A DNA stretch of 64,000 nucleotides from Callorhinchus milii (taxonomy: Eukaryota), in contig NW_024704742.1 of NCBI RefSeq assembly GCF_018977255.1, positions 138,634,001 through 138,698,000 of the forward strand, in the 5' to 3' direction. A program made the position numbers and the translations under genes. The notes under the pieces were generated by a model. It worked only from the letters and a program-made list of their open reading frames with translations, was not told where the DNA came from and did no database searches. Positions within the stretch are counted from its first letter, which is position 1, and the number at the start of each line of letters is the position of its first letter. Of this stretch, positions 1 through 64,000 are shown piece after piece.

Positions 1-270
1 AATGGTCAGGGTGAGGGGAGGGAAGGGAGGGAGCGAGGAGGGGGAAGAGAGTCGAGAGGGGAGCTGAAGGCTGAAGGTCAAAGAGAAAGGTTTTGAGACC
101 GGCCTTGAAGGAGGAAAGGGAGGAAGCGGCGAAGGCACTGGAGGATAGAGTTCCAGAGCCTCGGGGCTGAGAGGCTGAAGGCCCGACCACCGATGGTAGG
201 GCGGTTGGGGCGGGGGACGTGGAGCAGACCGGAGCCAGAGGAACGGAAGGTACGGGCAGGTAGGTAGGTA
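1..270 (-). mobile_element. L2-clade LINE 3' end, young family, near-identical to the element at 40491-42793
   Basis: The reverse complement matches about 42300-42560 (PARTFRSSGSGLLHVPRPNRPTIGGRAFSLSAPRLWNS plus the pyrimidine-rich 3' UTR). Confidence 0.85.
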
Positions 271-439
271 GGGTAGGTAGGCAGGTAATAACCGGGTTCC
301 CACTGACTGCTGGTAAACTGAAGCGTGAAGTTTTGCTCTGCCAGGGAATCGAACCCAGGTATTCTCATTTGCGAGGCGAGTGCCTGCAGATCTGGACTCC
401 TCGCCCTCCCTGGGCTCTCCCTCAGACTCATCGAAGCAG

Positions 440-993
440 TGCGCAACCCAGCTGTCCTTCCTCCCCCACATTGGTCCCTGACCAGGACCGCCTTCCTCCA
501 CCTCATCCACATTGCCAACCTCCGACCGTACCTTACCCCAAATGCAGCCGCAACCCTCGTGCGTGCGTTTGTCACCTCCTGCCTGGAATACTCCAACCCT
601 CTCCTCGCCCGTCTCCCCAGCTCCACTGTTCACAAGATCAGCTCATTCAGACTCCGCCGCCCACTTACTGACCTGAACCAAACTCAGTCCCCGCATCTCA
701 CCAGCTCTGGCCCAGACTCCACCGGATCCCCATCACTGAACAGATCGACTTCAAGATCCTCTCACTCTCGCGTTCAAATCCCTTCACTCCTTGGCCGCTC
801 CCTCCCTCTCTGACCCCCTCACTCCCCAATCCACCACCCGACGTCTCCGCTCAACCATCACCAGCTCCTGCTCATCCCTCACACCCTTCCCTCTCTCTCC
901 GGCTCGGAGTCAGGCTCCACCACTGTTAAGCCTCTGAGACTCTGCTCTACACGGAGGGCAATTTATAAATGCAAGTTGTTGTTGTTGTTGTTG
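440..993 (+). mobile_element. Degenerate L2 LINE 3' fragment with (GTT)n tail
   Basis: IANLRPYLTPNAAATLVRAFVTSCLEYSN resembles the L2 ORF2 C-terminus. It ends ataaatgcaagttgttgttgtt. Confidence 0.75.
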
Positions 994-1423
994 AGCGCTC
1001 TAACCACAAAGTAGTTTATTCACTCATTGGATTTGCTTCTCCCAAATTCAGACGTAGTCAGTCAACCCTGATCACATGGCTCAGTCACTGAAGTTATCGG
1101 CTCTGTGGGTTCGAGCCCCACTGTGAGTCGGGGACTCTGAGCTCACGGTCCAGGCTAACGCTCCAGCACAGGGCTGGGGGGAGAGAGAGAGAGAGAGAGA
1201 GATGCTGTGCTTCAAGTGAGACTTTAAACCTCACTCCCCATCTGCCCTGTTCAGGTGGACGTTCAAACTGTCAGAGAGCATTTAATACAGACAGAAATTT
1301 TGTCCATTATCTAGTCTGTAATGGAATGTGTGTCGGAAGTACTGAGTGTGTAATGAGTGTGTGGGGTGTGTAATGATGGTGTAATTCGGGTGTAATGGGT
1401 GTGGGCTGTGTAATGCTTGTGTG

Positions 1424-2280
1424 AATCATAGCATCATAGAATCGCACAGCACAAAAAGAGGCCATTCGGCCCTTTGAATAGAGCAATGTAATGTCAATCC
1501 CACTCCCAGACTTTTCCCCATAACCTGCAAACCCGTCCTCCTCAAATACCCGTCCACCGCGTTTTTAAAAGTAGTTATCGAATCGGCCTCGACCGCCCTT
1601 TCAGGCAATGTTCCAGATTCGAACAACTCGCTGCGTGAAGAAATTTCTTCTCCCCTCCCCTCGGCTTCTTTTAGAGACTATTTTAAATCTGTGACCTCGA
1701 GTCACCGACACTCCCACCAGTGGGAACAGTTTTTCCCTTTCTAACCCATCAAATCCCCTCATGATTGTGAAGACCTCTATTAGGTCCTCGTAACCTTCTC
1801 TGTTCCAATGAGGATAATCCCGGCCTCTCCCGCCTTTCCTCATCATCACGGTCCCTCATTCCTGGTCCCATCCTCGTAAATCTCCTCTGTACCCTTTCCA
1901 ATGCCTTAACGTCCTTCCTATCGTGTGGGGCCCAGAACTGGGCGCAGTATTCTAACTGAGGCCTAACCAGTGTTTATATGGGTTAATCATAACCTCCTGA
2001 CTCTTGTACTCTATGCCCCTATTTATAAAGCCCAGTATCCCATATGCCTTTTACAGCCTTATCTCCCTGTCCTGACACCTTCAAGGATCCAGTTACCTGC
2101 CCCCCCCAGGTCTCTCTGTTCCTTCACCCCCCCTTAAGATTGTATTACCGCAGCCTATATTGCCCCTCATTCTTCCAAAATGCATTACCTCACATTTCTC
2201 CACATTGAAACTCATCTGCCATGTGTCGCCCATTTTACCATCTGTCTGTCTTCCTGCAGTCGGCTCCTATCCTTCTCACT
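1424..2280 (-). mobile_element. CR1 LINE 3' fragment
   Basis: Minus-strand peptide DLIEVFTIMRGFD...LFPLVG..TRGHRFKI...FFTQRVVRIWN, with a short tandem tail (atcatagaatc) at about 1425-1445. Confidence 0.85.
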
Positions 2281-2364
2281 GAGGTGTGTAATGTGTGTAA
2301 AACCGTGTGTGTCGGGTGTGTAATGTGTGTGTAGTGTGTGTGTGTTGCAGGGCAAGTCGCTGGC

Positions 2365-2507
2365 ATGGGGAGCTGGCTGTTATCGGGGCTGGTAGTCCTG
2401 GGGGCTTGTGTGGCGGGGGGCCGAGCCTGTGAGTGTAACCGCTACCCCTGGGGGTCCTGGAGCACCTGCACTCGTACCTGTGGCCGAGGACAGAGCACCC
2501 GCAGCCG
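2365..2507 (+). CDS. C6: Complement C6, first coding exon (signal peptide plus start of TSP1 domain 1)
   Basis: Acceptor ttgcag|2351, ATG at 2365. Peptide MGSWLLSGLVVLGACVAGGRACECNRYPWGSWSTCTRTCGRGQSTRSR, donor cg|gtcagt. 143 coding nt, phase 2. Confidence 0.9.
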
Positions 2508-3249
2508 GTCAGTCACCACAAACTCCCGTCACAGAGATGACGCTGACTGTTTTATTGTTATAATTCTATCGTAGCATTCTGTTACTATAACATGTATAAC
2601 AATCTATTATTATATGTATAATATTATTATATTATATGATTTTATTATAATTATATTGTTATATTGTATTATTATTATATTATTACAGTATATTATTATA
2701 TTATAATTCTAATATATTAATATATTATTATATATTATATGTTTAATATGTATATGTATAATAATTGCATTTGATATAGCGCCTTATTACATCTTCGAGA
2801 CGCCTCAAAGCGCTTCACAGAATAGACTGTCAAGTACAGTGACTGTATATTTTGTGGGTGAAAAACGGCCGCAAATTAACTGCCCACAAACAGTCGTGGA
2901 TTCAGTGACCACCTATTTTTTTGCGCGTGGGATTATTATTCCCAGAAAGTGATCTCCTAATCGACTAACCACCGGGTTCCTACTGACTGCTGGTAAACAG
3001 CGGCGTGTGGGGTCAGGAAATTTGCCGAAGGTTTTGCGCTGCCCGGGAATCGATCCCGGGTCCTCTCGCTTGTGAGGTGAGGGCTCTAACCCCTGAGCTA
3101 CAGGACTCCACTCCAGTAATATTATTATTGTATTTGGTTATTCATTATCTGCCGCTGTTACGCTCCACGTCAGAGTCTTGGACACCTCCCAACATGAAAT
3201 CCACTACAGAATATACATGTCCATGTGTGTGGTGTGTACAGAACCATGT

Positions 3250-4425
3250 GGTCTATCTCAGTGTGTGTGGGGGGGAGTGTGTGGGAGGATGGTATCAGTG
3301 TGTGTGTGTGGGTGTGCGGGGGGTGGGGGGTGGTGTCAGTGCGTATGAGGGGTGTCAGTGTGTGTGGGGGGTGTGGAGGGGGGGTTTCAGTGTGTGTGGG
3401 GGGGGGTGTCAGTGTGTGTGAGGGTGGAGGGTGTCAGAGTGGAGGTGGGGGGGAGTGTCAGTGTGTGGGGGGGTGTCAGTGTGTGGGGGGTGGGGGGAGG
3501 GTGTCAGTGTGTGTGGGGGTGTCAGTGTGTGTGGGGGGTGTCAGTGTGTGGGGGGGGTGTCAGTGTGTGGGGGAGGGTGTCAGTGTGTGGGGGGGGTCAG
3601 TGTGTGTGGGGGGGGGTGTCAGTGTGTGGGGGAGGGTGTCAGTGTGTGGGGGGGGGAGGGTGTCAGTGTGTGGGGGGGGTCAGTGTGTGGGGGGGGTGTC
3701 AGTGTGTGGGGGGGGTGTCAGTGTGTGGGGGGGGGGGGAGGGTGTCAGTGTGTGGGGGGGGTCAGTGTGTGGGGAGGGTGTCAGTGTGTGGGGGGGGATG
3801 TCAGTGTGTGGGGGGGAATGTCAGTGTGTGGGGGGGATGTCAGTGTGTGGGGGGGGGGAGGGTGTCAGTGTGGGGGGGGGATGTCAGTGTGAGGGGGGGG
3901 GGTGTCAGTGTGAGGGGGAGTGTGTCAGTGTGAGGGGGAGTGTGTCAGTGTGTGTGGGGGGGTGTCAGTGTGTGTGGGGGGGGGGATGTCAGTGTGTGTG
4001 TGGGGGGGGGATGTCAGTGTGTGTGGGGGGGTGTCAGTGTGTGTGGGGGGGGTGTCAGTGTGTGTGTGGGGGGGTGTCAGTGTGTGGGGGGGTGTCAGTG
4101 TGTGTGTGGGGGGGTGTCAGTGTGTGGGGGGGTGTCAGTGTGGGGAGGGTGTCAGTGTGGGGGGTGTCAGTGTGTGTGTGGGGGGGTGTCAGTGTGTGTG
4201 GGGGGGTGTCAGTGTGTGTGGGGGGTGTCAGTGTGTGTGGGGGTGTCAGTGTGTGTGTGTGGGGGGTGTCAGTGTGTGTGTGGGGGTGTCAGTGTGTGTG
4301 GGGGGTGTCAGTGTGTGTGGGGGTGTCAGTGTGTGTGTGGAGGGTGTCAGTGGTGTGTGTGGGGGTGTCAGTGTGTGTGGGGGGTGTCAGTGTGTGTGGG
4401 GGGGGGTTCAGTGCGGGGGATGTCA
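3250..4425. repeat. G/T-rich minisatellite (gtgtcagtgtgtggggggg-type units)
   Basis: Tandem degenerate units directly visible. They generate the spurious V/G/C-rich ORFs. Confidence 0.95.
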
Positions 4426-4470
4426 GTATTGGGGTCCCCGGTTGCTGACGGTGCTGTTTCTCTGTCTCAG

Positions 4471-4630
4471 GGCGATTCAGAAAGATCGCTATTATGACCG
4501 CCATAACTGTGGTGTGTTCTGCTCCCCCACCACCATGAGCAGAGAGTGTAACGTCAATGGCTGTAGCAGCGCCTGTCAGGTGGGGGACTGGTCTTCCTGG
4601 TCACCCTGTGACCCCTGTGTCAGTAAACAG
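4471..4630 (+). CDS. C6: C6 exon (end of TSP1-1, start of TSP1-2)
   Basis: Acceptor ctcag|, peptide AIQKDRYYDRHNCGVFC...RECNVNGCSSACQVGDWSSWSPCDPCVSKQ, donor |gtacat. 160 nt, phase 2 to 0, compatible with the previous exon. Confidence 0.9.
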
Positions 4631-4882
4631 GTACATTACACCTTATATTATTATTCTATTGCAAACTGTACCCGTTACAGCTTCACTTGCGCCCAAAGGA
4701 TCCAATATGGAATGTACATTGACGGCTCGACGGTCATTTCATATTTATGCCCAAAATTAAGAGCGCAAAATACTGCAGAACACGGCTGGACGTCTGAAAA
4801 CAAAAGCAGACGTCGCTGGGAACACCCAGCAGGTCAGGCAGCATCTATGGAGAGAGGAAAGTGCGTCAATGTTTCGGGTCGT

Positions 4883-5230
4883 TGGGAAGGCTCCGGTGGG
4901 AGGACTCTTTTTGGGAGGACTCCTGTGGGAAGGTTCCTGTGGGAGGACTCCTTTTGGGAGGGCTCCGGTGGGAGGGCTCCGGTGGGAGGACTCCTTTTTG
5001 GATGGCTCCTGTGGGAGGACTCCCGGGGAAGTGCTCCTTTGGGAGGGCTCCTGTGGGAAGGTTCCTGTGGGAGGACTCCCAGGGAAGTGCTCCTTTGGGA
5101 GGAGTCCTGTTGGAGGACTCCTGTGGGAAGGTTACTGTGGGAGGACTCCTTTTGGGAGGGCTCCTGAGGTAAGACTCCTGTGGGAGGGCTCCTGTAGGAG
5201 GACTCCTTTTTGGAGGGCTCCTGTGGGAAG
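4883..5230. repeat. About 14-bp minisatellite (gggaggactcctgt)
   Basis: Tandem units visible directly. Confidence 0.9.
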
Positions 5231-5663
5231 ACTCGGCGCTTTAGAAACGTCATTTTGTTGTTGTTGCCGCGGCTTAGCTTCGTCTGAGCTCTTTATTTAG
5301 TTCTCTCCGTTTGGCTGACGCGCGCTGCTCTGCGAGGCACGATGTCCCACTGCCACGGTCAGTCGGCCTGGCCGCCAGGCGTGGCCGCAGCCAAAAAAGC
5401 AAAACTGGAAATAACTCATGAATGAACGACAGGAGATACCCGAAAACAAATATGCCCGTGTCACTCCTAGTTTCAAGACCTTTCCGATGAGATACAAATC
5501 ACGTGTCTACGTCAATCGGTTGAGATCCTTCCTGAAGCGCAAACAGATACTGTCGTCTTATTAGCGTAACACTGCATTATAACACGCGCACTCTCACCAG
5601 GGCTGCAGGTCACCAGGTTGTCGGTTCACACACTGACCCTCCAGTGCAGCGCTGGGGGGAGAG

Positions 5664-5695
<32 letters not shown>

Positions 5696-5914
5696 CAGCG
5701 CATTGTCAGGGACGCCATCCTTCGGATGAGACGTTAAACCTCGCTCCGCGTCTGTCTCTGCTCGGGTTAAAGTGACATAAGGTTCAGATGTCAGGATTGT
5801 TGTTATTTACGTCACTTATTTTCTCGCCTCATCGCTCGGGCTCAGTACATCCGGATACGCTGCGGAAGAGCGAGTTGCAAACATCGGGATTAATTGCTTA
5901 CTCTCTCCACTCAG

Positions 5915-6059
5915 TTCCGCTCCAGGGACTTGCTGAGACCGGCAGAGTTCGGTGGTCGCTGTGAGGTGACCAGTTTGACAGATGACAGACCGTGTCTCGC
6001 TGACGCACTCTGCAACATACAACAGACAGACTGTGTGAATAAATTCCTCTGCGACAACG
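5915..6059 (+). CDS. C6: C6 exon (end of TSP1-2, start of LDLa)
   Basis: Acceptor actcag|, peptide FRSRDLLRPAEFGGRC...DCVNKFLCDN, donor g|gtaac. 145 nt, phase 0 to 1. Confidence 0.9.
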
Positions 6060-6086
6060 GTAACGGTATATCGTGATCAGCTGCGC

Positions 6087-6749
6087 TACACTGTGCGTCC
6101 ACACTCCCGGGTCAGGGTTAGAGACAGTAACGCTCCTCTACACTGTGTGTCCACACTCCCAGGTCAGGGTTAGAGACACAGTAACGCTCCCTCTACACTG
6201 TGTGTCCACACTCCCAGGTCAGGGTTAGAGACAGTAACGCTCCTCTACACTGTGTCCACACTCCCAGGTCAGGGTTAGAGACAGTAACGCTCCTCTACAC
6301 TGTGCGCCCACACTCCCAGGTCAGGGTTAGAGATACAGTAACGCTCCCTCTACACTGTGTGTCCACACTCCCAGGTCAGGGTTAGAGACAGTAACGCTCC
6401 TCTACACTGTGTCCACACTCCCAGGTCAGGGTTAGAGACACAGTAACGCTCCTCTACACTGTGCGTCCACACTCCCAGGTCAGGGTTAGAGACAGTAACG
6501 CTCCTCTACACTGTGCGTCCGTCCACACTCCCAGGTCAGGGTTAGAGACACAGTAACGCTCCTCTACACTGTGTGTCCACACTCCCAGGTCAAGGTTAGA
6601 GACACAGTAAAGCTCTCTCTACACTGTGCGTCCACACTCCCAGGTCAGGGTTAGAGACACAGTAAAGCTCTACACTGTGTGTCCATACTCCCAGGTCAGG
6701 GTTAGAGACAGTAAAGCTCCTCTACACTGTGTGTCCACACTCCCAGGTC
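6087..6749. repeat. About 54-bp satellite (tacactgtgtgtccacactcccaggtcagggttagagacacagtaacgctcctc), about 12 units
   Basis: Tandem units visible. Same family as 13861-14870. Confidence 0.95.
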
Positions 6750-7100
6750 ACACTGACTCTCACTCTCTCTCACTCTCTCTCTCACTGACTCTCACTCACT
6801 CTCTCACTCTCACACTGACGCTCTCACTCACTCTCACACTGACTCTCTCTCTCTCTCTCTCACACTGACTCTCTCTCACTCTGACTCTCTCACTCACTCT
6901 CTTCTCACACTGACTCTCTCACTCTCTCTCTCACTGACTCTCTCACTGACTCTCACACTGACTCTCTCTCACACACACTTACTCTCTCACTCTCACACTT
7001 ACTCTCTCACTCTCACACTGACTCTCTCACTCTCTCACTGACTCTCTCACTCTCTCACACTGACTCTCACACTCACTCTCACACTGACTCTCTCACTCTC
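6750..7100. repeat. (ACTC/CT)-rich low-complexity tract forming the polypyrimidine region before the LDLa exon
   Basis: cactgactctctcact units. A similar tract lies at 11553-12158. Confidence 0.9.
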
Positions 7101-7104
7101 TCAG

Positions 7105-7246
7105 GACGGTGTGTGGCGCAGAAGCTGGTGTGTAATGGGGAGCACGACTGTGGAGACGGATCAGACGAGGATGGTTGTCAGCCGAGACGTCCAGCCTGTC
7201 CCCGGGTCGTGGAGCCCATCCCGAGTGTCCAGCTCATGGGCAGCGG
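7105..7246 (+). CDS. C6: C6 LDLa exon, copy 1
   Basis: Acceptor tctcag|, peptide [25 protein letters not shown]...[11 protein letters not shown], donor |gtagat. LDL-receptor class A signature DCxDxSDE. 142 nt, phase 1 to 2. Confidence 0.9.
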
Positions 7247-7479
7247 GTAGATGCCCCGACTCCACTCCCCACCACCCCCGTGCCACCCGCCACTCCCCCA
7301 CACACTCTCCCCATACACTCCACCCCATTCCTTGTGCCCCACACACACCCACCCCATCCCTGTACCTCTACCACGTGCCACCCCGCCACTCTCCCCGTGC
7401 CCCCCCCCAATCACTCTCTCTCACTTTACTCGCTCCCGGGCTCTGTCTCTCACGGTCTCACACACTCCCTCTCTCTCAG

Positions 7480-7611
7480 GTACAGTATGGTGTCTGGGGA
7501 GCTCCGGGGGAGGTGCTGAACAATGCCTATTACGGTGGTCAGTGTGACACTCGGTCACAGGGTCTGAAGCTTTACCGCCTGCCCAGCAACCTGCTGAACG
7601 TCAGCTTCCAG
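7480..7611 (+). pseudogene. C6: C6 first MACPF exon, copy 1, with a 1-nt frameshift in a G run
   Basis: YSMVSGELRG then a G5 run (G6 in copy 2) shifts the frame to a TGA. The rest, EVLNNAYYGGQC...YRLPSNLLNVSFQ|gtacgt, is intact in another frame. 132 nt against 133 needed. May be a homopolymer sequencing error. Confidence 0.7.
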
Positions 7612-9585
7612 GTACGTCCTGTAGCTCAGGGGTTCGAGCCCTCGCCTCGCAAGCGAGAGGACCTGGGCTCGATTCCCGGGCCGGGGGCGAAACCTTGGGC
7701 AAGTTTCCTTACCCCCCACCCCCCGCCCGCCGCCACGCGCCTCTGGTTACCAGCAGTCCGTAGGAACCCGGTTGGCGGTGGATTCGTGGATCACTTTCTG
7801 GGAATAATAATCCCCCACAAAAAAAAATGTGGCCACTGAATCCACGACTGTTTGTGGGACACTGCTGTGCACAATTGGCGGCCACAAAAGACAGTCACTA
7901 CACTTTACAGTGAAGCGCTTTGAGAGGTCTTGAAGACGTGATCAGGCGCTGTACCAAATACCGGGATTATTATTATCATCATCATCATCATCATCATGGC
8001 AGTTTGATCCCTTCTGACAGCCTCTGTGAGGAGTTTATGCCATTAGCTTATTACTGTAAGGCAGTGTGTGCGTGTGTGTGCGTGTGTGTGTGCGTGTGTG
8101 TGTGTGTGTGCGTGTGTGCGCGTGTGTGCGCGCGTGTGCGTGTGTACCTGTGTGTGTATGTGTGTGAGGCAGCTCAGTATTGCTCCTCTTTTAACAGTAC
8201 CCCTGGGTGGGGTGGGGGAGGAAGGGGGGTGTCTGGCCTCGGGCCTCTCTCACCGCCTCTCGCGCTCCCCTCACGCCTGACCGACTAACGGACGAACGCT
8301 CTCGCGCTTCCCGCCTTTCTGCACTGTTGGCGCAATGCGCACATCCCTGATCCTCGTGGGGGTGCGTGGTGGTGGGGGGGGGGGAAGGGGGAGTGAGTGA
8401 CCAGCAGTTGGGTGGGGAGGGGGTCGAGGCAGCAGGGGGTGAAGTTCATCCGGGTGATTGTGGTTGAGAGGGAGACGTCTTAAAGCGCTTCCACGGGATA
8501 TACCGTAGAGTGTAGTGACTGTGTATTTTGTGGGCTAAGCTCAGCAGCCAATGGCACGCAGCAGTGCCCCACAAACAGCCGTGGATTGAAAGGACCAATT
8601 TATTATTTTTTTGAAGGGTTTATTACCCCCGGAAAGCGATCCACCAATCAACTGACACCCGGGTTACGTACCGCCGGTAAACAGAGGTGTGTGGAGTAAG
8701 GAGACGTACCTAACGTTTGGTCCTCCCCGGGAATCGAACCCGGGTATCCTCGTTTGTGAGGCGACACCACCTGATCTATACATAGTATAATAATCTATAT
8801 GCAAGGATTATTATTATTATTATTATCATAGAATATATAGACTATTACGAAGACTGTGTGCAAATATAAACTGTATTTATTTACATGTAATTAAATAGGA
8901 AAACCCAATGATTAACTCCACACTCCATCACACCGTCCTCACCCTCACTCTCACCCTCACCCAATCCTCACCGTCAACCCCACCCTCACCAGACTCCACA
9001 CACCCATACCCCCACCCCCCACCCCCCGCCCCACCCCACCACTGCACTGCTACCTCTGGTAAGTGTACAACGAAACCACATTCCCCCATCCTCTGGGAGT
9101 CTCTTCCCAAATGTGTGACTGTGTATATCCCTGTGTCACTGTGTAGCTATGTCGCTGTGTGGCTGCGTACGTGTTCTCTGTAGCTCTGTGTAGCTGTGTC
9201 TCTGTATGTCGCTGTGTACTCTGTGCGGCTGTGTACGTGTCTCTGTATCTCTGTGTAGCTGTGTCTCTGTCTGTCGCTGTGTACTCTGTGCGGCTGTGTA
9301 CGTGTCTCTGTGTTTCTGTGTGGCTGTGTGACTGTGTGGCTGTGTAGCTATCACTGTGTGTCTGTACAGCTGTGTCTCTGTGGCTGTATGTCTGGCTGTA
9401 GCTGTGTCTCTGTGTAGCTGTGTCTGTCTCTCTGTGTACGTGTAGTTGTGTCTCTGTGTAGTTGTGTCTGTGTCGCTGTCTCTGTGTAGCTGTGTCTCTG
9501 TAGCTTGTCTTTGTAGCAGTGTCTGTGCAGCTGTGTGTCTGTGTAGCTGTGCTGTGTGGCTGTGCTGTGTGGCTGTGCGGTGTAG

Positions 9586-10131
9586 GTGGGTCACTGTGGC
9601 TCTCTGTGTAGGTGGGTCACTGTGCCTCTCTGTGTAGGTGGGTCACTGTGGCTCTCTGTGTAGGTGGGTCACTGTGGCTCTCTGTGTAGGTGGGTCACTG
9701 TGGCTCTCTGTGTAGGTGGGTCACTGTGGCTCTCTGTGTAGGTGGGTCACTGTGGCTCTCTGTGTAGGTGGGTCACTGTGGCTCTCTGTGTAGGTGGGTC
9801 ACTGTGGCTCTCTGTGTAAGTGGGTCACTGTGGCTCTCTGTGTAGGTGGGTCACTGTGGCTCTCTGTGTAGGTGGGTCACTGTGGCTCTCTGTGTAGGTG
9901 GGTCACTGTGGCTCTCTGTGTAGGTGGGTCACTGTGGCTCTCTGTGTAGGTGGGTCACTGTGGCTCTCTGTGTAGGTGGGTCACTGTGGCTCTCTGTGTA
10001 GGTGGGTCACTGTGGCTCTCTGTGTAGGTGGGTCACTGTGGCTCTCTGTGTAGGTGGGTCACTGTGGCTCTCTGTGTAGGTGGGTCACTGTGGCTCTCTG
10101 TGTAGGTGGGTCACTGTGGCTCTCTGTGTAG
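9586..10131 (+). repeat. 26-bp tandem repeat x21 (gtgggtcactgtggctctctgtgtag), ending exactly at the C6 exon acceptor
   Basis: 546 bp equals 21 x 26, with nearly invariant units. Confidence 0.95.
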
Positions 10132-10317
10132 GTGGCTAACATGGCGGATGATGTGGAGGTGAAGCTGTACAGCGACTCGGCCGAGTATGTGAACAGCGAC
10201 AACAACTCAGAGAACAGAGGAACCTCCGGATCCGCAAACTACTTCTTTGTACAACAGTGGAGTCACTCCGACAGGTCCTCCCACCACAGCAGCTTCCTCC
10301 AAACCTCCCGCACCAAG
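10132..10317 (+). CDS. C6: C6 MACPF exon (last C6 exon in order in this window)
   Basis: Acceptor tgtag|, peptide VANMADDVEVKLYSDSAEYVNSDNNSENRGTSGS...SFLQTSRTK, donor |gtacac. 186 nt, phase 0 to 0. Resembles the C6 VQTAEDD... exon. Confidence 0.8.
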
Positions 10318-10898
10318 GTACACCCCCACAGGGCACGCGCACACCCCCACAGGGCACGCGCACACCCCCACAGGGCACGCGCACACCCCCACAGGGCACG
10401 CGCACACACACACACAGCACACAGGGCACGCACACACACACACACACACACACAGCACACCTACAGCCTCAGCACAGCTATAGCCACACCAGTGTACCGG
10501 GTCCAATACCCGGGCAGAACAAATCATCCCTCAGCCTCACTGCTTTCCTCTGTCTCTAACACTGGGATCAGCCTCACTGCTTCCTGTAGGTGTAGTGACT
10601 GTGTGACCAGATACAGCCCCTGTCCTCCCAGTAATGCATCACCATCCATGGTTGCTCTCTCCCCCTCGCTGAGCCAGTCCGGAACTCTTGGGGTCTGGTT
10701 TGACCCTCAACTATCCTTCCTACCCCACATCTGCGCCATGACCCGCTCTGCCTTCCCCACCCCCGCAACATGGCCCGACTCCCCCACTGTCTCACACCGC
10801 AGACCCCGAGACCCTCACACACACCTTCATTACAGCCAGACTCCACTATGCAAACTCCCTCCTTGTCGGCCCCCAACCCCTCCCTCCGCAGACTGCAG

Positions 10899-11552
10899 AT
10901 CATAGAATCATAGAATCATACGGCACAGAAAGAGGCCATTCGGCCCATCGTGTCTGCACCGGCTCCGAAAAGAGCTTCCGACTCAATCCCACCGCCCGCT
11001 TTCTCCCCATAGCCCCGCGATCCCGTCCTCCCCAAATACCCATCTACTTCTCTCTTAAAAGTTGTTATTGAATCGGCTCCCACTACCCTTTCAGGTAATG
11101 CATTCCAGACCCCAACACCTCGTTGGGTGAGAACATCTTTCCTAATCGCCCCTCTGTTTCTTTTAACAACTATCTGAAATCGGTGTCCTCGGGTTACTGA
11201 CCCACACACCAGCGGGAACAGCTTTTCCCGGTTCAACCTATCAAATCCTCTCATGATCTTGAAAACCTCTATTAAATCCCCTCTTAATCTTCTCTGCTCC
11301 GGGGAGAATAATCCTAGTTTTGCTAAACTCTCCTCATAACTAAGGTCATTCCTTCCTGGTACCATCGGGTAAACCTCCTTTGCACCCTCTCCGATGCCCG
11401 AACATCTTTCCTAAAGTGCGGTGCCCAGAACTGAACGCAGTCTCCAACTGAGGCCTAACAGCATTTTATAAATATTCAACATAACCTCCTGATTTTTGAA
11501 TTCTATGCCCCTATTTATAAAGCCGAGTATCCCGGATGCTTTTTTAACAGCT
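10899..11552 (-). mobile_element. CR1 LINE 3' fragment, abruptly truncated at 11552
   Basis: ORF 10916-11365 reads LSYEESLAKLGLFSPEQRRLRGDLIEVFKIMRGFD, with an (atcataga)n tail. Confidence 0.9.
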
Positions 11553-12161
11553 TCACTGACTCTCACTCTCTCTCACTCTCTCTCTCACTGACTCTCACTC
11601 ACTCTCTCACTCTCACACTGACTCTCTCACACTGACGCTCTCATTCACTCTCACACTGACTCTCTCTCTCACACTGACTCTCTCACTCACTCTCTCACTC
11701 TCACACTGACTCTCTCTCACACTGACGCTCTCACTCACTCTCACACTGACTCTCTCTCTCTCTCTCACACTGACTCTCTCTCACTCTGACTCTCTCACTC
11801 ACTCTCTTCTCACACTGACTCTCACTCTCTCTCTCAGTGACTCTCTCACTCTCTCACACTGACTCTCTCTCACACACACTTACTCTCTCACTCTCACACT
11901 TACTCTCTCACTCTCACACTTACTCTCTCACTCTCACACTGACTCTCTCACTCTCACACTTACTCTCTCACTCTCACACTTACTCTCTCACTCTCACACT
12001 TACTCTCTCACTCTCTCACTGACTCTCACTCTCACACTTACTCTCTCACTCTCACACTGACTCTCTCACTCTCTCACTGACTCCTTCACTCTCTCACACT
12101 GACTCTCTCACTCTCACACTGACTCTCTCACTCTCTCTCTCACTGACTCTCACTCTCTCAG

Positions 12162-12303
12162 GACGGTGTGTGGCGCAGAAGCTGGTGTGTAATGGGGAGC
12201 ACGACTGTGGAGACGGATCAGACGAGGATGGTTGTCAGCCGAGACGTCCAGCCTGTCCCCGGGTCGTGGAGCCCATCCCGAGTGTCCAGCTCATGGGCAG
12301 CGG
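12162..12303 (+). CDS. C6: C6 LDLa exon, copy 2 (duplicate of 7105-7246)
   Basis: Sequence and splice sites appear identical to copy 1. Confidence 0.7.
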
Positions 12304-12537
12304 GTAGATGCCCCCGACTCCACTCCCCACCACCCCCGTGCCACCCGCCACTCCCCCCACACACTCTCCCCATACACTCCACCCCATTCCTTGTGCCCCA
12401 CACACACCCACCCCATCCCTGTACCTCTACCACGTGCCACCCCGCCACTCTCCCCGTGCCCCCCCCAATCACTCTCTCTCACTTTACTCGCTCCCGGGCT
12501 CTGTCTCTCACGGTCTCACACACTCCCTCTCTCTCAG

Positions 12538-12670
12538 GTACAGTATGGTGTCTGGGGAGCTCCGGGGGGAGGTGCTGAACAATGCCTATTACGGTGGTCA
12601 GTGTGACACTCGGTCACAGGGTCTGAAGCTTTACCGCCTGCCCAGCAACCTGCTGAACGTCAGCTTCCAG
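12538..12670 (+). CDS. C6: C6 first MACPF exon, copy 2 (intact)
   Basis: Acceptor ctcag|, peptide YSMVSGELRGEVLNNAYYGGQCDTRSQGLKLYRLPSNLLNVSFQ, donor |gtacgt. 133 nt, phase 2 to 0. Confidence 0.75.
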
Positions 12671-13008
12671 GTACGTCCTGTAGCTCAGGGGTTGAGCCCT
12701 CGCCTCGCAAGCGAGAGGACCTGGGTGATTCCCGGGCGGGGGCGAAACCTTGGGCAAGTTTCCTTACCCACCCCCGCACCTCTGGTTACCAGCAGTGTAG
12801 GGAACCCGTTGGGTGGATTCGTGGATCACTTTCTGGGGTAATAATCCCCCCAAAAAATATTGGCACTAATCCACGACTGTTTGTGGGACACTGCTGTGCA
12901 CAATTGGCGTGCCCGCCAAAAAAGTCACTACACTTTACTAGTGAAGCGCTTTGAGACGTCTTGGAGACGTGATCAGGCGCTGTATCAAATACAAGGATTA
13001 TTATTATT

Positions 13009-13040
<32 letters not shown>

Positions 13041-13860
13041 GGCAGTTTGATCCCTTCTGACAGCCTCTGTGAGGAGTTGAGTGACCAGCAGTTGGGTGGG
13101 GAGGGGGTCGAGGCAGCAGGGGGTGAAGTTCATCTGGGTGATTGTGGTTGAGAGGGAGACGTCTTAAAGCGCTTCCACGGGATATACCGTACAGTGTAGT
13201 GACTGTGTATTTTGTGGGCTAAGCTCAGCAGCCAATGGCACGCAGCAGTACCCCACAAACAGCCGTGGATTCAAGGGACCAATTTATTATTTTTTTGAAG
13301 GGTTTATTACCCCCGGAAAGCGATCCATCAATCAACTAACACCCGGGTTACGTACCGCCGGTAAACAGAGGTGTGTGGAGTAAGGAGACGTACCTAACGT
13401 TTGGTCCTCCCCGGGAATCGAACCCGGGTATCCTCGTTTGTGAGGGGAGACCACCTGATCTATACATAGTATAATAATCTATATGCAAGGATTATTATTA
13501 TTATTATTATTATCATAGAATATATAGACTATTACGAAGACTGTGTGCAAATATAAACTGTATTTATTTACATGTAATTAAATAGGAAAACCCAATGATT
13601 AACTCCACACTCCATCACACCGTCCTCACCCTCACCCTCACCCTCACCCAATCCTCACCGTCAGCCCCACCCTCACCAGACTCCACACACCCATACCCCC
13701 CACCCCCCCACCCCCCGCCCCACCCCACCGCTGCACTGCTACCTCTGGTAAGTGTACAACCAAACCACATTCCCCCATCCTCTGGGAGTCTCTTCCCAAA
13801 TGTGTGACTGTGTATATCCCTGTGTCACTGTGTAGCTATGTCGCTGTGTGGCTGCGTACC

Positions 13861-14870
13861 TACACTGTGTGTCCACACTCCCAGGTCAGGGTTAGAGACA
13901 CAGTAACGCTCCCTCTACACTGTGTGTCCACACTCCCAGGTCAGGGTTAGAGACACAGTAACGCTCCTCTACACTGTGTGTCCACACTCCCAGGTCAGGG
14001 TTAGAGACACAGTAACGCTCCTCTACACTGTGTGTCCACACTCCCAGGTCAGGGTTAGAGACACAGTAACGCTCCTCTACACTGTGTGTCCACACTCCCA
14101 GGTCAGGGTTAGAGACACAGTAACGCTCCTCTACACTGTGTGTCCACACTCCCAGGTCAGGGTTAGAGACACAGTAAAGCTCCTCTACACTGTGTGTCCA
14201 CACTCCCAGGTCAGGGTTAGAGACACAGTAACGCTCCTCTACACTGTGTGTCCACACTCCCAGGTCAGGGTTAGAGACACAGTAACGCTCCTCTACACTG
14301 TGTGTCCACACTCCCAGGTCAGGGTTAGAGACACAGTAACGCTCCTCTACACTGTGTGTCCACACTCCCAGGTCAGGGTTAGAGACACAGTAACGCTCCT
14401 CTACACTGTGTCCACACTCCCAGGTCAGGGTTAGAGACACAGTAAAGCTCCTCTACACTGTGTGTCCACACTCCCAGGTCAGGGTTAGAGACACAGTAAA
14501 GCTCCTCTACACTGTGTGTCCACACTCCCAGGTCAGGGTTAGAGACACAGTAACGCTCCTCTACACTGTGCGTCCACACTCCCAGGTCAGGGTTAGAGAC
14601 ACAGTAACGCTCCTCTACACTGTGTGTCCACACTCCCAGGTCAGGGTTAGAGACACAGTAACGCTCCTCTACACTGTGTGTCCACACTCCCAGGTCAGGG
14701 TTAGAGACACAGTAAAGCTCCTCTACACTGTGTGTCCACACTCCCAGGTCAGGGTTAGAGACACAGTAAAGCTCCCTCTACACTGTGCGCCCACACTCCC
14801 AGGTCAGGGTTAGAGACACAGTAACGCTCCTCTACACTGTGTGTCCACACTCCCAGGTCAGGGTTAGAGA
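13861..14870. repeat. 54-bp satellite, about 18-19 units
   Basis: Same unit as 6087-6749. Produces 18-aa periodic spurious ORFs. Confidence 0.95.
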
Positions 14871-14902
14871 CTGAGGTGACGTGTGTGTGTGTGTGTTGGC
14901 AG

Positions 14903-15078
14903 ATCACCAGCGTGATGTTGAGGTGTCCCGTGTTCGGGCTGTGATCTCCGCGGAGCTGGGTCCCGCTGACCGACCGCTGCTCGTGCTGTCATGTGTGTCT
15001 CGGCCGGGCGTGTCCCGTGTGCCATGTGTGTACATCGCTCACCAGCTCCACCTGCAGCTTCTCACCCGGCCCTGGCTG
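14903..15078 (+). CDS. FBXO4: F-box only protein 4, penultimate exon
   Basis: Acceptor ttggcag|, peptide HQRDVEVSRVRAVISAELGPADRPLLVLSCVSRPGVSRVPCVYIAHQLHLQLLTRPWL, donor |gtaagt. Matches the FBXO4 C-terminal motif RPLLVLSC...PC.Y.AH.LHL.LL..PWL. Phase 1 to 0. Confidence 0.88.
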
Positions 15079-15406
15079 GTAAGTGACCCCCCGACCTCCG
15101 GCATTTCCACATCTCAGTGTGTCCGAGCGTGTGCCTCAGGCTGTTCTTGCATGTCGGGCCATGGCCATATGTGTTGGCGTGTGTCTGCATGTTTTTGTGC
15201 GGGTCTGTGTCACTAGTGTGTCTCTCCATGTCATTAGCGTGTCTCTTTATGTCTCTGTGTGTCACTAACATGCCTCTGTGTCTCTGCCCGTCACTCACAT
15301 GTCTCTGCATGTCACTGGCATGTCTCTGGATGTCGCTAGCGTGTTTTGGCGTGTCTCTGCGAGTCACTAGCGCGTCTGTGTGTCATTGGTGTGCTGTGCT
15401 TGTCAG

Positions 15407-15493
15407 GTTCAGGATGTGGAGGTGACAACTCTGAACGGCTTCCTGGAAGGAATCGGATGGCTCCTGCAGGAGATCAGGAGCGGCAGCCAGTGA
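15407..15493 (+). CDS. FBXO4: FBXO4 last coding exon
   Basis: Acceptor tgtcag|, peptide VQDVEVTTLNGFLEGIGWLLQEIRSGSQ*. Compare the human ending as recalled, VQDTEAETLTGFLNGIEWILEEV. Confidence 0.88.
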   Translation, partial: VQDVEVTTLNGFLEGIGWLLQEIRSGSQ

Positions 15494-15613
15494 CCCCCCC
15501 CCTCCCCCCCAACACTTCCCTTCCCTCTCCCTCCCTCCCCCTCCCCCCCACCCACCCCCCATAAACACGGTAGGCAGTTCGCCCAAAGCAATGTCCCACC
15601 AAAGCCACGTAAT

Positions 15614-15619
15614 AATAAA
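15614..15619 (+). terminator. Putative FBXO4 polyadenylation signal AATAAA
   Basis: First AATAAA, about 120 nt after the stop codon. Confidence 0.5.
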
Positions 15620-15822
15620 AACCCTCACGTTCGATATCCTGCCTTTCACCCCATCAAGATGTTGCAAAGTTCTTCGCAGGTGTCAAGTGTAGTGACTGTG
15701 CAGGGCTCAGGCCAACCCAAAGGCACCCAATTCACACCACAGGACCCTCTCCCACTGCTCCAGCTCGTGAGGGAGGAGACACGTGAGCTGAGCAAAGCTG
15801 ATTCCTTGCCACAGGATCTCCT

Positions 15823-16180
15823 CACACACACCACACACCCACACACCACACACACACACCGTACACGCACACACACACACAGTACACACACCGCACACAC
15901 CGCACACGCACACCACCACACACAAACCACACACACACAACACACACGTACACACACCACACACGTACACACACATCGCACACACCACACACAGAGCACA
16001 CACCACACGCACACACACATACACCGCACACACACACACAGACCGCACACACACCACACATATACCACGTACACACACAACACACACCACACACACATAC
16101 CACACACACACACCACCTCACACCACACACGCACACACCACCTCACACGCACACACCTCACACACACCACAAACACCACA
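15823..16180. repeat. (CA)-rich low-complexity tract
   Basis: Directly visible. Confidence 0.9.
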
Positions 16181-17989
16181 AAGTATTTCTTATCCACAAA
16201 TGTCTCACCAGAAGCACAGCGTCTCTCACAGCGTCTCTCAGTGTCTCATAGTGTCTCTCTCAGCGTCTCTCACAGCATCTCTGTCTCACAGCGTCTCACA
16301 GTGTGCTCTCCCTCAGCGTCTCTCACAGTGTGGTCTCTCACAGCGTCTCTCACAGCATCTCTGTCTCACAGCGTCTCACAGTGTGCTCTCCCTCAGCGTC
16401 TCTCACAGTGTGGTCTCTCACAGCGTCTCTCACAACATGCTTCTGGTAAGACATTAAACCTCACTTACCATCTGTGCCCTGTTCAGGTGGACGTTAAAGA
16501 CGTTTGGGGTTGTTGGGAAAAGAGAAAGGGGTCTCTTTCTCTCTCCCCCGGTGTACTGGCCGACAACCCCCACCCCTCCCCCACCAGATAGAATCACTCG
16601 GTGACTGAGCTGACGTCTCTCAAAGCTTTTCATTTGACATCACGCCTTATAATGCCCTTGAGACGTCTCAAAGCACTTCACAGAATATACTGGCAAGTGT
16701 AGTGACTGCATTTTGCGGGCGAAACTCGGCAGTCAATTGTGCACAGCAGTGTCCAACAAACAGTCATAGATTGAGTGCCATATTTTTACTGAAGGGATTA
16801 TTACTTCCAGAAAGTGATCCACCAATCGACCAACAAGTGGGTCCCTACTCACTGCTGGTAACCAGAGGTGTGCGGAGTAAGGAAACTTGCCCAAGGTCTC
16901 GCCCCCTGCCCGGGAATCAAACCCAGGTCCTCTCGCTTGCGAGGCCTCTAACCCCTGAGCTACAAGAAACCGACAGACTACAGAACGGTGCTCTTTATTA
17001 TTTCACTGGGATGTTTATCCCTTTGAAATGAGTTGATGGGTAAAGAATGAGGCTTTGGCCGGCCACAGGCCACAATACGCGTGTGTGTGGGACAGTGAGC
17101 GGGGACTGGGTGGTGTGGACCAGCACTGGCTCACACACAGTCCTTTGATCGCACAGAGCTAAATATCACATTGAATCAGCTGATCAGTGATGTCTCCCTA
17201 TCGCCCTTGATGAACCCATCCTGTGAGCCTCAGTCATCACTGTCCCCACCATATAATTAACAAGGGACCCAGCCTGAGTCACAGGCCTGTGGGCTGAGAG
17301 CGTCGGCATCAAGTGATAATAGTAATAATAATCCTTGCATTTGATACAGCGCTTTATCGTGCCCTCGAGATGTCTCAAAGCGCTTCACAGGATACACTGT
17401 AAAGTGAATTGACTATATTTTGTAGGCGAAACCCGGCAGCCAATTGCGCACAGCAGCGTCCCCACAAACAGCCGTGGACTGAGTGACCAATTTTGAAGGA
17501 ATTATTACCCCAAGAAAAGCCAACCACCAATCAACTAACAACCGAGAGAGTAGAGGGTGTAGGGTCCCCTACTCACTGCTGGTAAACAGAGGTGCGAGGG
17601 GTAAGGAAACTTGCCCAACGTTTCGCCCCCTCCCCGGGAATCAAACCCGGGTCCTCTCGCTTGCGAGGCGAGGGCTCTAACCCCTGAGCTACAGGTCTCC
17701 ACTAGTGGGCAAAACATCCTGGAACTTGTTTATAAAGCAGTTTGATGCTGCGATGAGGGGTGAGGGCGAGTGTGGGCGGGGGGTTCTGGTGAGAGGTAAT
17801 GGACTGTATGTCCACATGGTGGCAGTAGCGCACTATAACCTCCCGGAGCCTCAGGGCCGGTCAACACTCAGCTGAGCTTCACTGAGGCAAACACACAGCG
17901 ACGCCCGGACACGCTCAGCGACCTCGAGACACTGGGCTGTGGGACTCTCGCTTCACTGTGAGAGCAGAGACTCCGGGCTGGACACCGGC

Positions 17990-19340
17990 AACCAGCCACC
18001 CACCCACCCACCCACCACACCATGCCAACCACACCCACCCACCCACCAACCACACCCACCAACCAACCGCACCAACCCCACCCACCCACCAACCACACCA
18101 TGCCAACCACACAAACCAACCACACCAACCCCACCCACCAACCACTCCAACCCCACCCACCAACCACTCCAACCCCACCCACCAACCACACCAACCCCAC
18201 CCACCAACCACACCCACCAACCACACCAACCCCACCCACCAACCAACCACACCAACCCCACCCACCAACCACACCAACCCCACCCACCCACCACACCATG
18301 CCAACCACACCCACCCACCCACTACACCATGCCAACCACACCCACCCACCACACCATGCCAACCACACCCACCCACCCACCAACCACACCCACCAACCAA
18401 CCGCACCAACCCCACCCACCCACCAACCACACCATGCCAACCACACAAACCAACCACACCAACCCCACCCACCAACCACTCCAACCCCACCCACCAACCA
18501 CACCAACCCCACCCACCAACCACACCAACCCCACCCACCAACCAACCACACCAACCCCACCCACCAACCACACCAACCCCACCCACCAACCACACCCACC
18601 AACCACACCAACCCCACCCACCAACCAACCACACCAACCCCACCCACCAACCACACCAACCCCACCCACCAACCACTCCAACCCCACCCACCAACCACAT
18701 CAACTCCACCCACCAACCACACCAACCCCACCCACCAACCAACCACACCAACCCCACCCACCAACCACACCAACCCCACCCACCAACCACTCCAACCCCA
18801 CCCACCAACCACATCAACTCCACCCACCAACCACACCAACCCCACCCACCAACCAACCACACCAACCAGCCACCTAAGCCAACCACACCAACCCCACCCA
18901 CCAACCAACCACACCAACCCCACCCACCAACCACACCAACCCCACCCACCAACCACATCAACCCCACCCACCAACCACTCCAACCCCACCCACCAACCAA
19001 CCACACCAACCAGCCACCTAAGCCAACCACACCAACCCCACCCACCAACCACTCCAACCCCACCCACCAACCAACCACACCAACCCCACCCACCAATCAC
19101 ACCAACCCCACCCACCAACCACTCCAACCACACCAACCCCACACCCACCAACCACACCAACCCCACACCCACCAACAAACCACACCAACCAACCAACCTC
19201 ACCATGCCAACCACACACACCAACAAATCATATCAACCAACCATACCAAACAACCAACCAAACACACTATGCCAACCACACCAACCAAACACACCAAACA
19301 AATACACCAACCAACCAACCAAACACATCAACCAACCACA
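17990..19340. repeat. C/A-rich minisatellite (ccaaccacaccaaccccaccca-type)
   Basis: Directly visible. Source of several 300-480 aa P/T/H/Q and G/V/W spurious ORFs. Confidence 0.95.
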
Positions 19341-22300
19341 CCCCCAAGTCTGGCCTTCACACACTCTTGCTCTTTCTCCCTGGAAGGACACGTCCTACTT
19401 ACCTAATTCCGGTTAATATTAATCAGTCTTCAAGTATGATCTGAAGATGGGAATGAACAAGCAAGGCCGAGGGATAGAGGAAGAGTGTTCCAGAGTTTTG
19501 GGCTGTGGTGGCTGAAATTTCGGCCGCCGATGGTGAAGCTGAGGGGAAGAGGGACAAACAGGAGGCCAGAGCCAGTTGAGCAGAGGCAGCGTGTACTGGA
19601 GTGGGGAGTAAGCAGGTTGAAGAGTTAGGGAGGTGCCAAGGTGTGAAGGGATTTGTAGGCGACCGTGAGGATCTTGAAATCGATTAAGTTCAATGCCACG
19701 TACCAGGTTTATTCAAGTCCTAATCCAGTTGCTAATCCAGGTCCTCGTGTGAGGGGCCTTGGCAAATAGACATGGCTGTGTGAAGCCCCCTCAGAGAGTA
19801 TTAGGCGCAGGTTGGTGAGAGCCAAGGCTTGGGGGGCGCCCAGAGTGTGTGTTGGGATAACTGCTGGAGTCTAACCAGCTAAACCCACATAGCTTGGCCA
19901 TTGAGATCACTGTCTGGTCAGCTTTGCCGCTGCTTGTCCAGCGAGGACCACCCTCTGCATTAGGGCTTTGGCTACAAGGTTAACAGGAGCTGAGGGGGAG
20001 GATTCCCTGCCCTCAGTGATCGGTCGGCCCTTCCAAGCCCTGCCGATGAGCTAGGCCGGGCTGTGCTGTCATCAGCCGTGAGAGCCCTAGAATACTGTCA
20101 ACCCCCTGGCTCAGGAACCAGACTAGAGACCTTCCCAGGGAACTGGCTCGATTCCAATATTCCATTGCCAGACACATCCCGTAGAGCCAGATCAGTCACA
20201 AGGAAACTCCACTTACCTCACCTCCTCCAGGGACGATAGTAGATGCGTTTGGCATCCTTGTAAACTTCCTCACTCACTTCATGGCTGTTAGTGGGACATT
20301 ACTGAGCACAAACTGGCTGCCGCTTTTACCTACAAATAGAGTCAGAGAACTTTACAGTAAATCCGTGAAGCAATTTGATATGTCCTCCTGACAATGAAGG
20401 GTGCTGAATTAAATACAAGGATTGTTATTTTTATTATTAATAAGTAGAAATGTTTTGACGCAAATGTCATATACCCATGGCTTGACCTTCACAATCTGCT
20501 ATGACTTACAGCGGAACCACAACTTTCATGTAAATATTGTGTCCTTCACACAGGCTGGTGTCTCGCAGAGCTTACCAGTGCCTTATGCTGAGACTGAGCA
20601 ATTTTAGCGAAATGTCTGTGTTTGTCTCTAACCCTATGGGAGTCTGGACGGACAGCATAGAGGGAGTTTTACTGTGTCTCTAACCCTGACCTGGGAGTGT
20701 AGACAGAGAGTGTAGAGGGAGCTTTATTACAGATCCTATCTCTCACACCTCTCCACTTTGTCTCCACAAATGGCTTCTCGTCTAGTCCTGCACCATCTTG
20801 TGTGGTGTTCCTCAGGGCTCTGTCCTTGGTCCCCTCTCTTCAATCTATATGCTCCCTCTTGGTAATATCATCCACAGACACAGGGTCAACTCCCACATGT
20901 ATGTGGATGACACCCAACTCTCCCTCTCTGCCCCCCCCCTTGACCCACTGCTGTCCTGACAGAATGACTGTCAGACGTCAAGTCCTGGATGAGGGCAAAC
21001 TTTCTACAGTTGAACGTCAACAAGACCGAGGCTCCTGATTGGCTCCCGTCAGCGCCTCCTCACCTCAGGCCCTGACAGCATCACCATCCCTGGGGCTCAC
21101 TCCCCCTCACTGCGCCAGTCCCGAACCTTGGGGTCTGGTTTGACCCTCAACTATCCTTTCTACCCCACATCTGCCCCATGACCCACTCTGGCTTCCCCAC
21201 CTCCACAAAATCGCCAGACTCCGCCACTGTCTCACACCTCAGGCTGGTGAAACCCTCATATATGCCTTCATTCAACCAAGCTCCACTATGCCAACTCCCT
21301 GCAAATGGTTGTAGAAATCTGGAATTCTCTCCCCCAAAAAGCCATGGATCCTGGATCCATCCACACCTTCAAGAGTGAGGTTAATAGATTGTTGGTAGGT
21401 CGGGGATTAAGGGATGGGGAGAAAGCAGGAAATTGGAATTGAAAGGATTAGTTGAGGTACAGATCAGCCATAATCTAATTAAATGTCGGAACAGGCTCGA
21501 AGGGCTGAATGGCCTACTCCTGTTCCTATGTTCCTATGTTCCTCCCCATCCCTTAAGAGGATCGAATTCAAAATTCTTATCCTCACCTTCAAAGCCCTCC
21601 ATGGCCTTGCCCCGTCCTACTTATCTGATCTGCTGACCCCTTATCAACCTGTCCACTCCCTCCTCTCAGCAGGCTCCAGCCTGCTCCATGTCCCCCATCG
21701 GCGGATGGGCCTTCAGTCTCTCTGCCCCCCAGCCTCTGGAACTCCTTCCCACATTCCCTTGACCTCCTCCAAGGCATGCCTCAAGACCCTCCTCTTCGAC
21801 CATGCCTTCGTCCACCCTCCTACCTGCACTCTCCCTGCCTTTCACCCTCTCTGATCCCAACTGTGTCTCTAACCCTGACCTAGAAGTGTGGACGTACAGT
21901 GTAGAGGGAGCTTTACTGTGTCTCTAATCCATGCTGTCGATGACCTTAGTTAGGTTTTGAGGAGAGGCTGAGAGTTTTAAGTTGAAGTATAAATGAATGA
22001 AAGTTTGAAGCTGGCCTGGGGGCTGATTGGGAACTCAGATTTCCTTTATTTACTGTAGTCACAGAATCAGTGAAACTTGAGCACAGTGTAACCTGGTCGC
22101 AAATGCTGTTCAGGCGGCCAGTAAAGATCTTGTGACTCTGTTGTAAAAGAGAAGGGAGTTTCTCCCTCCTGGTGTCCTGCCCGACAATCCCCCAGATAAA
22201 ATCGCTCATTCACTTTAGAATAATAATAATCCTTGCATTTGATACAGTGCCTCATCACATCATTGAGTTGTCTCAAAGCGCTTCACAAAATATACTGTAA

Positions 22301-22699
22301 AGTGTAGTGACTTTGTATTTTGCGGGCAAAACACGGCATCTAATTGTGCACAGCAGTGTCCCACAAACAGTCATGGATTGTGTGACCAAATTATTATTGT
22401 GTTGTTTAGTGACTGTAGTGTGTAGTGACTGTGTGTTGTGTAGTTGGCTGTGTATTGTGTAGCGACTAACAAGTGGGTTACTACTTATTTCTAGGTAAAC
22501 AGTGTGGAGTAAGGAAACGTTCCTAAGGTTTCACCCTGCCCGGGAATCAAACCCAGGTCCTCTCACTTGTGAGGCGAGTGCTCTAACCACTGAGCTACAG
22601 AACTCCACACAGGACTGTTTATTGCTAAATGCCGTGCTGTTCTTTATTAATCCATATTTTTCTAAGTGAAAATTTATTTTGTCCTGGATTAGTCTCTAG

Positions 22700-23270
22700 A
22701 AGTTTTCCCACAACTGACGTTAGGCACTGGCCGGCACTTCCCGGGTTTATCCTTCTGCCCCATTTTGTACGGGGGAGTAACATTTGCAACCGTCCAGTCC
22801 TCTGGCACCACCCCGGTGTCCAAGGAGGATTGAAAGGTTGTGACCAGAGCCTCTGTTATTTCCACCCTGACTTCCCTCAGTAACCTCGGGTACATCCTGT
22901 CTGGACCGGGTGACTTATCTCCTTGAGCACCGACAGCCTTTTTAGTCCCTCCTCTCGGTTTATTCTGAACCAATTTCTCTCCCCTCTCCTCCGATACTGT
23001 GGCATTGGCTCCATCCTCTTCTTTTGTGAAGACAGATGCAAAGTCCTCAGTCAGTACGTCAGCCGTGCCCTCGGCCTCCACAAGAAGATTTCCTCTTGGT
23101 CCCTATTTGGCCCCACCCGACCTTTGACTAACCTTTTATTCTTTAGATGCTTATAACATACCTTAGGGTTCCCTTTTATGTTACCCATTAATCTTTTCTC
23201 ACACAATCTCTTTGCCACTCTTATTTCCTCTTCAGTTCTCCTCTGTACTTTCTATATTTTATTTGATTAT
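22700..23270 (-). mobile_element. CR1 ORF2 internal fragment
   Basis: DKSPGPDRMYPRLLREV...IF.SSLDTGVVPEDWTVANVTP is a CR1 RT N-terminal motif. Confidence 0.8.
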
Positions 23271-24142
23271 CTGCTGATTATTATCCCCGGAAAGGTGATC
23301 CGCCAATCGACTAACAAGCGGGTTCCTTCTGACTGCTGGTAAACAGAGACGTGTGGAGTAAGGAAACTTGCCTAAGGTTTGGCCCCTGTAAGAGGCTGTT
23401 GTGGAATCTGCTGTGGCAGCAGTTCTGGTGGAACGTGCCTACTCTCAGCACAGCAGCGGCTACATGTTGCTGAGACGTTTAACCTTGGAAGAGGAGTGGG
23501 CTCAGTGCCAGGCCTGACACCCAATCCCAGCCTCAGCCTTCGCGATCGGCAACAGAGTGTCCTACACTTTGCCAACGCTGGCAAAAACTGTTCATATCAG
23601 CACATCTACTCCCCAGCCCAGCCCCAGCCCGCCTTAACCCCTTACGTTTGTTCTCAATAACACTGACTCACAGAACTCGCACTCACACAGCGTCTGTAAC
23701 AGTGAGGATCTCACAGCTTCACAACTCAAACTATTGACAGTCAACATGGGTTCAGAAAGGGCAGGCTTATCTGATTGAGGTGTTTACCATGATAACGGAA
23801 TTTGATCGGGCAGCTACAGAGAAACTATTGCCTCTGGTGGGGAATCCAGAATAAGGGGCATCATCTTAAAATTAAAGCCGGGCCATTTAGCAGTGAAATC
23901 AGAGGCAGATTTTCACCCAAAGGCCAATGGGAATCTGGAACTCTCTCTCTCTCTCTCCAAAAGGCTGTGGATTCTGGCCGGATCCTTTCACATTGTCCAG
24001 ACTGAGGTGGAGAGATGTTTGTCAGGTCAGGGGACCCAGGGATATGGGGCAAAGGTGGGTAATTGGAGTTGAGGTAAAATCAGCCATGGTCTTATAGAAT
24101 GGCGGAACAGGCTCGAAGGGCCTCCTCCTGCGTCTATGCCTT

Positions 24143-24172
24143 NNNNNNNNNNNNNNNNNNNNNNNNNNNNNN
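24143..24172. other. Assembly gap (30 N)
   Basis: Run of n. Confidence 1.
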
Positions 24173-24411
24173 GGTTTGACTAACGCAATCAATTTAGCCG
24201 AGAGTGAGCCCGATTCCCAATCATTTCTCCCAACAACTATGGGGTGAGTGACTTGAGTTGTGACCCAAACACAAGTGCTGTTATTAGCGGTGAAAGTGAG
24301 TGAATTTGTAATTGGGCAGTGAATGGAGAGAGCTGAGTGTCTGACATGCTGCTCGCTCTCCCTCTGGCTGGTGGGTGTGAAGGTAGTTTGTGTGTGAATG
24401 TCCCCAGAGAC

Positions 24412-24511
24412 ATGACTCTGTCAGATTCGTCAACGATCTGCCTCTTAATGATCTCTCTCTGTCTGCGCTCAATCTGCTGTGGCACATTTCCGGAACATTC
24501 TGTGCCCAGAC
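24412..24511 (+). CDS. GHR: Candidate GHR signal-peptide exon
   Basis: ccccag|agacATG, peptide MTLSDSSTICLLMISLCLRSICCGTFPEHSVPR with a hydrophobic core. The phase-1 donor c|gtgatc would join 28977 in frame but is weak. The nearby gtaacg donor at 24523 is phase 0. Confidence 0.35.
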
Positions 24512-26084
24512 GTGATCAATGGGTAACGAGTAAAATTGAGAGAAAATGAATGTCTTTGTGTGTGTGGTGCTGAGCGGGGCCTGCTGAGAACTCAGACCTG
24601 ACACAAGCTCACACCTCCCACCCAGGTCACAACACACACACACTATGTGTGTACACTATCTGTATGTGTGGAGGACGTCCCAAGGCAGGGATTTGGACCC
24701 GAGCTGGGGGTTGGGATCAGGAGGGGGTGGGGGCAGGGAGGGTGGGGGTAGGAGGGTGACCAAAGGTGCGGTCAAAGAGGAAGGTCTTGAGACGGGTCTT
24801 GAAGCAGGCGAGGGAGGGAGCGAGAGGAAGGGACTGTGGGATGGAGTTCCAAAGTGTTGGGGGCAGAGAGGCTGAAGGCCCAACCATCGATGGTGGGGGT
24901 GTGACTGGGGGCGAGTGACGTGAAGCAGGCCAGAGCCCGCTGAGCTGAGGGAGTGGACAGGCTGATGTGGGGTCACAGAGCTAGGAGGTGGCCAGGCTGT
25001 GGAGGCTGTAAATAGGAGCACAGTGTGAGTCCTTCTGCCTGTCACAGTGCTGTGTAAGCTGAAAGCCTTGTTCACTGACAGGAAATCGATGCCTTTCTGT
25101 GCCTGTTATCTCTGTTTGTTGGCAAACCTGGCAGCCATTTTGCACACAGCCCGTCTCACGCACAGACATAAAGTGCACGAGAGATTAACGTGGGGAATTG
25201 GCAGCCAGGACACCGGGTGGGGAGAGGGAGAGAGAGAGCGAGCGAGAGAAACTTCCTTCTCTTTTCCAACAGTGAATGTCCACCTGAACAGGCAGATAGG
25301 ATTTCACTTTAACGTCTCACGCGAAGGGTGAATGTCTGAGACAGAGACAGACACAGGGGACAAAAGCAGTAATAATCAGCTTATGCAAATCATTGGTGAG
25401 AACAGAGCGGGCTCTGGCCTGCTCCATGTCCTCCCCTCCCCCCACCCCAGCCCATCCCCCCCACTATCGGCCCTTCAGCCTCTCTGACCCCACCCTTTGG
25501 AGCTCCATCCCACGGTCCCTTCCCCTCGCCTCCCTCCCTCGCCTCCTTCAAGGCACATCTTAAGACTCTCCTCTTAGTCCGTGCATTTGTCCACCCTCCT
25601 CACCCCCACCCTCCATGCTCTCCACCCCTACACCCCCTGCCCTCCATCCCTCCTACCCCCACCCTCCCTGATCTCCACCCCTCCTACCCCTAACCCCACC
25701 CTCCACCCCTCCTGTTCCCAACCCCCAGCTCGGGTCCAATATACAGTCAGTACACTTGACAGTGTATCCCGTGACGTGCTTTGAGATGTCTCGAAGACGT
25801 GACAAGCGCTGTATCAAACGCCAGGATTATTATTATTATTATTATTAATAATGGCCGCCTTCTGTGCTGTCGATTTCTGTGTAGATCAGCCTCTCTGCCA
25901 GACAGGAATTCGGGTTGTCCGTTGAGTTTGTTGACCTGGAGTGAACCTGGCCTGGTTCTCTCAGTGTCAAACACACACCACAGACACACAGATACAAACA
26001 CAGAGACGGCCCCTGGCCACGGCTTGCTGGTTAAGGGTGAACTCTGCCTGGCTCCGTTATCTGCCCTCTGGCCTCCGTGTCACA

Positions 26085-26420
26085 GTTTGTGGGTTCAAGC
26101 TCCACGTCGGGAGGTCTCTGAGCTCACAGTCCAGGCTGACGCTCCAACTCAGCGCTGGAGGGAGAGAGAGAGCGAGAGGGAGAGAGAGACGGGGAGTGAG
26201 GTTTAATGTCTCACCAATTGTGCTTCTGGTGAGACATTAAACCTCACTCCCTGTCTGCTCCCTGTTCAGGTGGACGTTAAAGACCTGTGGGGCTGTCGGG
26301 AAAAGAGAAGGGGGTCTCACCCTCTCTCTCTCCCGTTGTCCTGGCCAACAATCCGCCAGGTTAATTGCCTGTTCACCTTATGCTTGTGTGTTGGGACTCG
26401 CGCTATGCAAAATGCCTGCC
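26085..26420 (+). mobile_element. Old SINE with a Deu-domain-like core (other copies near 1100-1265, 5600-5760, 16440-16570, 28060-28240, and 62650-62800 on the minus strand)
   Basis: Recurrent core gagacattaaacctcactcc..ctgttcaggtggacgttaaaga...aagagaagggg...tgtcctggccaa resembles the DeuSINE central domain as I recall it. Confidence 0.55.
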
Positions 26421-27390
26421 ATGTTTGTCCACAAACACTTGCCCTGTGTGAGTGTGTGACTGTGTGTGTGTGTGTGTGTGTGAGGGGGGAGGGTGTCAGT
26501 GTGTGACTGTGTGGGGGGGGGAGGGTCTGTGTGTGGAGGTATTGGGGGGGCAGTATGTGTATGCGCGCGTGTGTGTCAGTGTGTGTATGTGGGGGTTCAG
26601 TATGTGCATGTGTGGGGGGGGGGCAGTGTGTGTGTGTGGGGGAGGTTAGTGTGTGGGAGGGGGGTCAGAGCGTGTGGGGGGGGGTCTGTGTGTGTGTTGG
26701 GGGAATGTCAGTGTGTTTGTGGGGGTCAGTATGTGTGTGTGTGGGTGGGGCAGTGTGGTGGGGGGCAGTGGGGGATGGGTCGGTGTGGGGGATTTTAGTG
26801 GGGGTCAGTGAGGGGGGCAGTGTGGGTGCGGAAGTGGACGGGGGGGTTAGTGTTTAAATTTATTTTCAAAAGTGGCCTACAATTCAACCCAGACTAAGCC
26901 CCGAGTGAGCGCTGTCTGTGCTGGTTTAAGTGTTCACAGCTGGTGTGTTACTGAGATGTGTCCTTGTTTAAAAGGCCCTCCTCCCTCCGCCTTTCCCCCT
27001 CCTCTCCCTCTCCTCCTTCTCCCCCCCCCCCCCACACACATATATCAGAGGATGATTTACAGCCAGCTTCCCCGCTCAGTGTCTGACAGTCTCTCTGTTG
27101 GGTCAAAGTCTTGTGTGCTGCTAGGTAACATGCGGGTGCCAGGTCTGGTCCAACAGGCCGTGTGATAGCAATGATCGCAGGTTGTAACCTCTGGCTTCAG
27201 ATATGTTGTTCATGTAACGTCACGGACTGACACACAGGGGGTCATATCTGTATGAGGAGCAGTTGAGCCAAACCAGGCTGTCTGCACTGGAGACTGAGAG
27301 GGGCTTGCACCTCAATACCTCCTCGTGCACTGTGGCCTCACACACACACTTACACCACACACACACACACTTACAAACACACACACTCAT

Positions 27391-27712
27391 ATAATAATAA
27401 TCCTTGCATTTGATATAGCGCTTTTCACGTCTTCTCGACGTCCCAAAGCACTTCACAGAATATACTGTAAAGTGAATTGACAGTATATTTGTGGGCGAAC
27501 GCGGCAGCCAATTGCGCACAGCAGCGTCCCCACAAACAGTCGTGGATTGAAAATGACCAATTTATTGTTGTTTTGGGTTTTGGAGGGATTATTATTAGGG
27601 CTCTGTGTGGAGTAAGGAAACTTGCCCAAGGTTTCACCCTGACCTGCCGGGGATTAAACTCAGGTCTCTCACTTGCAAAGCGAGTACTCTAACCACTGAG
27701 CTACAGGACTCC
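27391..27712 (-). mobile_element. tRNA-headed SINE, full length
   Basis: Reverse complement begins ggagtcctgtagctcagtggttagag (A box) and ends caaatgcaaggattattat. Confidence 0.9.
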
Positions 27713-28976
27713 ACTCATATATATATACACTCACTCACACTTACGCACACACTCACCCTCACACACACCATCACACACACAGACCCCCCACACACAGACA
27801 CACAGCATGTCCAGTGTAGGGTTGGCTGTGTTCAGGACTGACATGGTAACAGTAAGGAACCAAGCAGTGAAACCTCCCCACTGAGCGCATGGCTGGCAGT
27901 CAGTCCTGGAATGGGTGGGTGTCTGCTGTGTGCTGTTTACCTTGTACACATGTTAGTGAGCGGCAGCAGAGAGAACTGAGCACCATCTGAACTTTGCCCT
28001 TTCAGTACTGGCTCAGATAGCTATTGCCCTGAACACTCTCTCAGTCACTCACTCTCTCGCCCTGAGTCAGGAGGTGGGGGGGGTTTGAGTGCGTGTCAAC
28101 ACTCTGAGCTCAGTCTCCGTGTGTTGGGACAACAGTCCAGCCTTCACATGAAACCTGAAACTCAGATCCCAGCTCAGGTGGCTGTTACAGATCCAATGAC
28201 ACTTTTCCCATGGAAAAGAGAAGGGAGTTTCTCTCCGAGCTGACAATTGTGCAGTCCGGTAACTCAGTGGTTAGACCACTCGTCTCGCAAGAGAGAGGAC
28301 CTGGGTTTGATTCCTGGGCAGGGTGAAACATTGGGCAAGTTTCCTTACTTTACCAGCAGTAAGTAGGAACCTGGTTGGTAGTCGATTGGCAGATCGCTTT
28401 TCTGGGGTAATAATTCCTTCCAAATAAATAATAATAATGTAGTCACTTCAATCCATGACTGTTTGTGGCACATTGCTGGGCGCAATTGGCTGCCACATTT
28501 CATCCACAAAACACACAGTCACTACACTTTACAGTATATTCTGTGAAGCGCTTTGAGACGTCTCAAAGCCGTGATAAGGTGCTGTATCAAATGCAACTAT
28601 TATTATTATATTATTGTTGTTGTATTCACTGAGATTCTCGGGAGTGATGACAGACAGTAATGTATTCACTGAGTGAATACACTTTTGGCGTAGTGGCTGA
28701 AAGTGCGGCTGCTGATGGTGAAACGGAGGGGATGAGGGACAAACAGGAGGCCGGAGCCAGCCGAGCGGAGGCAGTGGGTAGAGGAGTGAGGGGTGAGTAG
28801 GTCAGAGATATGGGGAGGTGCCAAGGTGTGAAGGGATTTGTAGATGAGTGTGATCGTGAAAGCAGTGTCTTGTGATTGTGATTATTGGCTTGTAAGTACA
28901 ATACAGCAGGGAGGGGGGTGAGTGTGGGAGCCAGTGCTGGCGCTGGGTGACCTGTCTTCTCTGTGTCTCCTCTCAG

Positions 28977-29106
28977 CTCCCTGGGAGAGGCCGAGGATCA
29001 CTGAGTGCCGCTCTCCCGAGCAGGAGACCTTTACGTGCCGATGGAGTGCAGGGAACTACCCTAACCTGACGGGACCTGGCAGCCTCACGTTTTTTTACTC
29101 TAAAGG
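28977..29106 (+). CDS. GHR: GHR distal module A, exon-4 equivalent (start of FN3 D1)
   Basis: Acceptor tctcag|, peptide PWERPRITECRSPEQETFTCRWSAGNYPNLTGPGSLTFFYSKG, donor |gtgagt. CRSPExETFxCxW motif. 130 nt, phase 1 to 2. Confidence 0.85.
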
Positions 29107-30298
29107 GTGAGTGATGGAGCCGTGATCTCCAGCCTTGGGGGCTTGATGTGTCTTCATTCAGCCTGAGACAAGCTGGCTCAGGCAAGCCTGAGACACACAC
29201 AGGGAGAGAGACTGAAAAACAGGGCCATTTACACACAACCACATGGACCTTCTCCTGCCCTGCACCCTCTCCCCTTCCCTCCTCACCGCTTCCCTCACCT
29301 CCTCTCCTCCTCACCTTTTCTCTCACTTCCTCCTGCTGCCTCCACTCGACTAGCTCTGGCCTTCTGCATGTCCCTCGTGCCTTCCGTTTCGTGCCTTGGG
29401 ATGTCCTTTGATGTGAAGGGCGCGATACAAATGTAAATTGTTGTTGTTCCATCTTTGGTGGTCGCACTTTCAGCCCCGAAACTCTGGATCTCTCTTCTAT
29501 CCCTCTGCCTTGCCCCTTCCCTCCACATCTTCAGGTCGTTCCTGAAGACATTCCTCTTCGACCGTGCCTACGGTCACCTCCACCCGGCTCGGTGTCGTAC
29601 TCCATCACTGTCAAGCTCTCTGGGATGCTAACTTGCGAGAGGGGCGCTGTGTAAATACAAATTGTTGTTGTTATCTCCCTCCCTCCCCCCACCCCAACGT
29701 TGGGCAAGTTTCCTTACTCCACACGCCTCTGTTTACCCAGCAGTAAGTAAGAACCCGGTTGTTAGTAGATTGGCGATCGCTTTTAAGGGAATAATAATCC
29801 CTTCAAAGAAAAGAAATGTGGTCACTCAATCCACGACTGCTTGTGGGTCACTGATTAGCGAGGTTGGCTGCCGTGTTTCGCTGCAAAACGCACAGACACC
29901 ACACTTTACAGTATACTCTGTGAAGCGCTTTGATGACGTGATCAGGTGCTGTATCAAATGCAAGGATTATTGTTATTATTATTGTTATAATTATTATTGT
30001 TATTATGATAATGATCCTGGGCCTGGAAAAGCAGGACTTTATGTTAAGAGGAAGCTCAGACCCGCTCAGGACACAGTCACAAACACTGGACACCGTGGAG
30101 ACGTGAGGGACCTTCACTCTTAGGACTTTCCGAGTCCAGAAACTCTGGACAGACAAACATCGGGGAGAAAGCTACTCCGCAGCCCGGCACGTTCTCAGGC
30201 AGCTTCGTGATCAGTCCCAGTCACACCCCCTCCCCAGGTCCAGGTCAGCACAAGCCACATACTACTCTGAGCTGTTTCTTCTTCCCCTACATCTCCAG

Positions 30299-30456
30299 GG
30301 TAGACCAGGAGTGGAGCGAGTGCCCTCATTACCTGGACGCAGGGATCGGCTGCCACCTGAACCAGAGCTACACCTCGGGGTCTGGTGTCCAGTGTGTGCA
30401 ACTGAGAGCACACAACAGTACACTGGAGCAGCAGTGCTTCACCATCCAGGACATCG
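30299..30456 (+). CDS. GHR: GHR module A, exon-5 equivalent
   Basis: Acceptor ctccag|, peptide VDQEWSECPHYLDAGIGCHLNQSYTSGSGVQCVQLRAHNSTLEQQCFTIQDI, donor g|gtaaat. 158 nt, phase 2 to 1, 4 conserved Cys. Confidence 0.85.
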
Positions 30457-30999
30457 GTAAATACGCCACTGAGTGTCCACAACAGGCAACCATCTGCTGC
30501 GCTCCTCAGCCAACGCTCAGCCAACACTCTGGCTGACACATTCACTTGTCAAGTCTGTAGCTCAGTGGTTAGAGCTCTCACCTTGCAAACGAGAAGACCC
30601 GGGTTCGATTCCCAGGCAGGACAAAACCTTAGGCAAATCTCTCTCTCTCTGTATCATGCTGTCTCTCTCTGCCTCTCTCTGTATCTCTCTCTGTACCCTG
30701 CTCTCTCTGTCTCTCTGTACCCTGCTCTCTCTGTCTCTCTGTACCATGCTCTCTCTCTGTACCCTGTTCTCTGTCTCTCTGTACCCTGTTCTCTCTGTCT
30801 CTGTGCCCTGTTCTCTCTGTCTCTCTGTACCATGCTCTCTCTCTGTACCGTTCTCTCTGTCTCTCTGTGCCCTGTTCTCTCTGTACCATGCTCTCTCTCT
30901 ATACCGTTCTCTCTGTCCCCTGTTCTCTCTGTCTCTCTGTACCATGCTCACTGTGTCCCTCTGTTGTCTGTCCCTCTCCTCACTCTCTGGTTTTGGCAG

Positions 31000-31178
31000 T
31001 GAGGCCGGATGCCCCTGTGGGCCTGACCTGGGCTCTGCTCCACATCACCCAGACGGGCCGCTTGATGAACGTGGAGCTGTGGTGGGAGCCTGGTGGCAGC
31101 GGAGAAGCCAGCTCAGCCCGCAGCCCTTGCTACTACCAGCTCCAGTATAAACACTGGGAGGCTGAGCAATGGCAAATG
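31000..31178 (+). CDS. GHR: GHR module A, exon-6 equivalent (start of FN3 D2)
   Basis: Acceptor ggcag|, peptide VRPDAPVGLTWALLHITQTGRLMNVELWWEP...YYQLQYKHWEAEQWQM, donor |gtacgt. 179 nt, phase 1 to 0. Confidence 0.85.
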
Positions 31179-31611
31179 GTACGTCTCAGTGAATGTTACC
31201 CTGGTGTCACACGCCCAGCCAATCTGCTGTGCCGGAGGCGGGGGAGGGGGATAGGTCATTTGTGTGGACTGATGATAATGTGTGGCGTCCTGTACAATAT
31301 TAGAATATTGGTTAGAGCCCTCACCTCACAAACGAGAAGATCTGGGTTTGATTCCTGGGCAGGGAGAAACCTGAGGCAAGTTTCCTTACTCCACACACTT
31401 CTGTTTACCAGCAGTCATTAGAAACCCGGTTGGTAGTCGATTGGTGGATCACTTTTCTGAGAGTAAATAATCCCTGTAAAATAAATAAATAATTTGGTCA
31501 GTCAGTCCACAACTGTTTGTGGTCTCAACAACGTGATATAGCGCTGTATCAACTGCAAGGATTATTATTACGAGTGTTCAGCAGTGAGCTGGGGTACTGA
31601 GGCCCATCGTG

Positions 31612-32468
31612 CCAGGCTGAGTGTCTGGAGGCTGAGTGTCTGGAGGCTGAGTGTCTGGAGGCTGCAGTGTCTGGAGGCTGCAGTGTCTGGAGGTCGCAGT
31701 GTCTGGAGGCTGAGTGTCCGAAGGCCGCAGTGTCTGGAGGCTGAGTGTCCGAAGGCCGCAGTGTCTGGAGGCTGAGTGTCCGAAGGTCGCAGTGTCTGGA
31801 GGCTGCAGTGTCCGAAGGCCGCAGTGTCCGGAGGTTGCAGTGTCTGGAGGCTGAGTGTCTGGAGGCTGCAGTGTCTGGAGGTCGCAGTGTCTGGAGGTCG
31901 CAGTGTCTGGAGGCTGAGTGTCCAGAGGTTGCAGTGTCCGGAGGCCGCAGTGTCCGGAGGCCGCAGTGTCCGGAGGTCGCAGTGTCTGGAGGCTGAGTGT
32001 CTGGAGGCCGCAGTGTTTGGAGGCCGCAGTGTCTGGAGGCCGCAGTGTCTGGAGGCCGCAGTGTCTGGAGGCTGCAGTGTCTGGAGGCCGCAGTGTCCGA
32101 AGGCTGCAGTGTCCGAAGGCTGCAGTGTCCGAAGGCTGCAGTGTCTGGAGGTCGCAGTGTCTGGAGGTCGCAGTGTCTGGAGGCTGCAGTGTCCGGAGGT
32201 CGCAGTGTCCGGAGGCTGAGTGTCTGGAGGCCGCAGTGTTTGGAGGCCGCAGTGTCTGGAGGCCGCAGTGTCTGGAGGCCGCAGTGTCTGGAGGCCGCAG
32301 TGTCTGGAGGCCGCAGTGTCTGGAGGCCGCAGTGTCTGGAGGCCGCAGTGTCTGGAGGCCGCAGTGTCTGGAGGCCGCAGTGTCTGGAGGCCGCAGTGTC
32401 TGGAGGTCGCAGTGTCTGGAGGCTGCAGTGTCTGGAGGCTGCAGTGTCTGGAGGATGCAGTGTCTGGG
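31612..32468. repeat. 15/16-bp minisatellite (ggaggccgcagtgtct)
   Basis: Tandem units visible. Source of the 328 aa and 332 aa spurious ORFs. Confidence 0.95.
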
Positions 32469-33580
32469 GGTAGTGTAGTGTATCCTGTAGTGGAGTGGTT
32501 AGAGCACTCGCAAGATTCAAGCCCAAGCAGGGCAAAAAGTTGGGTCAGTTTTCTTACTTCACACACCTCTGCTTTCCGGGGGTAATAATCCCTTCAAAAA
32601 AAATCCACAACTGCCGCGTCTCACCCACAAAAATATACAATCAATTCACTTTACAGTATATTCTGTGAAGCGCTTAGAGATGTCTCGAAGATGTGATAAA
32701 GCGCTATATCAAATGCAAGGATTATTATTATTATAATAAGAATGGAGCAGACTGGGAAAAATGTGAGAAATTCCCACCAGAGGATAGGATTAACCTTTGG
32801 CTCTTTGATCTCATTCTCCCAGAATGTGCGGTCTCCTGTGCTCTCACACAGCACTCAGCTGTTTCTTACACGAATGGTTAATTCCGCACCCTGTGTAAGA
32901 ACATAGCTGCTGGTACCTGTCTTTAAGTTATATTTCCCGCCAATGACCCTGTGTCCTCTAGCTGACCGCCTGTATCTGAGAGGATTTCTTGTCATTTATT
33001 TAAAGGTCAATATTGAGCCGAAATAGCGGGGTGTTCCTGCCACTTTATAAATCACTGATGCGACCGAACTGTGAATACAGTGTACAGTTCCAGTCACCGC
33101 AATATAAAAAGGATATTGCAGTGATTGAGAGGATAGAGGTGGGCAACCAAAATATAATAACAACAATAATCTTGGTATTTGATATAGCGCCTTTTCAGGT
33201 CTTCGAGACGTCTTAAAGCACTTCACAGGACATACTATAAAGTGAATTGACTGTATAATTTGTGGGCGAAATGATTGAGGGGATGGAGGGACTGGGCTAC
33301 AAGGAGCGATTAGGTAAACTGGGCATGTTCACACTGGAGAAGAGAAGGTTGAGGGGAAATATGATCATGGTCTTAAAGCTTCTGAAAGATATAGATGATG
33401 TAGACCATGATAAGCAAGGGAGACGGTGGAAGCAGAAAGTGTCATTTGTTTCAAGAACAAATTAGATAGATTCTGTTAAAAAATAAACTATACAATATGT
33501 TTGGTGCCTAGCAAATTCTTATGTTTTTATTTACTCTCACTATTGTCCTTGCCTTTTGCTGAATTCTCATAATTTTACAG

Positions 33581-33743
33581 ATCGAATCGTTGCTGATCCA
33601 ACACCCTCCACAACCGATCCACCAGCTTGCCACAGGGGAACACTATGAGGTGCGGCTGCGATGCAGGTATCTCAATGTGGGTAACTTCAGTGATTTCAGC
33701 AAGACCATCGATGTCTTCCTGCCCATCCCACAGTCAATAGAAG
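33581..33743 (+). CDS. GHR: GHR module A, exon-7 equivalent
   Basis: Acceptor ttacag|, peptide IESLLIQHPPQPIHQLATGEHYEVRLRCRYLNVGNFSDFSKTIDVFLPIPQSIE, donor g|gtgaga. YEVR motif and FSDFS (WSXWS equivalent). 163 nt, phase 0 to 1. Confidence 0.85.
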
Positions 33744-33759
33744 GTGAGAGAGCACATCA

Positions 33760-34215
33760 AGGACTTCAAGGGTTAAATTTTGAGAACAGGTTGCATAAAC
33801 TCGGTCTGTATTCCCTTGAGTTTAGAAGGTTGAGGGGTGATCTGATTGAGGTGTTTACCATGATAAAGGGATTCGATAGGCAGCAACAGAGAAACTAATG
33901 CCTCTGGTGGAGAATCCAGAACAAGGGGTATCATCTTAAAATTAGAGCTGGGCCATTTAGCAGTGAAATCAGAGGCAGTTTTTCACCCAAAGGCCAATGG
34001 GAATCAGGAACTCTCTCTCTCTCTTCCCCAAAATGCTGGATCCATTCACATTTTTAAGACTGATGTGGATAGATGTTTGTTAGGTCAGGGAATCAATCAA
34101 AGGATATGGGGCAAAGTCAGGTAATTGGAGTTGAGGTACAGATCAGCCATGATCTTATAAAATGGCAGAACAGGCGCGAGGGGCTGAATGGCCTCATTCT
34201 GTTTCTATGTTTCCA
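33760..34215 (+). mobile_element. CR1 LINE 3' fragment
   Basis: [31 protein letters not shown], ending in a tctatgtt tail. Confidence 0.8.
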
Positions 34216-35294
34216 AGGTGTAAGTGAAAGCTTGTGCTGAATACTCCAATCGATTTCCACAAATATATATAAAGAATGTTGTTTCCACACTTCAATATCT
34301 AAAAGTGCACTATGAATGCACAGTGTGATAGGATACAGTGCCGGTCAGATACAATAGGGCAGAGAGCAGGCAATGGGGTTAGAGCAGAGAGCTTCAGTGG
34401 GGGAGCGAGCACCAGCACAGACACGATGGGGCGAGAGAGAGAGAGAGAGAGCAGGGAATGGGGTTAGAGTAGAGAGATCCAGTGGGGGAGCGAGCCCCAG
34501 CACAGACACGATGGGGCGAGAGAGAGGGAGCAGGGAATGGGGTTAGAGAGCTCCAGGGGGGATATGTGTTGAATGACCTCCATCTATTCTGTATTTAAGA
34601 GCCTCAGATGCTAGCCCATGTGAAGATGCTGCATAAATGCAGTTGTTGTATTATCTAAGATTCTTTGGAGTGGTGACAAATAATATAATAATAATTCTGG
34701 CATTTGCTATAGCTATCGAGATATTGCAAAGCACTTTACGGGATATACTGTAAAGTGTAGTGAATGTATATTTTATGGGCAAAACAGGCAATGGTGCACT
34801 CACAAAAAGCAACAACAAAAACTTGCATTTATATAGCGTCCTTCACACAGGGTAGAGTCCCAAAACACTTAACGGTGGTGGAGTCTGACGGCGAGCTGGG
34901 GAGGTGACCCTAAGCACAGTTGATGTGGAAGGTCTTTAGTCGTGATCTAAAAAAGGGGAAGGAGGGGCAGGATGGAGGGATTCAGGGAGAGAGTTCCAGA
35001 GTTTTGGGGCGTAGTGGCCGAAAGTGCGGCTGCTGATGGTGAAACGGAGGGGATGAGGGACAAACGAAGCCGGAGCCAGCCGAGCGGAGGCAGTGGGTAG
35101 AGGAGTGAGGGGTGAGTAGGTCAGAGATGTGGGGAGGTGCCAAGGTGTGAAGGGATTTGTAGATGAGTGTGATCGTGAAAGCAGTGTCTTGTGATTGTGA
35201 TTATTGGCTTGTAAGTACAATACAGCAGGGAGGGGGTGAGTGTGGGAGCCAGTGCTGGCGCTGGGTGACCTGTCTTCTCTGTGTCTCCTCTCAG

Positions 35295-35424
35295 CTCCCT
35301 GGGAGAGGCCGAGGATCACTGAGTGCCGCTCTCCCGAGCAGGAGACCTTTACGTGCCGATGGAGTGCAGGGAACTACCCTAACCTGACGGGACCTGGCAG
35401 CCTCAAGTTTTTTTACTCTAAAGG
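35295..35424 (+). CDS. GHR: GHR proximal module B, exon-4 equivalent
   Basis: Same as 28977-29106 except acg to aag (T to K). 130 nt, phase 1 to 2. Confidence 0.92.
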
Positions 35425-36967
35425 GTGAGTGATGGGGCCGTGATCTCCAGCCTTGGGGGCTTGATGTGTCTTCATTCAGCCTGAGACAAGCTGGCTCAGG
35501 CAAGCTTGAGACACAACAAGGTCATACACTTATCATCAGAACCTGAGAAATATGATAATTGTTTTTAAGAGTCAAAACACGTCTGAGTATGGTGACTACT
35601 CTTAGTCATACTCTACATCTGTGCTGTGGTTCACTCGGCTTTCCCTCTCTGCCACAACATGGAGTCCTGTAGCTCAGTGGTTAGAGCCCTCGCCTCACAA
35701 GTGAGAGACTTGGGTTCAATTCCCAGGCAGGGCGCAACCGTAGGCAAATTTCCTTACTCCACACACCCTTGTTTACCAGCAGTAAGTAGTCAATTGGCGG
35801 ATTGCTGTTCCGGGGATAATATCCCTTCTAAAAAAAAATTAGGATTGTTTGTGGGACGCTGCTGTGTGCAATTGTGTTTCACCTACAAAATATCCAGTCA
35901 ATTCACTTTTGTATATCCTGTGAAGCGCTTTGAGACGTTTCGAAGATATGATAAGGCGCTGTATCAAATGCAAGGATTATTATTATTATTAACATTGCGT
36001 CCGCCACAAGCTCACCTCCCGGTAACTGAGGCCCTCACCCATGCCTTGATTGTGCCAACACTGCTCTTCCCTTCACAAGCTGCAGACAATCCAGAACTCT
36101 GCAGACCATGTCCTCTCCCCCACCTGGCTTAATGAACCTATCACCCCCATAACTCTCTTTACCTGGAGCAGGTAGCGTCTCAGAGCGCTTAGATACAGAA
36201 CAACCTGAGGTTGTTCTTGGTCTCCAGGATGATCTGACAATGGAATCCTGTAGTGTAGTCGTTAGAGCACTCACCTCGCAAGATTCGAGCCCAGGCAGGG
36301 CGAAATGTTGGGCAAGTTTCCTTATTTCACACACCTCTGTTTTCCGGGGGTAATAATCCCTTCACAAAATATTGGTCACTCAATCCACGACTGTTTGTGG
36401 GACACTGCTGTGTGCAATTGACTGCTTCGTTTCGCCCACAAAATACAGTCAATTCACTTTACAGTATATTCTGTGAAGCGCTTTGAGACGTCTCAACGAC
36501 ATGATGAGGCGCTATATCAAATGCAAGGATTATTAGTATTATATACCTCTTTGACAAGACTTATAGCCATCTTCCGAGTTGTGCCTTGCTCAGCACCGAG
36601 CCCAGTATTTGTGAGGTGTTGTGAACAGTTATCCTAAGTGAAGGGCACCACTCCATAACTGTAAGGTGTTGTCAGGTCGCGGGCGCTGTTCACAGAGGGC
36701 TGTCACCATGTCAGGATAACCTCTGGAACACCCTCTCTCTGTCCCTCCACCTTGCCCCTTGCTTCCCCATCTTCAGGTCGCACCTAAAGAACTTTCTCTT
36801 CACCCGTGCCTAAGTCACCTCCCCCCGGCTCGGAGTTGTGCTCCGCCACCGTCAAGCGCTCTGGGACACTACCCTGCATGAGGGGCGCTGTATAAATTTA
36901 AGTTGTTGTAAAATGTGCTCTAATCGGGGTTAGAATCACACACTTACTGACTGAGACATCTGTTTAG

Positions 36968-37137
36968 AATGAATGCTGGTTGGAAGGAGTGTCCTCAGTA
37001 CGTGAGCGGAGAGAGTGGCTGCTACTTTAACCAGAGCTACACCTCTATTTGGGTGCCTTACTGTGTGCAGCTCAAGTCAGACATTCAGCAGCAGAACATC
37101 ACCTTCGACAGAAGATGCTTCTCCATCGACAACATTG
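36968..37137 (+). CDS. GHR: GHR module B, exon-5 equivalent
   Basis: Acceptor tttag|, peptide [37 protein letters not shown]...[11 protein letters not shown], donor g|gtaaaa. Canonical TSIWxPYC. 170 nt, phase 2 to 1. Confidence 0.95.
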
Positions 37138-37695
37138 GTAAAAACAACCAGTTTCCATACTCCCAGTGTCAATGTCCACACTTCCAGTGTCCACACTCCC
37201 AGAGTCCACACTCCCAGTGTCCACACTCCCAATGTCAGTGTTCACACTCCCAGTGTCCACACTCCTAGTGTCAGTGTTCACAACTCCAGTGTCAGTGTCC
37301 ACACCCCCAGTGCCATGGTCTACACCCGCAATGCCATGTTCCACACCGCCAGTGCCAGTGTCCACACTCCCAGTGTCAGTGTTCATACTCCCAGTGTCCA
37401 CACCCCCAGTGCCAGTGTCCCACCCCTAGTGCCAGTGTCTACACCCCCAGTGTCAGTGTCTACACTCCTGGTCACTGTCCCGGGGTAATAATCCCTTGAA
37501 AATAATAATTTGGTCATTCAATCTATGACTGCTTGTGGGACCACTGTGCACAATTGGCTACCGTGTTCTTTTTGCGTATATTCTGTGAAGCGCTTTGAGA
37601 TGTCTCAACAACATGGTAAGGTGCTATATCAAAGGCAAGGATTAGTGTCCGCACTCCTGGTGTGTACCCACACTGCATTTTCCCATTTTTCTCAG

Positions 37696-37874
37696 TGAAA
37701 CCGGATCCGCCGATCGCTTTGAACTGGACACTACTGAACATCAGCCAGTCGGGGCTGCTTGCAGACATCCAGCTGTTCTGGCAGCCTCCGCCCACGGCAG
37801 ACATCAGGAATGGGTGGATCTCCCTGCAGTATGAAATCCAGTACAAACTCAGAGAGAGCCTTCACTGGGAGTCC
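37696..37874 (+). CDS. GHR: GHR module B, exon-6 equivalent
   Basis: Acceptor ctcag|, peptide VKPDPPIALNWTLLNISQSGLLADIQLFWQPPPTADIRNGWISLQYEIQYKLRESLHWES, donor |gtaagt. 179 nt, phase 1 to 0. Confidence 0.95.
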
Positions 37875-38859
37875 GTAAGTCATCAGCAGCCTTTGCCTAA
37901 ATGACATTTTATTCACTTAAGTCCTGTAGCTCTTGATTAGAGCACTCACCTCGCAAGCGAGGGACCTGGGTTTGATTCCCGGGCAGGGTGAAATGTTGGT
38001 CAAGTTTCCTTACTCCACAACCCTCTGTTTACCTAGCAGCAAGTAGGAACCTGGCTGGTTGTTAGTCGAGTGACGGATCGCTTTCCTGGGGGAATTAATC
38101 CCTTCAAAAAACAAATAAATAATAATTTGGTCTCTCAAACCACGACTGTTTGTGGGACACTACTGAGCACAATTTGTTGCTGCGTTTCGCCTACAAAATA
38201 CGGTCACTGCACTTTACAGTTTTGAGACGTCTCATTAACATGGTAAGGCACTATTTCAACTGCAAGGATTATTATTCTTATAATGTGATGTGTATCACCA
38301 CAGCCCAAACCCCAATCCCATTTACTCATCCCATATCTTCTGCGTTTCCTATTCAATTTACCTCCTTTTGAAGCTTTGCTTTCTGAATATTCTTTGTGGT
38401 ATAAAGATCCTACAAATCAACAGTCATTACATTTTGTAACAATTGCCCGTTCTGTACTCTGAGACATTTCAATGTTAGGGGTGATGTATTATATGCAGGG
38501 ATTATTTATTTATTTTTATCAGCACCATATTTTCCAAAATCCAGCAGTTGTCCCAACGCACACTCTGGAGTCCCCAAGCCTTGGCTCTTGCCAACCTGCG
38601 CCTAATAGTCTCCGGAATTAGATAAGCAGGGTGGGTTCCTTCAGGGAGACAGTGTGCATTCCATTCAAATACACGGAAATTTCCATGTATAGGTGGGATG
38701 CATTGAACTCTCACTCTTATTTGGATACTCTTAAGCACGGTGATTGGTTTGTGTGTGTCAGACATCTGGCTGACCATAAAAAAAATTCCAACCCTCATAA
38801 TGCCCTTATAATCTTAAATATCTCAGCTGCATCTGCCATCAGCTCTACTAATCTCTAGT

Positions 38860-40045
38860 CAAGACAGAGGCCCTCCTACTTGGCTCCTGGCATTGCCTCC
38901 TCACCTCAGCCACTGATTTATGGCTGCTCTCTTCACCTCACCAATCTGAAACTGCAGTGTCTTTTTCGACCCTCAGCTATTCTTCAAACCCCTTATTTGT
39001 GCCATGACCAGTTCTGCCTTTCCCCACCTCCACCACTGCCTCTCACCGCAGGCCACTGAGACCCTGATAAATGCTTTCATCACATCCCGGCTTGACTACG
39101 CCAACTGTCTGCTCACTGGGCTTCCCAACTCTTCCCTCCACAAGAGGCAGATTATTCAGAACAGCTAGTGTCCTCTCTCGCTCCAGGCTCCGGGAACCTA
39201 TCACCCCTGTTCTTGCCCGGCTTCACCGGCTCCCAATTCCTCAAAGAATCGAGTACAAAATCCTCGTTCTTACCTTCAAGGCCCTCCATGGTCTTGCTCC
39301 TTCCATCTCTCCGACCTCCTGTCCACTCAGCCTGTCCGCTCCCTCCGCTCAGTGGGCACCGGCTGCTTCAGGTTCCTCGCACTTCCTGCCCCACCATTTG
39401 CGGTCTGGCATTCAGCATCTCTGCCCCACAATCTGGAACTCTTATCGTGCAATCCCTCTGCCTCACCCCCTCTCTTGCCTCCTTCAAGTCCTGTCTGAAG
39501 ACCTTCTCTTCGACTGTGCCTTCAGTCATCCTTCCATCCCCACCATCCCTGCCGCCTCCCCTTCTGATCCCAACTCACAGCTCGGGTCCAAAACCCAATT
39601 GTCCAGCATGTTGGGACATCTTTCCGATGTGAAGGACTCTATACAAATGTAATTTGCTTCTTCTTACCTCTGTGACCTGCTAATGCCATATCAACCTGTC
39701 TGCTTCCTCTGTTCAGCAGGCTTCGGCCTGCTCCACAACCCTGTCCAGCCCTCCCCACCATCGGTGGTCGGGCCTTCAGCCTCTCTGACCCCACCCTGTG
39801 GAACTGCATCCCAGTCCTGCCCCTTCGCTCCTTCCCTCAGCTCCTTCAAAGCCCATCTGAAGACCCTCCTCTTCGACTGTGCCTTTGGTCACCCTCCTAC
39901 CCCTACCCTCCCTGCCCTCCAACCCTCCTGATCCCAACCCCCAGCTCGGGTCTAAATCCCTGACTGTCCAGCATCTTGGGACGTCCTCCCAATGTGAAAG
40001 GTACCGTCTAATTGTAATGTGTTGTTAATGTAAAGTTGTTGTTAT
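38860..40045 (+). mobile_element. Two tandem degenerate L2 3' fragments
   Basis: ITPVLARLHRLPIPQRIEYKILVLTFKALHGLAP, with 3' tails at about 39650 and about 40040. Confidence 0.75.
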
Positions 40046-40051
40046 TGACAG

Positions 40052-40205
40052 ATCGTTGCCTTGTCGACCTCACACCCAGTCTATGCGCTCACAACTGGCA
40101 GGAAGTATCAGATCCGTCTGCGATGCAAACAGATTGCCAACAGGGATTTCAGTGAGTTCAGTGACACTGTTCACGTCTTCATCCCCAAACCAACGTCAGC
40201 AGAGG
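40052..40205 (+). CDS. GHR: GHR module B, exon-7 equivalent
   Basis: Acceptor tgacag|, peptide IVALSTSHPVYALTTGRKYQIRLRCKQIANRDFSEFSDTVHVFIPKPTSAE, donor g|gtgagt. FSEFS motif. 154 nt, phase 0 to 1. Confidence 0.92.
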
Positions 40206-40490
40206 GTGAGTCATTCCCACCAACAGTTGTAAACTTCATTGCTGAATTTCATAGCATAGGAGGCCATTCAACTGTGAATCTCACTGTTTGCTTTGTGCAT
40301 TCACTGTTGATCGCGGACTTCTGTAGTGGTTACAGCTCTCGCCCTCACAAGCGAGAGGACCTGGATTTGATACACAGTCACAACACTTAGTAATTCCTGT
40401 AAACCAACTTCGCGCACACCTCTCCTCCCACTCCCTCTTCGAACCCCTCTAGTCCGGTTTCCGCCCACAGTTCAGAGACTGCACTTGTCT

Positions 40491-42793
40491 TGCTCTTGCC
40501 CCCATCACTTCCCGCACTGTCTCCTACTCCCGCTCCTCCCCCTGGTACACCACCCACCTCCGCTCACTGAAAAGCCAGGTGTTGGCCGCTGAACGCACCT
40601 GTGTCAAATCTGGCCTAACGGTCCACCGACAAATCTGGCTGGACCTCCTCAAAATTTACCGCTCCACTCTAGCCTCGGCCAAGTCGTCCTTCTACTCCAG
40701 GATAATCCTGGAGGTGAAGAACAACCCCAGGCTACTGTTTTCCACCACAACCCGACTCCTCCGTCCCCCCCGCCACCCCGCGCAGGTCATCTCCTCCAAC
40801 CTTCACTGCGAGGAGATGCTGGATTTCCTTGAATCCAAGATCAAGGGAATTCGCTCCGCGGTCACTTCCCCTCCAACATCCACCAACCCCCCACCCCCTC
40901 ACTCCCACACTCCGACTGCTACCCATCCTCCCCTACTCACGTTTGTACCCGTTTCCCCACCCTCTGTCACTAAACTCATCCTATCCCTAAAACCAACCAC
41001 CTGCTACCTTGACCCCATCCCCACTCCACTCCTTATCTCCCAGCTCCACTTTCTTGCCCCACATATCTCCGACATCATCAACCTGTCCCTCTCCTCTGGC
41101 TCTGTCCCCATTCCCTTAAAAACTGCCACCATCACGCCCACCCTGAAAAAACCCTCCCTTGATGCGTCGCAGCTATCAAGCTACCGGCCCATCTCCAACC
41201 TCCCCTTTCTCTCCAAGGTCCTGGAAAGAGTTGTCGCCTCCCAACTGCGCTCTTTCCTTTCCACCCATTCACTTTTCGAACCCCTTCAGTCAGGTTTCCG
41301 TGCTGCCCATAGCACAGAAACTGCCCTGGTCAAGGTCACCAATGATATCCTGACCATCTGTGACCAGGGCTCCCTCTGCCTCCTCGTCCTCCTCGACCTA
41401 TCGGCAGCATTCGATACGGTCGACCACGCTATCCTACTCCACCGCTTGTCCTCCCACCTCAACCTTCAAGGCACTGTCCTTGAATGGTTTAGGTCGTACC
41501 TTTCTCACCGTCTTCACTTTGTCTCGACGAATGGCTTCTCCTCCACCCCCCGTACTGTCTCATGTGGTGTCCCTCAGGGCTCTGTCCTCGGTCCCCTCCT
41601 CTTCACCCTCTATATGCTCCCCCTTGGTGACATCATCCGCAGACATGGAGTTAACTTCCACATGTATGCGGATGACACCCAACTCTACCTTTCCTCCTCT
41701 ACTCTCAACTCCACGACCACCGATGTCCTGACAGCTGCCTGTCCGACATCGAGTCCTGGACGAGAGACAACTTTCTTCAGCTCAACGTGCGAAAAACCGA
41801 GGCCCTCCTGATTGGCTCACGTCAGCGCCTCCGCACCTCAGGCGCTGACACCATCAGCATCCAAGGCTGCACTCTCCACCTCTCAAAGCCAGTCAGGAAC
41901 CTCGGCGTTTTGTTCGACCCTGAGCTGTCCTTTCTCCCTCACATCCGCACCACAACTGGCACCGCCTTCCATCACCTCCGGAACATCGCCAGACTACGGC
42001 ACTACCTCACCCCTCACGCTGCTGAAACCCTGGTTCACGCCTTTGTCACCTCAAGGCTGGACTATGGGAACTCTCTCCTCGCCGGCCTTCCCGCCACCTC
42101 CCTCCACAAGCTGCAGGTCATTCAGAACTCTGCAGCTCGTGTACTGTCCCGCACCAGGCTTCGGGACCACATCACTCCCACCCTCGCTCGCCTCCACTGG
42201 CTCCCCATCCCCCAGAGGATTGATTTCAAGATCCTCATCCTCACCTACAAGGCCATTCACGGCCTTGCTCCCTCCTACCTCTCCAACCTACTATCCCCCT
42301 ACCTACCTGCCCGTACCCTCCGTTCCTCTGGCTCCGGTCTGCTCCACGTCCCCCGCCCCAACCGCCCTACCATCGGTGGTCGGGCCTTCAGCCTCTCAGC
42401 CCCAGGCTCTGGAACTCCATCCCCCAGTGCCTTCGCCGCTTCCTCCCTTTCCTCCTTCAAGGCCGGTCTCAAAACCTTTCTCTTTGACCGAGCCTTCAGC
42501 TCCCCTCTCGACTCTCTTCCCCCTCCTCGCTCCCTCCCTTCCCTCCCCTCACCCTGACCATTTCCCCCCTCCTCGCTCCCTCCCTTCCCTCACCCTGACC
42601 ATTTCCCCCCTCCTCGCTCCCTCCCTTCCCTCCCCTCACCCTGACCATTTCCCCCCTCCTCGCTCCCTCCCTTCCCTCACCCTGACCATTTCCCCCCTGC
42701 TCGGGTCATGACCCAACTGTGCAGCGCCTTGGGACGTCCTCCTGACGTGAAAGGCGTTTTATAAATGGAATCTTGTTGTTGTTGTTGTTGTTG
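40491..42793 (+). mobile_element. Young 5'-truncated L2-clade LINE with near-intact reverse transcriptase (two 1-nt frameshifts near 41733 and 42404)
   Basis: [49 protein letters not shown] and YADDTQLY motifs. Tandem 40-45 bp repeats in the 3' UTR and a (GTT)n tail. Confidence 0.95.
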
Positions 42794-42794
42794 T

Positions 42795-43820
42795 GAAAGT
42801 CACAAATGCCATCCTCTCTATCTGTGACCAGGGCTCCCTCTACCTCTGCAGACATGGGGTACACTTCCACATGTAAGCGGACGACACCCAACTCTATTTG
42901 TCCACCTCTCTTTGCGCCCCCCAGTCCCCTGATGTTCTGCCTGTCAGATCTCAGGGGCTGGATGAGCACAAACTTCCTTCAGCTGAACGTTGACAAGACG
43001 GAAGCCATACTCTTTGGCTCTCGTCAACATCTAAAATCTCACGGCTCTCACCTCCTCCACCTACCAGACCTCCCCCTAAAACTCTCCGAACCCGTATGCA
43101 ACCTAGGGATCAGGTTCAACCTCCAATAATCCTTCCTCCCCCACAAGCGGTCCCTCACCAGCACCGCCTTTACCACTTCGGACGCATCGCCATTCTCCGC
43201 CAATACCTCTCCCCAAAAGCCGCTGAAACCCTGGTCCAGGCCTTTGTCACCTCTCGGCTGGACTATTCTAACGCCCTCCTCGCCGGCCTTCCCTCCACGA
43301 CCATCCATAAAATCCAAATCATTCAAAACTCTGCCGCCCGCATTCTCACCCGACAAACTTCCGCTCCTCGATCCCCCGTCCTTGCCAGACTGCACTCGCT
43401 GCCTATCCCAGAGGATCGACCAAGATCCCCACCCTTGTATTCAAGTCCCTGCACTCCTCTGCACCCCCCGACCTCTCTGACCTCCTCTCCCCTCAAAACA
43501 GTACCCGTTGCTTTCGTTCCTCCGGGTCTGGCCTCCTCCTCGTCCCCCGAGTGCTCCGCTCCACCCTCGGTGACCGTGCCTTCAGCCACTGCGCCCCGAG
43601 GCTCTGGAACTGCCTTCCTCACTCCCTTCGTCTCGTCCCCTCCCTTCTCATTTACAGGTCTCTGCTGAAGACCTTTCTTTTCGACCGCGCCTTTGGTCAC
43701 CTTCCTCCCCCTCCCCCTGGCTCCTCCCCCTGGCTTGGTCCTGGGATCCGTTACTGTGAAGCGCTCTGAGACGCCATCCGGCATGGAGGGTGCTTTATAA
43801 ATCCAAGTTGTTGTGGTTGT
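42795..43820 (+). mobile_element. Older L2 element (3' part). Its 5' part is at about 40403-40489
   Basis: LQLNVDKTEAILFGS and FVTSRLDYSNALLAGLP motifs, with a gttgtt tail at about 43810. Confidence 0.8.
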
Positions 43821-43875
43821 AGATGTTTCTTTATTTCTCTACAACCACTAAGCTACAGGGCCTGTGGAGTTCTGT

Positions 43876-44203
43876 AATAATAATAATAATAATAATCCTT
43901 GCATTTGATATAGCGCTTTTCACGTCGGGAGGACGTCCCAAAGCGCTTCATAGAACACACTGTAAAGTGAATTGACTGTATATTTGTGGGCGAACGCGGC
44001 AGCCAATTGCGCACAGCAATGTCCCACAAACAGTCGTAGATTGAAAATGACCAATTTAATTATTGTTTTTGGTTTTGGAGGGATTATTATTAGGCTCTGT
44101 GTGGAGTAAGGAAACTTGCCCGAGGTTTCGCCCTCTGCCTGGAATTGAACTCAGGTCTCTCACTTGCAAAGCGAGTGCTCTAACCACTGAGCTACAGGAC
44201 TCC
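43876..44203 (-). mobile_element. tRNA-headed SINE, full length, young
   Basis: Near-identical reverse complement of 57005-57326. Confidence 0.9.
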
Positions 44204-45313
44204 ACTGTAGCTTAGGGGTTACAGCGCTCGCCTCACAAGCGAGGGGACCTGGGTTCAATTCCTGGCTCACCTCCTCCCTTGCTCCTTCAAGTCCCGTCTG
44301 AAGACCTTCCTCTTCGACTGTGCCTTCAGCCACCCTCCCACCCCCAACTCCCCTGCCCTCCTCCTCTTCTGACCGCAACTCACAACTTGGGTCCGAAACC
44401 TCTGATTGTTGATGTTGCTAATGCCTTATATTTGATCGTCTTCAAAGCCCTCCACAGCCTCACTCCTTCCTACCTCTGTGACCTGCTAAAGCCTTTTCAA
44501 CTTGTCGTCTCCCTCTGCTCAGCAAGCTACGGCTTGAGTTTAGGGGTTTGAGCACTCGCCTCACAAGCAAGAGGACATGGGTTCAATTCTGCCTCACCCC
44601 CTCTCTTGCCTCCTTCAAGTCCTGTCTGAAGACCTTTCTCTTCGACTGTGCCTTCAGCCACCCTCCCACCCCCACCCCTGGGGACCTGGGTTCAATTCCT
44701 GTCAGGGTGAAACGTTTCCTTACTCCACATGTCTCTGGTTACCTAGCAGTAGCTAGGAACCTGGTTGTTAGTCGATTGACGGATCGCTTTTCTTGGGTTA
44801 ATAATCTCTTCAAAATGCAAAAAAAAATGTGGTCACTCAATCCACGACTGTTTATGGGTCACTCACCGCTGTGCACAATTGGCTGCCGTGTTTCGCTCAC
44901 AAAATATACAGTCAACACACTTTACAGTATAACCTGTGAGACGTCTCGAAGACGTGATAAGGCGCTATATCAAATGCAAGGATTATTATTATTATTGATG
45001 GTGACCTGATGACCCAGAGGTCAGTTATTTTGTCTTTTAGCGCACAAACTGGACAGTGTGCAGGGAGCGAGTTGGACAGCTGAGTGCATGTGCAGTGACA
45101 CCCACCTTGCTACAGCACATATTGAGATTTTATGGTCCCAAAACATGGCATTATGATGAGGCGCTGTAATTAATAACTTCCTGGCTACCTCAATTGACAT
45201 CTTAAATATTTAAGTGCTGCCTGACACTCCCAACTTGCTATGCTCTGTCAGAAACGTAACTTGTTTTCCGTCTGCTTTCTGCTTGATGGGTTTCAACCTG
45301 TTTGATCTTACAG

Positions 45314-45404
45314 AAGCAGGATTCCTGCTCAGGCTGATCCTTATATTCGTGTCATTGGGTGTGGCTGCAGTTTTGCTACTGATCCTGTTCACTAATAACC
45401 AAAG
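45314..45404 (+). CDS. GHR: GHR transmembrane exon
   Basis: Acceptor ttacag|, peptide EAGFLLRLILIFVSLGVAAVLLLILFTNNQR, donor |gtatgt. 91 nt, phase 1 to 2. Confidence 0.93.
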
Positions 45405-45665
45405 GTATGTATAGTAGTACACATAAAAATAGTCGTAGACTCACAATGTTACAGGACTGACACTGTGAAGTTCTGTAACTTAGTGGTTAGAGCACGCGCC
45501 TCCTTTTGCAGTATATTCTGTGAAGCGCTAGCTGTGATAAGGCGCTATATCAAATGCAAAGATTATTATTAATGTCAAAGAGGCTATTTGTATGTAAACT
45601 GTTGTTTTTGAAAAAGATAAATGTTAAAGCTGACAAACTGATGCCCTGAAGTGTGTATTTTATAG

Positions 45666-45735
45666 GCTGAAGGTGCTGCTTCTTCCTCCTGTCCCTGTGC
45701 CCAAAATCAAAGGCATTGATCCGGAACTTTTGAAG
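45666..45735 (+). CDS. GHR: GHR Box1 (JAK2-binding) exon
   Basis: Acceptor tatag|, peptide [23 protein letters not shown], donor |gtaatg. 70 nt, phase 2 to 0. Confidence 0.95.
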
Positions 45736-45744
45736 GTAATGTGA

Positions 45745-46330
45745 ATCCTTAATCTTTCTCCCCCATATCCGTGCCATGAACCGCTCTGCCTTCCCCCACC
45801 TCCTCAACATTGCCAGACTCCGCCACTGCCTCATCCCTCAGTCCACCAAAACTCTCATACACACATTCATCACCTCAAGGCTCAACCTCCTTGTCGGCTT
45901 CCCCAACTCTTCCCTCCACAAGCTGCAGATCATCCAGAACTCTGCAGCTCATGTCCTCTTCTGCACCAGGCTCTGTGAACCCATCAACCCCACCGTCGCC
46001 CGGCTCCATTGGTTCCCCATCCCTCAGAGGATAGAATTCAAAATTCACGTCCTCACTTTCAAGGCCCTCCATGGCCTTGCCCTCTCCTACATCTCTGACC
46101 TGCTGACCCCCTATCAGCCTGTCCACTCCCTCTGCTCAGCAGGCTCCGGCCTGCTCCAGGTCTCCCGCTCAATCACCCCTACCATCGACGGCCGGGCTTT
46201 CAGCCTCTCTGCACTCCTTCATCCCAACCCTGCCCCCCCCCCATGCTTGGTGCTGGATCCCTGACTGTTCAGTGCCTTGGGATGTCCTCCCAACGTGAAA
46301 CGTGCTTTGCAAATGCAATACTGTTGTTGT
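45745..46330 (+). mobile_element. Degenerate L2 3' fragment
   Basis: LHKLQIIQNSAA...ARLHWFPIPQRIEFKI motif. Confidence 0.75.
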
Positions 46331-47113
46331 CTCCACATGAACTGCCCAGTCTAACCCCACTCTCCCCCATAGCATTCAATATTTCTCCTTTTCTAGCTTC
46401 TATCCGATTCCCCTTCAGAAGAATTAACTAATTCTGCTTCAACTCTGCTTTATGGTAGAGAATATTGCATTGTGTTCCCAGACCCTTCTGTGTAAAGACA
46501 AGTTTTTTTTCTGAACTCTCCTTCAATTCCTTTTTTTGATTACCTTATTCCTAACTTGCTGACTGGTGAAATTACCTCCAGTATTACTATTTACCCTGAA
46601 TAATGTGTAGTCCCGTAGCATAGTGGTTAGAGCTCTCCCCTCACAAGCGAGAGGATCCGGGTTCGATTCCCAGGTGGGGCGAAACCTTAGCCAAGTTTCC
46701 TTACTCTACATGCCTTTGTTTACCTAGCAGTAAGTAGGAACCCGGTTGTTAGTCGATTGGCGGATCACTTTAATGATCCCTTCCCAAATAAATTGGTCAC
46801 TCAATCCACAACTGTTTGTGGGACATCCTCCCGACATGAAAGGCGCTACACAAATATAATTTTGTTGGTTGTTGTTGTCATTGGCTGCTGTTTTTTGCTC
46901 ACAAAATACGCAATCAATCCACTTTACAGTATATCTTGTGAAGCGCTTTGAGACATCTCAACGACATGATAAGGAATAATATCAAATGAAAGGAATATTA
47001 TTATTATTATGATAATCTTGAGGACCTCTAAAAGGTCACTCATTAATCTTCCCATCTTCAATGAAGAAAGATATCCCTGGTAACTTGCTCATATTTTTTT
47101 GTCTCTGTTACAG

Positions 47114-48082
47114 AAAGGTAAAATCAATGAGGTGAACTCCATTTTTGCCAACCACCTGAGCTATAAAGCTGAGCTGTACGCCGATGACCCCTGGGTGGAA
47201 TTTATTGACGTTGACCTTGAGGATTCTGACAGGAAGACAGAAGGGTCAGATACAGACAGACTCCTGGCTTGTGAACACCCCACGTCTGATCCCTGCCTGA
47301 GCATCAAGGATGATGACTCGGGCCGCGACAGCTGCTACGAAGCAGATGTTTTTGATGTCGATCTCACTAGTGGGAGAAAAAGCACCAGTATATCAGCTGC
47401 TCAGCAATTGGAAACCAGTGGTGAGAGAGAGGGATCCCTGGTGAGTCTGAGCGAGGGAACGCCTATAGGCAAGAATAGTATAGATCTGAGAGGCACCGAG
47501 TATCTGGAGGCCGATGATTGTGGCACGGGTAACTTCGAGCTGATGACTGTGGATAGCAGACTTGCGACAGTGAGTGATAAAGTGTCTGACCACAAGCCCA
47601 GCACACACAGCCAGCTCTGCAGCCAGAGTTCCTTTGGCAACATGGACTTCTACGCCCAGGTAAGCGACATCACTCCAGCAGGAGGGGTCCTGCTTTCACC
47701 TGGGCAGCAGAGCAGAATGGAGGCACCACTGAGAAAAGAGGCAAAGGGAGCCCAGAGAACCAAAGCACCCGATAGTGCCTACACATCCAAATTGGACACG
47801 AAACAGCTGTGTTCCTTGGATGCTCCAAATGAGCAGAGAATGGCGGATCTGGAGAGGAATCCGAATTGTTATCTGATGGTGGACAGCCTTGACAATGCTG
47901 TGGCCAGGTCCTGTAAGGAAGCAGAGAGTGCAAGGCAGCTGCCTGTACCGGACTATACCTCCATTCACATGGTGGACTCTCAGCACAGCCTCCTGTTGAA
48001 CCCAAACGTTCTGCCCAGCAAGAGCCAACCTACCCCTGCTGAATACTTGATGCCTGAGCAACTTGGCAATGTCATGCCATGA
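47114..48082 (+). CDS. GHR: GHR last exon (cytoplasmic domain)
   Basis: Acceptor ttacag|KGKINEVNSI. Contains DDPWVEFIDVD (UbE/Box2-like), DDSGRDSCYE (DSGxxS degron), MDFYAQVSDITPAG..LSPGQ, PVPDYTSIH, and the C-terminus EQLGNVMP*. 969 nt. Confidence 0.96.
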   Translation, partial: KGKINEVNSIFANHLSYKAELYADDPWVEFIDVDLEDSDRKTEGSDTDRLLACEHPTSDPCLSIKDDDSGRDSCYEADVFDVDLTSGRKSTSISAAQQLETSGEREGSLVSLSEGTPIGKNSIDLRGTEYLEADDCGTGNFELMTVDSRLATVSDKVSDHKPSTHSQLCSQSSFGNMDFYAQVSDITPAGGVLLSPGQQSRMEAPLRKEAKGAQRTKAPDSAYTSKLDTKQLCSLDAPNEQRMADLERNPNCYLMVDSLDNAVARSCKEAESARQLPVPDYTSIHMVDSQHSLLLNPNVLPSKSQPTPAEYLMPEQLGNVMP

Positions 48083-51000
48083 TAACCACCAAGTGTTGTA
48101 TGGCCAAGCCTGGGAACCTCTCTATTCTCACACCAAACAAAAATCAATGGCGTCAAATAGACTTGAAAGAATTAAGGGTATCTTTCCAGAAAACACAGGC
48201 CACAAAAAGCAAACAGGAGTCACAAAATATTACCAGCTCTACATCCAGAGCAAGAATTTGTTTTACATTTGGTATTTGGTAGTGAAAACAGGCTTGTATT
48301 TTTATACAAAAGAAGTTCTCTCTAACGCCCAGTCAAAGGAGTCTATTTCAAAAACACTCTGAATATTGCTGTGCCTTTGGGCAAAAATTAGCCCCATCGC
48401 CTTCACCTCCCCATACCTACTCCTGTGAGAGCCACAGCCTGAGTTCCACTACTTGAAACCTAGGTCCCAACTCCAATCCTCAGCACACAATGCCTCATGT
48501 TTCTGGTATAATGGCCATAAAGAGCAGGGTGGACACCCAGCAAAGTATGGTGCTGTCCACAGCATTGTATCGCTCTGCTCTTCTCAGCTCAATGGTAAAT
48601 GAAGACTTTCAGAAATGGGAGTCAGGAGCCTGAAATTCCACACAGTTCCAGTTTGGGAGACTAATTTGTCTTAACAACTCAAGATGAAGTAGAATTATGT
48701 AAGGTTCTTCAGAGAGCCATAGAAATTTACGGCCCAGAAGAATGGTATAGAAGAAAAGGACTTCAATTCAGCGCCGCGAACCTGCTTTTTCACCTAAACC
48801 ATTGCAAATTACTCTTGAGATATCTTCAACTCAGGCATAATTTGAAGATAGTTTTCCCCAGTCCTTAAAAAATCCTGCAAAATTTATACAAGTCTTAGGT
48901 GATATTGAAATTAAGTATTTTTCCTTAATTCTAGATATCTCAAATTCCAAGGTATAATGGTACTCCTAGACTAACGATATTTTTGGCATATTAAGTGGAA
49001 TTTGGGACTCTCTTCTGAGGAGAGTCTGTTCCTTGGGAGCAATTTAAAAGTAGTCCCAAGGGGAAAATCTTCAAATCTCATCAGTCTACAGAGGGGCACC
49101 TGGCAGCCCTTTGGTTTGCTTGTGAAAAGGCAAATAATAAGCTGCAGAGTGTGAAAGCCTCTGAACGACGTGTGCCTTTCCTCAGGGCTCGGTGTCACAC
49201 AAAAGTTTTAGCTAAACAAATTCAATGGAAATAATATCACCCCAAAATGGAGACAATTTAATGGCAGCTCAATTTTTACCTACTGAATGTACCTGAGGTT
49301 GATTCTCTCTCGCCTCCTCCACATGCCGTGCTCATTCAACATCTGTGAAGCTGGAGTCTTGCCTTTGAGCTTGACATCTCACCATTCAGATAAGTTTATT
49401 GGTATATATAGCGGTCAGCTTTTTAACCAAATCAAGATCTCAAGAGTATCCCGATATGCAAACAACTGGAGGTCCAATCCAGATCAATGGGTTTGAAAAT
49501 GGGATGGGGAGCTCTGCCTCTGGTGATGTGCTAAGTGGAACATTTACCACTAAATTGCCACAATATCCACTGCTAACATACAAACATTTTCATCCGTGTG
49601 TCTCAGCTTCCATTCATATCAGCCTACCCTGTGCATGCCATCTGCTTCATATCATTGCTCACTTCTATGGTACTCTCTGCAGTCACAGGGTCTCATCCAT
49701 CCTGTGACCTGCAAATGTGGTTAGGAGATTAAGAAGATCCTTGTGGGCGGACTAGATTAGGAACCTTATGATGTTTGAACTTTGTAAAAGAAGTACTCAT
49801 TCAGCCTACTCAGCCTGTTTCACTATTTGGTTACATCAAAGCCATGATAGTTTCTTCAATTCTATTTCCCCACCTTTTCTCAAAAGTCCTTAATCTCCTT
49901 ATTTTTGAAGTATTTGTCTATCTCTCTTTGAAACTAATTCCTTCTGATTCTATGTCTTCTCGCTGAATTCAAATCCAGACTGAGAATCTGTTCCCTTTGT
50001 AATCAGACAAGGAGGAGAGGGGCGCTAAGAATTCAATAATTTAAGTTTCTGAGAAGATAAATGATGTAAGATTATTTGTACTGGTTGATGAGAAGACACA
50101 ACCTCAGTATTTTCACTGGTAGAGTTAAGGGCGAAGTTATAAGGAGTTTACCCAAACTCTTCAATCTCCTGGGAGGGGTGATCATCAGACACTCATCACT
50201 TACTCCCTGGACCCTGCTAAGACATTTAGAATGAGGTTGCGGATCTAAGTTGCAAGATTTTTAAAAGGTGAATAAGACTGGTAAAGAGTTAATAAATAGT
50301 AATTGGGTGTTGTGGCCAACCCTTAGACCCTGAACTAATTCTGTGAAGTTAGTGTCACAGAATAGTTCCAGAGTGTAGCTGCCACACACCTCAGGTTTAA
50401 TATTTGCAATCCTGCAAATGAGATCCCATTATCTCCTGTTACGATCTTGGTGTTCATCTGTAACCAATTGCATTCCCTGTTCATTCATTGTCCCAATTAT
50501 GTCTGACCACTCAAACCCATTTTAAGTATATATCTCTCATAAGAACATAAGAATTTACTAGGCGAAAAAGCACCAAGGTCCATTTAGTTCACCTTCCAAC
50601 ATCCTGGCAGTTGCTTATTAACATGTCGTGTCCCAAACTATATACTGTATCCCCAGATATTATTTTCTAGCAGAAATCTATCTCATTTGTTCTTGAAACT
50701 AACAACACTTTCTGCTTCCACCGTCTCCCTAGGGAGCCTGTTCCATACGTTTACTACTCGCTCACTGAAGTCGTGTCTCTTCAGATTTCTTCTGAATTTA
50801 CCCCATTTCAATCTCAGGCCCTGTTGTCTGGTTCTACTGTTCAGTACAAGATAAAACAGCTTCTAGTGGATATTATCTAGTCCCTTCAGAATCTTAAAGA
50901 CCGTAATCTCCAGCCCTTTCTAAAGGTCAGTACTTAATAACAGCTTGTGCTTGGAGCCTATTCCATTTATCACTGTCCTGTCAACCAGTCATGTGAACAG

Positions 51001-54000
51001 AGCAGACAAAATAGCCACCATCCTTCCTCAGGGACAGTAAGATGTGCTTTACCCAAAGGTTCTCCTTAGAACAGTTGTATTCAATCACTACTACAACAAA
51101 GCTTTTTTTTCAATGTAGCATTTGTTTATCTTCCTGGAAAAATGTGAATCACAGTGAAAGAGAAAAGCTCTTAGTTGTTATGGCATTTGTTATAACGCTG
51201 CTGGATCTTGTCTCGTGTCTCCTGAGGTCCATGGCATATTGATAGGGAGCCACATGTTTGGGAGCTATCTGTGACAATGTGATGCCAAAATCTGTGTGTA
51301 TAATATTAAGCCTTGCATTTGATATAGCACCTTATTACGTCTTCGTGACACCTCAAAGCGCTTCACAGAATATACTGTAAAGTGAATTGACCGTATATTT
51401 TGTGGGCGAAACTTGGCTCTTAGCGACCGAGTTAAGCTGACACTCAGTATAAATGATTGGTGCTGTGGTGCCACAATAAATCAATCCACACTCAGTGTGT
51501 AAAATAGATGGTTACATGGGATCATCAACACAATACTGAGCCCAGATACAACTTTTCCGAATGTATATGCCCTTCTGATAATCAACTGCAATGGGTTAAT
51601 CAAGTAAAACCTGATGTAGAATCCCATTATTCACAACTGAGGACAAATTCCCTCATGTTAGACAAAAAGAATGAGCGTTTATGTATTGCCTTAATACGTT
51701 TTTTAGCGCTTCAGAGTAATTACTGACGAATCTATGTTTTTTTATGAGCAAAGTCCCTGACTTAGGCTTTCAATCCTCACTCTTCTGAGACAAGAGGTGA
51801 GAGGGAGTGACAGAGTTAAGCTGACACTCGGCATCAGTGATTGGTGCTGTGGTGTGGTACCAGAATAATGCAATCCATGTTCAATGTGTAAATTAGATAG
51901 TAACTTGGGATCATCAACACATACTGAGTCCAGATACAACCTTTCCGCAGTCGGTTTTATCACAATCTAAATTTTGTCAACAGATTGCTGACTGAGACCA
52001 GTCTAAATGAAGCTAAATGTCAGGTCCTTAAGTTAAATGTACAGTTTATCTGTTTCTCCTTGAATCTGTTTCTCTACTCGGATCTATTCCGATGTGTATT
52101 ATAACACTGTAGCTCTTAAAGGTCACCTGAGCATTGAGAGTAATGCTCTTTCCATGAGTCATCCATCCATACAGGAGTGAAATTTCACTGTGTGAGGCAG
52201 ATGAAATCCTATCAGTGTGAAACGCGTAAACAACCAGCATTTCAATAATTCCCTTCACGCAGGATAGCACCATGGAATACTCTCTCTCCTACGTGGAAAA
52301 CATCTTACACCCTGAGACACACTAACTAAGTCTTACCTGAAAGTAGCGCATGGGATCATTGGCATAGTAAATCCTGGACTAACCCCAGCAATGACCATTG
52401 ACGCCAATGCTGTGATGCCACTTTCTGCTCCTGGCTGACTATCATTGCACATATAGGTGCTATGCCTCCTCTGGGAATGTTACATATACAAAGCCTAGCC
52501 TAGAAATCCTCAGCTAAGACCTGAAATTCATATATCAGATAAGGTAGCTTGTCATGGTTCAATCTTGACAAAAGATGTTTTAAGGAGACCTTATAGAGGT
52601 ATTTAAATGGTATTGAAACAATAAATCCAGAACAATGCTTTCACATACACCTAGACAGCAGAAAAACAGCACCGGTTCAAGGTTGCACCAAGAAGTATTT
52701 CTTTACGGGGAGGGAAGGGTGGATGAGGCCAGCATGTTGGACTCATTTAAGAATGTGCTAAGTGCTGTTATGAGAAGGTGGTGGGTTAGATATTCAGAAA
52801 GGATTAGATCAAATGGGCCAAAGGGCCTTCTTCATCTACATCTCTCGTGATCTTGTGAGGTACAAATGAAAATGATCTGCCAATGTTAGTGCAGAAGGTT
52901 GATGTGAGAGATGTGAGGTCTGAAATTCCACTTGTCTTAGCGTGTTAGGCCATTTCATCTTAAAACACAAGATGCCACAAAATTGTGGAAAATGATTAAA
53001 TTCATTCTCAATATGGGAAAATACTTGCTTTTCATAAGAATTGGGGAAAAGTGGCTTTCAGATTAAGATTGAATTGATTAGGTTCCCACAGTCCTGCACC
53101 ACCTCAAATTTTAAGACTAAATGTCCTTTTGGTCACCCACCTACTCTGCCCTCCACCCCTCCTGATTCCAACCCCCAGCTCAGGTCCAAATCCCTGACTG
53201 TCCAACTCTTTCGGACGTCCTCCCGACGTGAAAGGCTGTGTGTAAATGTAATGTGTTGTTGTTTACAGGCTGAGATTGGGTGGACTTTCAGATTTCTTTG
53301 AAGAGTTGGGTTGATATTAACCAAAAATACTATTCAGAATCAAAAGAAGTACTTCATTTTGTTTTGTGTTTGAGAGAATGTGGCTTAAGACATTCTTTTC
53401 CTACCTGTCCTGCTCCAAAGATGGAAACTTCATGCTTGGTTACACTTTCAAATCCGCTGAGCCCTTCCAGTAACTCACCAACTAACCGTTCTTCATGTGT
53501 GACACTGAACAGTGACTGTCAACAGACTGTTCAAAGAGATTACCACAGTTGAGTGTGGATCAGTGTCCTCACCTGCACACACTCTCAATACACACTCTAG
53601 CAGCAAGGATAGACAGCAAGTGGGAACAGGAACCTTGTCTGGTCCCCTCCCCAATCCCCTCCACCTTCCTACAGAATGACTAAGGCCATTTGTATTGTCT
53701 CATACTCTTTGCTCTGTTCCCTACACACTTCCTGCTGCTGTAGCTGAGATCAGCTCAATTAACGCAGATACTCAGAAACATTTCAACATGATTTGTCAAA
53801 AGACATTGATATCACAAACCGAAAATATGTGTTGTGTGTGATGGTGTGCATGTGAACAGTACACACTAGGCAGTATAAGCAAGCAATGTACTCTGCCTTT
53901 CCTCTGTTATTGTGCAGGATGCCAAAAAATGTTAAAACACTTTTGATTTGTTTAAAGCTGTTGCTGTTGTTTTGAGGGATTTAACAGTTTTTGATTTCTG

Positions 54001-56182
54001 CACACAATGCTGTTCCTTTGTCTCAGAGATTTAAACTATTCACACGTGCCATTATTAAAGGCCTGTTTTCACCAGGCCTCGTTTTAGCTACTGGAAACCT
54101 ATTTTATTTCAACTAAATTGTACAGACTGGGACGTTTCTCTCAACAAGAGTAGTTCGTAGCCTGGACCTCATACCTGTCTCTGTAATTGTTGGGCATGTC
54201 ATTTATTAAAACCACAATGGAAGTGAAATTAGCTTTAAAACACGGCTGGGGAGAGTGAGGTGAACAAGTGAAAACACCCTAGTCCTTTGAGGGAGAGCCA
54301 TCAGCCAGGGAGAACAACCTTTATAGAGACTGGCTAGAGACCCTCTCCTCTCCCATCCACTCCCCTGTACAAAGTCACTAGCTGAAGGGGGGTGGAGGGA
54401 GCCAGGAGAGGAGAGCTGAAGGTTGGGGGGGCGCAGGGAGCAAGGAGGTGGGAAGGAAACGGTGCCTGAAAGCATGGTCAAAAAGGTAAATCTTATGGTG
54501 GGCTTTAAAAATGGGGAGGGGCGAGGTGGTCGGACTCTAGAATGGACCAGAGACTGGGTCACAAGGGTGAAAGCTCGCTGGTGGCTGAGCCGATTGGTCA
54601 GGCTGGTGTTTGCTGAGTGGAAGGAGTGACCAGGACAGTCGGGTAGCAGGAGGTCACTGAGGTAGGATAGGGCGAGGACATTGAAGCAGTTGAACACAAG
54701 GGCACTTTGAATTCGATCTGCTAGGAGATCGGGAGCCAGTGGAGCTGAGCGAGGATGTGGGTGAAGGGAAAGGTTGGCTCAGCAAAGACTGTCCCATCGG
54801 GGAGGGGGAGAGGGAGGAAGTTACCTTGCCTCTGCTCAGTCTCCTCACAAGAGCAGGTCGGAGTCAGAAGGGAGGGAAATTGATCATGCAGAATGTGCAT
54901 CTTCTCCATGGATGGAAGTTTGATGTTGCTCGGTTCTTGTACACTGTAGTGACTGTTACAGGCACTACAGTTTCATGAAGAACCTTGCTTCAATATCATT
55001 GCACTTTGACTCCAGAAGAACCGTATGATATCGAATCACCAGAGAGATGTAGGCTATAGCTGAGGCTTCACTTGATCCTGTAGCTCAGCGGTTAGCGTTC
55101 TCGCCTAGCAAGCAAGAGGACCTGGCTTCGATTTCTGGGCAGGGCGAAACATTTGGGAAGTTTCCTTACTCCACACACTTCTGTTTACCTAGTAGTAAGT
55201 AGAAACCCGGTGTTACTCAATTGGCTGATCGCTTTTCCAGGAGTAATAATAAATAATGATAATTTGGTCACTCAAACCACAGCTATTTGTGGGACATTGC
55301 TGTGTGCAATTGGTTGACACGTTTTGGCCACAAAATATACAGTCCATTCAAGTGTATTCTGTGAAACGCTTTGAGATGTCTCGAAGACATGATAAGGGGC
55401 TGTATAAAATGCAAAGATTATTATTAATATCTGATTTAATGTTTGAAATACAGAGAACAAAGTGACCATTTCCAAACTCAAGGTTGAGGTCTCGGCTACC
55501 AAATGCTTACTTTTGCTTTTGTTCAAGTTGTCAGGTCAATAGACATAGCCTGTGCCCACATGACGGGGCACCGGGTGCCAGAGTGCAAAGAGCTTAACTC
55601 TTATGTGAAAGTATCTATTTTACTGAGTAAAATTCATGTTGTCTTAAAACTTCTTCAGCACTTTATGAAATCTATCTTCTATCTTTGCCTTTATGTATAA
55701 AGTGTAACACTATTTCCCACATTAAATGGGACACGTTCATGAAACTGAACTTTGATTTTTTTAAATATTTCTAATTGTTTAAATTCAGTATATGGCAAAT
55801 CTGTAGTTTCTGCAGTGTAATCGTGGCTGATCTTAGAAAGAAAGTGTTGCATTTCTATAGCGCCTACAAAATAGAAACATTTCAAAGTACATAACAGTAA
55901 TAACTGGCAAGTGTAGTGACTTTTATTTGGTAACGTTAACTATTTTGTGTACAGCAAAGTTCCCATCAATAGAAAGATAAAGAGGCTAAGAGAGCAAATT
56001 TTGATGTCAACAGGAAAATGTTGAGGAATGTTACCAGGCCTAAAAGAGTTAAGTTATGAGGAAAGGCTGCGTAAACTTGCCATTCAGCCGCTTGAGGCTG
56101 TTCCTCCATCCTGTTAAATCATGGCTAATCTGTACTTCAACCCCATTTACCTGCCCTTGCCCCATATCCCTTAATACCCTGA

Positions 56183-58500
56183 CTTAAGAACATAAGAATT
56201 AGGAGCAGGAGTAGGCCATTCGGCCCCTCGAGCCTGTGCCCCGCCATTCGATAAGATCACGGCTGATCTTCAGACCTAACTCTAATTACCCGCCCTCTCC
56301 CCATATCCCCTAATGCCTCTGTTGTTTAAATGTCTGTCAGTCTCAGCCTTGAAGATGTTCAAGGACTGACATCTACAGTCTTCTGGGGGAGTGGATTCCA
56401 TAAGTTCACTACCCTCTGAGTGAAGAAATGTTTCTTCAACTCTGTTCTAAAAGGCTGACCCTTAATTTTCAGACTGTGACCCCTGATTATAGACTCTCCT
56501 CCCGGGGAAACAGACCCTCAGTGTCTACTTTATCAGCCCTTTAAGAATCTTATATGTTTCAATAAGATCTCCCCTAATTCTTCTGTACTCCAGAGAATAC
56601 AGCCCCAGTTTATTCAGCCTCTCCTCATAGGTCAGTCCTCTCATCCCAGGAACTAACCGAGTGAATCTACGCTGCACCCCCTCGAGGGCAAGTATGTCCT
56701 TTTTNAAATAAGGACCAAAACTGCACATAAAACTCTCGGTGCGGTCTCACCAAAGCCCTATACAGTTGCAGTCAGACTTCCCTACTCTTATATTCTGAAC
56801 CTTTTGCAATGAACGCTAACTGCCGTTCGCCTTCTTAGTTGCTGCTGCGCTGCAAATTAACGTTTTGAGACCGGTGTACAAGGACACCCAAATCCCTCTG
56901 AACACTAACACTATCTAATCTCTCCCCCTCTAGAAAATAATCTGTTTTTCTATTTTTTCTACCCGGTTGAATAACCTCACACTTACCCACATTAAATTCC
57001 ATCAGGAGTCCTGTAGCTCAGTGGTTAGAGCACTCGCTTTGCAAGTGAGAGACCTGAGTTCAATTCCAGGCAGAGGGCGAAACCTTGGGCAAGTTTCCTT
57101 ACTCCACACACAGCCTAATAATAATCCCTCCAAAACCAAAAACAATAATTAAATTGGTCATTTTCAATCTACGACTGTTTGTGGGACATTGCTGTGCGCA
57201 ATTGGCTGCCGCGTTCGCCCACAAATATACAGTCAATTCACTTTACAGTATATTCTGTGAAGCGCTTTGGGACGTCCTCCTGACGTGAAAAGCGCTATAT
57301 CAAATGCAAGGATTATTATTATTATTATCTGCCACCTCCTCGCCCACTCCCCGAGGCTATCTATATTCCGCTGCAATCTTTTTGCATCATCCTCAGAGCT
57401 CACTCTCCCACCGAGTTTAGTGTCATCTGCAAACTTAGATACGTTACATTCAATGTCCTCGTCCGGATCATTGATGTAAATTGTAAATAGCCGAGGCCCA
57501 AACACTGATCCTGTGGCACTCCTCTAGTCACCTCCTGCCAATTCGAGAATGACCTGTTTATCCCTACTCTGTTTTCTACCCGTTGGCCACTCTTCAGTCC
57601 GTGCTAATATGTTCCCATTAATCCCATGGGCCTGAATCTTGTGCAATCGCCTTTTGTGTGGCACTTTGTCAAATGCCTTTTTAAAATATAAATATTCTAC
57701 ATCTACTGGTTCCCCCCTCTCTAACCGGCAGATACATCTTCAAAAAACTCTAAAAGATTAGTGAAGCGTGACTTCCCTTTTGTAAAGCCATGTTGACTCT
57801 GCCTAATCTGTTATGGTCTTCCAGGAATCCCATAACGACATCTTTAATTAAGGACTCAAGAATTTTCCCTCCCACTGAAGTCAGACTAACTGGTCTATAG
57901 TTCCCCATCTTTTCTCTCCCACCCTTCTTAAATAGTGGTGTCACGTTTGCAATCTTCCAATCAATGGGAACCGGTCCAGAATCCAGAGAATTTCGGAAGA
58001 TCAAAGACAAGCCATCCACTATCTCAGTCGCCACCTCTTTTAAAACCCTAAGATGGAGGCCATCAGGTCCAGGAGATTTATCAGTTTTAAGACCTGATAA
58101 TTTACCTAAAACCATTTCTTTACTAATATTAATTCCCCCAAGTTGCTCGCTAACATTGTCTTCTTGGTTCCCCTCTATTCTTGGTAGGTTTTCAGTGTCT
58201 TCTAAGGTGAAGACAGTAGCAAAGTACTTGTTTAATGACTCTGCCATGTCTTTGTCCCCTACTATAATTCCCCACGTCTCTGCCTGTAACGGACCCACAT
58301 TTACCCTTGACAGCCTCTTCCTCTTTATATATTTATAAAAACTCTTGCAGTCTGTCTTTATGTTCTTCGCTAGTTTGCCCTCATATTCCATTTTCTCCCT
58401 CTTAAACACTTTTTTGGTTCTCCTTTGTTGATCCCTAAAGTTCTCCCGATCCTCGGGTTTACTACTCATCTGAGCTGTTTTATAGGCTTCTTCCTTTAAC
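56183..58500 (-). mobile_element. About 2.3-kb CR1 LINE (ORF2 RT part), interrupted by a SINE
   Basis: KSPGPDGLH.RVLKE, NYRPVSLTS, SKFADDTKLGG and [12 protein letters not shown] motifs, with the 3' tail at about 56185. Confidence 0.92.
57005..57326 (+). mobile_element. tRNA-headed SINE (about 320 bp), young. More than 20 related full or partial copies occur across the window
   Basis: A box tagctcagtgg, B-box-like gagttcaattcc, L2-like 3' end and (ATT)n tail. Confidence 0.92.
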
Positions 58501-58565
58501 TTTATACTTTATAACTTTAACAAACATCTATCCACCTCAGTCTTGAAAATTTCAGTTGATCCAGG

Positions 58566-58985
58566 AATTGTATTCCCTTGAGTTTAGCGGGTTGAGGGGG
58601 ATTTGATTGAAGTATTTACGATGATAAAGGGATTTGATAGGGAAGCTACAGATAAGCTATTTCCTCTGGTGGGAATCCATAACAAGGGACATAGTCTGAA
58701 AATTAAAACCAGGCCATTTAGGAGTGAAATCAGGAGCATTTTTTCACTCAAAGGGTGATAGAAATCTGGAATTCTCTCCCCCAAAGGCCATGGATCCTGG
58801 ATCCATCCACACCTTCAAGAGGGAGGTTGATAGATTGTTGGTAGGTCAGGGATTAAGGGATGGGGAGAAAGCGGGAAATTGGAATTGAAAGGATTAGTTG
58901 AGGTACAGATCAGCCATAATCTAATTAAATGTCGGAACAGGCTTGAAGGGCTGAATAGCCTACCCCTGTTCCTATGTTCCTATGA
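58566..58985 (+). mobile_element. CR1 3' fragment
   Basis: tattcccttgagtttag...gatttgattgaagt, ending cctgttcctatgttcctatg. Confidence 0.75.
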
Positions 58986-61088
58986 AAAAGTGTGTCCTGT
59001 AACTGGAACACTTCTAAATTAATCAAAATTACCCCACTATGGAATGGGAGGGGAAGCATTGTGTTGCTAATGGCCAGATTAGCAGGGAATTGAATGTGTT
59101 GCCACTGGGAAAATAACACTTTTTAAGCTTTTATCATACACAATGGAAATACCTCCTCAAAACCAAGATAAGAACTTATTTGTAATTTTAAAAGTGCTCA
59201 CAATTCTCAGCCCAGCACTATTGTTTGCCTGTTTATTGTGTGTGTAGAAAGCAGCCTGTGGGCTCTGGACTCACCATTACATCCATTCAATAGTCCTGTA
59301 TCTCAGTGGTTAGAGCACTCGCCTCAAGCGAGAGGACCTGGAACCCGGTTGTTAATCGATTGGCAGATTGCTTTTCCAGGCGTAATAATCCCTGAAAAAA
59401 ATTAAATTTAAAAATTTTAAAATGTGGTCACTCAATCCACGACTGATTGGCCCACAAATTCACTTTACATTTTGTAAAGTACTTTGAGACGTCTCGAAGA
59501 CGTGCTAAGGCGTTGTATCAAATGCAAAGATTATTATTATTATAAATTTCTCAACCAATGACAGCTGTGAACTCTAGCGTTTTGATACATACTGAATGAA
59601 ACCAATTTGGGAAGTTTTTTTNAAAAGAAGGATCCAAGTTGTGTCTCATGAATAGTTTTCTTTGAGGTTGATAATGTGAAATGCATTGAGGCAGATGAAA
59701 TATTACTGAGGATTTTTCTTTTAAGCATCAAAAATTTGAAACTGATGAGTTGCTTCTCCCCTGTCAAATGTGTTGACATTAAAGACTCCCATTTGTCCCT
59801 CTCAAACACCCTTGAAGAAACGATTCTCTCCTACACCTTCCAATGTCCTATACAGCACCATCTCATGGCTTGGAAGGTTGAGGAAAATTCAAATCCACAA
59901 CCTCATTAAAGCCAACATTAGGTACCAAGTTAAGAACGGTGCGCTGTAGCTCAGTGGTTAGAGCATTCACCTCATGAGCGAGAAGGCCTGGGTCTGATTC
60001 CTAGGGAGGGTGAAACGTTGGCCAAGTTCCTTCCTCCACCTGCCTTTACTTACCTAGCAGTAAGTAGGATCACAGTTTTTTGTCTATTGGTGGATTGCTT
60101 TTCCAGGGGTAATAATCCTTTCAGACATTAAAAAAAATCATTTGATCACTCAATTCCACGACTGCTTGTAGGACACTACTGTGCACAATTGGCTGCTGTG
60201 TTTCGCCTACAAAATCTACAGTCACTATAGTTTACAGTATATTCTGTGAAGCGCTTTGAGTTGTCTCGAAAACGTGATAAAGCGTTATATGAAATGCAAG
60301 GATTATTATTACAAGAAGTGAATGAAAGAATCAACCATCCTCTGCCAAGAAATAAAAATCCAACAGACTTTTTCTCTGCCTTGATTTTGTACTTTGATAA
60401 GCTAAAGAGGATGCAAAGATAAAAAATGTCAAATTTTGTGAAGTATAATGAATTACATATTATTTTTTATTCTAGAAGAGCTGCATGTTCTATTTTAAAT
60501 GCTTACAATCTGTGTACTTCTCATTTTTGTAAAACTCTTGAACCGCTTTGCTCTGATTTACTGTAACCAAATGATGATTAAAACACTAAAACTATGTTGG
60601 AGAAAAAGGTTCCGTCTAACCTTATGTCGAAACACACCTGTTCACACCACACTCAGCTCTGAAACAAACTAGGAAATTAGGCCTCAGTTAAAACATTGCA
60701 TTCAGCTTTGTACTCCCCATTCCAGAGAGAATGCCACAGAGAAGGAGAGAGAGTACATCTCAGATTCATTAGGATGCTGAGTGGGAAGGGGAGCTGCCTA
60801 GTTTAGGTGTTGGTCCTCTGAAGATTAAGAGAAGATATAATATTAATACAGCTCTTATCTTTATAAATCGTGAAATTGCCTAAGTCGTACATGCACCCGA
60901 GTCCCATTTAGTTTCCTACCAAAACCACTTAGATTTCTTTGCAATAGTATTTATCATCTCCTAACTTGTAACGCAGCTCCCTTACCTTGTTACTCCCTCA
61001 CTTACTGGCTGCATTGAATTGTGGGAAATGTAGGCTTGATCCATTAACACATGCACAACCTTCATTATCCACGATTCAATGCTCGGTT

Positions 61089-61414
61089 GGAGTCCTGTAG
61101 CTCAGTGGTTAGAGCACTCGGTTTACAAGTGAGAGATCTGGGTTCGATTCCAGGCAGAGGGCGAAACCTTGGGCAAGTTTCCTTACTCCACACAGAGCCT
61201 AATAATAATCCCTCCAAAAAAAACAAAACAACAATAAATTGGTCATTTTGAATCCATGACTGTTTGTGGGACATTGCTGTGCGCAATTGGCTGCCGCGTT
61301 CGCCCACAAATATACGGTCAATTCACTTTACAGTGTGTTCTGTGAAGCGCTTTGGGACGTCCTCCCGACGTGAACAGCGCTATATCAAATGCAAGGATTA
61401 TTATTATTATTATT
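61089..61414 (+). mobile_element. tRNA-headed SINE, full length, young
   Basis: Near-identical to 57005-57326. Confidence 0.92.
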
Positions 61415-62146
61415 AATGCGATTGCAATGCTTGTGCATGGTGAGTGCGCTTGCAACGAAGGGTCAAGACACATTAAATCGCAGGAAATGGAGTCTTGACC
61501 CATCACCACACGCACACTTACCAGCTGCACTGCTGAACTACTGCATGGGCACTAAACCGGCTGCACTGAATTACGCGTGCGCAGTATGGATTATTGATTA
61601 CATTGGATTTTACGGCTAATAGCCTGCAACTTGGACTTCACATAAATCATGCTCCAGCTGATACAAAACTTGACAGCATGGATTTCACCTGCACTAAAAT
61701 CCGTACATCCATCACCCCAGTTCTTGCCAGACTTCACTGGCTCCCTGGCTCCCAACAGATCAATTTCAAGGTCACCACCTTTAACTATAAATCCCTTCAT
61801 GGCCTATCACTTCCTTATTTCTAAGATGTTTCCCTACCTCACTACTTGGCTTGCTCCCTCAGCTCGGTTAACTCAGGCCAGCTACATGTCCTCTGCCCCT
61901 CTGCCATTAACAACTGGAACTCCCATCCTCTACCCATTTCGCCCCCTTTCTCTATATTTAAATCCTGTTAAAAAAACCTATCTCTTTGCCTGTACCAATG
62001 TCACTTAACCCCTCCCCCTTTACTAATTTTTATGATGCACTCCAGGATGTTATCTTATTTGAAGGATGCTTTATAAATGCAAGGGTGTGGAATTCATTAT
62101 CACAAAAAACTATTGAGGTTGAAGTCAAAGGAAATTGGATATGTAG

Positions 62147-62499
62147 TAATAATCCTTGCATTTGATATAGCGCCTTATCATGTCTCCAAGCGCTTCACAG
62201 AATATATTGTAAAGTGAATTGACTATTTTGTGGTCGAAACACAGCAGCCAATCGCACACAACAGTGTCCCACTAACAGTCATTGATTGAGTTACCAAATT
62301 ATTATTGTTTTTTTAAGCGATTATTATCCCCGGAAAAGTGATCTGCTAATTGACTAACAACTGGCTTCCTATTTACTGCTGGGTAAACAGAGGTGTGTGG
62401 AGTAAGGAAACTTGCCTAAGGTTTCACCCTGCCTGGGAATTGAACCCAGGTCCTCTCGCTTGCAAGGTAAGTGCTCCAACCATTGAGCTACAAGACTCC
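62147..62499 (-). mobile_element. tRNA-headed SINE (older subfamily)
   Basis: Same head and tail as the other copies, on the reverse strand. Confidence 0.85.
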
Positions 62500-64000
62500 A
62501 CTTGAACAATGTAAGTGAACAATAAAAAACACGAGAGAGTCTTAAAAGTGTCATCAATAATAAAGGGGAATTTAAGGTAATGGTGCAAAAGCATTATGGC
62601 CTTCTGTGCTGAAATTTTCTTGACATCCTTCAACTAAATGACCAATTTCTTTGGAAATTTCTGGCCAGGACACGAGGAGCATCTCCTTTTTCTTTTCCAA
62701 TTGTTTCAAAGAATCTTTATCTTAACATTCACCTGAAGAACAACAGGCATATGGGTCCTTTGTTTAACATTTCACCCAAAGGATTACGTTCCCCTCAGCA
62801 CTAAGGGAATGAGAGTTGCTGAGGCACTTGAACCCACAAACTCCTGACCCAGAGTGGGGAGCAATACATTGGAATAGAGAGCAAGATGCTGAAGGTGCTG
62901 AGATGGAGGGTCTCTATTCCAGCAAGAAAGATCAGAACTCACTCTATTACAAATACAGTATTACAACACAATACATTTACACAGCGCCTTTCACTTCAGG
63001 AGGACATCCCAAGGTACTAGACAACCAGTAATTTGGACCCGAGCTGGGGGTTGGGATCAGCAGGGGTGGAGGTTAGGGAGGGTGGAGGTCAGGGCGGGTA
63101 GGGGCGCTCGAAGAGGAGGGTCTTGAGATGTGCCTTGAAGAAGGCAAGGGAGGGGGTGAGGCGAAAGGACTGTGGGATGGAGTTCCAGCGGGTGGGGGCA
63201 GAGAGTTGAAGGCCCGACTGCCGATGGTTGGGCGGGCAGGACGGGGAACGAGGAGCAGGATGGAGCCTGCTGAGCGAAGCGAACGGACAGCTCAATATGG
63301 AGTTTATCAGGTTACAGAGGTAGGAAGCAGCAAGACCGTGAGAGAGGCCGTATTAGAGAGATTGTGAAATACACTTGGAGCTCATATTCACTTTTGACTT
63401 TCACAATACATCTGTCATCTTTACTTGAAAAAAAATGAGAGGATAGGAAACCATACATCACACTACTCACACAACTCTTAAAACACTTTTTCAGCAAAGA
63501 GCTGCATAATTGCTTCTTGAATTTGTGGTTCAATCCCTCCTTCAGTCTTGACATAATGCTTGGGGCTAAATAAACCTCAGTTGTGTTCCTGCTATTGATT
63601 GTGATCATCTAAAAACTGGAAGACCGTTTCAGTCTATTGGTACCTTCTGAAGCAGAGCTGAAACACACCCCTCTAGAAAACAAATATTTTTTAAAAATTA
63701 TATTATTAAACAAATATCGAGTAGTAAATCTATGGAACAGGCTTCCTAGAGGTAATATAATTCTTATTTTTTTTAACAATATAATCATTCCTAAGGAGCC
63801 TGGTCTCCCAAATTGTTGTTGTTCAGTGCCTTGGTAATCCAATTTGCTCAAACTATTGTTTTAAATAAATTTGTCTGTTAACTTCTTTTGTTGATAACCC
63901 CATGTTTATGGTTAAGATAAAGATTTAAAATTTGCAGAAATCTATAAAACAGCCTTAAATTCACTCTTAATTTAGAAGCCGGCTTTCTAACTTTTTGGAG

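Follow-up and report, generated by a model that had tools for sequence, protein, structure and literature searches.

The growth hormone receptor gene of Callorhinchus milii encodes a tandemly doubled extracellular module

The window analysed here, i.e. the whole stretch of 64,000 nucleotides, contains the single growth hormone receptor (GHR) gene of the elephant shark, Callorhinchus milii. Its 11 exons give an open frame of 796 amino acids followed by a stop, with no internal stop, which includes two cytokine-receptor modules, an outer one (A) and a membrane-proximal one (B). A preliminary description of this DNA had proposed such a frame (about 797 amino acids plus a leader), and it could not tell whether the doubling had already been reported. 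It has: doubled CRH exons of whale-shark GHR are mentioned in a passage of PMC12284397, citing Ocampo Daza and Larhammar 2018, and the elephant shark is a further member with the same duplication. In the whale-shark entry (Rhincodon P0342, 814 aa) both modules are likewise present, together with the motifs specific to A. The role of the extra outer copy is probably to tune the receptor and not to bind hormone, because it has lost a key hormone-gripping residue. For this loss (Trp104) and for the sequon gained by the distal module we found no earlier report in the literature, the 2018 study being known to us through the citing passage only.

All exons lie on the forward (+) strand. Module A is encoded by exons 4A (28977-29106, 130 nt) and 5A (30299-30456, 158 nt), the first and second halves of domain D1, and by exons 6A (31000-31178, 179 nt) and 7A (33581-33743, 163 nt), the two halves of D2. 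Module B is encoded by exons 4B (35295-35424, 130 nt) and 5B (36968-37137, 170 nt) for D1 and 6B (37696-37874, 179 nt) and 7B (40052-40205, 154 nt) for D2. In the spliced frame module B is followed by a single transmembrane helix (exon 8, 45314-45404), the proline-rich Box1, i.e. the JAK2 site (exon 9, 45666-45735), and the cytoplasmic domain with the stop (exon 10, 47114-48082). AG precedes 11/11 exons and GT follows the first 10; the phases (1-2-1-0-1) are the same in both modules, whose lengths are 630 nt (A) and 633 nt (B), and exons 6A and 6B share 21 of 60 amino acids. These values were recomputed and agree with the preliminary description throughout. The six canonical cysteines (equivalents of C38, 48, 83, 94, 108 and 122, forming three D1 disulfides) are present in both modules, and the place of WSXWS is taken by FSDFS in module A, where it had been said to be intact like the cysteines, and by FSEFS in module B. 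A (F/Y)GEFS-like motif replacing WSXWS is a feature of GHR (PMC5816795, PMC6997183). The predicted structure of the white-shark orthologue has four beta-sandwich domains, in line with the four FN3 domains expected earlier, and shows the exon 8 helix.

The assignment to GHR was borne out by the GHR-type cytoplasmic domain (PF12772, E 3.4e-73), by the tree, in which both modules fall inside the GHR clade (support 100/99), and by the match to the public C. milii model P0001, which is 100% identical in exon 10. Among the 120 matches listed, all named entries are GHR except two hypothetical proteins. The best sequence and fold matches of module B are canonical GHRs of bony vertebrates (human GHR, PDB 3HHR, 1A22, 1HWG). 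With two modules the gene departs from the canonical one-module architecture, and it is a GHR by orthology. Both public elephant-shark models (P0001 and P0327) include exon 6A and miss exons 4A and 5A, and their N-terminus is wrong. A leader exon was not found in the window and 30 kb upstream by tblastn, hydrophobicity or a profile of 15 elasmobranch leaders (best score 10 vs 61-89 for true leaders); it is likely to fall in an assembly gap of 30 N (24143-24172, no strand) upstream of exon 4A. The assembly upstream of exon 4A is rough, with this gap and duplicated blocks.

The sequence comparison supports the earlier view that module A is constrained. Between A and B, exons 5-7 have a dN of 0.48 and a dS of 1.38, and under neutral substitution alone (5000 simulations) these exons stayed free of stops in 0.6% of cases at a distance of 0.3, 0.2% at 0.5 and 0.08% at 0.8.

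Trp104 and Trp169 are the main contributors to hormone site 1, and Trp104 also takes part in site 2 (PMC5816795, in section 4). A tryptophan in the 104 loop, encoded by exon 5A, is found in module A of 0/21 species; it is present in module B of 22/22 and in single-module GHRs of 21/21. The Trp169 equivalent in exon 6A of C. milii is Arg, and 7 of 15 module A rows have Trp169. Module B, which is membrane-proximal, has both tryptophans (Trp104 in exon 5B, Trp169 together with Asp164 in exon 6B). Exon 7A also carries a PPQP insertion, seen in module A of 22/22 species, and an A-specific N-F-S sequon at position 221 (A 21/22, B 0/22, single GHRs 0/83). Residue 221 is one that we take to be near the hormone site. 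Since module A lacks Trp104 in all 21 species and, in C. milii, Trp169 as well, it is not the intact second hormone-binding module of the preliminary description. Judging from the missing Trp104 and the gained sequon, the proximal module is most likely the only one to which GH binds. A complex prediction for module A and GH of shark, made without alignments or folded controls, scored 0.00 and is given no weight in either direction.

Extra-module sequence was found in 17/17 cartilaginous-fish entries, and module A is kept in all 22 named species of this group that were examined, i.e. it is not confined to Callorhinchus. The entries of coelacanth, lungfish, bichir, gar, lamprey and hagfish have one module only. 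The module A sequences form a clade that includes Callorhinchus (100/99), and modules A and B of cartilaginous fishes group together (100/100). The trees favour a single duplication in the stem lineage of cartilaginous fishes; if this is right, the doubled GHR has been kept since before the chimaera/shark split. With exon 6A as the query, P0001 was the one hit among 8 candidates, and no second holocephalan turned up. Nine songbird entries with split matches turned out to have internal deletions and no duplications.

We favour, with reasonable though far from full confidence, an account in which module B binds GH and module A is a structural or regulatory cap, with one ancient duplication and a recent conversion of exon 4A. 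The block of exons 4-7, with phase 1 at both ends, would have been duplicated once, as the trees suggest, and the mRNA would carry A and B in tandem; 4A-5A-6A-7A-exon 4 and 4B-5B are seen, and the full linear chain is extrapolated from these pieces. From the conserved residues, GH would engage module B in the manner of the human 1:2 complex, and the signal would pass via the transmembrane helix, Box1/JAK2 and the tail. Module A would still fold as two FN3 domains, with canonical GH binding gone through the loss of Trp104 and a probable glycan near the hinge. In the weakest step, the cap would most likely damp ligand-free pairing or alter hormone access and surface residence. It counts against this account that module A of elasmobranchs keeps Glu44 (13/13 rows having the site), mostly Asp164 (12/15) and often Trp169.

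It is unlikely, if conceivable, that module A is instead a passive passenger, fixed early and since kept only because its folding is needed to bring the receptor to the surface, without influence on signalling. The faster evolution of A also fits this explanation: among elasmobranchs the identity in exons 5-7 is 74% for A vs 86% for B, and the Callorhinchus branch is 0.94 for A vs 0.15 for B. The toggling between Trp and Arg at 169, the tolerated overwrite of exon 4 and the non-essential CRH1 of the leptin receptor (PMC12284397) point the same way, as does a weak hint, in run X2, of a form that skips module A. Exon 7A is without cover in this run, which proves nothing by itself. However, a phase-symmetric block could be lost cleanly, yet all 22 species keep it, and its A-specific motifs, PPQP and the sequon, are near-invariant. 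Moreover, module A is about as conserved among elasmobranchs as the cytoplasmic domain (74% and 71%), which counts against a passive passenger.

We consider it doubtful that module A binds a ligand via a remodelled surface, be it GH at low affinity, prolactin, prolactin 2, somatolactin or a partner, in a bispecific or TPOR-like receptor. Such a role would agree with the persistence in module A of Asp132 and Glu44, of Asp164 in most rows and of Trp169 in half of them, as well as with the replacement 104 loop of elasmobranch A, which is acidic and conserved. The genome has several hormone-family genes, the GH of cartilaginous fishes lacks 8 residues through a deletion specific to the lineage (5/5), and the distal module of TPOR is the binding one (PMC10850085). 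On the other hand, Trp104 is missing throughout, C. milii lacks both tryptophans and its 104 and 169 loops are strongly unlike the elasmobranch ones, while module B keeps the full canonical site.

Exon 4A is a near-copy of exon 4B, with 38 of 39 amino acids identical. The two lie in a 511-column block of 98.2% identity, whose copies are at 28687-29197 (A) and 35008-35515 (B), both +; copy A comprises about 290 bp of repeat-derived upstream intron, exon 4A and about 90 bp of downstream intron, and copy B surrounds exon 4B and has 2 genome matches, both within GHR. The identity of the copies indicates that exon 4A was overwritten recently by gene conversion in the holocephalan line, probably with 4B as the donor. 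For elasmobranchs the data do not show that exon 4 evolves in concert as a rule: there A is 59-79% identical to its own B, above the best B of another species in 0/12 rows, in comparison to 97% vs 79% in Callorhinchus.

The sequencing runs searched for splicing are putative RNA, none being on record as RNA. In two of the three (X1 and X5) a 660-nt contig, from one study only (P1), matches spliced 4A-5A-6A-7A-4 exactly, its length being 63+158+179+163+97 nt. It includes the 3' 63 nt of exon 4A with a 4A-specific letter, the first 18 letters of exon 5A directly after the exon-4 donor, exon 7A letter for letter, and exon 6A as deduced from the length only; exons 4B and 5B are also in RNA-type contigs. 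The joint of 7A to exon 4 is read over 162 and 99 letters on its two sides. Since 4A and 4B do not differ in their first 97 nt, this joint alone cannot separate 4B from a back-splice to 4A. In other words, of the proposed 33743/35295 junction the splicing of 7A to exon 4 stands, and 4B is not told apart from 4A there.

It is very improbable that in C. milii module A results from misassembly, is a relic in decay or exists only in circular RNA next to an mRNA with one module. The near-identical 511-bp block, the rough upstream assembly, the ambiguous 7A joint and one 4B letter (35392) at which the RNA contigs differ from the reference could be read in this way. Against it, exons 5-7 are old (dS as above) and orthologous to shark A, and in run X9 the letters of the 4A copy continue into unlike DNA, its own flank. 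Contig depths, a hint only, are near-equal in two samples (109 for A and 112 for B in one, 28 and 26 in the other), and transcript-like batoid contigs (P0014 and P0016, 3732 and 4027 nt) encode both modules in line.

The idea that GHR captured module A from a PRLR or CRFA4 gene next to it, of which A would be the remnant, has a negligible probability, even though GHR and PRLR share a chromosome in jawed vertebrates (PMC6997183) and genome searches found no PRLR locus, since A has the GHR-type motif and no WSXWS, falls within GHR, where cartilaginous-fish B is its sister group, and forcing 8 A rows to group with 6 PRLR rows, the grouping named earlier as decisive against the proposal, costs 58.5 log-likelihood units (p-AU 6e-8). 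Two loci considered for PRLR (C1:123.4 Mb and C21:8.76 Mb) match the GHR module profile only weakly and were not accepted as PRLR, and the locus at C5:20.0 Mb is a two-module TPOR-like gene.

Returning to the cap, we compared the receptor with known systems. Canonical bony-vertebrate GHR shares module B, the transmembrane helix, Box1 and the cytoplasmic domain and has one module only, whereas whale-shark GHR has the same duplication and motifs, C. milii differing by its faster A, the loss of both tryptophans and the converted exon 4. The thrombopoietin receptor (MPL, TPOR) likewise has four FN3 domains in two tandem modules, one of them binding, with a glycosylated hinge in the non-binding one, and signals constitutively without its distal module (both PMC10850085); there the distal module binds, unlike the conserved and presumably binding proximal site found here, and the duplication is independent. 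The leptin receptor, with a non-essential distal CRH1 and a binding proximal CRH2 (same passage of PMC12284397), has the polarity proposed here, but it is of the gp130 group, has Ig and extra FN3 domains, and its duplication is unrelated. Sauropsid PRLR, a different gene, shows a tandem exon-block duplication in the sister receptor (PMC5249103 and PMC6997183; Anolis PRLR P0144), and in the alignment its Anolis distal module keeps Trp at both hot-spot positions. We found no paper in the literature on what the distal module of avian PRLR does.

Separate GHR ectodomain duplications are seen in frog and lizard models, which are predicted proteins; frogs are, in parallel, without Trp104, and in Anolis sagrei the extra copy is nearly intact (184/205 identical, both tryptophans retained). 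As a speculation to which we give little weight, ectodomain doubling of GHR may have led repeatedly to a regulatory cap that is blind to the ligand, with at least five origins (cartilaginous fishes, neobatrachian frogs, Spea, Hemicordylus and Anolis sagrei) and older copies converging on the loss of distal Trp104; the twin 4A/4B acceptors of the elephant shark, produced by gene conversion, might then let tissues switch between capped and uncapped receptors of different GH sensitivity.

Why a receptor should duplicate its module is an open question for TPOR (PMC10850085), and GHR duplications of differing ages, from Anolis sagrei to old copies without the hot spot, are natural replicates for it. 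If the reading of module A as a cap is right, cartilaginous fishes signal GH via a four-domain receptor, and work on shark growth would have to use that form.

The doubled ectodomain of the C. milii growth hormone receptor (GHR) is real, expressed and old. The exon set proposed in the preliminary description (28977-40205) was borne out: splice sites are canonical, phases match and the exons encode 796 aa without an internal stop. Eight exons encode the ectodomain in two blocks (630 nt and 633 nt), i.e. the distal module A (exons 4A-7A) and the membrane-proximal module B (4B-7B), followed by the TM, Box1 and cytoplasmic exons; we take the exon numbers to follow human GHR. The cytoplasmic exon has a PF12772 match and shows 100% identity to P0001, a protein labelled Callorhinchus milii GHR. 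Exon 7A has a single match in the genome and exon 4 has two, both inside this gene. The public models P0001 and P0327 both lack exons 4A and 5A; P0001 begins within exon 6A, and the N-terminus of P0327 is a translated intronic TC repeat. The identity of the two modules is 38/39 in exon 4, 25/52 in exon 5, 21/60 in exon 6 and 22/50 in exon 7. For exons 5-7 dN is 0.48 and dS 1.38 (163 codons), rough values as this is a pairwise comparison of paralogous modules near saturation. SINE copies are numerous across the whole gene, a tandem array of a 16-bp unit (53.6 copies, 89% matches) occupies 31620-32467 in intron 6A-7A, and a LINE reverse-transcriptase-like element of ~2.2 kb can be read in intron 7B-8 (40400-42700).

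Read contigs were compared over 33450-37140 in 4 of the 14 listed sequencing runs; none is recorded as RNA, and the contigs were taken as RNA-type because they contain spliced joints. In X1 and X5, two samples of one study, a 660-nt contig spans the spliced module A: the 3' end of exon 4 (with the 4A letter), the first 18 letters of 5A, 335 letters beyond the compared stretch, 7A, and 97 nt of exon 4. Its length equals 63+158+179+163+97, from which the 5A-6A and 6A-7A joints are deduced rather than read directly. In both runs 7A is joined to exon 4, as expected for the junction between modules A and B that the preliminary description proposed to check. Since 4A and 4B are identical over their first 97 nt, this joint could formally be a back-splice; the exon 4-to-5B joint lies on separate contigs in X1, X2 and X5. 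A linear A-B transcript is favoured by near-equal contig depths for A and B (109 vs 112 and 28 vs 26), which are only a hint, and by two batoid contigs, P0014 and P0016, each of which codes for both modules in line. No module A contig was found among the X2 contigs over 33450-37140. The X2 exon-4 contig has 18 unmatched upstream letters and begins one base later than the 7A joint would, a weak hint at a leader-4-5B form. Two short elasmobranch products, P0129 and P0137 (one a Logan contig, the other a catshark model), stop after exon 6A, and a Mobula isoform, P0010, lacks the second FN3 domain of module B; these are possibly truncated or spliced forms, or else incomplete models.

The two copies of exon 4 are conspicuously similar: 28687-29197 and 35008-35515 share 98.2% identity in a 511-column alignment that includes intron flanks, and the remaining introns of the two blocks have only dispersed repeats in common. 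A contig from run X9 bears the 4A letters and continues into unlike DNA, i.e. it has its own flank, so the copies are not an assembly echo. Exon 4A begins like elasmobranch 4B and not like the shorter elasmobranch 4A, and conversion is therefore likely to have run from B to A; comparison of elasmobranch exon 4 revealed no comparable homogenisation. At position 35392 in 4B the RNA-type contigs of 3/3 runs carry a synonymous letter absent from the reference, either a polymorphism or a polishing error.

A profile built from single-module GHRs was run on 120 listed GHR matches and detected extra-module sequence in 17/17 cartilaginous-fish entries. With cluster members added, 22 named cartilaginous-fish species are covered: 20 have two complete modules, the models of two (Scyliorhinus canicula and Rhinoraja) have a partial module A, and none has a single module. 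A tree of exons 5-7 was calculated from 69 modules (45 proteins hand-picked from the 120 listed matches, plus the window), exon 4 being omitted because of the conversion. All 15 cartilaginous-fish A modules, including Callorhinchus, form one clade (100/99) nested in an A+B clade (100/100). Callorhinchus A is a long branch whose exact placement is less sure; it has the A-specific PPQP insertion and sequon. When PRLR, CRFA4-like, lamprey and hagfish outgroups were added (38 rows, LG+G4), both modules remained within GHR, and an A+PRLR clade, i.e. module A as a PRLR-type remnant, was rejected (p-AU 6e-8), so this concern of the preliminary description is settled in favour of GHR. The sequences place the duplication on the cartilaginous-fish stem, since the A modules are a single clade within A+B and the lamprey and hagfish entries have one module.

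Among the 103 other listed entries, 11 predicted proteins have extra module sequence (P0042, P0059, P0071, P0073, P0113, P0029, P0085, P0053, P0094, P0110 and P0092), of which eight are from frogs, two from lizards and one (partial) from a turtle; some frog proteins have 2.5 or 3 modules. The tree shows separate events in neobatrachian frogs (97/90 for A, 95/85 for B), in Spea, which has three modules, in Hemicordylus and in Anolis sagrei; Anolis carolinensis has a single module. Judged from these predicted proteins, the frog, lizard and turtle duplications are independent of the cartilaginous-fish one. As aligned, Trp104 is missing from the distal modules of 5/5 neobatrachians (in one Hyperolius row a Trp is one column off) and 2/2 Spea, and is retained in the young Anolis distal copy.

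Human residue numbers were obtained by alignment to 1A22. According to PMC5816795, site 1 draws most of its energy from Trp104 and Trp169, and Trp104 is used in site 2 as well. Module B keeps both equivalents in every species compared. The 104 loop of module A has Trp in 0/21 scorable species, and of the 15 rows compared at position 169 seven have Trp, seven Arg (C. milii among them) and one His; module A is thus not the intact second hormone-binding module that had been proposed. An N-x-S sequon just N-terminal of FS(D/E)FS (position 221, presumably near the hinge) occurs in module A of 21/22 species, in module B of 0/22 and in 0/83 single-module GHRs (83 of 86 were readable by pattern), and the PPQP insertion is found in module A of 22/22. 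The structure prediction agrees with the proposed architecture: the white-shark orthologue, modelled with AlphaFold2, has four beta-sandwich domains and human GHR as best structural match, and most 10-residue blocks have pLDDT 70-90; the A loop near 169 is at ~60, and with a whole-chain pTM of 0.37 the domain packing is unsure.

By analogy with leptin receptor CRH1/CRH2 and TPOR, we suggest that module A is probably a non-binding regulatory cap: module B would bind GH and signal, and module A would fold and carry a glycan without canonical GH binding. The proposed polarity resembles that of the leptin receptor, where CRH1 is non-essential and CRH2 binds (PMC12284397). The hinge of the non-binding TPOR module carries a glycan, and TPOR without its distal module signals constitutively (both PMC10850085). 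Module A evolves faster than B, which speaks against a regulatory role and also fits a passenger; its retention in all species examined and its near-invariant A-specific motifs speak for such a role. A passenger seems rather improbable. That module A is a remodelled ligand site seems more doubtful still.

Among related genes, cartilaginous-fish growth hormone (L011:1495-1695, minus strand, and P0275-P0280) lacks 8 aligned residues in 5/5 sequences vs 0/21 bony vertebrates. Searches of the C. milii genome found no PRLR locus; a TPOR-like gene with two modules is present at L020-L021 (G000:C5:20.009-20.015 Mb). P0154 (Pristiophorus, labelled PRLR-like) falls outside PRLR, in a group (97/89) with two unnamed receptors that have WSXWS, and is possibly CRFA4, which PMC6997183 describes as perhaps lost in cartilaginous fish. 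Upstream of GHR, on the plus strand, lies the 5' part of a complement-like gene (2365-2505, about 4500-4660, 7131 and 12188) with a signal peptide, two TSP1 starts and LDLa. By domain order we take it to be C6-like. Its LDLa exon is present twice, in duplicated blocks (6748-8035 vs 11810-13078, 89.6% identity; 8390-9170 vs 13073-13859, 97.5%). The contig yielded no MACPF exon.

PMC12284397, citing Ocampo Daza and Larhammar 2018, describes earlier reports of a duplicated CRH exon string in GHR of the whale shark, in PRLR of chicken and anole, and in TPOR. In full-text literature, mostly outside subscription journals, we found no paper that deals with the elephant shark's doubled GHR, the loss of the hot spot, the exon 4 conversion or the duplications in frogs. 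Much of the present picture may already be found in Ocampo Daza and Larhammar 2018. The core of the doubling is already known for the cartilaginous-fish lineage, and the points added beyond it merit focused study.
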